Below, piece by piece: positions 1-64,000 of a stretch of 64,000 bases of DNA; within the stretch, counting starts at the first letter, position 1, and each line of letters begins with the position of its first letter. Source of the stretch: Vicinamibacterales bacterium (GTDB lineage Bacteria; Acidobacteriota; Vicinamibacteria; Vicinamibacterales; UBA8438); contig OZ244881.1 of NCBI GenBank assembly GCA_965221305.1, positions 4,319,505-4,383,504 on the forward strand, read 5' to 3'. The notes under the pieces are model-generated. The model was not told the origin of the DNA. It made no database searches and worked only from the letters and a program-made list of their open reading frames with translations. A program made the translations under genes and the position numbers.

Positions 1-903
1 GCGGCGGACTGGTCGGCGCGGCGGCGCGTGAACAGCCAGCCGTACTCGGTCACCGGCCTCGGCCCTGTCGACGGCGGGCAACTCGCGGTCGGGCCTGACG
101 GCCGCCTGCACGTCACGTGGTTCCACCGCGACCCGACGTGGTTCCACTACACGCGTACCGACGACGCCGGCGCGTTCGAGCCCCAACAGACGCTCTCGGC
201 GAAGCAGGAGGGCGGGGTGGAGACCGGGTCCACGGTCGCGGTGGACGGCGGCGACGTCTACGTCTTCTGGCACGCCGACCCGGTCCAGGACGCCGACCGC
301 CGCGTCTACCTCGCGGTGTCTCGCGACAACGGGAAGCACTTCGACCTGCCCCGGCCCGTCGGTTCCGCCGCCGAGGGGGCGTGCGGCTGCTGCGGGCTGC
401 GCGCGGCGGCCGACGGGGCGGGCGCGGTACACGTGTCGTACCGCGGCGCCGGCGACAACGTGCACCGCGGCATGCGGCTGCTCACGAGCACGGACGGCGG
501 CCGCACCTTCGACGACCGGTTGATCCAGCCCTGGAACATCGGGGCGTGCCCGGTCGCCACCACCACCCTCGCCCCGGGCCCCCACGGCGCCCTGGTGGCC
601 TGGGAAACCGAGGGGCAGGTCTTCGTCGCGAACACCGAGCGGCTCGACGAGCCGTGGTCCCCGCCGGGCGAGGCGCAGTTCCGGCGCAAGAACGCGACGG
701 TGGCCGTCAACCACCGCGGGGACGTCCTGCTCGCGTGGGGGGACGGCCCCGGCTGGCAGTCGGGGGGGAACCTGCACTGGCAGGCGTTCGACCCCCGCGG
801 CCGCCCCCTCGGTGAGACCGGCCGCGCCGAGGCGCCGATTCCGGCCCGGAGTGTGCCCACCGCGGTCGCTCGGGCGGACGGCTCGTTCGTGATCGTCTAC
901 TGA
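1..903 (+). CDS. BNR/Asp-box repeat beta-propeller protein (sialidase-like fold), 5' end outside the window
   Basis: The frame of ORF 28..903 stays open back to nt 1. Two Asp-box motifs are present (SRDNGKHF, STDGGRTF) with propeller-like strand patterns. Third codon positions are GC-rich. Confidence 0.65.
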   Translation, partial: AADWSARRRVNSQPYSVTGLGPVDGGQLAVGPDGRLHVTWFHRDPTWFHYTRTDDAGAFEPQQTLSAKQEGGVETGSTVAVDGGDVYVFWHADPVQDADRRVYLAVSRDNGKHFDLPRPVGSAAEGACGCCGLRAAADGAGAVHVSYRGAGDNVHRGMRLLTSTDGGRTFDDRLIQPWNIGACPVATTTLAPGPHGALVAWETEGQVFVANTERLDEPWSPPGEAQFRRKNATVAVNHRGDVLLAWGDGPGWQSGGNLHWQAFDPRGRPLGETGRAEAPIPARSVPTAVARADGSFVIVY

Positions 904-1067
904 CGTTCACAATCGGCGGTTCGCGTCGAAATCCGGGCGCCGGTTCCCGATGCGCGCGAAGGACGGTCCGCCGTCCGCTCGCACGGATCCGGCCGGGGCC
1001 GCCCGGATGTGCGGGCGCACCGTCCATTCGTGCGGGCCGGGATTCAGCACGGGGAGGAGCATTGACG

Positions 1068-2381
1068 GTGAATGATGGGTTGAATCGGTGGCGGTCGTTT
1101 CTGTTGGGGGTCGCCGCGCTGGCGGTCCTCGTCGTCGGCTACCCGTCGCTGCAAGCGGCGGCGAAGGCCGAGGCGGCGCGCGATCTCGCGGTCGCCGACC
1201 CGGCGTCGGTCGGGGTCTCCGCCGAGCGCCTCGAGCGGCTCGACGCGGGCATGCAGGGGATGGTCGACGACGGGAAGCTCGCGGGCATCGTCACGATGCT
1301 GGCGCGGCGCGGCAAGGTCGTCTTCACCGACACGGTGGGCAAGCTCGACGCCGGCAAGGACGACCCGGTCGAGCTCGACTCCATCTTCCGCATCTTCTCG
1401 ATGACCAAGCCGGTCGTCGGCGCCGCCCTCATGATGCTGCACGAGGAGGGCCGGTGGCAGCTCGACGACCCCGTGTCGCGGTTCATTCCCCAGTTCGCCG
1501 ATCTGCAGGTCTACACCAGCGTCGGCGACGACGGCATCATGCAGGTCGAGCCGATCGAGCGCGGGCGGCGCATCACCATGCGCGACCTCATGCGGCACAC
1601 GGCGGGGCTCGGCTATGTCCTCAACCCGCGCCATCCCGTGAACCGGGCCATCATCGACGGCCGCGTCCTCGATACCGGGGCCCCGCTCGAGACGATGATC
1701 GACAAGCTGGTGCGCATTCCCCTGCTGTCGCAGCCGGGCACCGAGTGGGCGTACAGCATCTCCGTCGACGTGCAGGGGTACCTGGTCGAAGTGATCTCCG
1801 GCCAGCCGCTGGACGCCTTCCTCCAGGAGCGCATCTTCGGGCCGCTGGGCATGGTCGACACCGCGTTCCACGTGCCTCCGGAAAAGATGCACCGGCTGGC
1901 AGCGCGGCACACGCCCGGCCCCGACGGCAAGCTGATGGCCGCGCCGGGCGGGGCGCAGGCGCCGAACGCGCCGCTCGCGGGGCCGTCGGGGGGCGGCGGG
2001 CTGTACGGGACGGCGCCCGACTACCTGCGGTTCGCGCAGATGCTGCTGAACGGCGGCGAGCTCGACGGGGTGCGGCTGCTCGCCCCACGGTCCGTCGAGC
2101 TGATGGCCGCCAACCACCTCACCGACGCCCAGCAGGCGACCTATCGGCGGCCCGGGCAGGGGTGGGGGCTGAACTTCTCGGTGGTGACGGACGGCCCCAT
2201 GTCGGGCGAGTCGTGGTCCACCGGCTCCTACTACTGGATCGGCATCGCGGGCACTTGGTTCTGGGTCGACCCGGCAGAGGACCTGACGTTCGTGGGGATG
2301 ATCCAGAACGACGGTGGGGCGATCGGCGAGGTGCATCGGCTGTCGCGCAGCCTCGTCTATCAGGCTGTGGTCGGCGACTGA
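1068..2381 (+). CDS. Serine hydrolase, beta-lactamase/PBP (class C-like) family, exported
   Basis: ORF 1062..2381. SxxK active-site motif in FRIFSMTKPVVGAALMML, with an N-terminal hydrophobic signal/anchor. A GGAGGAG RBS at 1053-1059 favours GTG 1068 over TTG 1062. It is a paralogue of 25123..26421. Confidence 0.85.
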   Translation: MNDGLNRWRSFLLGVAALAVLVVGYPSLQAAAKAEAARDLAVADPASVGVSAERLERLDAGMQGMVDDGKLAGIVTMLARRGKVVFTDTVGKLDAGKDDPVELDSIFRIFSMTKPVVGAALMMLHEEGRWQLDDPVSRFIPQFADLQVYTSVGDDGIMQVEPIERGRRITMRDLMRHTAGLGYVLNPRHPVNRAIIDGRVLDTGAPLETMIDKLVRIPLLSQPGTEWAYSISVDVQGYLVEVISGQPLDAFLQERIFGPLGMVDTAFHVPPEKMHRLAARHTPGPDGKLMAAPGGAQAPNAPLAGPSGGGGLYGTAPDYLRFAQMLLNGGELDGVRLLAPRSVELMAANHLTDAQQATYRRPGQGWGLNFSVVTDGPMSGESWSTGSYYWIGIAGTWFWVDPAEDLTFVGMIQNDGGAIGEVHRLSRSLVYQAVVGD

Positions 2382-2566
2382 TTCCTCGGCCGCATGGGCC
2401 GCGGAGGGGGTGACCCGCCGAGGCTGGCAGGAACTGCGTGCCATCGGCCCATCGCCGCTCGCAGCAACCGCCGGCCTGAATCTCGCCGGACCGCTCGTGC
2501 GCTGTAGTAGGCGGCGGGCGCGGCGATGGCACGCGCGATGCAGGGGTGGCGTGGTCGGAGGACGCC

Positions 2567-2845
2567 ATGACCTCACGCCATCGCCGCGCATCGGATCGCC
2601 GCTACGCGCGGCCCCTGCGCACCACCCTGCAGATCGACGATGACGTTCTGGAGGCGGCGCGGTGCATCGCCGACGACGAGCGCGTCAGCGTCGGCGAGGT
2701 TCTGTCGAGGCTCGCGCGCCGCGGGCTGGAGCCCCGTCCGGGCGAGCCGGCCTGGGCCCGGTTTCCGCCGCCCACCCTTCCACGCGTGCCGGTGTCGCGG
2801 GGCGTGGGAACCTGGCGGTGCGCAGAAGGCTGGGACCCCTGGTGA
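2567..2845 (+). CDS. VapB-like ribbon-helix-helix antitoxin, orphan (no toxin gene follows)
   Basis: Within ORF 2546..2845, the segment LRTTLQIDDDVLEAARCIADDERVSVGEVLSRLARRGL matches the N-terminal RHH pattern of VapC-partner antitoxins (MRTTLxIDDDLL...SLGEVxSELARRGL). The start codon is uncertain. The next gene (2932) is a methyltransferase, not a PIN protein. Confidence 0.5.
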   Translation: MTSRHRRASDRRYARPLRTTLQIDDDVLEAARCIADDERVSVGEVLSRLARRGLEPRPGEPAWARFPPPTLPRVPVSRGVGTWRCAEGWDPW

Positions 2846-2931
2846 GGCGATCGGCTGCCACCCTCCCGGCGCCCTTGTTGCGCCTGCCAAGGGACCCCGC
2901 AACTCGCCCGCGCGTGCGATATGCTCCGGCG

Positions 2932-3975
2932 ATGTTCATGCGCCTGATCGCGTGGGTCGTCTTCGTCGTCCTCCAGGTCGTCTTCCTGCCGCTGGCGGTG
3001 CTGGGGACGCTGATGGTCTCCTACCGGCAGCTCTTCGTCAGCCGGCGGCTGGGCAGCTCGGGGACCGCCATCGAAGTCATCAACGGGCGCTGGACCATGG
3101 ACTGGTTCGGCATGCGGCCGGACCCGGCGACGGCGCGGCTGCTCCGGGTCCTGCCCAACAGCTCGATCCTGGGGCTGCAGCTGGTCCTGTTCCCGCTGTG
3201 GGTCAAGCGCAAGCTGAGCGGCGACTACTTCGCCTATCCCCGCCTGCCCCCGCCGGACGGGGCTGAGACCATGGCGGATCTCGTCATCGCCCGGACCCTC
3301 TACTTCGACCGAATCCTCGAGCGGGTCCTCCCCGGGGTCGAGCAGTTCGTGCTGCTGGGGGCCGGCTACGACACCCGGGCCTTCGGCCCTCTCGTGCCCG
3401 ACGGCGTGGCCTGCTTCGAGGTGGACCATCCGCGGGTCCAGTCGCTCAAGCGGTCCAAGTTGGACGAGGCGGGCATCGAGACGCGGGGCGTCACCTTCGT
3501 TCCAGTGGACTTCAGCCGAGACGACGCCTTCGAGGAGCTTGCCGCGAGCGGTTACGACCCCGGCCGGAAGACGGTCTTCCTCTGGGAGGGGGTGACCCTG
3601 TATCTCAGCGAGGACGACGTGCGGAGGACGCTGCGGGGAGCCCGCGAACGGTCGGCGCCGGGCAGCAGGCTGGTGGTGGACCTCTACGCGGAGCGTTTCG
3701 TGCGGTTGGCCCGCGGGAAGGCGGTGAGGAGGACCCTCGAGTACACGGCGGAGGGCTTTGACTTCGGACTGGACTTCGGGGCGGGCTGGGAGCGGACGTT
3801 GAGGGGCTTTCTCGACAGCGAAGGCCTGACCGAGGGCGAGGCGTACTTCATGGGACGGGCGAACGCCAAGGGGCCTTTCGCGGTGGTGGCCGAGTTCATC
3901 GTGTCCGCGGACACGTCGCGCGGAGAGGAAAGGGGGCAGGACGCGCCGCCGCCGCCGGTGGCGCCGGGAGGGTGA
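2932..3975 (+). CDS. Class I SAM-dependent methyltransferase (TIGR00027/LCMT-like) with N-terminal membrane segment
   Basis: In frame with ORF 2662..3975. ATG 2932 (MFMRLIAWVVFVV...) begins the hydrophobic N-terminus, whereas the upstream part of the ORF is Arg-rich junk. Motif VLLGAGYDTRAF is present. Confidence 0.8.
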   Translation: MFMRLIAWVVFVVLQVVFLPLAVLGTLMVSYRQLFVSRRLGSSGTAIEVINGRWTMDWFGMRPDPATARLLRVLPNSSILGLQLVLFPLWVKRKLSGDYFAYPRLPPPDGAETMADLVIARTLYFDRILERVLPGVEQFVLLGAGYDTRAFGPLVPDGVACFEVDHPRVQSLKRSKLDEAGIETRGVTFVPVDFSRDDAFEELAASGYDPGRKTVFLWEGVTLYLSEDDVRRTLRGARERSAPGSRLVVDLYAERFVRLARGKAVRRTLEYTAEGFDFGLDFGAGWERTLRGFLDSEGLTEGEAYFMGRANAKGPFAVVAEFIVSADTSRGEERGQDAPPPPVAPGG

Positions 3976-4030
3976 GGGGAGTGATGCCGGGGGCCGCGCC
4001 GCTGCTCGCAGCGCCGCCCCGGCTCGTCCT

Positions 4031-4465
4031 TCACTCGACGGTGACGGTAATCGTGGCGCAGAGCCCCTCGATCGTGCGGTGCTCGTCGTCGCCGAGCTGC
4101 ACTGCGAAGGTGTGCTCGCCCTCGGGCATCAGGCTCTCGAAGACGGAGGAGCCGTCGCCGAAGTGGACCCACGGAGCCGACTGGGGAATGATCTCGCCGG
4201 CCGGCAGGCACTCGGTGTCGATGCCGATGTGGTAGTGACCGACCCCCCATCGCGGGGTCTCGACCTCCTCGGGGACCGGCAACAGGGAGAAGCCCTCGCT
4301 GCCGAACTCGAACTGAACCGGGCTCGACACGGTGGCGCCGTCGGCCGGCGACACGAAGAACACGCGCGGTCCCTCCTGGGCCTGGCCGGTCATTGACCAC
4401 GCCGCCAGCACCGCCGTGACGGCCAGCACCGTCGCTCCGAGCACTCTCGTCTTCCGTTCCTTCAT
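4031..4465 (-). CDS. Secreted DUF4399-family protein
   Basis: These are the last 144 codons of the 936-aa track ORF. They start at MKERKTRVLGATVLAVTAVLAAW (signal peptide). GHYHIGID and HFGDG...GEHTFAVQLGDDEH match the DUF4399 pattern. Confidence 0.75.
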   Translation of the reverse strand: MKERKTRVLGATVLAVTAVLAAWSMTGQAQEGPRVFFVSPADGATVSSPVQFEFGSEGFSLLPVPEEVETPRWGVGHYHIGIDTECLPAGEIIPQSAPWVHFGDGSSVFESLMPEGEHTFAVQLGDDEHRTIEGLCATITVTVE

Positions 4466-4729
4466 GTTCAAACACCTGCTCCTTGATGACTGGTGGAAGA
4501 TGACGACCCGCCGGCCGGGCGCTCCCCGCGCCGCCGGCAGGGCGGCGCGGGACCGACGCCGACCCGCGGAATACCGGTGCATCCTAGTGTTCCCGGGCGG
4601 GTTTCGCAACCCAAAGTGTGCGACACTCAGAAGAGGCTGACGGCCGGGCGTTCGTCGCTCCCTATCCGCTGGCCGCCGGCCGCCGGCCGCCGCCGCGGGC
4701 GGCCACGACCTCGAAAGGAGCCTCGTCGC

Positions 4730-6010
4730 ATGCCGCCGTCCCTCACGCGATTCTCTTCCACCGTGAAGCCGGAGGGGGCGTTCACGGTGCTCGCCGCCGC
4801 CCGGCGCCTCGCCGCCGCGGGCAAGGACGTCATCGAGCTCGAGATCGGTGACAGCCCGTTCCCGTCCCCGGAGGCCGCCGTCGACGCCGGTATCGAGGCG
4901 ATTCGCGCCGGCCGCACTACCTACGGTCCGTCGGGCGGGCTGCCCGAGCTTCGCGCCGCCGCCGCCGCCTACGTCAACCGGGAGCACGGCCTGTCGGTGA
5001 CCGCCGACCACGTCATCGCGGGCCCCGGCGCCAAGACCTTCGAGCAGATCTTCTGCGACGCCTTCGTCGAGCCCGACGACGGCGTCCTCGTGTTCAGCCC
5101 GTACTTCCCGACCTATGCCGCGAACATCACCCGCCGCGGCGCGCGCATGGTGCTGTCGAACCTGCGGGCGTCGCGGGCGTTTCGGCCCAACCTCGACGAC
5201 GTGCGCCGGTTCCTCGACGAGGACGCGCGGCCCAAGGCCATCTTCCTGAACAGCCCCCACAACCCCACCGGCGGGGTCGCGACCGAGGACGACCTCCGCG
5301 AGTTCGCCGACCTGATCCGGGGCCGCAACGTGGCGGTGTTCGCCGACGAGCCCTACGACTGCATGGTGTGGGAGGGCCGGCACCAGTCGCTGCTCGCCCA
5401 GCCCGGCATGCTCGATCAGACGGTGGCCGCCTACACGTTCAGCAAGTCGTTCAGCATGAGCGGCTGGCGCCTCGGCTACGCGGTGTCGAGCCCGGAGACC
5501 ATCGAGGTCTTCGACCTGCTGACGAACGTGGCGCTCTCGTGCGTGCCCCCGTTCACGCAGCTCGCCGGGGCGGCCGCCCTCGAGCGCGGTCGGCAGTACC
5601 GCGACGAACGGATGCGCGACTTCCACCGCAAGGTCGAGCTGCTCGTAGCCGGCCTGAACACCGTCGACGGCGTGAGCTGCCTCATGCCCGGCGGCACGTT
5701 CTATGCGTTCCCATCGGTGGCCGAGATCTGCAACCGCGCCGGCATCACGTCGCACGGACTGGCGTTGTACCTGCTCGAAGGAGCCGACGACGCGGTCGGC
5801 GTCGCGTGCCTGGGCGGCGAGTGCTTCGGGGAGGCCGGGGGCGGCTTCCTGCGGCTGAGCTGCGCGCAGCCCGACGACCGGCTCGTCGAGGCGGTGTCGT
5901 TCATCGCCGAGGCGGTGACCCGCCGCGACCGCATCACCGCGTACCTCGACGCCCACCCTGACCACCGGCTCGCCGCGCCCTACCCGATCGACGCGCCGGT
6001 GAGGGGGTGA
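4730..6010 (+). CDS. PLP-dependent aminotransferase, class I/II (AspC-like)
   Basis: ATG 4730 is preceded by AAAGGAG at 4714-4720. PLP-lysine motif FSKSFSMSGWRLGY and NSPHNPTG are present. The upstream part of ORF 4493..6010 is Arg/Pro junk. Confidence 0.9.
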   Translation: MPPSLTRFSSTVKPEGAFTVLAAARRLAAAGKDVIELEIGDSPFPSPEAAVDAGIEAIRAGRTTYGPSGGLPELRAAAAAYVNREHGLSVTADHVIAGPGAKTFEQIFCDAFVEPDDGVLVFSPYFPTYAANITRRGARMVLSNLRASRAFRPNLDDVRRFLDEDARPKAIFLNSPHNPTGGVATEDDLREFADLIRGRNVAVFADEPYDCMVWEGRHQSLLAQPGMLDQTVAAYTFSKSFSMSGWRLGYAVSSPETIEVFDLLTNVALSCVPPFTQLAGAAALERGRQYRDERMRDFHRKVELLVAGLNTVDGVSCLMPGGTFYAFPSVAEICNRAGITSHGLALYLLEGADDAVGVACLGGECFGEAGGGFLRLSCAQPDDRLVEAVSFIAEAVTRRDRITAYLDAHPDHRLAAPYPIDAPVRG

Positions 6011-6102
6011 GCGGCTCGAGAGAAGATATGGCGTGAGTGCGTCGCGCAACCCGGAGACAACGACTCCGGCATGGCGCGAGAAGCGACGGGCGGCCGGCTC
6101 CG

Positions 6103-7020
6103 CTAACGGCGCACCAGCTCCACGTGCTCGGCCCGCATCCAACCCACGGCGCCGTTCTCGAGCACGATCTCCACCCAGTCGTCCGCGCGCCGGTCCACGA
6201 TGACCTTGGCGCCGGCGTGCACCGCGAAGATCTGCAAGGCGGGATCGTCCGAGGGCGCGCTCTGCACCTGCACCTTGTCGGCCATCACGATCGCCTCCTC
6301 GTCGGCGCCGAGGTCGAGTTCGCGGGCGACGAGGTTGACGCCGAAGACGAGGGTCACGGCGGCGGCGGCGAGGGCGGTGCGCCGCGCCCAGGCCGCGAGG
6401 CCGGGCCCCGGTCGGAGCACGACGACGGCGGCGCCCGCGACCGCCGTCACCCAGGCCAGGGCGACGAGCCGGATCAAGGCGGCGCGCGGCAGCAGCCCGA
6501 CCCACCAGCCGATGACGCGGAAGAGCCAGAACTCGGGCCTCGGGTCGATGTCGTCGACGGTCATCGACCGGGCGAGGGCGAGGTTGGCGAGGAGGTCGTC
6601 GTCGCCGGGCATGAGGCGCCGGGCGCGCTCGTAGTTGAGGATGGCGGGGGCGAGCTCGCCGAGCCGGAAGTGGGCGTTGCCGATGTTGTAGAAGAGCTCG
6701 CCGCTCTCGATCCCCTCGTCGAGAATGCGCTGGTAGCGGTCGAGGGCGCCTTGGAAATCGCCGGTCTGGTAGAGCCGGTTCCCCTCGTCGAAGAAAGCGC
6801 TCTGAGCCTCCGCCGGCGCCGCCGGGAGCAGCAGCAGGCACGCGGCGCCGAGGGCCGCCGCGGCAGACCAGGGTGGATGCCTCTTGCCGCCGGGCGGCCG
6901 GGCCGGGCGCCCGGGAGCGACGGCCGGCGGCGGCCGGAAGCCGGATTCCCAGATCTTCGACGGGTCCCGCACGTCGGCCGGGGCGCGGGCCGCCGGGAAC
7001 GATGTCGGGTTCTCGGTCAT
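6103..7020 (-). CDS. batE: BatE-like TPR + C-terminal SH3 domain protein
   Basis: TPR repeats (GNRLYQTGDFQGALDRYQ..., FYNIGNAHFRLGE...), TM segments, and a C-terminal SH3-like tail (DDWVEIVLENGAVGWMRAEHV). The start overlaps the batD stop (ATGA at 7017-7020). Confidence 0.8.
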   Translation of the reverse strand: MTENPTSFPAARAPADVRDPSKIWESGFRPPPAVAPGRPARPPGGKRHPPWSAAAALGAACLLLLPAAPAEAQSAFFDEGNRLYQTGDFQGALDRYQRILDEGIESGELFYNIGNAHFRLGELAPAILNYERARRLMPGDDDLLANLALARSMTVDDIDPRPEFWLFRVIGWWVGLLPRAALIRLVALAWVTAVAGAAVVVLRPGPGLAAWARRTALAAAAVTLVFGVNLVARELDLGADEEAIVMADKVQVQSAPSDDPALQIFAVHAGAKVIVDRRADDWVEIVLENGAVGWMRAEHVELVRR

Positions 7021-8999
7021 AAGCCGGTCAGCGCAGCGTCGAGATCGGTCATCGCCCGCCCCGCCTCCGCGAGCATCGCCTGCATCGAGACGACGTCCGG
7101 ATCGGTGGGGGCGAAGCGCTCGCGGTCGCAGCGTTCCAGACAGTCGAGGTACGCGTCGATGACGGCCGCCTCCACCCCCCGGGCGGCGAGGGCGGTGCGC
7201 ATCTCGTCATGGATCAGGCCGGCTTCGGCGACGTTCAGCTTGTCGCCGAGGAACCCCTGCATGGCGCGGCCGACCTCGGCGTGGAACTCGCGGCGCCGGT
7301 CGGGCGAGCACAGCGACTCGGCGCCGGCGAGCCGGCGGCGGGCCACCTTCGAGGCGCGCCGGCTGCGAGCCCAGGCGACGTCGCCGGCGAGCCGATCGCG
7401 GTGGCGGCGCACGGCCACCGCGCCGGCGAGGGCGACGAGGGGCAGCACTGCGACCGTCCAGAACCCGGCCGAGCGAAAGAGCGAACCTCCCCGCGCCCGG
7501 AACGTCGGGGCGGCGAGGCGGATGAAGCGGATGTCCGCGCGCTGCAAGTCCACCCCGGTGCGGGCGCGCCCGCCGGGCAGGGCGGGGGCGGGGCCCGGGT
7601 CTCCGGTGACGGTCAGCTCGATCGGGTCGGAGGACGCTACCGCGTAGGCGCCGCCGTCGGGGTCGAGGTACGCGAACTCCACGGGGGGAATCGTTACGTC
7701 GCCGGGCTCGCGCGGCACGATGACGTACTCGTAGACCCGCCGGCCGCGGACGCCGGCCGCCGCCGGTTCCACCTCCTCGCTCATCTCCGGGGGGTAGACC
7801 TCGAGGGCGGCGGGGATGTTCAGTCTCGGCTCGGGCAAGGTCCGGATGTTGCCGCTGCCGCTGACTTCGAGCCGCAGGGTCAGGGCGTCGTTGGTCTCGG
7901 CGGTGGTTTGGTCCACGCTGGTCGAGACCGCGAGCGAGCCGACGAAGCCGGAGTACGACGCCGGGGCGCCGGGCGGGGCCGGCAGCACGTCGAAGTCGAG
8001 AGCGTTCGACACGACCGAGACCGGCACGCGGCGGCCGAACAGGCTGTCGCCGAAGAGGTCGCCGAAGGGGTCGTTCCCGAAGGGGGACCGCCGCTGCACG
8101 CGCACCTGCGCTTCGAGCACGAGGGGGTCGACGCGCTTGGGGCCGGCGCTGGTCGGAGACAGGGCGGCGCGGCGGATGACTTGGCTGGCGTACTGCACGC
8201 CGTCGCGGACTACCCGTTCCTGCTGTTGCGGGGTGGGTAGCTCCTCGACCCAGAAGCCGGCGGCGCCCGGCTGCCGGACGACGCTGACACCCTCGACATC
8301 GACTCGCGTGAAGATGCGGTACTCCACCACGACCGGCTGGTTGACGTAGACCTGCTCCTCGCTGAGCGTGGCGGTGAGGAAGAGATCGTCGGAAGAGACG
8401 CCGGCGCCGGAGTCCCCTCGCGCACTCGCGCCGCCGCGCCCGCCGACGCCCGCCGCCGGGGCGCGGGAGACCTCGATGGTCACGGGCTCGGTGCGCAGCT
8501 CCTGTCCATCGACCTGCACCATCACCGGGCCGACCTCGAACGTGCCCTCCCGGGTCGCCAGGAACCGATACTGGATCGTATGCGACGCAGACATGCGGCC
8601 GTTGACGAGCTGCATCGAGGTCGACGTGCCCGAGCCGAGGTAGTCGGCGAACGCCGACAGGTCCGGCGGGGCGGGGTTCCCGTCCACGCTCCGGCTGCCG
8701 GACACCTCCACGTGCAGGACGAACTGCCCGTTCACGGGCACCGGGTTCTGGCTGAGGAACGCCCGCACGGATTGGGCCCGGGCGCCGGCCGGAAGCGTCA
8801 GGCCGACCACGGCGGCCGCCAGCACCAGCGGTCCGAGCCGTCGCCGCGGGCCGGCGTGGCCGCCACCGTTGCCGGCCGGGGGCACGGCCGGGCTCAGCGC
8901 CGACGCGGGCTCGCGTGCCGGCGTAACGAGTTCGCCTGCGAGTTCGCAGCGATCCGGTCTTCGAAGCGCCGCCGTCTCGAGCCCGGAAGCCACCATCAC
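7017..8999 (-). CDS. batD: BatD-like oxygen-tolerance family protein
   Basis: 660 aa with a signal-like segment, repeated Ig-like BatD modules, a C-terminal TM segment and a helical tail. It sits between batC and batE, and its start overlaps the batC stop. Confidence 0.8.
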   Translation of the reverse strand: MMVASGLETAALRRPDRCELAGELVTPAREPASALSPAVPPAGNGGGHAGPRRRLGPLVLAAAVVGLTLPAGARAQSVRAFLSQNPVPVNGQFVLHVEVSGSRSVDGNPAPPDLSAFADYLGSGTSTSMQLVNGRMSASHTIQYRFLATREGTFEVGPVMVQVDGQELRTEPVTIEVSRAPAAGVGGRGGASARGDSGAGVSSDDLFLTATLSEEQVYVNQPVVVEYRIFTRVDVEGVSVVRQPGAAGFWVEELPTPQQQERVVRDGVQYASQVIRRAALSPTSAGPKRVDPLVLEAQVRVQRRSPFGNDPFGDLFGDSLFGRRVPVSVVSNALDFDVLPAPPGAPASYSGFVGSLAVSTSVDQTTAETNDALTLRLEVSGSGNIRTLPEPRLNIPAALEVYPPEMSEEVEPAAAGVRGRRVYEYVIVPREPGDVTIPPVEFAYLDPDGGAYAVASSDPIELTVTGDPGPAPALPGGRARTGVDLQRADIRFIRLAAPTFRARGGSLFRSAGFWTVAVLPLVALAGAVAVRRHRDRLAGDVAWARSRRASKVARRRLAGAESLCSPDRRREFHAEVGRAMQGFLGDKLNVAEAGLIHDEMRTALAARGVEAAVIDAYLDCLERCDRERFAPTDPDVVSMQAMLAEAGRAMTDLDAALTGL

Positions 9000-10012
9000 C
9001 AGGGCCTCCTCGGCGGTCGCGCCGGAGCGGTGGTCCGCCGGCGCCGCTGAATCCGGTCGGGATCCTCGTCGATGGCTTCGAGCAGGCGCTCAGCGTCCTC
9101 GCGGCTCAGCTCGCCGGGTTGCGGCTCCCCGGTCGACGGTTCCGGTTCCTGTTCCTGCTGGTTCTCCTGCTGGTTCTGCTGCTGGTTCTGCCCCTGTTCC
9201 TGCTGTTCCTGTTCCTGCTGTTCCTGCTGGTTCTGTTCCTGCTGCTGACTCTGTTGCCGCTCGTCCTGCTCCGGCTGATTCTGCGGTTGTTCCTGCTCCT
9301 GCGGCTCCTGCTGCTCGTCGGGCGGCTGCTCCTGCGGCTGATTCTCCCGGCCCTCCCGATTCTCCTGATTCTCGCCGTCGTTCTCGTCCTGCTGGTCCGA
9401 GGACTCCTGTTGCTGCTGTTGCAGCTGATCGAGGGTCAGCTCGAGGTTGTGCTTGGCGTCGATGTCCGCGGGGTCGCGGCGCAGCGCCTGCTTGTAGGCT
9501 TCGAGAGCCGGCCGAAGCTGCTGCTGCCGGTAGAGGGCGTTGCCGAGGTTGTACCAGGCCTGCGCCTCGACGACGGGGTCGCCGCTCTCGGCCGCCTCCT
9601 GGTACGCCTCCATCGCGCGCTGGAACTCCTCGGTCCGGTACAGCGCGTTCCCGTTGTTGAACGGCACGATCGACGAGTCGGGGGCCGCCCGCAGAGCCTC
9701 GAGATACTGCTCGTGGGCCTCCTCGAACCGACCCTCCTCGTACAGCCGGTTGCCGGCCTCGACCGCGCTCCGACCGGGCTGCGCGGGCGCGACGACCGGC
9801 AGCAGAAGGCCTACCAAACCGGCGAGCCCGGCCACGACGTGCACGGCCCTCGTCGGGCACGAGCGACCCTCGGCCCACCGGCGCACTCGGCGGCCCGCCA
9901 CCGCCTGCCCGGCGCCGCGCACTCGGCGGCCCGCCGCCGCCCTCGGGGCGCGGCGCAACGCGCGGCTCCACCCCGGGCTGTAACCGCGTCTCACTTGAAC
10001 CTCCCCGACCAT
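8996..10012 (-). CDS. batC: BatC-like TPR protein with long Q/E-rich acidic tail
   Basis: C-terminal part of track ORF 8996..10954, with TPRs (AGNRLYEEGRFEEAHEQYLEAL..., WYNLGNALYRQQQL...). The start is uncertain: ATG 10012 overlaps batB by 22 nt, and GTG 9844 lies directly before a signal-like VHVVAGLAGLVGLLLPVVAPA. Confidence 0.75.
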   Translation of the reverse strand: MVGEVQVRRGYSPGWSRALRRAPRAAAGRRVRGAGQAVAGRRVRRWAEGRSCPTRAVHVVAGLAGLVGLLLPVVAPAQPGRSAVEAGNRLYEEGRFEEAHEQYLEALRAAPDSSIVPFNNGNALYRTEEFQRAMEAYQEAAESGDPVVEAQAWYNLGNALYRQQQLRPALEAYKQALRRDPADIDAKHNLELTLDQLQQQQQESSDQQDENDGENQENREGRENQPQEQPPDEQQEPQEQEQPQNQPEQDERQQSQQQEQNQQEQQEQEQQEQGQNQQQNQQENQQEQEPEPSTGEPQPGELSREDAERLLEAIDEDPDRIQRRRRTTAPARPPRRPW

Positions 10013-11022
10013 TCGGTACGCACTCGTCGGCGCTCCGGTATCAGCACTTCCGCGACCAGCAGCGCGAGCGCGAGACCCAGGAAGACTTGGTACTGCTCGT
10101 CGAACAGGGTCACCTGCTCGGCCTCGAAGACCTGGCCCTCGCCCCCCGTCACCTCGGCGGCCAGCGCTTCGAGCTCGCCTCCCCCCGGCGCCACGCGGTA
10201 GTAGAGGCCGCCGGTGCGCTCGGCCATCGTCTGCAGGACGGCCTCGTCGAGCTGCGTCGTCACTACCGTGCCGTCCTCGTCCCGACGGAACCCCCGGGGG
10301 CGCCCGGCCTCGTCGAACTCGGGAATCGGCACGCCGTCGGTCGACCCGATGCCCACGGCGTAGATGCGGACCCCCGCCTCGACCGCCCGGTCGACGGCTT
10401 CCGCGACCTCTCCCTCGTGGTCCTCGCCGTCGGTGATCAGCACGAGCACCCGGTGGCGGCGCTCGGTCTCCGCGAACGCGTCGAGGGCCACCCGGACGGC
10501 CTGGCCGAGGTTCGTGCCCTGCACCGAGATCATGTTCGGGTCCATCGCGTTCAGGAACAGGGTCGCCGCCCCGTAGTCGCTCGTCAAGGGGCTCTGCACG
10601 AACGCCTCGCCCGCGAACGCGACCAGCCCGACCCGGTCGCCCTCCAGCCGGCCGATGAGGTCGGCGACGGCGAGCTTGGCCCGGTCGAGCCGGTTCGGCG
10701 CGATGTCCTCGGCCATCATCGAGGCCGACAGGTCGAGGGCCACCACGATGTCCTGCCCCTCGCGCCGCACCGTCTCGATCCGGCTCCCGAACTGCGGCCG
10801 CGCGAGCGCGGTGACGAGTAGGACCACCGCGGCGAAGAGGGCCGCGTGCTTCGCGGCCCGGCCCCGGCGGTCGACGGTAGCCGTCAACCGGTCGAGGAGA
10901 TGGCGGTCGCCGACGAGAGCCAGCGCCCGACGCGTGCGCGCGCGGGCCCACCACGCGAGCCCCGCGAGGGCCGGTACCACGAGGTACGCGAGCAGCACGT
11001 CGGCGGCGGCGAACCGGAACAT
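9991..11022 (-). CDS. batB: BatB, VWA domain membrane protein
   Basis: N-terminal TM helices, intact MIDAS DIVVALDLSASM, and a C-terminal TM segment. There is a 1-nt overlap with the batA stop. Confidence 0.9.
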   Translation of the reverse strand: MFRFAAADVLLAYLVVPALAGLAWWARARTRRALALVGDRHLLDRLTATVDRRGRAAKHAALFAAVVLLVTALARPQFGSRIETVRREGQDIVVALDLSASMMAEDIAPNRLDRAKLAVADLIGRLEGDRVGLVAFAGEAFVQSPLTSDYGAATLFLNAMDPNMISVQGTNLGQAVRVALDAFAETERRHRVLVLITDGEDHEGEVAEAVDRAVEAGVRIYAVGIGSTDGVPIPEFDEAGRPRGFRRDEDGTVVTTQLDEAVLQTMAERTGGLYYRVAPGGGELEALAAEVTGGEGQVFEAEQVTLFDEQYQVFLGLALALLVAEVLIPERRRVRTEWSGRFK

Positions 11023-12014
11023 CAGGGTATCTTTCGCAGCACCGTCCGGGCCAGCGTCATCTCCAGCAGGAGGAGGAACAAGCCCGCGGCGAGGGGCACA
11101 TGGAACAGTTCCCCGTAGCGAGTGAACTGCTCCACCTCGATCTCGGTCGTCTCCAGCGCGTCGATCTCCGCGTATATCGCCTCCAAACTCTCCCGGTCCG
11201 TCGCCCGGAAATAGCGGCCGTCGGTGATGTCCGCCGTCTCCTGCAGGGTCGGCTCGTCGATGTCTACCCGCATCTGCGCGTAGCGGCGGCCGAACAGGGG
11301 ATCGTCGACGGGCACCCGCGCCACCCCGCGCGTGCCGGCCCCGACGGCGTAGATGCGGATGTCGAGGGCCGCCGCCATCTGGGCCGCGGTGACCGGGTCG
11401 ATCTCGCCCCGGTTGTTCTGGCCGTCGGTCAACAGCACGATCACCTTCGATTCGGCCGACGAGCCTTGCAGCCGCTTGACGCCGGTGGCCAGCCCCATGC
11501 CGATGGCGGTGCCGTCATCGAGAATGCCCGTCTCGAGCTCGCCGAGCACGGTGGTCACGATGTCGTAGTCGAGGGTCAGGGGGACCTGCGTGAACGCGTC
11601 GCCGGCGAACACCACGAGGCCGATGCGGTCGTTGCGGCGGCCCTCGACGAAGTCGGCGGCCACCGCCTTGGCCGCCTCGATGCGGTTCGGCTCGAGATCT
11701 TCGGCGAGCATCGAGGTCGACAGGTCGAGGGCGAGCACGATGTCGATGCCCTCGGTGGTGACGTTCTCGGCCGTGACTCCGGTCTGGGGCCGGGCGAAGG
11801 CGACGACGAGGGCGGCGAGGCCGATGCTGCGCAGCACGAAGAGGGCGTGGCGCCAGCGCCCGGTGCCCCGCCGGTCGGCGCGGGTGACGGCGGCGAGTGA
11901 CGAGTAGCGCAGCGAACCTGTCCGCCTCCGGCCGCGCACCACGTACCACCACGCGAGCAACGGCACCCCGAGCATGAGCAGGAGACCGGTCGGGTCCGCG
12001 AACCTCAGGATCAT
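11022..12014 (-). CDS. batA: BatA, VWA domain membrane protein
   Basis: MILRFADPTGLLLMLGVPLLAWWY N-terminus, MIDAS DIVLALDLSTSM, and a C-terminal TM segment. Confidence 0.9.
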   Translation of the reverse strand: MILRFADPTGLLLMLGVPLLAWWYVVRGRRRTGSLRYSSLAAVTRADRRGTGRWRHALFVLRSIGLAALVVAFARPQTGVTAENVTTEGIDIVLALDLSTSMLAEDLEPNRIEAAKAVAADFVEGRRNDRIGLVVFAGDAFTQVPLTLDYDIVTTVLGELETGILDDGTAIGMGLATGVKRLQGSSAESKVIVLLTDGQNNRGEIDPVTAAQMAAALDIRIYAVGAGTRGVARVPVDDPLFGRRYAQMRVDIDEPTLQETADITDGRYFRATDRESLEAIYAEIDALETTEIEVEQFTRYGELFHVPLAAGLFLLLLEMTLARTVLRKIP

Positions 12015-12084
12015 GCCGCCCGCTCCATCGCCCCAATGGCGTTGCAGGACCCCGAGGCGCGCGCGGGGTCGGCGAGCCTGAGGG

Positions 12085-13302
12085 TCATGCCGTCTGCTCC
12101 GCGGGGACCGCGGCCGGCCCGGCGGGGACCGGCTCGACGGGGGCGGTGACGTCCACCACGCGGCGGGCGACGGGGAACAGCTCGCGGCACTCGGGGATGG
12201 CGGGCCGCAGCTTCGCGAACTTCACGAGGTCGCAGCGGTCGAGGAGGCGCCGCACGTCGGCGACGGCTCCGCGGTCCGCGTCGGTCCGGTGGAGGCCGTT
12301 GAGGACCGCGCCGGTGGTCATCTCCATCGCGTCGACGCCGAACCGGCCCTCGATGTAGACGCGCACGATGTCCGAGAGCCGGATGTGATACGTCTTGATC
12401 TCGCCCCGCTCCAGCATCCCCGCCGCCTCCAGGGCGTCGAGGGCCTCGCGGGCCACCTCGTGGGCCGGCCGCGGCGGCAGGGCCGGCGCCATCGCCTCCG
12501 GCTGCGACCGCCGCCGGTAGCGCCGGTAGATCCAGGCCGCAGCGGCCGCGACGGCGAGCGTGGCCGCGATCCAGGGCAACAGGGTGACGACCGCGAACGG
12601 AATCGCCAGCGGCCCCTTGATGTCGCGGATGTCGCCGCCCTCGTCCCGCCCGACGCTCTCGATGGCGACGGCCATCGCCTCCGTCGCAACGACCGTCGCG
12701 CCGCCCTCGGCGTCCACCACTTCCAATTCCAAGGGGGGAAACGACAGCTCGCCGAGGTCGAACGCGGCGACCCGCAGCTCGAGGCGCGACTCGACGCCCC
12801 CGTCGACCGCCGCCGACTGCGCGACCGGCGGGTCGAGGAGCTCGAACGGTCCGGGGTCGACGGGGTCGGGCCACCGCACCTCGGTGTCCCCGGCGTGGCG
12901 CACCGTCACCACGACGGTGATCGGGTCGCCCACGGCCGCGGTTGCGGCCGAGACGGTGGTCTCGACGACCGGCCCGATGGCCTGGGCGGGCGCCGCCGGC
13001 TGGACCTCGATCGCCTCTGCGCGGACGGCCGGCGCCACACTGACGACCGGTGCGGTCGCACGGACGGCGGGCGCTGCTCCGACGGTGGGCGCTACTCCGA
13101 CGGCGGGCGCCGATCCGACGGCGGGCGCCGACGCCTCGACGGTGGGCTCGATCGCCTGTAGGGCGGGCGTCACGGCCTGCGTGGCGGTCGCCGCCTCCCG
13201 AGCGACGGCGGACGCCGCCAAGCACGGCGCGAACGCCGCCAGGCACGGCAGGGACACCGCGGCAAGGCACGTCCTGAACGCCGCCGGCCCCCGGTTGCTC
13301 AT
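12085..13302 (-). CDS. Expanded DUF4381-like Bat-operon membrane protein (signal, A/P/V hexapeptide repeats, BatD-like Ig module, TM, DUF4381-like tail)
   Basis: It occupies the operon slot between DUF58 and batA. Module GDPITVVVTVRHAGDTEVRWPDP...ELRVAAFDLGELSFPPLELEVVD, TM LLPWIAATLAVAAAAAWIY, and tail CDLVKFAKLRP are present. The start overlaps the DUF58 stop. Confidence 0.7.
   Translation of the reverse strand: MSNRGPAAFRTCLAAVSLPCLAAFAPCLAASAVAREAATATQAVTPALQAIEPTVEASAPAVGSAPAVGVAPTVGAAPAVRATAPVVSVAPAVRAEAIEVQPAAPAQAIGPVVETTVSAATAAVGDPITVVVTVRHAGDTEVRWPDPVDPGPFELLDPPVAQSAAVDGGVESRLELRVAAFDLGELSFPPLELEVVDAEGGATVVATEAMAVAIESVGRDEGGDIRDIKGPLAIPFAVVTLLPWIAATLAVAAAAAWIYRRYRRRSQPEAMAPALPPRPAHEVAREALDALEAAGMLERGEIKTYHIRLSDIVRVYIEGRFGVDAMEMTTGAVLNGLHRTDADRGAVADVRRLLDRCDLVKFAKLRPAIPECRELFPVARRVVDVTAPVEPVPAGPAAVPAEQTA
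13061..13150. repeat. 18-bp tandem repeat x5 inside a CDS (encodes the SAPAVG-type hexapeptide repeat)
   Basis: Units read directly: cggacggcgggcgctgct / ccgacggtgggcgctact / ccgacggcgggcgccgat / ccgacggcgggcgccgac / gcctcgacggtgggctcgat. Confidence 0.8.
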
Positions 13303-14173
13303 CGGAACCGTTTCGCCCGCTCCCGAAAGAACCGCATGAGCCGATCGACGTAGGGCCGGTCCGTCGTGATCTCCACCACGTCCACCCCGGTCTGTCGGAA
13401 CTCCCGCTCCCTGGCCTCCCGCGCCTCCGCCACCTCGCGGTCGAACGCCCGGCGGAACGCCGGGTCCGACACGTTCACCGTGAGCCGATCACCGGTCTCG
13501 GCGTCCTCCAGGTCGAGGTAGCCCACCGGCGGCAGCGCGTGCTCGCGGGGGTCGCTGATACGTATGACGACGGTATCGTGCCGGCGGCCGGCCACCGCCA
13601 GGGCCCGCCGGTAGCCGCCCGCGAGGAAGTCGGAGACCACGAACGTCACCGCGCGGCGCCGCACCACCCGGACGAGGTACTCCAGCGCCCCGGCGATGTC
13701 GGTGCCCCGCCCCGCCGGCTCGAAGTAGAGCAGCTCGCGCAGCACGCGCAGGACGTGGCGGCGCCCCTTGCGGGGCGGCACGAACTTCTCGATGCGGTCG
13801 CTGAAGATGATCAGCCCCACTTTGTCGTTGTTGGTGATGGCCGAGAACGCGAGCACCGCGCATATCTCGACCGCGACCTCGCCCTTCATGCGTCCGGACG
13901 AGCCGAAGTCGCCCGAGGCGCTCACGTCGACGACGAGCATCACCGTCAGCTCGCGCTCCTCGTCGAACACCTTGACGAAAGGGGCGCCGGTCCGCGCGGT
14001 GACGTTCCAGTCGATGTTGCGGATGTCGTCGCCGTAGTGGTACTCGCGCACCTCGGCGAAGTTCATGCCGCGGCCCTTGAACACCGAGTGGTACTCGCCC
14101 GAGAAGACCTCGTTGACGAGGCCCCGGGTGGCGATTTCGACCCGGCGGACCTGGCGGAGGATATCTCGTGCTA

Positions 14174-14177
<4 letters not shown>
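13299..14177 (-). CDS. DUF58 family protein (MoxR partner, VWA-like)
   Basis: Motifs SGEYHSVFKGRGMNFAEVREYHYGDDIRNIDWNVTAR and LVVDVSASGDF. There is a 4-nt overlap with the moxR stop. Confidence 0.9.
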
Positions 14178-15163
<986 letters not shown>

Positions 15164-15372
15164 GGTGGTGTCGTCGGGCGCGTTCTCCGATCGACCCTCT
15201 ATTGTAGGAAACCCGGCGGCCGGTCCCCAGTCCGCGGGCGGAATCGCCCGGAATCGCCTCCGACCCCCGGTCGCCGGCGACGCGCCGCCGGTCTTGCGAG
15301 GCAACCGGCGAACGCCGCCCCGGCCGCGCCCCGCGTGCCGCCGTTCCGTCGGACGATTCGGACGTGGGGAAC

Positions 15373-15497
15373 GGCCGGCGACGCATCCGCGGCAACGCCC
15401 GGCCGCGTCGCCGACGAGGGTCGGGGCCTGCGGGGCACGGCACCATGTCCCGCCGCGGCGCGGAACGTGCGGCCGCGTCGCCGGCGAAGGTCGGGCC
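15373..15497. repeat. 27-28-nt direct repeat pair plus an inverted partial copy, upstream of the Bat operon
   Basis: ggccgcgtcgccgacgagggtcggggcc (15401-15428) and ggccgcgtcgccggcgaaggtcgggcc (15471-15497). The inverse ggccggcgacgc lies at 15373-15384. Confidence 0.6.
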
Positions 15498-15511
15498 GTT
15501 CGCGGCTGCGG

Positions 15512-15973
15512 TCAGCGGACGGGAAAGAAGATGTCGGTGCGCCACTTCTCGGGGTCCGGCTCCCGGCCGGGGTCGGTGACGTAGACCTCCCACGGGGCCC
15601 CGGCGGGCTCGAGTCCCTCCGACTTCATCCACGCCGTCAGCGCCTCCCACGTGTGCCGAAGCTGCTCGTAGTGGCCGGTGTGGGTGACGGTCGCCGCCTT
15701 GCCGCAGGGCAGCTCGCCGGCCCGGATGCGGTCCGTGCCGGCCATCGGGGAGGCGACGGGCATGCCGCACTCGAGATCGACGGCGCCGCCGTGCATCTCG
15801 TGGTAGATGGCGAAGGGCATCCCCGCCGGGGCCTGCCCGCTCTGCTGCACGTACGCGTGCAGCTCGCCGAAGAGCATCCCCATGGTCTCCGCCATCTTGT
15901 CCATGGTGGTCTTGGTCCGGATGCCCACCATGGGCTGCGCCTCCAACCGCGTCGTCCCGAACTCCGATGTCAT
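15512..15973 (-). CDS. GyrI-like small-molecule-binding domain protein
   Basis: Start MTSEFGTTRLE (ATG 15973). Pattern ...VTHTGHYEQLRHTWEALTAWMKSEGL...PWEVYVTDPGREPDPEKWRTDIFFPV is typical of GyrI-like/AraC effector-binding domains. Confidence 0.75.
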   Translation of the reverse strand: MTSEFGTTRLEAQPMVGIRTKTTMDKMAETMGMLFGELHAYVQQSGQAPAGMPFAIYHEMHGGAVDLECGMPVASPMAGTDRIRAGELPCGKAATVTHTGHYEQLRHTWEALTAWMKSEGLEPAGAPWEVYVTDPGREPDPEKWRTDIFFPVR

Positions 15974-16073
15974 GCGCTGGTCCTCCTCGATCTGCGGTCG
16001 TGTCTCCGGGGTGGCGTCCCATCCGGGTGCGCGACGGCTCCGTGAACCTGGAAAGTTATCGGAATCCGATTGA

Positions 16074-16514
16074 CGCGTCCAACCCGACGCCGTCGGCACC
16101 GGGGAAATGGAGCGCAACGGGTACGTGTCCCGGCGCAAGCTGCACTACATGCTGCGCCTCGTGCCGTTCGTCGAGAAGAACTTCAACGCCGTGGAGCTCG
16201 GCCAACGCGGCACCGGAAAGAGCTTCGTCTACCAGCCGCTCAGCCCGTACTGCCATCTCGTGTCCGGCGGACAGACCACCACCGCCCAGATGTTCGTCAA
16301 CCTCGCGTCGGGCCAGCGGGGGCTGGTCTGCCTGTGGGACGTCGTAGCGTTCGACGAGGCGGCCGGGGTCCGCTTCACGGACCGCAGCGGCCTCGACATC
16401 ATGAAGGGCTACCTGGAGGACGGCGCGTTCAGCCGCGGCCGGGACGTGATCACGACCGAGCGATCAAGCCGCGGTCAAGAGTCCGATTCTGTCCACGGAC
16501 GGCTCCGGATATAG
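16074..16514 (+). pseudogene. brxL: Internal fragment of BrxL (BREX Lon-like AAA+ protein)
   Basis: Translation LRLVPFVEKNFNAVELGQRGTGKSFVYQPLSPYCHLVSGGQTTTAQMFVNLASGQRGLVCLWDVVAFDEAAGVRFTDRSGLDIMKGYLEDGAFSRGRDVITTE matches the Walker A/B core of BrxL as I remember it. Only about 130 of roughly 650-700 aa are present. The frame opens just after TGA 16071-16073 and similarity decays before the stop. Confidence 0.7.
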
Positions 16515-16610
16515 CTTGGCATCGCGCACGAATAATGGGGGGCGTAATGCAGGGTGCGCTTTTCTTTGATTCAATAACCTGTTTTTTTTGAATCACTTAC
16601 AGGAAGTGAG
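16515..16610. other. AT-rich junction between the BrxL fragment and the tRNA-Ser 3' end (possible integration scar)
   Basis: Composition is locally low-GC. It has a T8 run (16583-16590), the 7-bp inverted repeat tgattca/tgaatca (16567-16573 / 16589-16595), and a cacttac-agg-aagtgag hairpin abutting the tRNA CCA end. Confidence 0.4.
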
Positions 16611-16700
16611 TGGCGGAGAGAGTGGGATTCGAACCCACGGTAGGGTTTCCCCTACACACGCTTTCCAAGCGTGCTCCTTAAACCGCTCGGACATCTCTCC
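16611..16700 (-). tRNA. tRNA-Ser (anticodon GGA), CCA encoded
   Basis: The reverse complement GGAGAGATGTCCGAGCGGTTTAAGGAGCACGCTTGGAAAGCGTGTGTAGGGGAAACCCTACCGTGGGTTCGAATCCCACTCTCTCCGCCA folds by hand. It has a 7-bp acceptor stem, anticodon loop TTGGAAA, a long variable arm, and a GGTTCGAATCC T-loop. Confidence 0.92.
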
Positions 16701-16968
16701 AGTAGCGGGGCTTGCACCGCCACGTCCAGTCTAGCATGGGTGCTCGCGCGTCTCGGGGCCGACTCCGGCGGGGCGGGGCGGTCGATCGGTACGGGGTCTC
16801 GGCCGGCGGCCGGGGAACCGGACCCTTCGTCGCCGGTCCGAGGCGCGGGCGGTCCCGGGGGGGCGCGATGCGCCGAGGGTCGGCGGCCGGCAGGCGGCCG
16901 GGTCCCTTGTCGCAGGGGAGCCGACGGCGGCGTCGTCGGCCGGGCGGGCCCGGGGCGGGGCCGGCTGC

Positions 16969-16997
16969 TTGATCGGCCCTGGGGCTGACGGTACACT
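16969..16997 (+). promoter_or_regulatory. Candidate sigma70-type promoter for ffs
   Basis: TTGATC (16969-16974), a 17-nt spacer, then TACACT (16992-16997), placed about 25 nt before the predicted SRP RNA terminal helix. Confidence 0.35.
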
Positions 16998-17020
16998 GAG
17001 CCTGCCGCTGGCCGATCGAG

Positions 17021-17180
17021 GGGGCGGCTACCGTCCAGGACGGCGGCGGGTCGCGGCGCGGCTCGGACCCTGTGCAATCTCAGCCTACGAACCGCGTCAG
17101 GGCCGGAAGGCAGCAGCGCTAAGTAGTCACTGACATGTGCCGCAGGCTTTCCGGGTCGCGGCTGGGACTCGTCGCCCCCG
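17021..17180 (+). ncRNA. ffs: Signal recognition particle RNA (4.5S-type, ends approximate)
   Basis: The hallmark domain IV sequence GUCAGGGCCGGAAGGCAGCAGC lies at 17096-17117 (E. coli has GUCAGGUCCGGAAGGAAGCAGC). Hand-pairing of flanking segments gives a rod-like helix. A terminal GGGGGCG/CGCCCCC pairing lies at 17021-17027/17174-17180. The locus sits directly upstream of dnaX, a common synteny. Confidence 0.7.
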
Positions 17181-17186
17181 CACCGC

Positions 17187-19373
17187 ATGGCCTATCAGGT
17201 TCTCGCCCGCAAGTGGCGGCCCCAACGGTTCGACGACGTCATCGGCCAGCGCGGGGTCACCCAGACCCTGTGCAACGCCATCGCCCGCGAGCGGGTGGCC
17301 CAGGCGTTCGTGTTCGCGGGGCCGCGCGGCGTCGGCAAGACCACGACGGCGCGCATTCTCGCCCGTGCCCTGAACTGCGTCGAGGGGCCGACGGCGGACC
17401 CGTGCGGGGAATGCGACGTCTGCCGCGAGGTGGCCGAGGGGCGCGACATCGACGTACTGGAGATCGACGCCGCCACCCACACCCAGGTCGACAACGTCCG
17501 CGAGGTGATCATCTCGGGGCTGTCCATCGCCCCCGTGCGCGACCGCCACAAGGTGTTCATCATCGACGAGGTGCACCAGCTCTCGTCCAGCTCGTTCAAC
17601 GCCCTGCTGAAGTCGGTCGAGGAGCCGCCGCCGCACGTGGTCTTCATCATGGCGACGACCCTGCTCGACAAGATTCCCGACACGATCCTCTCGCGCTCGC
17701 AGGTCTTCGAGTTCCGCACCATCGGCGTCGCCGCCATCGTCGAGCAGCTCCGGCGGATCGTCGAGGCGGAGGGGGTCGCCATCGACGACGCGGGGCTCGC
17801 CCTCGTCGCCCGCACCGCCAACGGGAGCATGCGCGATGCCGAGAGCGCGCTCGACCAGGTCATCGCCTTCGCCGGAGAGTCGGTCGGCGCCGAGGACGTG
17901 TCGGCAGTGCTCGGGCTTGTGGGTCGCGATGCGGTCCTCGACTTGGCCGAGACGGTGGCGGCGGAGACGGCTGACCGGGTCTTCGACCTGGCCGGCCGCT
18001 TCGTCGAGGCGGGGTACGACCTGCGCTCGGTCTGCCGCGAGCTCGCCCGGCTCGTGCGCGACCTGATGGTGCTGAAGGTGGACCCGCGCCGCATCGGCGA
18101 TCAGGAGATCGCCGCCGATGCCGAACGCGACCGGCTGCAGGCCTTGGCGGGTCGGTTCTCGCCGGAGGATCTGCTGCGCGGGTTCGACGTGCTGTCTCGG
18201 GCCGAGCTCGACATCCGCAGCGCGACGCAGCCGCGCTACCACTTCGAGATGGCGATGCTGCGCTGGATCCATCTGCGCGGGCTCGTGCCGCTGACGGAGC
18301 TGCTCGGCGGGGCCGGCGGGATCGAGCCGGCGCGGCCGGGTTCCGCGCGAACCAGCGTCCGCCCGGAACAGGGCGGGTCGCCGCCGCGGCGCGCCCGGCC
18401 GGCGGCGGCGAGGCCGGCGCCCCCAGGCGCGCCGCCGCCCCAGGCCTCGCCCGGCGCTGCCGCGAGCCCGACGCCGATCCCGGCCGCAACCGCGCCGACG
18501 GGCGCCGGGGGGGACGCCGCCGCCGCTTCCGCAACCGCGCCGGCCGCCGGGTCGGCCGGCGGCCTGAAGGAGCGTTTCCTCGCCGAGCTGCAGCGCAGGA
18601 AGAGGACCTTCCACGGGATTGTGGCCGCCCAGGCCCGTGCCATCGAGGTGGGCGAGGGGCGGATTACCTTCGTCTTCGACGGCGGGCAACGCACCCTGGC
18701 ACAGCAGGCCGAGAAGGGCCGTTCGTGGCTCGAGCCGTTGGCCGGCCAGGTGGCGGGACGGGAGATGACGGTGGTCGTCCGGCAGGTCGATGGGCCGGCC
18801 TCTCCGGGCGAGCCGGGGGAGGCCGAGACAAGAAGCGGTCTGCAGCAGCCGGTCCTGACGGAGCCGCAGCCCCCGACCGGGTCTCCGGGCGATCTCGACT
18901 CCTCGTCCTCCGAGTCACCGGTGGAGCCGGGGCCGACGTCGGGTCTCGAGTCCTCGCTGCTCGGGTCGCCGGTGCGGCCCGCCCCTCCGGCGTCGCCGCC
19001 CGATCGACCGGCGCCGCCGGCCGGCCTCGAGGCTCCGGCCGATTCGGGGTCGTCGCCCGGTCTCGCACCGCCGGGCGACCCCGACTCGCCGCCGTTCGGG
19101 GCGCAGTCCGCCTTCCTGCCCTCACCGGAGCCGGTGGCGGACCCCGGTTCGCCGCTCGGGTCGCCGGTGCAGTCGGGATCCCCGCCGCCGGCCCGGTCGC
19201 CGGCGCGGCCCGCCCCCGCGCGTCCGGCTTCGCAGGCGCCGTCCGGCTCCTCCGCCCCGTCGCAGGAGCCGGGGAAGACGGGCGACCTGCTCGCGCAGGC
19301 GATGGACGACCCCGCGGTACAGACCATGCTCGAGGTGTTTCCGGCCGAGATCAAGAAGATCGAAGAGATGTGA
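17187..19373 (+). CDS. dnaX: DNA polymerase III subunit gamma/tau
   Basis: Walker [10 protein letters not shown], Zn module [10 protein letters not shown], and SRC-type motifs. A long P/S/A-rich linker is followed by the conserved C-terminal [21 protein letters not shown]. Confidence 0.92.
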
Positions 19374-19378
19374 CCGCC

Positions 19379-19690
19379 ATGAACATCCAGAAAATGATGC
19401 AGCAGGCGCAGCAGATGCAGGAGAACCTGCAGAAGCAGCTCCGGGAGGCGACGGTCGAGGCGACGGCGGGCGGCGGCATGGTGACCGTCGTCATGAACGG
19501 CGTCAAGGAGATACAGCGCCTGCGCATCGATCCCGAGGTGGTGTCGCCCGACGACGTGGAGATGCTGCAGGACCTCATCGTGGCGGCGGTGAGCGACGCC
19601 CAGCGTCGCGCCGACGAGCTCGCCTCCGAGCGCATGGGCGGCATGATGGGGGGCATGACCGGCGGGCTCAAGATTCCGGGGCTCTCGTGA
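19379..19690 (+). CDS. ybaB: YbaB/EbfC nucleoid-associated protein
   Basis: Sequence [55 protein letters not shown]... at ATG 19379, in frame with track ORF 18725..19690. It keeps dnaX-ybaB-recR synteny. Confidence 0.9.
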
Positions 19691-19706
19691 TCCGGCCGGA
19701 AGCGCC

Positions 19707-20303
19707 ATGATGCGAATCGAGCCCCTCGTGCGGTTGACCGGCGAGCTCCGGAAGCTGCCGGGCATCGGGGCCAAGAGCGCCCAGCGGATCGCCTTCCATC
19801 TCCTGGGCCGGTCGCGCGAGGAGGCCGACCAGCTCTGCGACGCCATTCGTGACGTCAAGGAGCGGATCGTCCACTGCTCGGTGTGCTCGAACATCACCGA
19901 CTGCAACCCGTGCTTCTACTGCACCGACGCAGGGCGCGACCGGCGTGTGCTGTGCGTAGTGGAAGATCCTCACAACGTCGACGCCATCGAGAAGACCGGC
20001 GACTTCAAGGGCGCCTACCACGTGCTGATGGGGGCGTTGTCGCCCCTGAAGGGCATCGGTCCCGACGACCTGCAGATCGCGGGGCTGCTCGATCGGGTCG
20101 GCGGCGGAGGGGTCGCCGAGGTGATTCTCGCCACCAATCCCAACGTCGAGGGCGAGGCGACGGCCATCTACTTGGCGAGGCTGCTCAAGCCGCTCGGGGT
20201 CCGGGTCAGCCGCATCGCTATGGGGGTGCCGGTGGGGAGCGACCTCGAGTACGCCGACGAGGTCACCATGCTCAAGGCGATCGAGGGCCGTCGCGAGATG
20301 TAG
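19707..20303 (+). CDS. recR: Recombination protein RecR
   Basis: HhH N-terminus, C4 zinc finger [16 protein letters not shown], and Toprim/Walker-like region. Confidence 0.95.
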
Positions 20304-22077
20304 GCCCGGGCGCTCGGGCGGCGAGCTCCTCGAGCAGGGCCGCGGTGGCGGGCGCCCGATCCGCGCCGCCACCGGCCAGAGCCGTTCGCAGCTCGGCGAG
20401 GTCCGCCGCGTCGTCGACGTCGCGCCACGGCTCGAGGAGCTCGACCCGGAGTCCGCACCGCTGCGCCGCGGCCACGGTGTCGGCGCGGGTCCACGGGCCG
20501 CTCCACCGGATGCCGGTGAACAGGTCCGGCACCGCGTCTCCGGGCCGGGGCCGGGCGAGGCCGATCAGGTAGTAGCCGCCGTCGGCGGCGGGGCCCAGCA
20601 CGACCGTGTCGGGCTCCGCGGCGAGCCGGGCCAGCGCCTCGTCCACGCGGTCCGGCGGCAACCCCGGCAGATCGGAGCCGGTCGCCACCACCGGCGAGAA
20701 CCCCTCCCGGAACAGGTCCTCGAAGACCCCGCGCTCTCGCTCGCCGAGGTCGGCGCCCCGCTGCGGCATCAGCTCGCCGTCGGCGACCCCGGCCCCGGCG
20801 AACCCGTGCGGTCCGCCGTCCGGGGTGTAGGCGACCCGGAGGGCGGCCCCTTCCACACGGCGGCATGCCGAGACGACGTCCGTCACGAACGCCTCGTACA
20901 GCCGCCGCCGCTCCTGCTCGTCCGGGAGCACGCCGGCCAACCGCGTCTTCGGCGGCCGCCCCCCGCGGGGAGAGCGCGCCATCACCACCACCGCCGCGCC
21001 GCGCGGCCCGACGACGGCGCCGGCGCCGTCTCGCAGGGCCCGGAGGCCCCGGCGGGCCAGCAGCCCGACGCCGGCCGTCATCCAGACCAGCATCCGCGCC
21101 TTCCGCACGATGGCGAGGGTGACCCCGGCGGCGCCGCCGTACCCCAGCAGCTCGGCCACCGCGGCGGTGCCCGCCTCGTCCACCCCGATGCGCAGGGGGA
21201 CGATCTTGAATGCGGCGGCGAGGAGGCGGTTCGCCGACTCGAAGACGAACGCGTCGATCAGGGTCGGCGACACGTCGCCGATGGCGGCGAGGACGAGGTA
21301 GGTCTCGACGACGGCGAGGCCGTGGAAGCTCAGCTCCCAGCCCGCCAAGACGGCGAGCCGGCGGGGCGCCCGCGGGTACAGCTCGTGCACTCGGTCTTCG
21401 ATCCCGCGCGCCCGTGTGGCCCAGCCCTCGATCCGGCTGGCAGCCCCGGCTCGTTGCGCGGCGGCGCCGAGGAGACGGCTGACGGGGCGCAGGCGCCGCC
21501 AGATGATCCCGTGCACGACGGCGACGAGCAGGACGAGCGTCGTCGCCAGTACCGCGCCGGGCGTCGGCCAACTCTCGGCCGGGCCGAACCGCAGGGCCAC
21601 GGCGACCGCCCCGCCGGCGACGACGAGCGCCGCCGACAGGGTGAAGAAGAGGTTCTCGACGGCGAGGGCGGGCAGGGTGCGAGACACGGGCTCGCGGTCG
21701 TCCACGAACAGCGCCTTCGCCGGCTCCCCGACGAGGGGGCCCAGGGGGGTCAGATTCCCCGCGGTATCGCCCGCGACCGTGGCCCGGAACGCGTGCTGCC
21801 GGGTCAGGCGGTGCGGGTGGTCGAGGCAACCGCGCCAGGCGAGGGCGCGCGCCGCGAGCCGCAGGCCGCCGAGGCCCGCGACGGCAACGAAGATCCAGCC
21901 GAGGCGGCCGACGCCCGCCGCGATCTCCGCGATCCCGGCGCGCTGTACGAAGTAGACGAACAGGACCCCGCCCGCCGTCGCCGCGGCCAGGGCCGGCAGC
22001 GACCAGAGCCCCGGCCGGCCGGCCGGTGCGGCAAGGTCGCGCGCCGTGTGTTGCGGCGTCTCGACATGCCCCGTCAT
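20272..22077 (-). CDS. Fusion protein: UPF0104 (lysyl-PG synthase TM-region-like) membrane domain + DUF2064/TIGR04282-like glycosyltransferase domain
   Basis: The N-terminal ~330 aa are polytopic ([24 protein letters not shown]...). The C-terminal ~260 aa carry [19 protein letters not shown]...[11 protein letters not shown]...[15 protein letters not shown]..., typical of DUF2064. The 3' end overlaps the recR 3' end by 32 nt. Confidence 0.7.
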
Positions 22078-22086
22078 AATGCGTGA

Positions 22087-22707
22087 ATGGCCTTCCTGTC
22101 GCCGCAGGTCGTGGCGGCGGTCATTCTACTCGCCGGCGGGCTGGCGGCTTGTTTCCTCGGCTACCGGTTGTTTCGTTGGCTGCTCGTCTTGTACGGGTTC
22201 GCGGGGGGGGCCTACGCCACGTCGCTGTTCGTCGGCACGTTGTCCCCGTGGGCCTCGGCCGGGGTAGTCGTTCTGGGGGGGCTGGCCGGCGCCGCGGTAT
22301 TGCTGGTGCTCTATCTCGCCGCGGTGGCGGTGGCGGGCGCCGCGGTCGGGGTGTTGGTTCTCAATCTCTCGTCGGCCCCGGCCGGCGGCGACCCCGAGGC
22401 CTGGATGGTGATTCTCGCATGCCTCGTCGGCGCGAGCCTCGCCGTCGTGCTGCAACGCTACGTCATCATCGTGGGGACCTCCTTCGGGGGCGCGTGGACG
22501 GCCCTCGTCGGCGCCCTCGCCCTCGTGGGACACCCCGGCGCGCAGGCCGTGACCGACGGTGACCTGTGGCAGATGTATCCGCTCGCCCCGGCGCGGGGCC
22601 AAGTGCCGTTCGCCGTCGGGTGGTTGAGCCTGGGGCTGCTGGCCGCGCTGTGGCAGCTTCTGGGAGCACGGGCGGCGAAGCCGTCGCCGGCGGACGGAGA
22701 CGTTTGA
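22087..22707 (+). CDS. DUF4203 (TMEM198-like) multi-pass membrane protein
   Basis: Gly/Ala-rich TM helices and an N-terminal GGLAACFLGYRLFRWLLVLYGFAGG pattern. Confidence 0.65.
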   Translation: MAFLSPQVVAAVILLAGGLAACFLGYRLFRWLLVLYGFAGGAYATSLFVGTLSPWASAGVVVLGGLAGAAVLLVLYLAAVAVAGAAVGVLVLNLSSAPAGGDPEAWMVILACLVGASLAVVLQRYVIIVGTSFGGAWTALVGALALVGHPGAQAVTDGDLWQMYPLAPARGQVPFAVGWLSLGLLAALWQLLGARAAKPSPADGDV

Positions 22708-22733
22708 CGCTGCGGGCCGCCGTGCTCTAAAAT
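22704..22733 (+). promoter_or_regulatory. Candidate promoter for tRNA-Asn
   Basis: TTGACG (22704-22709), an 18-nt spacer, then TAAAAT (22728-22733), about 65 nt upstream of the tRNA. Confidence 0.4.
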
Positions 22734-22799
22734 CATCACTTGGTTCGGCGCGCCCGATCACCCGCACCGGGGCGCCGGGCCGAGCGCGCTGCCGCGTGT

Positions 22800-22875
22800 T
22801 CCTCAGTAGCTCAATTGGCAGAGCATCCGGCTGTTAACCGGAGGGTTGTTGGTTCGAGTCCAACCTGAGGAGCCA
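22800..22875 (+). tRNA. tRNA-Asn (anticodon GTT), CCA encoded
   Basis: TCCTCAGTAGCTCAATTGGCAGAGCATCCGGCTGTTAACCGGAGGGTTGTTGGTTCGAGTCCAACCTGAGGAGCCA folds by hand as a cloverleaf with anticodon loop CTGTTAA. Confidence 0.93.
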
Positions 22876-23022
22876 TCCCCGACAAGTCGTCGAGCGAGTC
22901 GACCAGAACAGCATGTACCAGGCGCCGAGCTGGCTCCGTCGACCGGCGTCCGCGCCGGGGCCGCACCGGGCGACGGCATAACGCCCGCGAGAATGGGGCG
23001 CCGATCCTCGTGGAGGTGCGAG

Positions 23023-24024
23023 ATGTGGCGAGTGCTCGTGTTCCTCGCGTCGGTGTTGGGTCTTGTCAGCGGGCACCCTCTCGGCGCCCAGACCGCCCCC
23101 ACCTGCGATCCCGCCGGAGACGTGAAGTTCGTCTGCGGGACGACCAATCCAGAGGATCTCTACGCGGTTCCGGGCGCCCCGTGGGTAATCGCATCGGGAC
23201 GATACTCCGCTTCGGAGGGGCCCGTCTACGCGGTGGACCTTCGTGATCACAGCGCCCGGGAGATCTTTCCCGCGGGAGCGTTGCCGCCGGAGCACGACCG
23301 CGATACCTATGGCGCCTGCCCCGGTCCGAACGCCGTTTTCCAGCCGCACGGACTGACCCTGCGGGAGGGTGGCGGCGATGTGCACACACTCTACGTGGTC
23401 GGCCATGGCGCGCGCGAGGCCATCGAGGTCTTTGCACTGGATGTCGGCGGCGCCGTGCCCACAATGAAGTGGATCGGGTGCATTCCGGCACCGGAGGGCA
23501 CCGCCCGCATCAACTCCATCACGGCGCTGCCGGACGGCCATCTCGGCGCAACGAACTTCGACCGCGAAGGCGGGGAGCTCTGGGAATGGCATCCCGCGAC
23601 GGGCTGGGTCGAAGTGCCCGGCAGCCGGATGCCCGGTCCCAACGGTCTCGTGTCCTCGGATGACGGGCAGTGGTTCTACATCGGGGGCTGGAGCGATCGG
23701 GCCCTGGTGCGGCTGTCGCGCGGCCGGAGTCCGGTGCGCGTCGACCGGATTCCGGTTGGCTTCAACGTCGACAACGTGCGCTGGGGGCCCGATGGCAAAG
23801 TCATCGCCGCCGGTCACGTGACCCGGTGTGAAGACGTCGATCCCTGTGAGCTGTCGGCCGCCCGCGTGGCGGACGTCGACCCGACGACGTTCGAGGTTCG
23901 GCAGCTGGTGGACTACAAGGGAAACGAGTTCTTCCAGCTCGGCACCGTGGCCATCGAGGTGAATGACGAGATCTGGATTGGCGGGATCAGGGGGAGCTAC
24001 GGGATCGCCCGATTCCCACGCTGA
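23023..24024 (+). CDS. Secreted six-bladed beta-propeller protein (SMP-30/gluconolactonase/paraoxonase-like)
   Basis: ATG 23023 follows GGAGGTG at 23012-23018. Signal peptide MWRVLVFLASVLGLVSG and propeller-like repeats are present. The family assignment is from general resemblance only. Confidence 0.55.
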   Translation: MWRVLVFLASVLGLVSGHPLGAQTAPTCDPAGDVKFVCGTTNPEDLYAVPGAPWVIASGRYSASEGPVYAVDLRDHSAREIFPAGALPPEHDRDTYGACPGPNAVFQPHGLTLREGGGDVHTLYVVGHGAREAIEVFALDVGGAVPTMKWIGCIPAPEGTARINSITALPDGHLGATNFDREGGELWEWHPATGWVEVPGSRMPGPNGLVSSDDGQWFYIGGWSDRALVRLSRGRSPVRVDRIPVGFNVDNVRWGPDGKVIAAGHVTRCEDVDPCELSAARVADVDPTTFEVRQLVDYKGNEFFQLGTVAIEVNDEIWIGGIRGSYGIARFPR

Positions 24025-24061
24025 TCCCGTCGCGGCGCCCGGCGCGGGTATCATTCGCTTC

Positions 24062-24850
24062 ATGGACGTCGTCCGCATGGGTTCGCGCCGGTCGGCGGCC
24101 GCGGCCGCGTTACTGCTCGCCGCGCCGGCCGGGGCGGTGGCGCAGACGGAGTTCCACTTCCAGTACGGGAGGTTCGTCAACCCGTTCTCGGGAGAGCGAC
24201 ACTACGCGCGGGTGCTCACCTTTCAGCAGGCATCGAGCTGGTCGCTCGGCGACAGCTTCTTCTTCCTGGACTGGACCGACGACGGCGGTGGGGACGGGTT
24301 CAACGAGAAGGGCATGTACGGCGAGTGGTACCCGACCCTGAGTCTGGGCCGGGTCGCGAACCGCACGATCGGGGCGGGACCCCTCCGGGACGTGGCTCTC
24401 ATCGGCGGGTTGAACTTCGGCAACGACGCCGACATCTTCAAGGTCGTGCCCGGCGGGCGGCTCTCGTGGGACGTGCCGGGGTTCTTCTTCGTCAACACCG
24501 ATTTCGGCGCCGCCTTCGACAAGAGCTCGGGGGTCGAGAGTGGCGGGGCCCCGCGGGCCGGCGTCAGCTTCGTCATGGACGTCAACTGGGGCGCCGCGTT
24601 CGACGTCGGCTCACAGTCGTTTCTGTTCGCTGGGCACGCGAAGTACGAAGGCGCCAGGACCAACGAGCTGGGCCACCCGGTCAAGGCCTCGCTCCTCGCG
24701 CAGCCGCAGCTCGGCTGGGACGTCGGCAAGGCAACGACCGGCCACGCCGGCCAGCTCTTCCTCGGGGTGGAGTACCAGTACTGGCGGAACAAGCTCGGCG
24801 TGGACGACGGCGACAACGTCGCCCAGTTCTGGCTGATGTGGCGGCTGTGA
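24062..24850 (+). CDS. Tsx/OmpK-family outer-membrane channel
   Basis: Signal peptide, alternating beta-strand pattern, LGVEYQYWRNKLG motif, and an aromatic C-terminus (FWLMWRL). Confidence 0.65.
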   Translation: MDVVRMGSRRSAAAAALLLAAPAGAVAQTEFHFQYGRFVNPFSGERHYARVLTFQQASSWSLGDSFFFLDWTDDGGGDGFNEKGMYGEWYPTLSLGRVANRTIGAGPLRDVALIGGLNFGNDADIFKVVPGGRLSWDVPGFFFVNTDFGAAFDKSSGVESGGAPRAGVSFVMDVNWGAAFDVGSQSFLFAGHAKYEGARTNELGHPVKASLLAQPQLGWDVGKATTGHAGQLFLGVEYQYWRNKLGVDDGDNVAQFWLMWRL

Positions 24851-24860
24851 CCCATGGCGG

Positions 24861-24997
24861 TGCGTCCGCCTGCCCGACCCCGAGTCGGCCGGGACGGGCG
24901 GGTCGACCCGGTATTGCGTTGCGCCCGTCTGCCCGACCCGAGTCGCCGGGACGGGCGGGTCGACCCGGTATTGCGGTGCGCCCGCCTGCCCGACGCC
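24861..24997. repeat. REP-like palindromic unit, 57-59 bp, about 2.4 tandem copies
   Basis: Units start at 24861, 24920 and 24977 (partial): tgcg(t/c)ccg(c/t)ctgcccgac(c)ccgagtcg(g)ccgggacgggcgggtcgacccggtattgcg. CCCGCC/GGCGGG arms can pair. The repeat lies between convergent genes. Confidence 0.75.
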
Positions 24998-25122
24998 CTC
25001 CCAGTCACATGCGGCGGAAACACCAGGACGTCGGCGGCGCAGGAGCATGCGGCTCGAGCGCGTTCGACGTCCACGAATGAGCCCGCGGCGAAAACGGCGG
25101 CGATGGCCGGGCGCCCACGGCG

Positions 25123-26421
25123 TCAGTCGACGATCGCCTGGTAGACGAGGGACCGCACCTTCTGCTGATCGTCGAGGCCGATGGCCGGGATGATCTGCGT
25201 CAGGTAGACCACCACCATCTCCTCCTTCGGGTCGGCCCAGTAGGTGGAGTGGTAGGCGCCGCCCCAGCCGAACTCGCCGACCGACCCGGGCAGGCCGGCG
25301 GCGGCGGGGTCGTGGGTGATCGAGAAGCCGAGGCCGAAGCCTTGGCCAGGGCGGAACGGAATGCCGCCGAGGTGGTCGCTCAGCATCGACTCGACGGTCT
25401 TGCGCGAGAGGATGCGGGTGCCGTCGAGCTCGCCGCCGTTCAGCATCATCTGCAGGAACGTGGCGTAGTCGGTGGCCGTCGACAGCAGGCCGGCGCCGGC
25501 CGAGAACGCCTTGCGGGGGCCGTTCACGTAGTGCCCCTGGCCGACCATGTGGCCGGGGTCGGGGGCCCGCTCGATGCGGCTGCCGCCGTCGACCGACGAG
25601 TAGACGGTGGCGAGCCGGCCCAGCTTGCCGTCGGGCAGGAAGAAGTGGGTGTCGTTCATCCCGAGCGGCTCGAACACGCGCTCGGTCAGGAACTCGCCGA
25701 GGGTCTGGCCGCTGATCTTCTCGATCATCGCGCCGAGGATGTCGGTGTTGTAGCCGTAGACCCACCGCTCGCCGGGGTGGGCGTCCATCGGCAGCTCGGC
25801 GAGGCGCGCCATCGTCTCGCCCACCGTCTCGTCGCGGTCGGCGAAGTACCAGCCGGTGATGCCCGCCTCTTCCCATGCGTCGGCGGCGGCCCCGCGGTTG
25901 GCGAGCAGGCCCATGCCGTAGCTGATGCCGGCGGTGTGGGTGAGGAGGTCGCGGATGGTGACGGGCCGGCGGGCCGGCGCCACGTCGTAGCCGCCCTCGT
26001 CGTTAGGCTCGGCCACGGTCGTCTCCGCGAACGCGGGTAGGTACTTGCCGACGGGGTCGGTGATCAGCAGCCTGCCTTCCTCCTGAAGCAGCATGACCCC
26101 GACGCTGGCGAGCGCCTTCGTCTGCGACGCGATGCGGAAGATGCCGTCCGACGGCATCGGCGCCTCGGCCTCGACGTCGCGGTAGCCGATGCCCTCGCGG
26201 TACGCGATCTTGCCGCGCCGGACGACGATGGTGACGGCGCCGGCGAGCCGCCCCTCGTCGACGAGGCTCTCGAGGGCGAGGCTCAGGCGGTCGAGCCGCT
26301 CCGACGACATCCCCACCTCTTCCGGCTCGACCCGCTCCAGCCCCTGGGCGGCTCCGGTCCGGGGCACGAACAGCAGCGCGAACACGATGGCGAGCGCCGT
26401 CAGGCGAATGCGTGATCTCAT
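25123..26421 (-). CDS. Serine hydrolase, beta-lactamase/PBP family, exported
   Basis: Signal peptide MRSRIRLTALAIVFALLF and SxxK motif in FRIASQTKALASVGVMLL. It shares DY..F.QMMLNGGELDG.R with 1068..2381. Confidence 0.85.
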   Translation of the reverse strand: MRSRIRLTALAIVFALLFVPRTGAAQGLERVEPEEVGMSSERLDRLSLALESLVDEGRLAGAVTIVVRRGKIAYREGIGYRDVEAEAPMPSDGIFRIASQTKALASVGVMLLQEEGRLLITDPVGKYLPAFAETTVAEPNDEGGYDVAPARRPVTIRDLLTHTAGISYGMGLLANRGAAADAWEEAGITGWYFADRDETVGETMARLAELPMDAHPGERWVYGYNTDILGAMIEKISGQTLGEFLTERVFEPLGMNDTHFFLPDGKLGRLATVYSSVDGGSRIERAPDPGHMVGQGHYVNGPRKAFSAGAGLLSTATDYATFLQMMLNGGELDGTRILSRKTVESMLSDHLGGIPFRPGQGFGLGFSITHDPAAAGLPGSVGEFGWGGAYHSTYWADPKEEMVVVYLTQIIPAIGLDDQQKVRSLVYQAIVD

Positions 26422-26729
26422 GGCGTTACCTCTGTCCCTTCGTCGATCTCGACTGGTGAGTTGCGGAACGCGGATTCCTGGCCCCCATGATAGCCCGTGA
26501 CGGCGGTCGCGCGCGTAGCGCGGCCCGCGGCAACCGCGGGACGGTCACCGAGCCCGCATCCGCTCGCACCAGTCGCGAAGCGCCGGCCGGTCCGCGGCGA
26601 AGTCCTCGCGGTAGAACGCGAAGGGCCTGCCGCCGCACGCGTTCGACTGCGGGCTGCAGAAGGACCTACCGGAGCACGTCGCCCACCCGCGGAGAAAACG
26701 CGGCGGATCAGGGCGCGGAGTCGGCGCGG

Positions 26730-26757
26730 TTGACATCTATATAAGTTTTTATATACT
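26730..26757 (+). promoter_or_regulatory. Strong sigma70-like promoter with overlapping palindromic operator, for the padR operon
   Basis: TTGACA (26730-26735), a 16-nt spacer, then TATACT (26752-26757). An inverted repeat TATATAA-gttt-TTATATA (26738-26755) lies within it. It sits in a ~48-bp stretch of about 20% GC. Confidence 0.6.
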
Positions 26758-26783
26758 AACTATATCATTATTGATGTAGTCAC

Positions 26784-27401
26784 ATGAGCCTCGATCACAT
26801 CCTCCTCGGTCTGCTCCGCGAACCGGCCACCGGTTACGACCTCGGGAACGCGTTCAGCGAGAACGTCCGCCATTTCTGGTCGGCCGAGCTCAGTCAGATC
26901 TACCCGACGCTCAAGCGCCTCGAGCAGCGCGGGATGCTTCGCAGCCGGGTCGAGCCGTCGCCGAAGGGGCCGAACCGCCGGGTCTACGCGCTGACGGAGG
27001 AGGGCCGGTTCGAGCTGCTGCGCTGGCTGCGCGGCGGCCCCGCCGTGGGCACGGAACGGTTCGCGTACCTGGCGCAGCTCTACTTCATGGACGCGCTGGG
27101 CGATCTGCAGGAGACGCGGGCCTTCATGACCGGGCTCCGGGGACATCTGGCCGGCTGGCTGGCGCAGCTCCGGGCAGTCGAACAGGAGGTCGTCGCCGCC
27201 CACGGCGGAGATCCCGCGCGGTACGGAGACGCGGGCTTCCACCACTTCGCGGCGCTCCGGATGGGCATTCACTCGATCGGGTCGAAGGTGGCCTGGTGCG
27301 ACGAGACGTTGGCCGCGATCGACCGGCGCTTGGCGCCCGCCCGCGATACGGGGGCTGCGGCGCGCGACGAGGCCTGGGAAGAGATGGAGCATCTGCTATG
27401 A
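26784..27401 (+). CDS. PadR-family transcriptional regulator (with C-terminal dimerisation extension)
   Basis: Winged-helix motif ILLGLLREPATGYDLGNAF...WSAELSQIYPTLKRLEQRGML...RRVYALTEEG. Confidence 0.9.
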   Translation: MSLDHILLGLLREPATGYDLGNAFSENVRHFWSAELSQIYPTLKRLEQRGMLRSRVEPSPKGPNRRVYALTEEGRFELLRWLRGGPAVGTERFAYLAQLYFMDALGDLQETRAFMTGLRGHLAGWLAQLRAVEQEVVAAHGGDPARYGDAGFHHFAALRMGIHSIGSKVAWCDETLAAIDRRLAPARDTGAAARDEAWEEMEHLL

Positions 27402-28201
27402 CGAGCATCGCGAGCTTGGCGATGGACGCCCTGGTGCTGGCCCACGTCGCGACGGGGTTCGTCGGCCTCGCGGCGTTCTGGATCCCGCTGTTCGCCAGGA
27501 AGGGCGGCCGCGTGCACGTACGGGCGGGCCGTGTCTTCGCTTACTGCGCCTACGTCGTGACGCTGTCGGCAATCATCGCGGCGGCGGGACGCATCGCCGC
27601 CCTCCAGGCGCAGGGCCTCGGCCCCGCGGACCGGCCCGAGACCTACGGCTCTGCGCTCTTCCTCGGCTATCTCGGGGTGGCGACCTTCGCCACGGTGCGG
27701 CACGCGATACGCGCGGTCGAGACGAGGAGGTCGCCGGAGGGGCTGCGGACGCCGTTCCACGAGGCCCTCGCGTGGGCCTCGATCGCCGGCAGCGTCACCG
27801 TCGTCGTTTTCGCGCTGGCGGTTCGGTCCGACGCCTCGCCGATCCTGCTGGGCCTGAGCCCCGTCGGCCTCGTCATCGGGGCGGGCATGCTGCGGCTGAT
27901 GCGCCGCCCCGGCGCGCGGCGCATGGGCTGGTTCTACAGCCACCTGGGGTCCATGCTGGGGGGCGGCATCGCCTTCCACACCGCGTTCGCCGTCTTCGGG
28001 GCGCAGCGGCTGTGGGCCTACGACCTGGCGGGACCACTCGCCGTCGTGCCGTGGCTTCTGCCCACGGCCCTCGGCATTCCCGCCATCGTCGTCTGGACCC
28101 GGTACTACCGGCGGAAGTTCGAACCCCCCGCAACGGGCGGCGTCCTGCCGACTCCGATCGAAGCCGCCGCTAGCCGAGGACGGTTGCGAACGTTCAGATG
28201 A
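27398..28201 (+). CDS. Polytopic membrane protein co-transcribed with padR
   Basis: The ATG overlaps the padR stop (ATGA at 27398-27401). There are 6-7 hydrophobic helices. No family was recognised. Confidence 0.65.
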   Translation: MTSIASLAMDALVLAHVATGFVGLAAFWIPLFARKGGRVHVRAGRVFAYCAYVVTLSAIIAAAGRIAALQAQGLGPADRPETYGSALFLGYLGVATFATVRHAIRAVETRRSPEGLRTPFHEALAWASIAGSVTVVVFALAVRSDASPILLGLSPVGLVIGAGMLRLMRRPGARRMGWFYSHLGSMLGGGIAFHTAFAVFGAQRLWAYDLAGPLAVVPWLLPTALGIPAIVVWTRYYRRKFEPPATGGVLPTPIEAAASRGRLRTFR

Positions 28202-29225
28202 GGTGGCCGGTCCAGCGGCCCGCGAGCACGATGCCGGCCCAGAGCAGCAGGGACGCGCCGCCGGCGAGGCGTGCGGCCGGGGGCGGCTCCTCGGCCGTAT
28301 CCCACGAGGCGATGCCGCGGAACGTGCGGAAGTGGAAGACGGCCATGTTGACGAAGGCCAGCGGCAGCAGCAGGAACTTGATCTGGAAGGCGGTGTTCTC
28401 CACGTAGCCCGGCGCGCGGGTCACGAACATGCCGAAGCCGGTGAGTGCCGTGACCACGAAAGCCGCCCAGGTCCAGGGGAGCAACTTGCCGGTGATCCGG
28501 CTGACCGGGTAGCGGACAGCGGCAAGGCCGAGCAGCCGCAGGTCGACGGTCAGGATGGTGCCGACGACGAGGCCGATCCCGATTACGTGGATCGACTCCA
28601 GCATCGGGAACCACCAAGTGAAGCCGATGTGCTGCGAGAGAGGGTGGTCCTGCAGCCACTGCCAGATGGAGGGGTACGCCTCGAGGCTCTCCCAGGGGAA
28701 CGGGACCGGGAAGGGATCGGTGATGTACTCGGAGTACGCGATCCAGCGTCCCGCCATCATGACGCCGATCCAGAGCAGGAGCGAGGCGCCGGCGATCAGC
28801 CGCGCCACGAGCAGGCGGTCCGCCGTCTCCTCCCAGTAGCCGTGCTCCTTCCGGTTCTTCCAGTAGACGAGGAACGCCAGCCCCACGGCCAGCAGCAGCA
28901 AAGAGAACTTGAAGGTGGCGACGGGGTTGTAGAAGTAGCGGACGGGCCGCGCGAGGACGAAGAGCATGCCGGTGACGAAGTTGACGCCGAGGGCGCACCA
29001 AGTCCACGGCAGCAGCCGCCGTATCATCTCGCTGGCGTCGTGGCCCCGCAGCGCGAGGCCCAGGAACCGCAGGTCGACCATGACGATCGAGCCGACCACC
29101 GTCGCGATGCCCATGATGTGGAACGACTGGGCGATCGGGGGCAGGCCCGGCACGTTGCCGAGCAGGTACACCATCCACTCGCGGGTCGGGCTCTCGGCGA
29201 GGGTCTGGGCGAGAAAGTCGCGCAT
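28194..29225 (-). CDS. Membrane protein made of two tandem homologous halves (DUF6644-like, tentative)
   Basis: Half 1 reads IAQSFHIMGIATVVGSIVMVDLRFLGLA...LLPWTWCALGVNFVTG...ARLIAGASLLLWIGVMMAGRWIAY. Half 2 reads MLESIHVIGIGLVVGTILTVDLRLLGLA...LLPWTWAAFVVTALTG...ARLAGGASLLLWAGIVLAGRWTGH. Confidence 0.75.
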   Translation of the reverse strand: MRDFLAQTLAESPTREWMVYLLGNVPGLPPIAQSFHIMGIATVVGSIVMVDLRFLGLALRGHDASEMIRRLLPWTWCALGVNFVTGMLFVLARPVRYFYNPVATFKFSLLLLAVGLAFLVYWKNRKEHGYWEETADRLLVARLIAGASLLLWIGVMMAGRWIAYSEYITDPFPVPFPWESLEAYPSIWQWLQDHPLSQHIGFTWWFPMLESIHVIGIGLVVGTILTVDLRLLGLAAVRYPVSRITGKLLPWTWAAFVVTALTGFGMFVTRAPGYVENTAFQIKFLLLPLAFVNMAVFHFRTFRGIASWDTAEEPPPAARLAGGASLLLWAGIVLAGRWTGHLI

Positions 29226-29463
29226 GGGTCGGGTCTCTCTTCGGGGCCGGAATCGCGCGGCCGCGGAACGGCGGTCCCCGCGCCGCCATTCTAGCAGCCC
29301 GCGCGGAGAGACCCCGGGGAGCGCCGGAATTGCGAGCCGTCCGGCGGTCCAGCGCCGGCGGGAGAGCGAATCGGGCCATAATCTCCCGACGCGACTCTAC
29401 TTCTCGTCCTCGACGGCCGGCCGGCGACGTGCTGCCGGCTTCGGCGCCGATTGACGCGGTACG

Positions 29464-30225
29464 ATGCGCCTCTACAGCGAGCTCGCGGAGTGGTGGCCGC
29501 TCGTCGACGACCCGGCGGACTACGCCGAGGAGGCCGGCGTCTACGCCGACCGGCTGCAGGAGGCGTGCGACGGACGGATCGAGTCGATGCTGGAGCTGGG
29601 CTGCGGCGGCGGGAACACCGCGCTGCATCTGAAGCGCCGGTTTCCCCGCCTGACGCTCACTGACCTGTCGCCCGAGATGCTGGCGGTCAGCCGCTCCCTC
29701 AACCCCGAGTGCGAGCACCGGATCGGCGACATGCGCACGCTGCGGCTTGGCCGATCGTTCGACGCCGTCTTCGTCCACGACGCCGTCTGCTACATGACGA
29801 CCGAGGTCGACCTGCGGCGCGCCATGGAGACGGCTTGGTCGCACTGCCTCCCCGGCGGCGCCGTGCTGTTCCAGCCGGACTACGTGCGCGAGAGCTTCCG
29901 CGCCGCGGCGTCCCAGGGCGGCTGCGACGAGCCGCCGCCCTCCGGATCCGCCGGCGGGGGCGCGCGCGGGCTGCGCTACCTGGAGTGGGTCTGGGACCCC
30001 GATCCCGCCGATACGCAGTACTTCGCCGACTTCGCGTTCCTGCTGCGCGAGCGCGACGGGTCGGTCCGCTGCGTGCACGAGCGGCACGTCGAGGGCCTGT
30101 TCGCGCGCAGCCGCTGGCTGGACCTACTGACCGAGGTCGGGTTCGAGCCCCGCTGCGTGCCGCTCGTGGTCTCCGGCGTGGAGCCGGGGCGGCACGAGAT
30201 GTTCGTGGGGCGCCGGCCGCGCTGA
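29464..30225 (+). CDS. Class I SAM-dependent methyltransferase
   Basis: Motif I MLELGCGGGNTALHL, post-I LTDLSPEML, and FDAVFVHDAVCYM. Confidence 0.8.
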   Translation: MRLYSELAEWWPLVDDPADYAEEAGVYADRLQEACDGRIESMLELGCGGGNTALHLKRRFPRLTLTDLSPEMLAVSRSLNPECEHRIGDMRTLRLGRSFDAVFVHDAVCYMTTEVDLRRAMETAWSHCLPGGAVLFQPDYVRESFRAAASQGGCDEPPPSGSAGGGARGLRYLEWVWDPDPADTQYFADFAFLLRERDGSVRCVHERHVEGLFARSRWLDLLTEVGFEPRCVPLVVSGVEPGRHEMFVGRRPR

Positions 30226-30491
30226 CCCCCGGAGATCCTCGGGTCAGGCCTCCATCGGGGTCGGACGTGGATGTTCCCTCCCGGTGTCTTGATCGAGGCG
30301 TCGCTGTCGTGTCGTCGCAACGTACCCGTCTCAAGCCGGTCGCCCTGGGCCCGGTCGGCGGGTCCTACGACCTCGACAAGGCGCTTCAGCTCGCCAATCG
30401 CCTCGAAGACGAAGAGACCGTAACGGACACGGTCCTCGGCGGCTCCCGACAACTGCACTACCGGGCAAGCGGCTCGCCCGGAGCGGTGGGC

Positions 30492-31187
30492 TCAGGGGCG
30501 CCGGCAGCGGGCGCCGCCCCCCTCTTCGGCGGATTCGCTGGGTTGCCCCCTGGCGGGTGGGCGGCCGGCGATGGCGAAGGTGATGGTCGTCATTCCGTAG
30601 CGCCCGGTCTCGTGCTCCACGTGAGCGGTCAGCGGGTCCTCCACGTGCCCGGTGTCGATGGTCTGTCGCGCCGCGTCGACCTCTTCGCGGGTCGCCCCCT
30701 TGAAGCAAAGCGGACAGGGGGGCAGGTCGTCGCCGCCGATCCGCACCGGGGGGCCGTAGGTGCGGCAGGCGACGGGGCGCCACGCGTAGACGGCGCAGGC
30801 GCCCGAGTCGGGATCGAGGGCCGGGCACGGGTCCGACGCGAAGGTCTCGTAGAAGCGTGCCTCTTCCGCTTCCGTGGCGAAGACGCCCGCCCGGCCGGCG
30901 CCGAACGCGGGCGCCTGCCGCGCCACCGCCGCCCTCGCCCGGCGGCGAACGCCGGCGGCCCGCCCGGGTTCGGTCTCGGCGAGGGCGCGCAGCCCCTCCC
31001 GGAGCCGCCAGGCGTCGAGCTGGGTGATGGCGAACGGGCCGAAGCAGCAGGGCGTGCACCCGGACTGACAAACGAGATGGGCGCCTGCCGCCGCGCGCGC
31101 GCGGTCCAGCGCGGCGTCGACGAGCGTCAGCAGCCGCCGGTCTCTCGCCTTCAGCGCCGCCGCGGCCGGGTCGGAAGTCTCGCTCAT
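30492..31187 (-). CDS. YkgJ-family (UPF0153) cysteine-cluster protein
   Basis: Start MSETSDP (ATG 31187) overlaps the dipeptidase stop by 4 nt. Cys cluster CQSGCTPCCFG plus later CPAL...CAVY...C residues are present. Confidence 0.7.
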   Translation of the reverse strand: MSETSDPAAAALKARDRRLLTLVDAALDRARAAAGAHLVCQSGCTPCCFGPFAITQLDAWRLREGLRALAETEPGRAAGVRRRARAAVARQAPAFGAGRAGVFATEAEEARFYETFASDPCPALDPDSGACAVYAWRPVACRTYGPPVRIGGDDLPPCPLCFKGATREEVDAARQTIDTGHVEDPLTAHVEHETGRYGMTTITFAIAGRPPARGQPSESAEEGGGARCRRP

Positions 31188-32494
31188 GGGCTGGCCGCCG
31201 CCACTCCCTCGACCGCGCGCAGCACCCGCAGCAGGTTTCCCCCCCAGAGCTGGGCGATCTCGGCCTCGGTGTAGCCCCGCCGCACGAGCTCGAGGGTGAC
31301 GTTGAAGGTCTCGCCGGCGTGGTTCCACCCCACGACGCCGCCGCCCCCGTCGAAGTCGGAGCTGATGCCGACGTGGTCGAGGCCGATCAGCTCGACCGCG
31401 TAGTCGATGTGGTCGACGAACGCGGCGACGTCGGCGGCCGGCCACCGCCGTTCGATCTCGGCCATGCGGCGGTCGTACTCGGCGCGGGCCGCCTCGTCGA
31501 GGCGGGCCAAGTCCGCCGGGCCGAACCGCGGCAGCCCGACGTCCGCCCGCAGGCTCCGGACGGCGTCGTCGCGGGTCGCCGCGGCGTCGCTGACGAAGGC
31601 GCCGAGGGCGACGGTCTGCATGACGCCGCCGTTGTCGCGCAGAGCGAGGAGCTGCTCGTCATCGAGGTTGCGCGGGTTGTCGGCGAGGGCCCGGACGCTG
31701 GAGTGCGAGGCGATGACCGGCGCCCGCGACAGCCGCACCGTGTCGAGCATCGCCGCCCTCGAGGCGTGGGAGACGTCCAGCATCATGCCCAGCCGGTTCG
31801 CCTCGGCCACGACCTCGGCCCCGAAGGCGCTGAGGCCGCCGTGCTCGGCCGGGGCGTCGCCGAGGTTCGGCCGCGGGTTGGCGGAGTCGGCGATGTCGTT
31901 GTGCCCGTTGTGGACGAGGCCGAAGTAGCGGGCGCCGAGGTCGTAGTAGGTCTGCATGAGGGACAGGTCGCGCCCGATGACCCAGCCGTTCTCGATGCCG
32001 ATGGCCGCGACGGACCTGCCGCTCGCGGCGATGCTCCCGAAGTCGTCGGCGGTGTAGGCGATGGCGATGCGGTCCGGGTACATCTCCTCGGCCATGCGGT
32101 GGATGGCCTCGAACTTGGTCATCGCGTCGACCTTGGCCTGCGCCTCGTTCTCCGGCGTCCGCGCCGTCTGCCCCACGTAGACGACGAAGAACCCGGCGTC
32201 GAGCCCGCCCTCCTCCATCTTCGGCAGGTCGACCTGGCGACGCCCGCGCACGCCCGGGTCGACCGCTTCGGTGGCGAAGTCGAGGGGAATGTCGTCGTGG
32301 GTGTCGATGGTCAGCACCCGCTCGTGGATCGCGCGCGCCCGTGCGACGAGCGCCGCTTCCGTCTCCTGGGCCGTGGCGGCGGCCGCGGGCGGAACCGCCG
32401 CCCCGGCGCCGAGCAGCATCAGACCCACCAGCATCGCCCGGGCGCACCGCATGCCGCCCCCTCCCCGAACCAGCCTTGCCGCGAGCGTTGTCAT
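31184..32494 (-). CDS. Membrane (renal-type) dipeptidase, peptidase family M19, exported
   Basis: Motifs IDTHDD, GLVHNGHNDIADS, DVSHAS and ASHSS. A signal peptide is present. The alternative start is MRCARAM. Confidence 0.85.
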   Translation of the reverse strand: MTTLAARLVRGGGGMRCARAMLVGLMLLGAGAAVPPAAAATAQETEAALVARARAIHERVLTIDTHDDIPLDFATEAVDPGVRGRRQVDLPKMEEGGLDAGFFVVYVGQTARTPENEAQAKVDAMTKFEAIHRMAEEMYPDRIAIAYTADDFGSIAASGRSVAAIGIENGWVIGRDLSLMQTYYDLGARYFGLVHNGHNDIADSANPRPNLGDAPAEHGGLSAFGAEVVAEANRLGMMLDVSHASRAAMLDTVRLSRAPVIASHSSVRALADNPRNLDDEQLLALRDNGGVMQTVALGAFVSDAAATRDDAVRSLRADVGLPRFGPADLARLDEAARAEYDRRMAEIERRWPAADVAAFVDHIDYAVELIGLDHVGISSDFDGGGGVVGWNHAGETFNVTLELVRRGYTEAEIAQLWGGNLLRVLRAVEGVAAASP

Positions 32495-32609
32495 GGACGC
32501 CTCCTCTCCCCTCGGTCCGGCCCCGCCCTTGTGGGGGTTCGCCGGCCCTGTCTATACTCGGAACAGGGCTCTGACGACGATACCCTGTCGTGCCCGCCGC
32601 GTCGACGCC

Positions 32610-33758
32610 ATGCTCTCCTGCCAGCGCTCCGCGTTCATCCTGCCTGACGGCGTGCACTACCTGAATTGCGCGTACATGGCCCCGCTCGCCGCCGCCGTGC
32701 GCGCCGCCGGCATCCGGGGCATCGACCGGCGGACGGCTCCGCACCTCATCCGCCCCGAAGCCTTCTTCGACGAGAGCGACCACCTGCGCTGCCTGTTCTC
32801 GCGGGTCGTCAACGTCCCCGATCCGAACCGCGTGGCCATCGTCCCGTCGGTGTCGTACGGGCTGGCCGCCGTCGCCCGCAATGTCCCGGCCTCGCGCGGC
32901 GACAACGTCGTCGTCCTCGAGGAGCAGTTTCCCAGCAACGTCTACGTCTGGCGGCGGCTGTGCGCCGAGCGCGGCCTCGATCTTCGCACCGTCGAGGCGC
33001 CGGCGCGGGACACCCGCGGCCGGGCCCTCGAGTGGAACGGTCGGCTGCTCTCGAGCATCGATCGCCGCACCGCGCTGGTCGCCGTCCCCCACGTGCACTG
33101 GGCCGACGGCACCCTGTTCGACCTCGAACGGGTCGGCGAACGCGCCCGCGACTGCGGCGCCCTGCTGGCCGTCGACGGGACCCAGTCGGTGGGGGCGATG
33201 CCGTTCGACGTGCAGCGCATCCGCCCCGACGCCCTCGTCTGCGCCGGCTACAAGTGGCTGCTCGGCCCCTACTCGACGGGGCTGGCCTACTACGGCCCCG
33301 CCTTCGATCAGGGGACGCCGAACGAGGAGAACTGGATCACCCGCCGCGGCAGCGAGGCGTTCGCCGGGCTCGTCCGCTACCGAGACGAGTACCAGCCCGC
33401 GGCCCTCCGCTACGACGTCGGCGAACGCTCGAACTTCGTGCTCCTGCCCATGCTCGTCGCGGCCCTCGAGCTCATCCTCGAGTGGACGGTCCCCGCCATC
33501 CAGGACTACAGCCGCGCGCTGACCGGACCCCTGGCTCGGACCCTGCGCGAGCGCGGGCACTGGGTCGAGGCGCCGCGCTGGCGCGGCGGGCATCTCTTCG
33601 GGGTGCGGGTGCGCGAGTCCGTCGACCGGACGCGGCTCGCCGAGCGCCTTCACGAGCGGCAGGTCGCGGTGTCGTTCCGCGGCGACGCCATCCGCGTCGC
33701 GCCCTACCTCTACAACGACGCCGAAGACACCGCCGCCCTCCTCGACGCCGTCGAGTGA
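32610..33758 (+). CDS. Aminotransferase class V (cysteine desulfurase/epimerase-like)
   Basis: Start MLSCQRSAFILPDGVHYLNCAYMAP (ATG 32610). Motifs LLAVDGTQSVG and the PLP-lysine region CAGYKWLLGPYSTG are present. Confidence 0.8.
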   Translation: MLSCQRSAFILPDGVHYLNCAYMAPLAAAVRAAGIRGIDRRTAPHLIRPEAFFDESDHLRCLFSRVVNVPDPNRVAIVPSVSYGLAAVARNVPASRGDNVVVLEEQFPSNVYVWRRLCAERGLDLRTVEAPARDTRGRALEWNGRLLSSIDRRTALVAVPHVHWADGTLFDLERVGERARDCGALLAVDGTQSVGAMPFDVQRIRPDALVCAGYKWLLGPYSTGLAYYGPAFDQGTPNEENWITRRGSEAFAGLVRYRDEYQPAALRYDVGERSNFVLLPMLVAALELILEWTVPAIQDYSRALTGPLARTLRERGHWVEAPRWRGGHLFGVRVRESVDRTRLAERLHERQVAVSFRGDAIRVAPYLYNDAEDTAALLDAVE

Positions 33759-33791
33759 ATGGGCCGGGCGCCGCTCCCCCAAGGGCTCCAT

Positions 33792-36449
33792 CTACGGGAC
33801 GACGTCGGCGTCCCTGTCGCCCTCGTCGATCGGCGGGCGGAACTCGATGGGGATGCGCCTCGCGAAGTCGCTGAAGTGCCGGTCGGCCTCGGCGTCGCGC
33901 CCGAGCCGGCTGGCGACGGCTCCCTGGTAGTAGCTCAGGCCGGCCGTCACGAACTCCCGTTGCGCGGCGGTCAGCAGTCCCAGGTGCGGGTCGCGCGCCG
34001 GCGGCGCCGACGCCGCCAGGCGCCGGAGGAAGGCCGCGAGCTCGGTGGAGTCGAACCACCCGGTCGTCCCTGCGCGCTCCTCGCGCTGGGTCACCGGCGC
34101 CAGGTACTCGACGAGGGGCCGGTCGTCGGTGTTGACGGGCCCGGGCGGAATCAGACCGTCGGCCGCCGACAGGTTTCCCGCGTAGAACGGAAGCGTGACC
34201 GCGAGGGCGGTGGCGTCGGGCAGCGGCGCCCCGCCGCTCAGGCGCCGGCCGTTGCGCTCGATCACGGCGGGGTCGAGCCGGGTGGGCTCCGCCGCGCCGA
34301 CGAGCGCCACGAACGGGGTCGCCGGGCTGAAGCTGCCGCGCCACAGCGTCACCTGCTCGAAGACGGCCAGCATCGTGCGCGTCACTAGGTCGAACTCGCG
34401 GCGGGACACCTGGAACAGCGGCAGCCACTGCACGAAGAGCCCCCCGGCCGTGAGCCGGTCGCGAGCCGCTTCGAAGTGCTCTCGGCTGTACAGGCTGCCG
34501 ACGCCGGCCCGCCAGGGGACGAACAGGTCGGCGATGATCACGTCGTAGCGCTCCGCCGTGCCCATCAGGTGATTGCGGGCGTCGCAGGCGCGGACCGACG
34601 CCCGGGGGTCGGTGAAGAGCCCGCCGCTCGGCCGGTCGAAGTACGTCGCGGCGGCCGCGATGACGTCGGACGCGATCTCGCAGACGAGGAGCCGCTCGAC
34701 CGGGTGCCTCAGGACCGTCCCCGCGGTGATGCCGGTTCCCAGGCCGAGGAGGAAGACCCGGCGCGGGTCCGGGTGCGTCATCAGGGGCAGCAGGGCCTGG
34801 TTCTGCTCCTGCTCGATGGCGCCGGTCCCGCCCAGCGTGTAGAAGTTGTTCATCTCGATGCGACGGCTGCCGGCGCGCTCGATGACCGCGACGACGCCGT
34901 CGGGGCCCTCCCAGGTAGCGAGCAGCGCCTCGCCGCGATCCGCGTCGATGTCGACAATGGCGAGGCGCGAGGCGTCGAGCACGGTCCCGAGCAGGGCGAG
35001 GGCGCCGAGGGCGGCCGTCGCCGGCGCCAGTCGCTCGCGAGGCGTGGGCCAGCCGCGCCAAGCGGACGCCAGCGCCAGGGCGAGGTAGCCGGCGGCGATG
35101 AGCCGCACGCTGTTCCAGAGCCCGATCGACCCGAGCAGCACGAACCCCGCCGCGAGGGCGCCGACGACCCCGCCCGCGGTGTTGAGGGCGCCGAGGCGCC
35201 CGATGATGGCGCCCGGCGCGGCCGGCGACCCTTCCGCCGTGCGTAGCAGGTAAGGGAAGACGGCGCCCAGCACGGCCGTGGGGACGAACAGCAGCAGCAT
35301 CGTGTTCGCGAAGATCGAGACGACATAGGGGAGCCAGCCGTCACCCGTGCTCAGCGTGCTGAGCCCGGCCGTCAGGTGGTGAAAGGCGAAGGGCGTCGCC
35401 GCGACGCCGAGCCCCGACAGCGTGAGTAGCATCCACAGCACTCGCGCTGGCGCCGCCCGCACGCGACAGAGGCGGTTCGCGATGACCGAGCCGGCCGCCA
35501 GCGCGGCCAGGAACACCACGAGGACGGTCGAGAAGGTGTACACCGAGTTCTGCAGGACCTGGGCGAACATCCGTGTCCAGAGCACCTCGAGTCCGAGGGC
35601 GAACGCGCCGGCGAGGCCGGCGACCATGGGGAGGAGCCGCCAGGATCCCCCCGCTCCGGCCCCGGCCGCGAGCGGCGGCCGGTCTCTCGAGTCGCCGGGG
35701 CGCCGGCGCCGTTGTCGGCGCTCGGCCGGGGCATCCGGATCGGCTGCGGCTCGACGCTCGTCGGCCTGCGACAGCCGCCAGGCGAGGCCGGCGACGGCCA
35801 CGTTGACGGCCATGGCCAGCAGGTACGCCCGGTCGAAGCCGAGCGCGAGCGGCAGCACGAACCCCGAGAGGAACGCGCCGGCGGCCGCACCGATGGTGTT
35901 GACCGCGTACAGCAGCGCGCCATGGCGGCCGAGTTCGTCCGGTCGTCGCACCAGGTGCTGGCCCAGGACCGGCAGCGTGCCGCCCATCAAGGCGGCCGGC
36001 GGCAGCAGCACGAGCGTCGCCAGGGCGACCCTGAACGCGTTGAAGGCGACGGGGCGGTCGACGAGCGCATCGTAGAGCGGACCGTAGAGCTGGAGGTAGA
36101 CATCGAGGAGCACGAAGTACAGCGCCGCCGAGGTCGCGATGCCCAGCTCGATCCAGGCATAGGCCCGCAGGGGCGAGCGCAGTCGCGGCGACCAGCGTCC
36201 GAACACCGCACTGCCGACGGCGAGGCCGAGAAAGAAGACGGCGAGCGTCGTCGAGGCCGCGTACGCGGTGCTCCCGAACAGAAGGCTCAGCTCCTTGAGC
36301 CAGAGCACCTCGTAGACGAGGCTGGCCGCGCCGGACAGGAAGACGAGGCCGGCGAGCCGGCCGCGGCGCCGGGAATCGTCCGATCGGGGGAGTCGGGCCG
36401 CCGCCTGCATGACCGTCCGATGGTACACGTCCAGCCGGAAGCCCGACAC
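33792..36449 (-). CDS. Fused MFS-like membrane domain / spermidine synthase-like protein
   Basis: The N-terminal ~480 aa are polytopic (GAASLVYEVLWLKELSLLFGSTAYA...). The C-terminal aminopropyltransferase fold has RVFLLGLGTGITAG and YDVIIADLFVPW. It has a GTG start. Confidence 0.85.
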   Translation of the reverse strand: MSGFRLDVYHRTVMQAAARLPRSDDSRRRGRLAGLVFLSGAASLVYEVLWLKELSLLFGSTAYAASTTLAVFFLGLAVGSAVFGRWSPRLRSPLRAYAWIELGIATSAALYFVLLDVYLQLYGPLYDALVDRPVAFNAFRVALATLVLLPPAALMGGTLPVLGQHLVRRPDELGRHGALLYAVNTIGAAAGAFLSGFVLPLALGFDRAYLLAMAVNVAVAGLAWRLSQADERRAAADPDAPAERRQRRRRPGDSRDRPPLAAGAGAGGSWRLLPMVAGLAGAFALGLEVLWTRMFAQVLQNSVYTFSTVLVVFLAALAAGSVIANRLCRVRAAPARVLWMLLTLSGLGVAATPFAFHHLTAGLSTLSTGDGWLPYVVSIFANTMLLLFVPTAVLGAVFPYLLRTAEGSPAAPGAIIGRLGALNTAGGVVGALAAGFVLLGSIGLWNSVRLIAAGYLALALASAWRGWPTPRERLAPATAALGALALLGTVLDASRLAIVDIDADRGEALLATWEGPDGVVAVIERAGSRRIEMNNFYTLGGTGAIEQEQNQALLPLMTHPDPRRVFLLGLGTGITAGTVLRHPVERLLVCEIASDVIAAAATYFDRPSGGLFTDPRASVRACDARNHLMGTAERYDVIIADLFVPWRAGVGSLYSREHFEAARDRLTAGGLFVQWLPLFQVSRREFDLVTRTMLAVFEQVTLWRGSFSPATPFVALVGAAEPTRLDPAVIERNGRRLSGGAPLPDATALAVTLPFYAGNLSAADGLIPPGPVNTDDRPLVEYLAPVTQREERAGTTGWFDSTELAAFLRRLAASAPPARDPHLGLLTAAQREFVTAGLSYYQGAVASRLGRDAEADRHFSDFARRIPIEFRPPIDEGDRDADVVP

Positions 36450-36474
36450 GCGGAGGATCGGTGCGGGCCGGGTC

Positions 36475-36562
36475 GGAGCGCTAGGCGCGCGCGGACTCCT
36501 GCGCCCGCTGCCCCGCCCGTTCCGTCGAGGACTGCGGAGCGCTACGCGCGCGCGGACTCCTG
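36475..36562. repeat. 27-nt near-perfect direct repeat pair in a divergent promoter region
   Basis: ggagcgctaggcgcgcgcggactcctg (36475-36501) and ggagcgctacgcgcgcgcggactcctg (36536-36562) differ at 1 position. Each has GGAG...CTCC ends around a GCGCGCGC core. Confidence 0.7.
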
Positions 36563-36697
36563 GCGGTCGGTCGGGCGCCCGGCGGCGGTCGCGCCCGCGC
36601 CCGCGACCTCCGTGTCTTCCGTCCGCTCGCGCGCAAGGAGCGGCAGGCCGAGCATCGGCGGCACGGCGCGCAGTCGTTGTGACATGATGCGTGCACA

Positions 36698-37792
36698 GTG
36701 CGCGACAACCCGACGTCGGATGCCGTCAAGGCGAAGGCCCGCGACCTCGGCTTCGATCTGTGCGGGATCGCGCCGGCCGCCGGGTTCCCCGAGCTGGCCG
36801 CGCTGCGTGGATGGCTGGAACGGGGCTACGCCGGCGACATGGCGTACATGGCGCGTACCGCCGACCGCCGCGCCGACGTCCGCGCCGTGATGCCCTCGGC
36901 GCGCTCGGTCGTGGCGCTGGGAACCGTGTACAACACCGACCGGCCCGGCTCGACCGAGATCGGCGAGCCCGGCACGGCGCTGATCTCCCGCTATGCGTGG
37001 GGCGACGACTATCACGACGTCCTCGGCCAGCGCACTCGGGCCCTCGGCGCGTGGATGCGCGAGGCGCACGGCGGGCCCTGCGAGACGCGCGTCTACGTCG
37101 ATACCGGTCCGGTGCAGGAGCGCGTGTACGCGCAGTACGCCGGCCTCGGGTGGATCGGCAAGAACACCTGCCTCATCAACCCCGACATCGGATCTTGGCT
37201 GTTCCTTTCCGAGGTTCTGTGCAGCGTCGCCCTCGATCCCGACCCGCCGGCCCTCGACCAGTGCGGCGCCTGCACGCTCTGTCTCGAGGCGTGTCCCACC
37301 GGCGCCTTCCCCGAGCCGGGGGTGCTCGACGCCACCCGCTGCCTGTCTTACCTGACGATAGAGACGAAGGGGGCCATTCCCTCGGGGCGGCGCGCCGACC
37401 TGGGAGCGCACGTCTACGGGTGCGACATCTGCCAGGAGGTCTGCCCCTACAACGCGGCGGCGCCCGTCAGCGACGACCCGGCGTGGCAGGCCCGACCCGC
37501 CCTCGACCGGCCATCCCTCGTCGATCTGTGGTCGCGGTCCGATTCGGGGCTGCGACAGGCCATCCGCAAGGGGCCGATGACCCGGGCCCGGGTGAAGCGG
37601 CTGCGCCGGAACGTGGCGGTGGCGATGGGGAACAGCGGCGCCCCCGCCGCCCGCGACGCGCTCGCCCCCGAGCGGTGCGCGAGCCGGGCCGACGCCGACT
37701 CGATCCGCGACCCGCTGGTGGCGGAGCACGTCGAGTGGGCGCGGGCGGAGCTGGGGCGGCGGGGCCGGGAGCCCCGGCCCCGGACTCCCTGA
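36698..37792 (+). CDS. queG: tRNA epoxyqueuosine(34) reductase
   Basis: Motifs GFDLCGIAP, GYAGDMAYM, two 4Fe-4S motifs (CGACTLCLEACPTGAF, GCDICQEVCPYN), and C-terminal HEAT-like repeats. Confidence 0.9.
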   Translation: MRDNPTSDAVKAKARDLGFDLCGIAPAAGFPELAALRGWLERGYAGDMAYMARTADRRADVRAVMPSARSVVALGTVYNTDRPGSTEIGEPGTALISRYAWGDDYHDVLGQRTRALGAWMREAHGGPCETRVYVDTGPVQERVYAQYAGLGWIGKNTCLINPDIGSWLFLSEVLCSVALDPDPPALDQCGACTLCLEACPTGAFPEPGVLDATRCLSYLTIETKGAIPSGRRADLGAHVYGCDICQEVCPYNAAAPVSDDPAWQARPALDRPSLVDLWSRSDSGLRQAIRKGPMTRARVKRLRRNVAVAMGNSGAPAARDALAPERCASRADADSIRDPLVAEHVEWARAELGRRGREPRPRTP

Positions 37793-37923
37793 ACGGTCGG
37801 CATCCTTGCCGTCGAGTCGAGTCTCGATCGTGTTCTCTCCACCGGCTCCGGAACCGGTCCCAGCCGCCGATTACCCGGGCCGGCATGTGTCGTCGGTCCG
37901 AGGCGCAGCCTCGTCAGGGCAGG
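37790..37923. repeat. Intergenic element, copy A (upstream of yqgE)
   Basis: By hand alignment it is roughly 75-80% identical to copy B. Shared blocks are tgaacgg.cgg.atcc, gagtcgagtctcg.tcg.gttctct, ccagccgccgattaccc and tcgtcggtccgaggcgcagcctcgt. Confidence 0.75.
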
Positions 37924-37967
37924 AGTCGGGCTCCCGCGCGCGTCCTCGCGTGCACTATGATCAACGC

Positions 37968-38528
37968 GTGACGAACGGCAAGGACAAGTCGCTGGCGCCG
38001 AGGCTGTTGCTCTCGATGCCCCAGCTCCACGATCCGAACTTCCGGCGGACGGTGGTGCTGCTCTGCGAGCACGGCGAGGAGGGCGCCTTCGGCCTCGTGC
38101 TCAACCGGAAGACGGACACGCCGGTGTCGTCGGTCGTTCGGCTGACCCCCCCGGTCGCGGTCGACAACGGCCTGCAGCTCTGGATCGGCGGGCCCGTCGA
38201 GCCCGAGCGGGGCTGGATTCTGATGGGCCACGAACCGGCCGACGCCGAGTCCGTCGAGGTCTGCGACGGGCTCTACCTGTCCACGTCGCCGAACCTCCTG
38301 CGGCGGCTCCTCGAGGATCGCCCGCCTGACCGCACCCGCCTCTTGACCGGGTACGCCGGATGGGCGGCCGGCCAGCTCGATGCCGAGCTGTCCGCCTCCG
38401 CCTGGCTGATCGCCGACGTCCAGCTCGACCTGATCTTCGACGTTCAGGCCGCGCAGATGTGGGAGACGGCGATCCGCCGCCTCGGCGCCGACCCCACCAT
38501 GCTGCAGATGGGCAGCGGCGTACACTGA
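37968..38528 (+). CDS. yqgE: YqgE/AlgH family protein (UPF0301)
   Basis: GTG 37968. Sequence LLLSMPQLHDPNFRRTVVLLCEHGEEGAFGLVLNR...GYAGWAAGQLDAEL is typical of the family. Confidence 0.85.
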   Translation: MTNGKDKSLAPRLLLSMPQLHDPNFRRTVVLLCEHGEEGAFGLVLNRKTDTPVSSVVRLTPPVAVDNGLQLWIGGPVEPERGWILMGHEPADAESVEVCDGLYLSTSPNLLRRLLEDRPPDRTRLLTGYAGWAAGQLDAELSASAWLIADVQLDLIFDVQAAQMWETAIRRLGADPTMLQMGSGVH

Positions 38529-38549
38529 CCGGGGCCTGCCTAGACGCCG

Positions 38550-38704
38550 TGAACGGCCGGTATCCTCACGATTGAGTCGAGTCTCGGTCGCGTTCTCTTT
38601 CGCTGGCCGCAGAACTCGTGCCAGCCGCCGATTACCCTCACCGCCGACGACTACGCCGGGCTTGCATGCCTCGTCGGTCCGAGGCGCAGCCTCGTTAGGT
38701 TAGG
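38550..38704. repeat. Intergenic element, copy B (downstream of yqgE)
   Basis: Same orientation and block order as copy A, with a ~20-nt insertion (tcaccgccgacgactacgcc). It begins 22 nt after the yqgE stop. Confidence 0.75.
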
Positions 38705-38821
38705 TGCCCCGCCACCGTGGCGTGTGTCCGGCCTGTGAACGTGAACGTCCAGCTTGGCCGGCGCGACGACGCCTCTATTCCCGATGACCGTGGCGTGATC
38801 CAGTCGCGTTCCCGGTGTGCA

Positions 38822-38974
38822 TCATGGCAAGGCGTGCAGGATCGCGTCGATCCGGCTCCGTTACCCGGTGCCCCGGCTCTTCAGCCATTCCAGCACATCG
38901 GTATCGAGGCGGATCGTCAACGGCGGTTCGCGAGGCGGAACGATCGCTGGCGACAACGGCGGACACGACCGCAC
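38822..38974 (-). pseudogene. BrnA/DUF4415-type antitoxin C-terminal relic with in-frame TAA
   Basis: The minus-strand frame reads ...AIVPPREPPLTIRLDTDVLEWLKSRGTG*RSRIDAILHALP*. The family consensus as I recall it is ...vtiRLDpDVLeWFKaqGkGYQTRINAvLRaY. The TAA (38861-38863) sits where the conserved Tyr belongs. There is no N-terminal part and no BrnT partner. Confidence 0.55.
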
Positions 38975-38994
38975 GCCGCGACCCGCACCTGTTC

Positions 38995-39786
38995 CTATTG
39001 CCGGGGCAAGGCCGGATACCAGTCGCCGTCGCGGACCTCGATGGGCTCGCCGTCGAGGGCATCCCGCAGGGCCTGGATCGTAGCCGCGATCTGGTCCGCG
39101 TTGTCGGGGCGCGGCTGGTCGGGGGCGCCGAACCAGCGCGCCGTCGCGTTGTCGTAGTGGATGAGGTAGACGACCTGCGGCCCGAAGGTCTTGACGCACT
39201 CCGCCACCGGTATCGGCCGCATGCGGTCGACGGGGAGGTTCATGGGCATGAACGCCACGTCGATGTCCTCGAGGGCCTGGATCTCGGGGACGCACTCGCC
39301 CACGCCCGAGAAGAAGATCCGCTTCCCTCCCAGGGTGACGACATAGCCGTTCGCCTCGCCCTTCGGGTGCCACGGCTGACCGGGCGTCATGTCGTAGGCG
39401 GGGACCGCCTCCACCGGCACGCCGGCGAACACCCCCTGCTCACCGTTCGCGAGCACCGTGCCGTCGCCGAGACGGGCGTGGGCGCCCGCGGTCAGCACGA
39501 CGGGGGCGCCGGGCTTGCGAAGCAGCTCGATGGCGGCCGGATCGAGGTGGTGGGCCGGGTCGTCGGTCACGAGGATCAGGTCGGCGGGCCTGGCCCCGGA
39601 CAGGTCGGCGGCCGTCCACGGGTCGATGTGCACCACCGTGCCGGCGTGCTCGATCTGCACGCTCGAGTGGAGGATGGGGGTGATGATGACATCGCCGCCC
39701 TCGGCCGGGAAGCGGTCCGATTGCGCCGAGGCGGCGGCGGTGGTCAGCAACGCCGCAGTGAACGTCGTGGGCACGGTGAGCCGCAT
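38995..39786 (-). CDS. MBL-fold protein, exported, with a degenerate metal-binding motif
   Basis: Start MRLTVPTTFTAALLTTAAASA (ATG 39786). The fold pattern is ITPILHSSVQIEHAGTVVHIDPW...DLILVTDDPAHHLD...AYDM...NGYVV. TDDPAHH replaces the usual THxHxDH. Confidence 0.65.
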   Translation of the reverse strand: MRLTVPTTFTAALLTTAAASAQSDRFPAEGGDVIITPILHSSVQIEHAGTVVHIDPWTAADLSGARPADLILVTDDPAHHLDPAAIELLRKPGAPVVLTAGAHARLGDGTVLANGEQGVFAGVPVEAVPAYDMTPGQPWHPKGEANGYVVTLGGKRIFFSGVGECVPEIQALEDIDVAFMPMNLPVDRMRPIPVAECVKTFGPQVVYLIHYDNATARWFGAPDQPRPDNADQIAATIQALRDALDGEPIEVRDGDWYPALPRQ

Positions 39787-40198
39787 GGAGGACCTGCTTT
39801 CAGTGAATCCGATGACCCGTCCGTCGGGCCACGGCGATGGCCGCGGGTTGACCAGCGAACCGCGATCGGCCGCCGGCATCCAGCGAGGTCGGCGCCGTGG
39901 CGTTCCCAATCGTAAGTCCGCATGCTACGGCCGTTGCACGAGCGCCGTCAACGTCCCGAGCACGACATCATGGTTGGAATGCACGCGGGCTCGGCCCATC
40001 ACTCCCCCCTCGGGGGGAATCGGCGTCGCGGGCGTCAGCGCCCCGCGTCACCGGTGGGGGGCGGCGCCGCGCCCGACTCTCCTGTCGTGCCTGTCGTGCA
40101 ACCGTCAGCGCCCCGGAGCCGGTCGTGCAGGGGGCGCCGATCGTCGGCTCCGAGCCGCCCGCCCGCGCGTTGACGATTCCGCGCTCCACCAGCCAAAC

Positions 40199-40308
40199 TA
40201 GTTGACCGTCCTTGAGAGAAGCTGCCCGTGTCGCGGGGCGTCTTCGGAGCGTTTGCCAGCAAAGGCCAGCGACAGGACGGTCAAGGAAGCTCTGGGATAG
40301 TCCACTAG
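40199..40308. repeat. ~110-nt hairpin-containing intergenic element, copy 1
   Basis: By hand it is about 85% identical to 60382-60493. It has terminal inverted arms ttgaccgtcc/ggacggtcaa and an inner hairpin GAAG-ct-GCCC-gtgtcgcg-GGGC-gt-CTTC. Confidence 0.75.
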
Positions 40309-40477
40309 CTCAGCCGCCAGGCGTCAGCTCGCCGGAGCGTGCGCCCCGAACATCGACATTGCGAGCGGAGGCGTGAACCGCGGGCGAGGGCGCCAAGCCG
40401 GTGGCTCGTGGGATGAATCAGGGGAGACTCCGCGCGGCGGCCCGGGTAGCGGGGTTCCGGCGACGAGGGAGGACTGG

Positions 40478-40891
40478 ATGGGATTCGCAGAGGTCAACTA
40501 TCTCGCCGTCGGCCTGTCCGCGGTGCTGTCGTTCGTGCTCGGCATGCTGTGGTACTCGCCCCTGCTGTTCGGCAAGGCCTGGATGGCGGGCCAGGGCTAT
40601 ACCGAGGCCGACCTCGAGGGCATGCAGTCCGGCATGGGGCCGACCTACGCCCTCTCGTTGGTCTGCTGGTTCGTGATGGCCACCATCCTGGCCGTGGTCG
40701 CCAGTCACTTCGGCGAGGGCGTCGGTCCGACGTTCCATGTCGGCCTGCACCTCTGGCTCGGGTTCTCGGCCACCGTCGGCCTGACGAACAATCGCTTCTC
40801 GGACAAGCCGCTCAGCCTGTGGGCCATCGACGGCGGGTATCAGGTGGCGTCCATCGGGGTGATGTCGGTGGTGCTGGGCCTCTGGCGGTAG
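40478..40891 (+). CDS. DUF1761 family membrane protein
   Basis: ATG 40478 follows GAGGGAGG. Sequence MGFAEVNYLAVGLSAVLSFVLGMLWYSPLLFGKAWM is typical of DUF1761. Confidence 0.7.
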   Translation: MGFAEVNYLAVGLSAVLSFVLGMLWYSPLLFGKAWMAGQGYTEADLEGMQSGMGPTYALSLVCWFVMATILAVVASHFGEGVGPTFHVGLHLWLGFSATVGLTNNRFSDKPLSLWAIDGGYQVASIGVMSVVLGLWR

Positions 40892-40947
40892 CCGGCGCCG
40901 CCCCCGGTCCGCCCTACCCTCGGCGCCGCCGCCGCCCGAACCGTGGT

Positions 40948-41177
40948 CAGCGTCTCCGGCGACCGGCGGCGCCGTTCCCCCGCGCCGACCTTCGGGTCCG
41001 GGCGATGGCCTCCGGGCGCCGCGCGACTACAGCGTCTCCGGCGACCGGCGGCGCCGTTCCCCCGCGCCGACCTTCGGGTCCGGGCGATGGCCTCCGGGCG
41101 CCGCGCGACTACCATGCCTTGAGCATCCCTGCTTCGCCTCGTCATCCCGGTCCGGGCGATGGCCTCCGGGCGCCGCG
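40948..41177. repeat. 82-bp tandem repeat: two perfect copies plus a 29-nt partial third copy
   Basis: Units at 40948-41029 and 41030-41111 are identical on direct reading. ggtccgggcgatggcctccgggcgccgcg recurs at 41149-41177. The repeat lies between convergent genes. Confidence 0.85.
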
Positions 41178-41242
41178 AGGCGGGCGCGGCCGGATCTCTC
41201 TCTGCGACTTCGGCCCGGGCTCCCCGATCGGCCGCGCCGTGC

Positions 41243-42472
41243 TCAGCGCATCGTGTTCCGGTAGACGACGCCGCCCTTCATCACGAACCGAACGTTGCGA
41301 ACGGCGGTGATGTCGGCGAGGGGATTGCCCGACACCGCCACGAAGTCGGCCTCGTAGCCCGGTGCGATTCGCCCGATGGCGTCGGCGAGCCCCAGCGATT
41401 CGGCCGCGAGGGACGTCGCGGAGACGATGGCGTCCATGGGATCCTGACCGCCGTCGCGGACGCGGTAGACGAGTTCGTCGGCGTTGCGGCCGTGGGCGCC
41501 GGCCACCGCGTCGGTGCCGTAGACCACCTTCACGCCGCCGTGGGCGAGGGTGCGGCGGAACGTCTCGTAGCCGGTGGTCCGGGCCTCTTCCATCAGCGCG
41601 AAGCCCTCCTCGGTGTAGTTGCCGCGGCCGATGAACCGGTCGCGGTGCTCGAAGTAGTTGGCCCACAGCGATCCGACGTGGGGATCCAGCCAGGTGCCGC
41701 GCTCGGCCATGAGTTCGATGACCGCGTCGTCGTAGCGGTTGCCGTGCTCGATGCCGCCGCAGCCCGCCTCGATCGTCGCGGTCAGTCCGTCGGTGCCGTA
41801 GGCGTGGACGACGGAGCGCAGCCCGACCGCCTGCGACTCCGTGCATACCGCGTCGAGCTGCTCGGGGGTCATCACCAGCCCGCCCCCCTCGCGGATGCTT
41901 GCCGAGGCGAACACCTTCACGACGTCCGCCCCGTCCTCCTTCAGGCGGCGCACGAAGGCGCGGATCTCGTCCGGCGATCCCGTGCCGGCCCTCACCGCGC
42001 GCAGCGAGGTGAGCACGCGGGGGCCGGGCAGGACCCCGCGGGCGATGGCGTCGCGGAGATCACGGTCGGCGGGGCTGCCGAGGCTCTGCACGGTGGTGAA
42101 GCCGGCCATCAGGGTCGCCCAGGCGTTCTCGGCCGCGTAGAGGATGGCCTGGGCCGGCGTCTCGTCCGGGTCGGGGTCGGCGCGCCCGTCGGCGTTGAAG
42201 TGCGAGGTCAGGTGCACGTGGGTGTCGATGAGCCCCGGCATCAGGGTGAGCCCGGACAGGTCGTAGGTGACGGCGCCGGGCGTTTCGTCCACCGCCGTGA
42301 TGCGTGATCCGGTGACGCCCACGGTGACGTTCTCGCGCACGTTGCCGAGCCCGTCCAGGAGCCGGCCGGCCCGGATCGTGATCGTGTCCTCCTGCGCTTG
42401 GGCGGTGACCGCCGCCAGCAACACGCCGATTGCCGCCAGTGCCGTTCTCATGGGATCTCCTCTGGGTGTCAC
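41243..42472 (-). CDS. Amidohydrolase-family metallohydrolase, exported
   Basis: Signal peptide, metal motif GLIDTHVHL, and later HAYG/EHG residues. The alternative start is MRTALAAIG. Confidence 0.85.
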   Translation of the reverse strand: MTPRGDPMRTALAAIGVLLAAVTAQAQEDTITIRAGRLLDGLGNVRENVTVGVTGSRITAVDETPGAVTYDLSGLTLMPGLIDTHVHLTSHFNADGRADPDPDETPAQAILYAAENAWATLMAGFTTVQSLGSPADRDLRDAIARGVLPGPRVLTSLRAVRAGTGSPDEIRAFVRRLKEDGADVVKVFASASIREGGGLVMTPEQLDAVCTESQAVGLRSVVHAYGTDGLTATIEAGCGGIEHGNRYDDAVIELMAERGTWLDPHVGSLWANYFEHRDRFIGRGNYTEEGFALMEEARTTGYETFRRTLAHGGVKVVYGTDAVAGAHGRNADELVYRVRDGGQDPMDAIVSATSLAAESLGLADAIGRIAPGYEADFVAVSGNPLADITAVRNVRFVMKGGVVYRNTMR

Positions 42473-42497
42473 TTCCGACGCGGGGCGGTCACGACCG

Positions 42498-43580
42498 CTA
42501 CCCCTCGTCCGTCAGCCGGTTCGAGCGAAACGCTCGCATGGCGCGGTGCGTCGTCTTCACGCGCCGCCGTTCCTCGAGCCGCGCCAGCTCGTCGCGGCGT
42601 CGTTGGACGGTCTCACGCTCTTGGCGCAGCCGGCGGAAGCTGTCGAGGCGGGCGGCGCTCAGGCGGCCCGTCTCGACCGCGCGCCGCACCGCGCACCGAG
42701 GCTCGCCCTCGTGGCCGCAGTCCCGGAACCGGCAGGTCTCGGCCAGCGCCCGGATGTCGTCGAACGCGTCGTCGAGGGCCTCCGTGTCTTCCCACAGCTG
42801 CAGCTCGCGCATGCCCGGCGTGTCGATGAGGAGACCGCCGCCCGGCAGGAGGATCAGCTCGCGCTGGGTCGTGGTGTGCCGGCCCCGGCCGTCCCGGCGC
42901 CGCACCTCGGCGGTCCGCTGCCGTTCGCGGCCCAGCAGGCGGTTGATGATGGTCGACTTCCCGACGCCGGACGAGCCGACGAGGGCGCCGGTCCGGCCAG
43001 GCGGGAGATGCTGCCGCAGGGGCTCGACCGCGCCTGGGCGCAACGCCTCCATCACGTGCAGGGGAGCCCCGGGGGCGAGGACCGCGGCGGCGGCGCGGCG
43101 GGCCTCGGGGTCTTGGCACAGGTCCGCCTTGTTGAGGACGAGGACGGGAGCGGCGCCGCTGTTCCGGATGGCGACCAGATACCGCTCGATCCGCCGAAGG
43201 TTGAAGTCGTCGTCAAGGTCGCTCACCAGCAGCACGGTATCGACGTTGGCGGCGACGAGCTGCCGGCGCGTCGGCTCTCCCGCCGCCTTGCGCGTGAAGC
43301 AGCGGCGCCGGGGCAGCACCGCCTCGATGGTCGCCGAGCCGCCGTTCGCGCCGGGACGGATGGCGACCCAGTCGCCGACCACCGGCCGGCCGTCGGGGCC
43401 GGCCGCGCGGTGCCGCAGCCTGCCCGCGACCTCGGCCATCACCTCCCCGTCGGTGGTGCGGAGCTGATAGAGGGCGTTGTGCGCGACCGCGACGCGGGCC
43501 GGCCGCAGGCCCCCGTCTGCGCACGCCTGGAAGGCGGTCGCGAACCGGTCGTCCCACCCCAGGGTCTCGAGCGTCAGCAC
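42498..43580 (-). CDS. rsgA: Ribosome small-subunit-dependent GTPase A
   Basis: Circularly permuted GTPase order (G4 LNKADL, then G1 GSSGVGKST, then G3 DTPG) and C-terminal zinc motif CRFRDCGHEGEPRC. Confidence 0.9.
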   Translation of the reverse strand: MLTLETLGWDDRFATAFQACADGGLRPARVAVAHNALYQLRTTDGEVMAEVAGRLRHRAAGPDGRPVVGDWVAIRPGANGGSATIEAVLPRRRCFTRKAAGEPTRRQLVAANVDTVLLVSDLDDDFNLRRIERYLVAIRNSGAAPVLVLNKADLCQDPEARRAAAAVLAPGAPLHVMEALRPGAVEPLRQHLPPGRTGALVGSSGVGKSTIINRLLGRERQRTAEVRRRDGRGRHTTTQRELILLPGGGLLIDTPGMRELQLWEDTEALDDAFDDIRALAETCRFRDCGHEGEPRCAVRRAVETGRLSAARLDSFRRLRQERETVQRRRDELARLEERRRVKTTHRAMRAFRSNRLTDEG

Positions 43581-43732
43581 ATCGATGCGTTCCCGCGACC
43601 GGAACGGTTCCGGCCGTCTGGAATTCCGGCGGGCCGTGACGGCCCCGCCACGCGCTTCGGCGGCGCCCTCCCGACGCTACCGTCGGGCCTGGTTCCGGCC
43701 CGACGCGGGTGCAGGCCCGTTGGAGGTACGGG

Positions 43733-43966
43733 CTACTCGCTTCCGGTGTTCCGAGTGACCTGGGTCACGCCGCCCAGGAGGTACTCCAGGACGATGCGGT
43801 CGCCCGGCTCCAGGGTCTGATCGACAGCCTCGGGCCCCACCCGCGCCATCAGCACCTGACCGTCCGGATCGTCGGCGTCGTTGAAGAAGACGTCCCACGA
43901 CACTTGGCCGTGCATGCTGATGGGCTGGATCTTCCGGAGGATGCCGGGACGTGTTCCCTTCAACAT
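43733..43966 (-). CDS. Hypothetical small protein (77 aa)
   Basis: The ORF sits between dinB and rsgA on the same strand, with GC-rich third positions and a non-repetitive, non-Arg-rich sequence. No family was recognised. Confidence 0.4.
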   Translation of the reverse strand: MLKGTRPGILRKIQPISMHGQVSWDVFFNDADDPDGQVLMARVGPEAVDQTLEPGDRIVLEYLLGGVTQVTRNTGSE

Positions 43967-44042
43967 GGTCCGATCTTACCTTGGCTCGGGCTCCGAGTGC
44001 TTCCGGGCGGGGCCGGTTCTCCGGGGGAATTTCCGCGACCGG

Positions 44043-45143
44043 TCAGGGGGAGCGCTCGGAGAGCGGCAGGGTCGGATGCCGGGGGTCGGACGGGGCGTCT
44101 TCCTCCGCCGACAGCTTGTGCATGGTCACCCCGAGCAGGCGGACGGGCCGGTCGCCGGCCTCGGTGCGGTCCAGCAGCCGCCGCGCCCGCAGCACGATCT
44201 GCTCGGCGTCGCGGGTGGCGGGGTCCGCGCTGTGGCTGCGGGTGACGGTGGTGAAGTCCGAGTAGCGCACCTTGATGGTGACGGTGCGGGCGGCGAGCCC
44301 CTTGCGATCGAGCCACGCCGCCCCGCGCCGCGCCAGCCCGTCGAGCTCGCGGCGGATCTCGTCCGGGTCGGTGAGATCGGTCGGGTAGGTGTGCTCGGCG
44401 CTGGACGACTTGACGACGCGGTCGGGGGTGACGGGACGGTCGTCCCTTCCCTCGGCGAGCCGGCGCAGCCAGTCGATGCGGCGGCCGACCGCGCGCCGGA
44501 GCACCTGGGGGTCGGCGGTGCGCACGTCGACGAGCTTGACCACCCCCGCCGCCCGGAGCCGCTTGGCGGTGACGGGGCCCACGCCCCAGAGCGCCTCGAC
44601 CGGGAGCTGACGCAGGAAGGCGTCGACCCGTTCGACGGGGATGACGGTCAGGCCGTCCGGCTTGTCCCAGTCGGAGGCGATCTTCGCGAGGAACTTGTTG
44701 GGCGCGGCCCCGGCCGAGACGGTCAGGGCGGTCTCGTCGCGGATCCGCCGCTTCAGTCGCCGCGCCACCGTCGTGGCCAGAGGCTCGTTCCAGGCGTTGC
44801 GGGTCACGTCGAGGTACGCCTCGTCGAGGGCGAGGGGCTCGACGAGGGGGGTGACCGAGCGGTACACGTCGAAGATGCGGTCCGAGATCGACCGGTAGCG
44901 GGCGAAGTCGGGGGACACGACGACCAGCTCCGGGCACCGGCGCATCGCCCGCGCCATCGACATCGCCGAGCGCACCCCGAACGCCCGCGCCTCGTAGCTG
45001 GCGGCCGCGACCACCCCGCGCCGGTCCGGCCGCCCCCCGACCGCGACCGGGCGACCGCGCAGCGACGGGTCGTCGCGCTGTTCCACCGACGCGTAGAACG
45101 CATCCATGTCGAGGTGCAGGATGCGGCGCACGGGAGAAGCCAC
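44043..45143 (-). CDS. dinB: DNA polymerase IV
   Basis: ILHLDMDAFYASVEQRDDP, the SIDEAYLD equivalent (ALDEAYLDV), and a little-finger domain. It has a GTG start. Confidence 0.92.
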   Translation of the reverse strand: MASPVRRILHLDMDAFYASVEQRDDPSLRGRPVAVGGRPDRRGVVAAASYEARAFGVRSAMSMARAMRRCPELVVVSPDFARYRSISDRIFDVYRSVTPLVEPLALDEAYLDVTRNAWNEPLATTVARRLKRRIRDETALTVSAGAAPNKFLAKIASDWDKPDGLTVIPVERVDAFLRQLPVEALWGVGPVTAKRLRAAGVVKLVDVRTADPQVLRRAVGRRIDWLRRLAEGRDDRPVTPDRVVKSSSAEHTYPTDLTDPDEIRRELDGLARRGAAWLDRKGLAARTVTIKVRYSDFTTVTRSHSADPATRDAEQIVLRARRLLDRTEAGDRPVRLLGVTMHKLSAEEDAPSDPRHPTLPLSERSP

Positions 45144-45172
45144 GGCGAAAGTCTATACTTGATCTCTCCATC

Positions 45173-47047
<1,875 letters not shown>

Positions 47048-47094
47048 TGGGGTGGATCGCCGGTGGGTTACAGCCGGTGGGTTACAGTAGAGCC

Positions 47095-47796
47095 ATGACG
47101 ACACGACTGCTGGCCGGGAGCATCGCCTGCGGCGTCGCGCTGGGGCTGGCCGCGGCGGTCCAGACGTCCGGCCGGGCGCAGGGGACGGGGACTATCCTCG
47201 GGGTCGTTACGATGGCCGACCCGCCGCCGCCAGCCACCCTCGAGGTGAACGCCGACCAGGCCGTCTGCGGCGACAGCGTCCCCGACGAGGCCATCGTCGC
47301 CGACGCGGATGGCCACGTGGCGAACGCCGTCGTGCGGCTGACCGGCGTGGCGTGGCCGGCCGGGCGGCCGTCGCCCCGCATCGACAACGCGGGCTGCCTC
47401 TTCGTGCCGCGCGTGCAGGTCGCCCCCACCCGCAGCCAAGTGCTGGTGACGAGCCAGGACGACACCCTGCACTCGACCCACACCTACGACGACCGGAACC
47501 GCACCGGCTTCAACATCGCCATGCCGTTCCCCGGCCTCGAGGTCAACCGGCCACTGCGCCGCCCCGGCGTGGTGCGCGTCGAGTGCGACTCGCACGGCTG
47601 GATGCGGGCCTGGATCGTCGTCAGCAACGACCGCGGCGCCGTGAGCGGCCTCGACGGCGTCTTCGTGCTCGAGGACGTGCCGGCCGGCGACCACGAACTG
47701 ACGGTCTGGCACGAGCAGCTCGGCGCGGCGCCCCGGACGGTGACCGTCCGCGGCGGCGAGACCACCGAGATCGCCATCGTCCTCGGGCCGCAATAG
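47095..47796 (+). CDS. Secreted cupredoxin-like / CarboxypepD_reg-like domain protein
   Basis: Start MTTRLLAGSIACGVALGLAAA. Pattern C.FVPRV...HSTH...FNIAMP...VECDSHGWMRAWIVV...VPAGDHELTVWHEQLG is present. The assignment is tentative. Confidence 0.55.
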   Translation: MTTRLLAGSIACGVALGLAAAVQTSGRAQGTGTILGVVTMADPPPPATLEVNADQAVCGDSVPDEAIVADADGHVANAVVRLTGVAWPAGRPSPRIDNAGCLFVPRVQVAPTRSQVLVTSQDDTLHSTHTYDDRNRTGFNIAMPFPGLEVNRPLRRPGVVRVECDSHGWMRAWIVVSNDRGAVSGLDGVFVLEDVPAGDHELTVWHEQLGAAPRTVTVRGGETTEIAIVLGPQ

Positions 47797-47850
47797 GGCG
47801 GCCCCGGGTCACCCGCCCGGAAGTCGGACCACCCTCGACGGAATGGAAGC

Positions 47851-49527
<1,677 letters not shown>

Positions 49528-49621
49528 GTCGGTGTCGGGCGCCGCCCGCCGTATTGCCGCCGCGGAGGCTCGGCGGTCGGCGGGATGTGGATCCGGCGAG
49601 CCGGCTCGTCTCGCGGGCAGG

Positions 49622-49732
49622 GTCGCGACGACACGGCCGGGACGAGGTCAGTCGCGAGCCTCGATTCAACCCGCGCTTGTGCTTGCCGCCAGCACGTCGC
49701 GACGACACGGCCGGGACGAGGTCAGTCGCGAG
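49622..49732. repeat. 37-nt perfect direct repeat pair (palindromic ends) separated by 37 nt
   Basis: gtcgcgacgacacggccgggacgaggtcagtcgcgag occurs at 49622-49658 and 49696-49732. TCGCGAC/GTCGCGA arms are present. The second copy overlaps the last codons of the TRAP permease gene. Confidence 0.85.
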
Positions 49733-51695
49733 TGCGGACCAGGTGGAGAACGATAGCGGCGACGAAGCAGGCGGCCCCGACGAGGTCGGTGGCGGTGGTG
49801 GCGTAGAACAGGAACAGGCCGCCCGCGACGGCGAGGGTGCGCTCGGCCGTCGTCGCCGCTTGCCGCAGCCAGCCGCCGAGACCCATGGCGAGGGCGAGGA
49901 TGCCGATCGCGGCGGTGAGGGTGGTGCGGGCGATATCGGCCAGCGGGGCCTGCAGCAGGACGCCCAGCCCCTCGGGGCTGAGGGTGAACGCGAACGGCAC
50001 GAGGAACGCGGGCAGCGTGTACTTCCAGGTCAGCATCATCGTCTTGAACGGGTTGCCGCCGGTTATGGCGGCCGCCGCGAAGGGCGACAGCGCCGTCGGG
50101 GGGCTGACCTCGGAGAGCACCGCATAGTAGAAGATGAACATGTGGGCGGCGACGTCCGGCACCCCGACCAGCGACAGGGCCGGTGCGATCATGACCGCGG
50201 CGATGATGTAGGACGCGGTCACCGGGACTGCGAGGCCGAGCATCCACACCGCCACCGCCGCGTAAACGACGGTGAAGAACAGGTTGCCGCCGGCCAGATC
50301 GACGATGATGCTCGAGATCTTCAGCCCGAGCCCGGTCAGGGTCACCACGCCGACGATGATGCCCGCCGTCGCGGTGGTGGCGGCGACCGCGAGCACCGCC
50401 CGGCCCCCTGCTTCCAGCGCGGTGGTCAGGCGTGACGGCCGCAGTGCCGTCTCGCGGCGGACGAAGCTCAGCACGATGGCCAGCATCGTGGCCAGGAAAA
50501 CCGCCCGGAACGGGGTCATGCCCGACACCAGGAACACCACGATGGCGATGAGGGGCAGGAACTGGTAACCCGACTGCCGGGTCAGCGTCCCCACCGACGG
50601 CAGGTCCACGTCGACCGCCTTCGTCCCCAGCCGCCGCGCGTCGGCCTCGATCATGAGGACGATCGATAGGTAGTAGAGCACCGCAGGCACGATGGCCATC
50701 GCGATGACCTGCAGGTAGGTGATCTGCAGGAACTCGGCGATGAGGAACGCCGCCGCCCCCATCGTCGGGGGGGCGAGGATGGCGCCGATGCCGCTCGCCG
50801 ACAGGATGCCGCCGCCGATCTCGGGCGAGAACCCGGCCCGCCGCAGCATCGGCCATGCCACCGCCCCCAGGGTCACGGTGGTCGCGACGCCGCTGCCCGA
50901 CACGGTGCCGAGGAGGAAGCCGGACATGGTGACGGTGCGCCCCGGCCCCGCCCCGCTCGACGAGCGGCCGAATGCCGACATCGTCCAGGTGATGAAGAAC
51001 TGACCGGCCCCCGAGTGCTGCAGCATCGCCCCGAAGATGGTGAACAGCACGATGTAGCTCGAAGCGACGTTCAGGGGCACCCCGAAGATGCCCTCCAGGG
51101 TCATGTAGAGGGTGCCCACCAGCCGTTCGATCGAGTACCCGCGGTGCGCGAAGATCTCGAGCCCCATGAGCTCGAGCAAGGGTCCGTAGTAGCCGTAGAG
51201 CAGGAAGGCGATGGCGGTGGCGGGCAGAATCCAGCCCACCGTGCGCCGGGTCGCCTCGAGCACCAGCAGCGTCGTGATCGTGCCGAACACGATGTCGGGT
51301 CCGCTGGGGGTCGCGGCCCGGTAGACGAACTGGTCGAAGTCGACGACGGGCCATGCCAGTACGAGGACGGAAGCCGCGGCGAGGGTCCAGTCGACGGCCG
51401 CCACCCGGCCGCGCCAAGCGGGGATCGCGGGGTAGAGCACGAACGTGAGGACCAGCGTGACGAGGAGGAAGCTGACCCGGTAGATCTGCGGCTGAACGAT
51501 GCCGACGACCCAGTAGAGCGCGTAGAGGGATAGGCCCGCCGCCAGCACCGTCACCAGGCGGGCCGGAAACCCGCTCAACCGCCGGGTCGGGACCTCGGCG
51601 TCGGGGTCGTCGCGCAGGGCGGCCGGCGGCGGGGCGGCTGGATCGGCCAGGGGGATCTCCCGGTTCGTATCGTCGGCGACGTGACCCGGCGACAC
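49722..51695 (-). CDS. TRAP transporter fused permease (4TM/12TM fusion, TAXI-type)
   Basis: 657-aa polytopic protein directly downstream of a TAXI solute receptor gene. Confidence 0.85.
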   Translation of the reverse strand: MSPGHVADDTNREIPLADPAAPPPAALRDDPDAEVPTRRLSGFPARLVTVLAAGLSLYALYWVVGIVQPQIYRVSFLLVTLVLTFVLYPAIPAWRGRVAAVDWTLAAASVLVLAWPVVDFDQFVYRAATPSGPDIVFGTITTLLVLEATRRTVGWILPATAIAFLLYGYYGPLLELMGLEIFAHRGYSIERLVGTLYMTLEGIFGVPLNVASSYIVLFTIFGAMLQHSGAGQFFITWTMSAFGRSSSGAGPGRTVTMSGFLLGTVSGSGVATTVTLGAVAWPMLRRAGFSPEIGGGILSASGIGAILAPPTMGAAAFLIAEFLQITYLQVIAMAIVPAVLYYLSIVLMIEADARRLGTKAVDVDLPSVGTLTRQSGYQFLPLIAIVVFLVSGMTPFRAVFLATMLAIVLSFVRRETALRPSRLTTALEAGGRAVLAVAATTATAGIIVGVVTLTGLGLKISSIIVDLAGGNLFFTVVYAAVAVWMLGLAVPVTASYIIAAVMIAPALSLVGVPDVAAHMFIFYYAVLSEVSPPTALSPFAAAAITGGNPFKTMMLTWKYTLPAFLVPFAFTLSPEGLGVLLQAPLADIARTTLTAAIGILALAMGLGGWLRQAATTAERTLAVAGGLFLFYATTATDLVGAACFVAAIVLHLVRTRD

Positions 51696-51858
51696 GCGAA
51701 CCCGCTACGCGGGTCCGCGGGAGCGGGCCGACGGGCAAGGGTACTCGCTAAGGCGGTCCGTGGAAAGGGATAGTTGGCGTCGATCCTGATGCGATTCGCG
51801 CGGCTTCGGCGGGCTGGGCGCCAGGGGGCCGCCGCGCGGCATTCCGCCGGCTTCGGTC

Positions 51859-52872
51859 CTACGATCCGGGCCAGGCCCCCTGCTCCTCGTAGTACCGGAC
51901 GGCGCCGGCGTGGAACGGCACCGTCGACCCGGTCACGGCGCCCTCGACGGACAGCTTCTCGGCCTCGGGGTGGATGGCGGCCAGCTCGTCCTGGTGGTCG
52001 AACAGGGCCTGGGTGATCCGGTAGGCGAGGTCCTCGGACATCTCCTCGTGCACGACCAGCACGTTGGCCACCCCGACCGCCTCGACGTCCCCGCTCATGC
52101 CGGGGTAGGTGGTGGCGGGAATGGTGACGCCGTGGTACACCGCGTCGCCGTAGTGCTCGTGGAGGAACGGCAGGGTGTCGGTGTTGGACACGAGCTTGAC
52201 GGTCCGGCCGGGGGTCGAGGCGAGGTCGAGGACGGAGCCGGTGGGGATGCCGCCGCTCCAGAAGAACGCGTCGATCTTGTCGTCCTTGAGGGCGTCGACC
52301 GACTGCGCGGCCCCCAGGCTCTGCTTGCGGATGTCGGCGTCCGGGTCGAGGCCGACCGCCTCGAGCACGCGCAGGGCGGTGATCTCGGTGCCGCTTCCCG
52401 GCGCCCCCGTCGACACGACGCGGTCGCGGAGGTCGGCCACGGTCTCGATGCCCTTCCCTTCGAGGGTCACGAGCTGGTTCAGGTTGTCGTAGAGCACCGC
52501 GAGGGCCCGTGCCGGCACCGTGCCGAAGTCGGCGAACGCGCCGCGCCCCTGCGCCGCGTCGTCCAGCGAGTCGGCGAGGACGAACGCCAGGTCGGCGCCG
52601 CGGGTCGAGATGAATTTCAAGTTGTCGACGGTCCCCGCCGTGACCTCGGCGGTCGCCTCGACGCCCTCGAGGTGGTCGCTGATGACCTTGGCGACGCCGC
52701 CGCCATACGGGTAGTAGACGCCCCCGGTGCCGCCGGTGGCGACGGACAGCCGTTCGGTGAGGCCCCCGGCGCCCTGCGGGTTGCAGGCGACCATCGCGAC
52801 ACCGGCGGCCACGGCCGGCGCGGCGAGCACGCGCATGACGGAGCGGGACACGGTCGTCGAGCGGTTCTTCAT
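51859..52872 (-). CDS. TAXI-family TRAP transporter solute-binding lipoprotein
   Basis: Start MKNRSTTVSRSVMRVLAAPAVAAGVAMVAC (lipobox-like). Motif TGGTGGVYYPYGGGVAKV is typical of TAXI receptors. Confidence 0.85.
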   Translation of the reverse strand: MKNRSTTVSRSVMRVLAAPAVAAGVAMVACNPQGAGGLTERLSVATGGTGGVYYPYGGGVAKVISDHLEGVEATAEVTAGTVDNLKFISTRGADLAFVLADSLDDAAQGRGAFADFGTVPARALAVLYDNLNQLVTLEGKGIETVADLRDRVVSTGAPGSGTEITALRVLEAVGLDPDADIRKQSLGAAQSVDALKDDKIDAFFWSGGIPTGSVLDLASTPGRTVKLVSNTDTLPFLHEHYGDAVYHGVTIPATTYPGMSGDVEAVGVANVLVVHEEMSEDLAYRITQALFDHQDELAAIHPEAEKLSVEGAVTGSTVPFHAGAVRYYEEQGAWPGS

Positions 52873-53010
52873 CACAGTGGCACCCCCAACCTGGAAGCCG
52901 TCGCCGAACGCGACCGCAGCGTCGCGCTGCGGACCCCGAATGCCGCCCAACCCACCTGCGGGCGTCCGCGCCGTTCGCGGCGCGCACTCTCGGCGGCCGC
53001 TACGGAGCCC

Positions 53011-53238
53011 CTATTCTAGCAGGCCGGCGCGGTGCGTCGTGACTAGGCGGACGACCCGGAGGGCCATCGGGTTGACGTCCCGACCGAAGACGTCGCAGCC
53101 CAGCCGGTCGGCTTCGAAGAGCGGCGTCTCACCGCCCTTGAACGGGTCGACGACCCGCACGCCGTGCTGTCCATGCGGGTCGAGTAGGCCGAAGGCAGCG
53201 GCGGCGCCGCGAACGCCGAGACTAGGATCGTGCCGGCC
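53011..53238 (-). pseudogene. Fragment of a DNA methyltransferase (SAM-binding motif I region)
   Basis: A 75-codon open frame without a credible start reads ...GVRVVDPFKGGETPLFEADRLGCDVFGRDVNPMALRVV.... It resembles the DPFxGGGxxPLEAxRLGxxxxGxDLNPVA motif of DUF1156-type/N6_N4 methylases. No catalytic (D/N/S)PP(Y/F) region is present. Confidence 0.45.
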
Positions 53239-53494
53239 TCAGCGGTCGCGGGAACCGGCATGAACCGGCCGCCGATGCGGTCGCGGGCCCTTTCTCCGCC
53301 GGCAGCCCTTCCGTCGCCCAACTCGCCGCCGAGGCGCGCCGAGTCGGAGACGAGCCGATCCGGCATGGCCGGCATGCTCCCGCGAGTCGTACGATCGGGG
53401 CTCGCCGTCGGACCCCCGACATCCTATGATAGTCGGAGCGCGGCCGAGGTCGGCGCCGGGTCCGGGGCGCCGGGGAGGCTGCGCGCGACGACCC

Positions 53495-55063
53495 ATGGAG
53501 TCCGTGATGCGTTCCCGCGCCGTTCGCTGCATGCTCGCGGCGCTGGCGGGGGTGGCCGCCGCCTGCGCCTCCCCGTCAGCGGTCGGCCAGGGCGATTCGG
53601 GCCTGCGGTTCGTGGTCACCCTCGACCCGTCGCTGCCCCCCCAGCCGCCGGGACGGCTGCTCGTGGTCCTGGTTCCCGCCGGCCGGCCGGCGGCGGAGCC
53701 GCGGTCCCTCATCGGCCGGGCCGGGTCCCGCGCCGTGCCCACGTTCGGCGTCGACGCTCCGCCCCTCGCGTCGGGCGACACCGTCACCGTCGAGGCTTCC
53801 GCGGCGGCGTTTCCTCTCGAGTCCCTGCGGCATCTGCCCGCCGGCGAGTACCGGGCGCAGGCGGTGCTGGTCACGAACCCCGACCTCCGCCACCCCGGCG
53901 CGCCCGGCAATCTCTTCGGGGACGTCCGGCGGGTAGACCTCGACCCGGGGCGGCCCGACGCGGTCCAGCTTCGGCTGACGCAACGCATCCCCGACGAGCG
54001 ACTGCCCGACGACACCGGACTCCTGCGCTTCGTCCGGATCCGCTCGGAGCACCTGACCGCGTTCCACGGCCGGCCCATTCACCTGCGCGCCGGCGTGATC
54101 CTGCCGCCGGGGTACGACGAGGCCTCGGGTCGGCGCTATCCGCTGCGGGTCCGCATCGGCGGCTATGGCGCACGCTACACGGGGGTGCGGCGGATGATGC
54201 GCCCCGGGTCGCCGTTCAGGACGGCGTGGCTCGACCCCGATGCCCCACGCTTCGTCCTCCTGCACCTCGACGGGTCGGGGCCCTGGGGCGACCCCTACCA
54301 GGTCGACTCCGCCAACAACGGTCCCTACGGCGCCGCCGTCACCGACGAGCTGATTCCCCACGTCGAGGAGCGGTTCCGGGTCGGCGGCTCCGCGGGCGCC
54401 CGCGTCCTCGACGGCGCGTCGACGGGGGGATGGGCGGCCCTCGCTCTGCAGGTCTTCTACCCCGACTTCTTCGGCGGGGCCTGGGCCTCATGCCCCGACA
54501 GCGTCGACTTCCGCGCCTTCCAGCTCGTCGACGTCTACCGCGGCGGCAACGCCTACGTGGACGCCGACGGGCGCGAGCGGCCCAGCGCCCGGAACCCCGA
54601 CGGGAGCACGCGGTTCAGCATGCGCCACGAGCTGCGGATGGAGAACGTGCTCGGGGCCGGCGACGACTGGAGCCGGTCGGGCGGCCAGTGGGGGGCGTGG
54701 AACGCGGTCTACGGCCCGCGCGGCGCCGACGGCCTCCCCGTCCCCCTCTGGGACCCCGCGTCGGGCGAGATCGACACCGAGGCTGCCGCGCATTGGGAGG
54801 GCTACGACCTGCGCCTCGTGCTCGAGCGGAGGTGGGACACGCTGGCGCCGAAGCTGCGCGGCCGGTTGAACATCTGGGTCGGCGACATGGACGACTACTT
54901 CCTGGAGGGCGCGGTGCGCCGCCTCGACGCCTTCCTGCGGGACCGGCCGTCCATCGAGGCCCGCATCGTCTACGGCCCCCGCCGCGGCCACTGCTGGACC
55001 GGCATCTCCCCGGCCGAGATGATGCGCGAGATGGCCGCCCAGGTGGAGCGAGACTCGCGTTAG
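53495..55063 (+). CDS. Exported esterase-family alpha/beta hydrolase (enterochelin-esterase-like architecture)
   Basis: Lipoprotein-like signal (AGVAAAC), an N-terminal beta-sandwich-like region, and C-terminal LDGASTGGWAALALQVFYPDFFGGAW. The alternative start is 53507. Confidence 0.7.
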   Translation: MESVMRSRAVRCMLAALAGVAAACASPSAVGQGDSGLRFVVTLDPSLPPQPPGRLLVVLVPAGRPAAEPRSLIGRAGSRAVPTFGVDAPPLASGDTVTVEASAAAFPLESLRHLPAGEYRAQAVLVTNPDLRHPGAPGNLFGDVRRVDLDPGRPDAVQLRLTQRIPDERLPDDTGLLRFVRIRSEHLTAFHGRPIHLRAGVILPPGYDEASGRRYPLRVRIGGYGARYTGVRRMMRPGSPFRTAWLDPDAPRFVLLHLDGSGPWGDPYQVDSANNGPYGAAVTDELIPHVEERFRVGGSAGARVLDGASTGGWAALALQVFYPDFFGGAWASCPDSVDFRAFQLVDVYRGGNAYVDADGRERPSARNPDGSTRFSMRHELRMENVLGAGDDWSRSGGQWGAWNAVYGPRGADGLPVPLWDPASGEIDTEAAAHWEGYDLRLVLERRWDTLAPKLRGRLNIWVGDMDDYFLEGAVRRLDAFLRDRPSIEARIVYGPRRGHCWTGISPAEMMREMAAQVERDSR

Positions 55064-55211
55064 CGCCGAGCCACCTCGCCGCGCATCTAAATTCCCGCTC
55101 AGCTCGCGCGGTCCCGCGCCGGCGAGCCGCGCCGAGCTGGTGTTATAGTTGCGGGCCTGTATTTGTGAGGCCGCCGGTGGTGGCTTCACGTCGCCGGAGT
55201 GGGAGTTGACC

Positions 55212-58163
55212 ATGCAGCCGTCGGAGTCTCGGTATGTTCTCGTTCTTCTTTGCCTGGCCGGTCTCTTGCCGGCCGTGTTCGCGCCCGCCCCGGCCCTCGC
55301 CCAGGGTGAGGCGGGCATCGCGGGCACGGTGGTGGACGACGTCGGGGGCGTGCTGCCTGGCGTGACCGTCGAGGCCAGCAGCCCGGCTCTGATCGAGCAG
55401 GTGCGCACGGTGTTCTCGGACGGCGCCGGGAACTACCAGATCACGAACCTGCCGTCGGGGACCTACTCGGTGCGGTTCACGCTGCCGGGGTTCGCCAGCG
55501 TGGTTCGCGAGGGCATCCTGCTGCAGGGCGCGTTCGTGGCCGACATCGACGCCGCGATGGCCGTCGGCGGTCTCGAGGAGACGGTGATGGTCGAAGGCGT
55601 CGTGCCCCTGGTGGACGTCAGAACCACGCGGCAGCAGACGGTCATGCCGGCCGAGCGCGTCAACGTGCTGCCGGGTGCGGCGGGCATCACCAGCGCCGCC
55701 GCCTACGTGCCGGGGACGACCCTCGGCGAGACCCTCGTCCCGAACGACGACAACTACAACAACCTGCCCAGCCTGCACGGCTCCGACCCCCTCGACGGCC
55801 AGCCCGCCATCGACGGCATCAAGACCGGAGGACAGCTCCAGGGGCGGAACGAGTGGGGCGCCGGCGTCGGCGGCGTCACCAACGAGGCGATGGTCACCGA
55901 GGTCGTCTTCGACACCTCGTCGCAGTCGGCCGAGTACGCCCAGAGCGGCGTGCGGACGAACGTGGTGCCCAAGGCCGGCGGCAACGAGTTCTCGTACAAC
56001 TTGTTCATGAGCGGCACGAGCGGCGGCTTCCAGTCGGACAACCTGAGCCAGGAGCTGAAGGACCTGGGCTTCGAGTTCGCGCCCATCGACTATCGCTACA
56101 GCTTCAACCCCGCGGTGGGCGGGCCCATCGTCGAGGACAAGCTGTGGTTCTTCGCCTCGATGATCGAGAACCGCAGCCGGCAGTACGTCCTCGACCGGTT
56201 CTGGGACCTCGACGAACCGTCGACCCCCGACGGCGTCACCGCCGACGACCTGCGGGCGTACACGTGGAGCAAGAACGGCAACTACAACATCCGCCTCACG
56301 CACCAGGCCACCCAGCGCCACAAGTTCACGTGGAGCTACTTCCAGGAGCCGAAGTCGTCGCTTTCCAGTCAGGAATTCGCCTGGGCCGGCCGCGCGAACC
56401 CGGAGGCCTGGTACACGTTCGACGGGAACCCGACGCGCATGCTGACGGGCCGATGGACGGCGCCGGTGACGAACCGGCTGCTCCTCGAGGCGCACGGCTC
56501 GTTCATGCAGGCCGACGTCAACACCTACCCGGTGGACCACGGCGGGGCGCCGCGGATGCCGAGAATCGACTGGGCGCTGGGCACCATCTCGGCCAGCTCC
56601 TTCCAGAACCACCACAACCACGACTTCCACCGCCGCCTGAACGCGTCGCTGTCCTACGTGACGGGCTCGCACAACTTCAAGGCCGGCCTGAACTTCGCGA
56701 ACAACAGGACGGCCCTGGCCTTCACGGGGCCGGGTGACCTGTACACGGGCTACTTCTTCAACGGGTTCCCGGTCGGCGTGACGGTGACCGGAAACGGAAA
56801 CCAGCGACAGGGGATCACCCAGGACTGCGACTGCGGCGTCTACGTACAGGACGCGTGGACGATGGACCGTCTGACCGTCAACGCCGGCATCCGGTACGAC
56901 TGGTTCCAGAGCTCCGTGCCGGGGGGAACGCGTGACGCCGGCTGGTTCGCGCCGGCGCTGACCTTGCCCGACCCCGTCGTCGAGAACATCCCGAATTGGC
57001 AGGACGTCAACGCCCGGTTCGGCGTCGCGTTCGACCTGTTCGGCGACGGCTCGACGGCCGTGAAGTTCTCGGGGGGGCGGTACATCGCGAACGAAGGGAC
57101 CGGGGTCACTCAGGGGTACAATCCCATCTATCCCTACAACCTGTTCGACTATCGACCGTGGACGGACCTCAACGGGGACGGGACCGTGCTCAACCCCGAC
57201 GGGACGCCGCAGCTCGACGAGATCGGACCCTCGAACAACCCGAACTACGGGTTGTCGACCATCACGACCACGTATGACCCCAACCTGCCGCGGGCCAGCA
57301 ACTGGGAGTTCTCGGGCGGCGTCGAGCGCCAGCTCGGGGCCGGCTGGGCGCTGAGCGGGATGTGGCACCGGCGCACTTACACGAACTTCGACTGGTTCGA
57401 CAACCTGAACACGTCGGCCGACGACTGGTTCCTTGCGGGTACGTGGACCGGGCCGGACGACCCCGCCCTTCCCGCCGCCGCCCGCGGCGTGCAGGTGCCC
57501 ATCTACGTCACCGACCCCAGCCTCGACATCCAGACCGGGAATGACCTCCATACCCTGGCGTCCGGGGACTACCGGATCTGGAACGGGTTCGAGGTGATTC
57601 TCGACGGGGAGCTTCCCCGCGGCGGCTTCATGACCGCGAGCGTGACCGCCGGCACCAACAAGAACCACTTCTGCAACGCGGGCAACGTCGAGAACCCCAA
57701 CGCCCTCCGGTTCTGCGAGACGCGGATGCCGTACCGGCCCATGGCCAAGCTGTCGGGGGCGTTGCCGCTGCCGTTCGACACCATGATCTCGGGGCTCGTC
57801 CAGGTGTTTCCGGGCGCGCCCATCCGCGCGACCTATGAGATCAACGCGGTCGATTTCCCCGCTCTCGTGAACCTCGGGGACCCCGACCAGGCCAACCCGA
57901 ACCTCGAGGTCAACCTGATCGAGCCGGGCACGGTGTTCGAGGACTACACCACCGAGATGCAGTTGCGGTTCTCGAAGGTGGTCACCATCAACGATGTCCG
58001 CACGCGGTTCTACATGGACGCGACGAACATCACCAACCGGGCTCGGGTCACGGCCCGGAACCGGGCGTACGGCGGCGGGGGCGTCAGGAATCCGGACTTC
58101 CTCCGGATCAACAGCATCGAGCCGGGCCGAAGGTTGTCGTTCGGCATGCAGATGTACTTCTAA
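55212..58163 (+). CDS. TonB-dependent receptor, Oar-like (N-terminal CarboxypepD_reg domain)
   Basis: Signal peptide, then GIAGTVVDDVGGVLPGVTVEASS...YQITNLPSGTYSVRFTLPGF, a plug, a large barrel, and a terminal ...SFGMQMYF. Confidence 0.85.
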   Translation: MQPSESRYVLVLLCLAGLLPAVFAPAPALAQGEAGIAGTVVDDVGGVLPGVTVEASSPALIEQVRTVFSDGAGNYQITNLPSGTYSVRFTLPGFASVVREGILLQGAFVADIDAAMAVGGLEETVMVEGVVPLVDVRTTRQQTVMPAERVNVLPGAAGITSAAAYVPGTTLGETLVPNDDNYNNLPSLHGSDPLDGQPAIDGIKTGGQLQGRNEWGAGVGGVTNEAMVTEVVFDTSSQSAEYAQSGVRTNVVPKAGGNEFSYNLFMSGTSGGFQSDNLSQELKDLGFEFAPIDYRYSFNPAVGGPIVEDKLWFFASMIENRSRQYVLDRFWDLDEPSTPDGVTADDLRAYTWSKNGNYNIRLTHQATQRHKFTWSYFQEPKSSLSSQEFAWAGRANPEAWYTFDGNPTRMLTGRWTAPVTNRLLLEAHGSFMQADVNTYPVDHGGAPRMPRIDWALGTISASSFQNHHNHDFHRRLNASLSYVTGSHNFKAGLNFANNRTALAFTGPGDLYTGYFFNGFPVGVTVTGNGNQRQGITQDCDCGVYVQDAWTMDRLTVNAGIRYDWFQSSVPGGTRDAGWFAPALTLPDPVVENIPNWQDVNARFGVAFDLFGDGSTAVKFSGGRYIANEGTGVTQGYNPIYPYNLFDYRPWTDLNGDGTVLNPDGTPQLDEIGPSNNPNYGLSTITTTYDPNLPRASNWEFSGGVERQLGAGWALSGMWHRRTYTNFDWFDNLNTSADDWFLAGTWTGPDDPALPAAARGVQVPIYVTDPSLDIQTGNDLHTLASGDYRIWNGFEVILDGELPRGGFMTASVTAGTNKNHFCNAGNVENPNALRFCETRMPYRPMAKLSGALPLPFDTMISGLVQVFPGAPIRATYEINAVDFPALVNLGDPDQANPNLEVNLIEPGTVFEDYTTEMQLRFSKVVTINDVRTRFYMDATNITNRARVTARNRAYGGGGVRNPDFLRINSIEPGRRLSFGMQMYF

Positions 58164-58216
58164 GGGTCGACCGGCCGGGGGCGTCAGTGCTCCGAGCGTC
58201 TCTTGCCGAGGTTGCG

Positions 58217-59242
58217 ATGCATTGCTCCCACCGGTTTCTCCACGGCGTGTCCGCCGCCGCGATCCTGCTGATCGGCCCGCCCGAGGGCCTTGCGCAGAAC
58301 GAAGAGGGCCGCATTCAGGGCCGGGTGTTCATCGAGGGCACCCGCGACCCCGTCGTCGGCGCCTTCGTCCGGGCCGACCCTCCACTCTTCTCGCCCAACG
58401 GCGACCGGCTGCAGATGGCCGAGGCCCTGGAGACCCTGACCGACGACGACGGCCGCTTCGCGCTGACGTGGATGCGCAGCGGCATCTGGAACACGATGGT
58501 CATGGCCGAGGGCTACGAGGACGCCATGCTGCGCATCGAGGTGATGCAGAACCGGTCGAACGCGTGCACGCCGACCAGGCTGCAGAACTGCGTGCAGCCC
58601 ATCGAGTACTACATGGTCCCGCTGAAGGCGGACGCGGAAGACCAGGTCGGGTCGTTCCTGGCCGGGCTCGACGTCGAGGAGACGGAGCTGGACCGGACCG
58701 TGGCCGAGCTGGGCGCGGCCGATGACGCCTACAACCGCCAGGACTACGGGACCGCCATCGACGGCTACTCGCGGCTGCTCGCGAGGTGGCCGCAGATGGT
58801 TACGCTGCACCAGGACATCGGCGACGCCCACCGGGCCCTGGCCCGGTACGAGGAGGCCATCGCGGCCTACGAGCGCTATCGGGCGGCGGCGCCGGACGAC
58901 AGGGCCATCGAGAGGAAGATCGCGCGGGCGCAGCTCCTGTTGGGCGACCTCGCCGCGGCCCGGGATCTCGCCGCCGCCGGGGGCGATGCGTCGCCCGAGG
59001 ACCTCTACAACCTCGGGGAGGTCGCGTTCAGCGAGGGCGACGTCGCCGCCGCCGCCGATTGGTACGAGAAGTCCGCCGCCGCCGACCCCGCGTGGGCGCC
59101 CCCCGTCTTCAAGCTCGGCATGGTGGCCCTGAACCGGGGCGACATCGAAGGCGCCAAGGCCCTGTTCCGGCAGGTCGTCGACCTCGATCCCGACTCGGAG
59201 GAGGCGGCGCAGGCCCAGGGAATGATATCGGCGCTGCCTTGA
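58217..59242 (+). CDS. Exported CarboxypepD_reg-like + TPR repeat protein
   Basis: RIQGRVFIEGTRDPVVGAFV...DDDGRFALTWMRSGIWNTMVMAEGY followed by TPRs (YNRQDYGTAIDGYSRLL..., YNLGEVAFSEGDV...). Confidence 0.65.
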   Translation: MHCSHRFLHGVSAAAILLIGPPEGLAQNEEGRIQGRVFIEGTRDPVVGAFVRADPPLFSPNGDRLQMAEALETLTDDDGRFALTWMRSGIWNTMVMAEGYEDAMLRIEVMQNRSNACTPTRLQNCVQPIEYYMVPLKADAEDQVGSFLAGLDVEETELDRTVAELGAADDAYNRQDYGTAIDGYSRLLARWPQMVTLHQDIGDAHRALARYEEAIAAYERYRAAAPDDRAIERKIARAQLLLGDLAAARDLAAAGGDASPEDLYNLGEVAFSEGDVAAAADWYEKSAAADPAWAPPVFKLGMVALNRGDIEGAKALFRQVVDLDPDSEEAAQAQGMISALP

Positions 59243-59448
59243 CGGGGGTCTGTCGAGGTCGGCGCGAGCATCGCGACCCGGGTCCGTGACATCGACGTCC
59301 CACCGCGACCCCGGTCTGCGCGGTCTCGCAGCCGGTGCGCGCTTGGCGACAGCCCCCGGGCATGTCGGGTGGCGCCGGCGCGTCACCCCGAGTCGGATCG
59401 AGCTGGTCGCCGGCAGCGACGGAGTTTCTACAACCGGAGGTTCTCGAC

Positions 59449-60384
59449 ATGACGGCCCGAACCACGCGTCGCTCCGTCGTCGGCATTCTCGCCGCCCTCG
59501 CCCTCGTCGCGTCCGGCGTGCCCGGGACGAGCCTAGTCGCCCGGGCGCAGACGCAGTCGTTCTTCGTCAGCTTCACCGACGCCGAGGGCGCGCCCGTCAC
59601 CGACATGAACCGCACGGAGGTGTTCGTCGAGACGGACGGCGAGCGCAGCGAGGCCCTCGGCCTCGAGCCGGTCCGCTGGCCGCTGCGGGTGACGGTGTTC
59701 GTCGACAACGGGCTCGCGAGTCCGCCCCTGCTGGACCACATCCGGGAGGGGTTGAGGCGCTTCGTGGACGCGATTCCCGCGGACATCGAGGTGGCGATCG
59801 GCACCATCGGGGGACGGCCGCAGTTCATGGCCCGGCACACCACCGACCGGCGGACGCTCGAGGACGCCATCGGCGTGATTGCGCCGGAGATGGACGGCGC
59901 GGCCAGCTTCCTCGACGCGCTCTACGAGGAAGCGGAGCGGCTGCACGAGGACGAGGCGGGCGAGTATTTCCCCGTCATCGTCATGGTCGCGACCAACGGC
60001 CCCGAGGGGAGCACTCGGGTGCGCGAGCGGCCGTTCCGAGAGATGATGGAGCGCCTGATCGCCAACCGCGCCGCCCTCCACACCCGCATGTACACCTTCA
60101 CGTCGGTCACCGGGGTCAAGCAGGGCGGCGACCAGATGCGGTGGGCCATGGACATCGGCCGGGTGACCGCGGGCAGCTACGACGGGCTGAGCTCGGCCAT
60201 CGGGTTCCGCACCCAGCTTCCGGCGCTCGCCGAGGATCTCGGCCGCAAGCACCGGCTGATGAGTAACCAGTACCTCCTGACGTACACGCCGCCGGCGAAC
60301 GCGACCGAGCAGTCGGTCGTCCGGTTGCTGACCACGCGGCCCGGCGTCCGGATGACGCCGACGCGCGACGGCAAGATACCGTAG
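59449..60384 (+). CDS. VWA-related exported protein (TIGR03436-like) with non-canonical MIDAS
   Basis: ATG 59449 follows GGAGG. It has a Tat-like RTTRRSVVG signal. FFVSFTDAEGAPVTDMNRTEVFVETDGERSE matches the acidobacterial VWFA-related N-terminal pattern. VFVDNGLAS occupies the place of DxSxS. Confidence 0.65.
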   Translation: MTARTTRRSVVGILAALALVASGVPGTSLVARAQTQSFFVSFTDAEGAPVTDMNRTEVFVETDGERSEALGLEPVRWPLRVTVFVDNGLASPPLLDHIREGLRRFVDAIPADIEVAIGTIGGRPQFMARHTTDRRTLEDAIGVIAPEMDGAASFLDALYEEAERLHEDEAGEYFPVIVMVATNGPEGSTRVRERPFREMMERLIANRAALHTRMYTFTSVTGVKQGGDQMRWAMDIGRVTAGSYDGLSSAIGFRTQLPALAEDLGRKHRLMSNQYLLTYTPPANATEQSVVRLLTTRPGVRMTPTRDGKIP

Positions 60385-60493
60385 TTGACCGTCCCTGCGA
60401 GAAGTTGCCCATGTCGCGGGGCGTCTTCGCAGCGTCTGCCAGCGAAGACCCAGCGGCACGACGGCAAGGGAAGCTCGGGGAACAGTCCACTGG
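60382..60493. repeat. ~110-nt hairpin-containing intergenic element, copy 2
   Basis: It aligns with 40199-40308 and begins at the TAG stop of the upstream gene, as copy 1 does with the TAG of a rejected track ORF. The inner GAAG..GCCC..GGGC..CTTC hairpin is conserved. Confidence 0.75.
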
Positions 60494-60581
60494 GTAGGCG
60501 GCGGCGCGGGGCGTGATGCCCGCCGGCACCGCCCCCGGCGGGCCGCCCGCTTCGACGTGGGATAATCGCCGCGTGCGTCGG

Positions 60582-62378
60582 ATGACCCGCCCCTCCATCG
60601 TCGGCGCCGTCGGGGCGCCCCTCGCGATGCTGGTCCTTGCAGGCGGCCCGGGGGCCGTCCGCGGGGCAGCGCAGTCGGCGGCGCCCCGAGCGGGCGAGGC
60701 GTGGTTCGCCGACCGGGCCGAGGCGGCGGGCATCGACTTCGTGCACTTCAACGGCGCGTCGGGCCAGCTCTTCATGGGCGAGATTCTCGGCCCGGGCGCG
60801 GCCCTGTTCGACTTCGACGACGACGGCGATCTCGACGTCTACATCGTGCAGGGTCGGATGCTCCACCCGGGCGCGGCCGTCGACCCGGCGACCGTCCCGC
60901 CCGAGGGAAATGCGCCGGGGGACCGCCTGTACCGCAACGACCTAGTGGCGCATGTCGACGGGACCCGCACCCTGCGCTTCACCGACGTCACCGCGGGTAG
61001 CGGCCTCGACGGCGGCGCGTACGGCATGGGCGTCGCGGCGGGCGACGTCGACAACGACGGTTGGGTCGACCTGTACCGCACCGCCCTGGGGCCAAACCGG
61101 CTCTTCCGCAACAACGGCGACGGCACCTTCACCGACGTCACCGGGGAGGCGGGCGTCGGAGACCCCCGGTGGAGCGTGTCGGCCTCGTTCGCCGACCTCG
61201 ACCGCGACGGCTGGCTCGATCTGTACGTCGGGAACTACCTCGACTACCGCGTCGACGCGCCGCAGCCGGCGTGCTTCACCCGCACCGGGGAGCGGGACTA
61301 CTGCGGGCCGAGCGCCTTCGCCTCCGTTCCCGACCGGCTCTACCGCAACCGGGGGGATGGGACCTTCGCCGACGTCACGGCAGCGTCGGGAGCGGCGCGC
61401 GAGTACGGCGCCGCCCTCGGGGTCGCCGCCTTCGACGCCGACGACGACGGGTGGACGGACGTCTACGTCGCCAACGACGGCGAGCCGAACCTGCTCTGGC
61501 TCAACCGGCGGGACGGGACCCTCGCGAACGGCGCGCTGCTCGCGGGGGCGGCCCTCAACGACCGCGGCCGGACCGAGGGCAGCATGGGGGTCGACGCCGG
61601 CGACTTCGACGGGGACGGCGACGACGACCTCTTCATGACCCACCTGACGCGCGAGACCAACACACTCTACGTCAACGACGGCCTCGGGCTCTTCGAAGAC
61701 CGGACCGCGACCGTCGGCCTGGGGGCGCCGAGCTTCGCCTACACCGGCTTCGGAACCGCGTGGTTCGACTTCGACAACGACGGCTGGCTGGACCTGCTGA
61801 CCGTGAACGGGGCGGTCCAGGCCAGTCATCAGCGATTCGCCGGGCGCGCCGCGGCGGGGTCCGCGCGGGCCGGGGAGCCGCCCCTGCTCGACCAACCCAA
61901 TCAGTTGTTCCGTAACCTGGGGAACGGGCGGTTCGACGAGGTCACGCGGCAGGCCGGCCCCGTGTTCGGACTGTCGGAGGTGAGTCGCGGCGCCGCCTTC
62001 GGCGACGTCGACAACGACGGCGACTTGGATGTCCTCGTGACCAACAACGGCGGTCGGGCGCGGTTGCTCATCAACGAGGTCGGCAACCGCAACCGGTGGC
62101 TCGGCCTCCGCCTGGTCGGCGGCTCCGGCCGCCGGGACATGCTCGGCGCGAGAGTCGGCGTCTTCCGCGACGTCGGCCCCCCGCTGTGGCGCCGCGCCAG
62201 GACCGACGGCAGCTACGCCTCGGCCAGCGACCCGAGAGTACTGGTCGGGCTTGGCGACGCCGCTGCGGCGCCGCGGGTCCGCGTGGTCTGGCCGAGCGGC
62301 CGCGAGGAGGACTGGACGGACCTGCCGGTGGACCGGTGGGTGACCCTCGAAGAGGGAACGGGCGAGAGCCGGGAATGA
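60582..62378 (+). CDS. CRTAC1-family protein (FG-GAP/VCBS repeats + ASPIC/UnbV C-terminal domain)
   Basis: Seven DxDxDGxxD repeats (DFDDDGDLDVYIV, DVDNDGWVDLY, DLDRDGWLDLY, ...) and a C-terminal RWLGLRLVG...GARVGVF...SYASASDPRVLVGLG. The start could be 60513/60516 or 60582. Confidence 0.8.
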   Translation: MTRPSIVGAVGAPLAMLVLAGGPGAVRGAAQSAAPRAGEAWFADRAEAAGIDFVHFNGASGQLFMGEILGPGAALFDFDDDGDLDVYIVQGRMLHPGAAVDPATVPPEGNAPGDRLYRNDLVAHVDGTRTLRFTDVTAGSGLDGGAYGMGVAAGDVDNDGWVDLYRTALGPNRLFRNNGDGTFTDVTGEAGVGDPRWSVSASFADLDRDGWLDLYVGNYLDYRVDAPQPACFTRTGERDYCGPSAFASVPDRLYRNRGDGTFADVTAASGAAREYGAALGVAAFDADDDGWTDVYVANDGEPNLLWLNRRDGTLANGALLAGAALNDRGRTEGSMGVDAGDFDGDGDDDLFMTHLTRETNTLYVNDGLGLFEDRTATVGLGAPSFAYTGFGTAWFDFDNDGWLDLLTVNGAVQASHQRFAGRAAAGSARAGEPPLLDQPNQLFRNLGNGRFDEVTRQAGPVFGLSEVSRGAAFGDVDNDGDLDVLVTNNGGRARLLINEVGNRNRWLGLRLVGGSGRRDMLGARVGVFRDVGPPLWRRARTDGSYASASDPRVLVGLGDAAAAPRVRVVWPSGREEDWTDLPVDRWVTLEEGTGESRE

Positions 62379-64000
62379 GGTGGCAGCGGGAGCTCTCGAT
62401 CCGGCTCGTGGCGGCGTGCCTGCCATTGGGAGCGGCGGGTGGCCACGCCGCGGGTGGGCCGATGGGCGTGACGGGGGCGCCGTCGCAGTCGGTCCTGAAG
62501 GAGGCGGCCCTCCGGCCGGTGGCTCTGCCCGACCTCGGCCGCGCTCACGCCTCGGTCCAAGCGCAGCTTCGGGAGGCGTACGAGACGCTGAACGCGGCCG
62601 ATCCCGGAGGGCGCAGCGAGGCCTACGGCGAGTTGGGGAAGCTCCTGATGGCCGGCGCCTACCTCGACGAGGCGGAGCGCTTCTTCCTGAACGCGCAGGT
62701 GCTCGCCCCCGACGACTTCCGCTGGTCCTACTACCTCGGACATCTCTACAGGAAGACGGGGCGGCTGACGGAGTCGGTCGATTACTTCGAACAGGCGCTG
62801 CGCCTGCGTCCTGACGATCTGGCGGCGCTCACGTGGCTGGGTCAGGTGCATATCGATGCGGGCCGGCCGGACGCGGCCGCGCCGCACCTCGCCCGGGCGC
62901 GCGCCCTCGATCCCGACGCCCCGGCGGTGCTGTTCCAGCTCGCCCGCGCCGCCTCGGCGGGGCGGGACCACGCGGGCGCGGCGGCGCTCCTGGAGGATGC
63001 TTTGCGGCTGGAGCCGGCCGCCACGGCGCTCCACTATCCCCTCGCCATGGCGTACCGCGGCCTCGGGGACATCGAGCGTGCGCAGGCCTACCTGGATCGG
63101 AGCGAGCGGCTCGCCGGCGAAGGGCGTGGCGTCACCCTGCCGGATCCGTTGATGGCGGCGGTCGACACCGCCCTGCGGAGCCCGCAGGTCCATTGGGATC
63201 TCGGGCTGTACGCCGGTGCGAGGGACGATTGGCCCGAAGCGGTGCGCCAGTTCCGAGAGGCGACCCGGCTCGCGCCCGACCTTCCCGTCCTGCGGTTGAA
63301 CCTCGGCCTCGCCCTGAACCGCACGGGCGCGGCGCGCGCCGCGCTGGAGCAGCTCGAGGAGGCGGTGCGCCTCGATCCCGGGCTGGCCGCCGCCCACTTC
63401 GCCCTGGGCACGCTCTACGAGCGAAGCGGGCGGGACCGGGAGGCGGTCGAGCGTTACACCCTTGCCGTGACCCACGACGCCAACCACGTCGAGGCGCAAC
63501 TCAGACTGGCCGACTCGCTCCGCCGGATCGGCCGACTCGAAGCGTCGCTCGCGCCCTACCGGCGGGTGATCGAGCTCGAACCTGATTCGCGGGAGGCGCG
63601 GTTCGGCGAGGCGATGGCCCTCGTGCGGCTGGGCCGCCATTCCGAGGCCCTGCAGCGGTTCCGGGCGGCGATGGCGCGGCATGACGGCGAGCCCGCGTTC
63701 GCCCTCGCCGCCGCCCGCCTCCTGGCCGCCGCCCCTGACGCGGGGCTGCGCGACGGCTCGGAGGCCCTGGCGCTGGCGCGGGGGGTGGAGGAGACGCACA
63801 AGACCACGGCCGTGGCCGAGACGATGGCCATGGCCCTCGCCGAGCTGGGCCGGTTCGACGAGGCGGTCGAGTGGCAGCGGGCGGCGATGTCGGGTGCGGC
63901 GGGGGAGCGGGCCGGGGCCTCGCAGCGCATGGCCGCCAACTTGGCGCTCTACCGGCTCGGCCGGCCCTGCCGCACGCCCTGGCGCGACGACGACCCGGAG
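62375..64000 (+). CDS. TPR repeat protein, 3' end outside the window
   Basis: It is absent from the track because no stop lies inside the window. My own translation from ATG 62375 (ATGA overlap with the upstream stop) gives 542 open codons with repeated TPR units (YYLGHLYRKTGRLTESVDYFEQALRLRPDD..., HFALGTLYERSGRDREAVERYTLAV...). Confidence 0.75.
   Translation, partial: MRWQRELSIRLVAACLPLGAAGGHAAGGPMGVTGAPSQSVLKEAALRPVALPDLGRAHASVQAQLREAYETLNAADPGGRSEAYGELGKLLMAGAYLDEAERFFLNAQVLAPDDFRWSYYLGHLYRKTGRLTESVDYFEQALRLRPDDLAALTWLGQVHIDAGRPDAAAPHLARARALDPDAPAVLFQLARAASAGRDHAGAAALLEDALRLEPAATALHYPLAMAYRGLGDIERAQAYLDRSERLAGEGRGVTLPDPLMAAVDTALRSPQVHWDLGLYAGARDDWPEAVRQFREATRLAPDLPVLRLNLGLALNRTGAARAALEQLEEAVRLDPGLAAAHFALGTLYERSGRDREAVERYTLAVTHDANHVEAQLRLADSLRRIGRLEASLAPYRRVIELEPDSREARFGEAMALVRLGRHSEALQRFRAAMARHDGEPAFALAAARLLAAAPDAGLRDGSEALALARGVEETHKTTAVAETMAMALAELGRFDEAVEWQRAAMSGAAGERAGASQRMAANLALYRLGRPCRTPWRDDDPE

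Follow-up and report, generated by a model that had tools for sequence, protein, structure and literature searches.

The window (the whole 64,000-nucleotide stretch of DNA that was analyzed) has a GC content of 72%. A DnaX scan across species-representative genomes assigned the host to the Vicinamibacterales (Acidobacteriota). DnaX was 92 to 94% identical in nine loci (L004 to L012), and the genomes closest to the window were all metagenome-assembled genomes (MAGs). A short open reading frame (ORF) with similarity to BrxL, the Lon-related AAA+ protein of the anti-phage BREX system, lies between a gene for a GyrI-like small-molecule-binding protein and tRNA-Ser(GGA). The GyrI-like gene (positions 15512 to 15973, minus strand, 153 aa; Pfam PF06445, E = 1.7e-23) is a conserved host gene of the left flank, which also holds a MoxR ATPase gene and a DUF58/VWA cluster and is kept in relatives. 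GyrI-like orthologs with 75 to 95% identity were present in L005 to L009, L011, and L164 to L166, and a search with the GyrI-like protein returned no match closer than 94% identity. The MoxR and GyrI-like genes are separated by a GC-rich spacer, which carries a 43-nt direct repeat (15394 to 15436 and 15464 to 15506; 81% identical, 70 nt apart).

On the right, tRNA-Ser(GGA) (16611 to 16700, minus strand) was identified by ARAGORN and by Rfam RF00005 (57 bits), with its 3' (CCA) end towards the fragment. The signal recognition particle (SRP) RNA gene (17061 to 17159, plus strand; Rfam RF00169, 71.8 bits) anchors this flank and is followed by dnaX (17187 to 19373) and then recR. The order tRNA-Ser(GGA), SRP RNA, dnaX is common to relatives. 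At two positions, the tRNA of the window is unlike that of any of the 15 aligned relatives: a G for A in the variable arm, which makes a G-U pair G-C, and an A for C in the D-loop (plus strand as written). Farther downstream lies the most AT-rich spot of the window (26688 to 26831; minimum, 34% GC), which reads TTGACATCTATATAAGTTTTTATATACTAACTATATCATTATTGATGTAGTCAC. It is located directly upstream of a PadR-family regulator gene (26784 to 27401), divergent from a beta-lactamase-family gene, and is probably a PadR promoter or operator.

Analysis of the host intergenic region left of the ORF (15974 to 16106) revealed collinearity with L005, L006, L007, L011, L164, and L166. The region includes a Shine-Dalgarno-like GGGGAA motif that precedes the ATG of the ORF. 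A conserved element at about 16049 to 16088 (CTGGAAAGTTATCGGAATCCGATTGACG..CAACC) is positioned between the GyrI-like gene and the divergent small ORF that relatives carry at this site. The equivalent element in L005, L006, L011, and L164 reads CTGGAAAGTTATCGGAATCCG-N5/6-CGGATTCAACC and contains a 7-bp palindrome, GAATCCG-N5/6-CGGATTC, the right half of which is degenerate in the window (CGCGTCC). The motif GTTAACAT, which comes next after the palindromic element in L006, L007, and L011, is gone from the window. The palindromic element is probably an operator.

An internal brxL segment in a chimeric ORF

The translation of positions 16074 to 16514 matched the Pfam family BrxL_ATPase (PF13337) with an E value of 3.2e-48 and 164.6 bits (cut-off, 25), covering profile positions 39 to 158 of 313. 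The NCBIfam model TIGR02653 was matched at positions 192 to 310 of 675 with 152 bits (cut-off, 628) and TIGR02688 with 136 bits (cut-off, 329); the curated whole-protein cut-offs of these equivalog models were not reached. The PADLOC model for BrxL (PDLC02506) was also matched (E = 9e-54). The brxC, pglX, pglZ, and brxL genes of the type 1 BREX system from a Deinococcus wulumuqiensis plasmid were used as tblastn queries. Residues 194 to 313 of the full-length Deinococcus BrxL aligned with positions 16107 to 16466 at 54% identity, free of gaps and stops. For brxC, pglX, and pglZ, no match was obtained across the 64-kb window, in agreement with the first-pass annotation, which had reported no other BREX gene.

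The limits of homology were set at 16122 and 16466 by comparison at the DNA level and by in-register codon comparison with the closest fragments. The brxL-derived segment (16122 to 16466, plus strand) comprises 115 codons and corresponds to BrxL residues ~199 to 313 of ~676. It runs from Walker A (GQRGTGKS) to Walker B (VAFDE) and slightly past it. The match to the BrxL core claimed in the first-pass annotation was therefore retained, with its length corrected from about 130 to about 115 codons. BrxL is built from an N-terminal domain (residues 1 to 146), an AAA+ domain (~170 to 469), and a Lon-like C-terminal domain (498 to 679), and the DNA-loading BrxL ring requires the N-terminal domain, a complete AAA+ domain, and the C-terminal domain (PMC10164562). 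This three-domain architecture is absent here: the N-terminal domain, the distal half of the AAA+ domain, and the Lon-like domain are missing, as the loss of both terminal parts had been described before. The fragment cannot form the ring because it retains only ~40% of the AAA+ domain, without either terminal domain. It is derived from a BrxL gene and is not itself a BrxL.

The segment is embedded in a chimeric ORF of 135 aa (16107 to 16514, plus strand), which consists of four host codons, a junction codon, the 115 BrxL codons, 16 read-through codons, and a stop. The first four codons, ATG GAG CGC AAC (16107 to 16118, plus strand), encode the MERN of a host small ORF. L006, L164, and L166 have an identical 12-mer at the equivalent position, and in these loci it opens an ORF of 53 to 59 aa (MERN[T/A]TL..LVS..SAIG..). 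The window is collinear with these three loci from the start codon of the GyrI-like gene to ATGGAGCGCAAC and departs from them after codon 4; from the TAC at 16122 onward, its register is that of brxL in L001 and L002. The left junction thus lies at 16118 to 16122, where host codon 4 is joined in frame to BrxL codon ~199. An in-frame join of this kind supports a deletion, of which it is the expected leftover. The small hydrophobic ORF (MERN[T/A]TL.T.LQ.LT.LVS..SAIG.LI..) is kept in several Vicinamibacterales and has no Pfam match on record. It is located at L006:3336-3515, a partial copy follows the receptor gene at L007:7465-7596, and its position relative to a TonB-dependent receptor gene varies among genomes.

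The right junction is at 16466/16467, where BrxL homology ends; the 16-codon tail of the ORF (SSRGQESDSVHGRLRI) is unrelated to BrxL. A segment of 144 nt (16467 to 16610) separates the end of BrxL homology from the tRNA, and the stop codon of the ORF lies 96 nt from the tRNA 3' end, so that the reported proximity of the fragment to this end was borne out. Comparison of the 144-nt segment with more than 160 related or BREX loci, IS-bearing contigs, and cargo proteins yielded nothing beyond chance 13-mers, and the segment is sourceless in these comparisons. The AT-rich character of the spacer, its T8 run, and its inverted repeat were likewise recovered. The last 80 nt before the tRNA (16531 to 16610) have a GC content of 40%, and only 0.07% of the 80-nt windows in the stretch are as low. 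Apart from the T8 at 16582 to 16589, the window contains no stretch of at least eight A/T. The inverted repeat TGATTCAATAA/TTTTTGAATCA (16567 to 16577 and 16585 to 16595) is complementary at 10 of 11 positions. A weak terminator-like hairpin (16537 to 16564, plus strand) was found, with 0.5 expected by chance. A search for a sigma-70-like promoter in the spacer found none, and RNA folding of the spacer was unremarkable (z = +1.05). The resemblance of the AT-rich tRNA flank to that of L019 was considered as a shared island end and was rejected, the similarity being weak (z = 3.4) and insufficient.

Homologs, composition, and constraint

A metagenome scan identified 80 loci with 78 to 87% amino acid identity to the fragment. 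Nearly all of them carry a full-length brxL (~676 aa) that closes a pglX-pglZ-brxL operon of type 1 BREX, and their genomes have GC contents of 48 to 67%. In L156, a complete pglX-pglZ-brxL set (L156:9380-12922) is followed, 1.4 kb beyond brxL, by a minus-strand tRNA-Ser(CGA); a 270-aa ORF without a Pfam match lies between them. L156 is an intact example of the geometry proposed for the ancestor of the window. The two closest database proteins (84 to 85% identity; L001 and L002) are themselves pieces of brxL, located directly next to IS transposases in unrelated surroundings and with breakpoints that differ from those of the window.

A protein search that listed only matches shorter than 260 aa had prompted the idea that short BrxL-ATPase proteins form a real family. 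This idea was rejected: the proteins derive from frameshifted gene calls and end in out-of-frame tails, and the cluster of one 211-aa representative includes a member of 683 aa. Many public "BrxL" proteins of 150 to 250 aa, one of them RefSeq-named, begin at internal methionines and end in Arg/Pro/Ala-rich out-of-frame tails (P0018, P0050, P0053, P0055, P0061, P0066, P0069, and P0104). Such entries are frameshifted calls of full-length brxL, which probably stem from error-prone assemblies or from real pseudogenes.

The third-codon-position GC content (GC3) of the fragment is 0.94, equal to that of host genes and higher than in 80 of 80 homologs (maximum, 0.90). In L001 and L002, it is 0.84 and 0.70, with a contig GC content of 0.60. 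The host-like value indicates prolonged residence of the gene in a high-GC lineage, either before or since it was broken.

Comparison with 61 distinct intact homologs revealed that six of the 68 columns invariant among them are altered in the fragment; any intact homolog is altered in at most one. The six changes include the Walker A proline (GPRGTGKS to GQRGTGKS); the GKS of Walker A and the DE of Walker B are kept. This comparison shows that constraint on the fragment is relaxed. Pairwise codon comparison gave 38 synonymous and 12 nonsynonymous differences between the window and L001, 43 and 10 between the window and L002, and 45 and 8 between L001 and L002. By three-way subtraction, the branch of the window carries ~7 nonsynonymous and ~18 synonymous changes, and those of the two nearest relatives carry 3 to 5 and 20 to 25, respectively. 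The nonsynonymous share is thus higher on the window branch than on that of either L001 or L002. The exact 135-aa protein forms a one-member cluster. Together with the relaxed constraint and with the lack of BrxL at the 80 species-level loci described below, this answers the objection that the ORF could be a conserved small gene.

The slot before tRNA-Ser(GGA) in relatives

The interval between the GyrI-like gene and tRNA-Ser(GGA) measures 637 bp in the window. Six close relatives have intervals of 2.0, 4.4, 5.5, 6.2, 6.3, and 7.1 kb, and in three others the interval exceeds 9.3 kb, so that the tRNA flank has no fixed synteny. In L166, a TonB-dependent receptor gene directly abuts tRNA-Ser, SRP RNA, and dnaX, and no insert is present. 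A TonB-dependent receptor of ~1,100 aa is encoded in L005, L006, L007, and L011; behind it comes a GNAT gene, an alpha/beta hydrolase gene, or an Hsp70 fragment. The receptor and GNAT genes of the closest relatives have no ortholog at the locus in the window.

Other relatives hold defense and mobile genes at the same position. L004 has HsdM beside the tRNA, an MNT/HEPN-like pair, a DDE transposase, and a tyrosine integrase; L008 has an HsdM_N-only fragment, a PemK toxin, and an AbiEii-like nucleotidyltransferase. The cargo is AbiEii in L012, a DUF3987 protein in L019, and two transposases in L164. In L008, the ORF limited to the HsdM N-terminal domain occupies L008:8659-9393 (minus strand), and HsdM is full length in L004 (528 aa). 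The Hsp70 fragment of L007 occupies L007:8232-8972 (plus strand), and L010 has a 559-aa Hsp70-like gene. Gene decay is recurrent at this tRNA-proximal slot. The variable lengths and the mobile and defense cargo among relatives indicate that the slot is a fast-turnover hotspot, which collects truncated genes. An apparent tRNA fragment in L013 was discarded as a data artifact; no tRNA was called there because a masked run of N (L013:128-484) covers most of the tRNA-Ser gene.

The first-pass annotation had proposed looking for an intact island at the tRNA-Ser locus of related genomes and for a direct repeat of the tRNA 3' half. Neither an intact BREX island nor such a repeat came to light. BrxL or other BREX genes were found at this site in 0 of 80 species-level dnaX/tRNA-Ser loci and in 0 of 3 further loci. 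A search for further copies of the tRNA 3' end (16 to 30 nt, at most 5 mismatches) found none in the window or in the 10-kb flanks of the 80 relatives' loci. A Pfam scan detected no integrase between the GyrI-like gene and the tRNA, an interval too short to contain one, or among the neighboring genes from 9991 to 29225. Of the features that characterize tRNA islands, the locus therefore has the direct siting at the tRNA 3' end and, among close relatives, variable content between conserved flanks; the tRNA 3' direct repeat (window and relatives' flanks) and the integrase (interval and 9991 to 29225) are missing. Base composition is divided, with 40% GC in the 80 nt beside the tRNA, yet a host-like GC3 in the BrxL piece. 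An integrase may have inserted a BREX island at the tRNA, and the AT-rich spacer may represent a junction scar; the insertion itself is unproven because no att repeat was found. What the data support is a BREX locus in a variable slot beside the tRNA that was later deleted. The history proposed in the annotation is supported to this extent. The three refutation tests that accompanied that proposal all favored a relic.

Origin of the fragment and known systems

Most probably, the segment is what deletions have left of a type 1 BREX operon that was resident in a variable hotspot; the segment is inert and was joined in frame to a host start codon by chance. A complete BREX operon would once have occupied the slot before the 3' flank of tRNA-Ser(GGA), with brxL as its last gene, read towards the tRNA. 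The left border of this ancestral slot would have been the host small ORF or the TonB-dependent receptor gene. One deletion would have brought brxL codon ~199 next to codon 4 of the small ORF; the receptor gene, the BREX genes upstream of brxL, and the 5'-terminal 30% of brxL itself would have been lost in the same event. Another break would have taken brxL from codon ~314 on and left the 144 nt, partly AT-rich, beside the tRNA. Both the order and the number of these deletions are inferred from the present arrangement. The 135-codon ORF would thereby inherit the start codon and ribosome-binding motif of the small ORF, and the fragment would play no part in defense and would be drifting.

The absence of BREX from this site in all of the 80 + 3 sampled loci of relatives speaks against a resident operon, as do the missing att-type repeat, the lack of an integrase in the interval and from 9991 to 29225, and the 144 nt on the right that matched no source. 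The absence from relatives would fit with import of a brxL piece that was already truncated, as mobile-element debris or as filler taken up in the repair of one large deletion, in which case a complete operon was never here. The fragments beside IS transposases in L001 and L002, the two closest sequences, point the same way, as does the uptake of many different imports by the locus. Such an import is nevertheless unlikely, given that the GC3 of the fragment is host-like and those of L001 and L002 are lower, that the left join to the host gene is clean, without an IS end or foreign DNA, and that the breakpoints of L001 and L002 are unlike those of the window. The MAG origin of all closest genomes might suggest an assembly artifact, such as a chimeric join in a metagenome-derived genome. 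An artifact would require misjoins at two points separated by 345 bp, one of which would have to be precisely in frame; both flanks are collinear with relatives, only ~490 bp between them are foreign, and the codon usage of the fragment is that of the host. We regard it as the least probable of the explanations considered.

Scarcely more probable is a working small gene, newly born and expressed from the promoter and start codon of the small ORF. Its truncated P-loop product might block incoming BREX-like systems as a decoy or act as a nucleotide-binding regulator. A skeptic could argue for selection from the absence of any stop or frameshift in 115 codons and from the in-frame position behind a real start codon, which is conserved and preceded by the GGGGAA motif, as well as from the retained GKS and DE of the Walker motifs. 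The open frame of 135 codons is weak evidence, however, because stop-free windows of this length are common at 72% GC: 36% of all 135-codon windows in the six frames of this sequence are stop-free, and the prior for an in-frame fusion is one in three. Furthermore, the ORF is a singleton without an ortholog, six invariant positions are altered, ~60% of the AAA+ fold has been lost together with the two flanking domains, and the last 16 codons are unrelated read-through. Nor do the short BrxL "proteins" in the database, being frameshifted calls, provide a family to which it could belong. The favored explanation thus remains a remnant left by deletion of a BREX operon once resident here.

The fragment is relevant to annotation hygiene, as the ORF is liable to be named "BrxL" or "hypothetical protein" and to be counted as a BREX component in defense surveys. 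The Vicinamibacterales are an under-studied soil clade, in which this slot turns over defense and mobile genes fast and gathers truncated relics. The slot before the tRNA-Ser(GGA)-SRP RNA-dnaX block could serve as a landmark for defense cargo in this order.

Compared with the BrxL of type 1 BREX, the fragment shows 54% identity to the Deinococcus protein, 78 to 87% identity to full-length metagenomic proteins, and the GKS and DE of the Walker motifs, but it comprises 115 of ~676 residues, has mutated invariant residues, and lacks BREX neighbors. Islands adjacent to tRNA genes and defense hotspots have been described in enterobacteria and pseudomonads. The slot resembles these in the variable restriction-modification, toxin-antitoxin, Abi, integrase, and transposase cargo and in the truncated genes found among relatives. 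It differs from them in that no att duplication was found at any locus and no integrase at the fragment of the window, and in that some of its cargo is ordinary metabolic or transport genes (TonB-dependent receptor, GNAT, and hydrolase). The closest likeness is to pseudogene remnants generated by deletion, with which the fragment shares an internal piece of a gene, two breakpoints, fusion to the start of a neighbor, and relaxed selection. Nothing sets it apart from these except that the fusion is exactly in frame and that stops are absent, the latter being due to the high GC content. The feature is of a kind that is already well known, an ordinary dead gene remnant.
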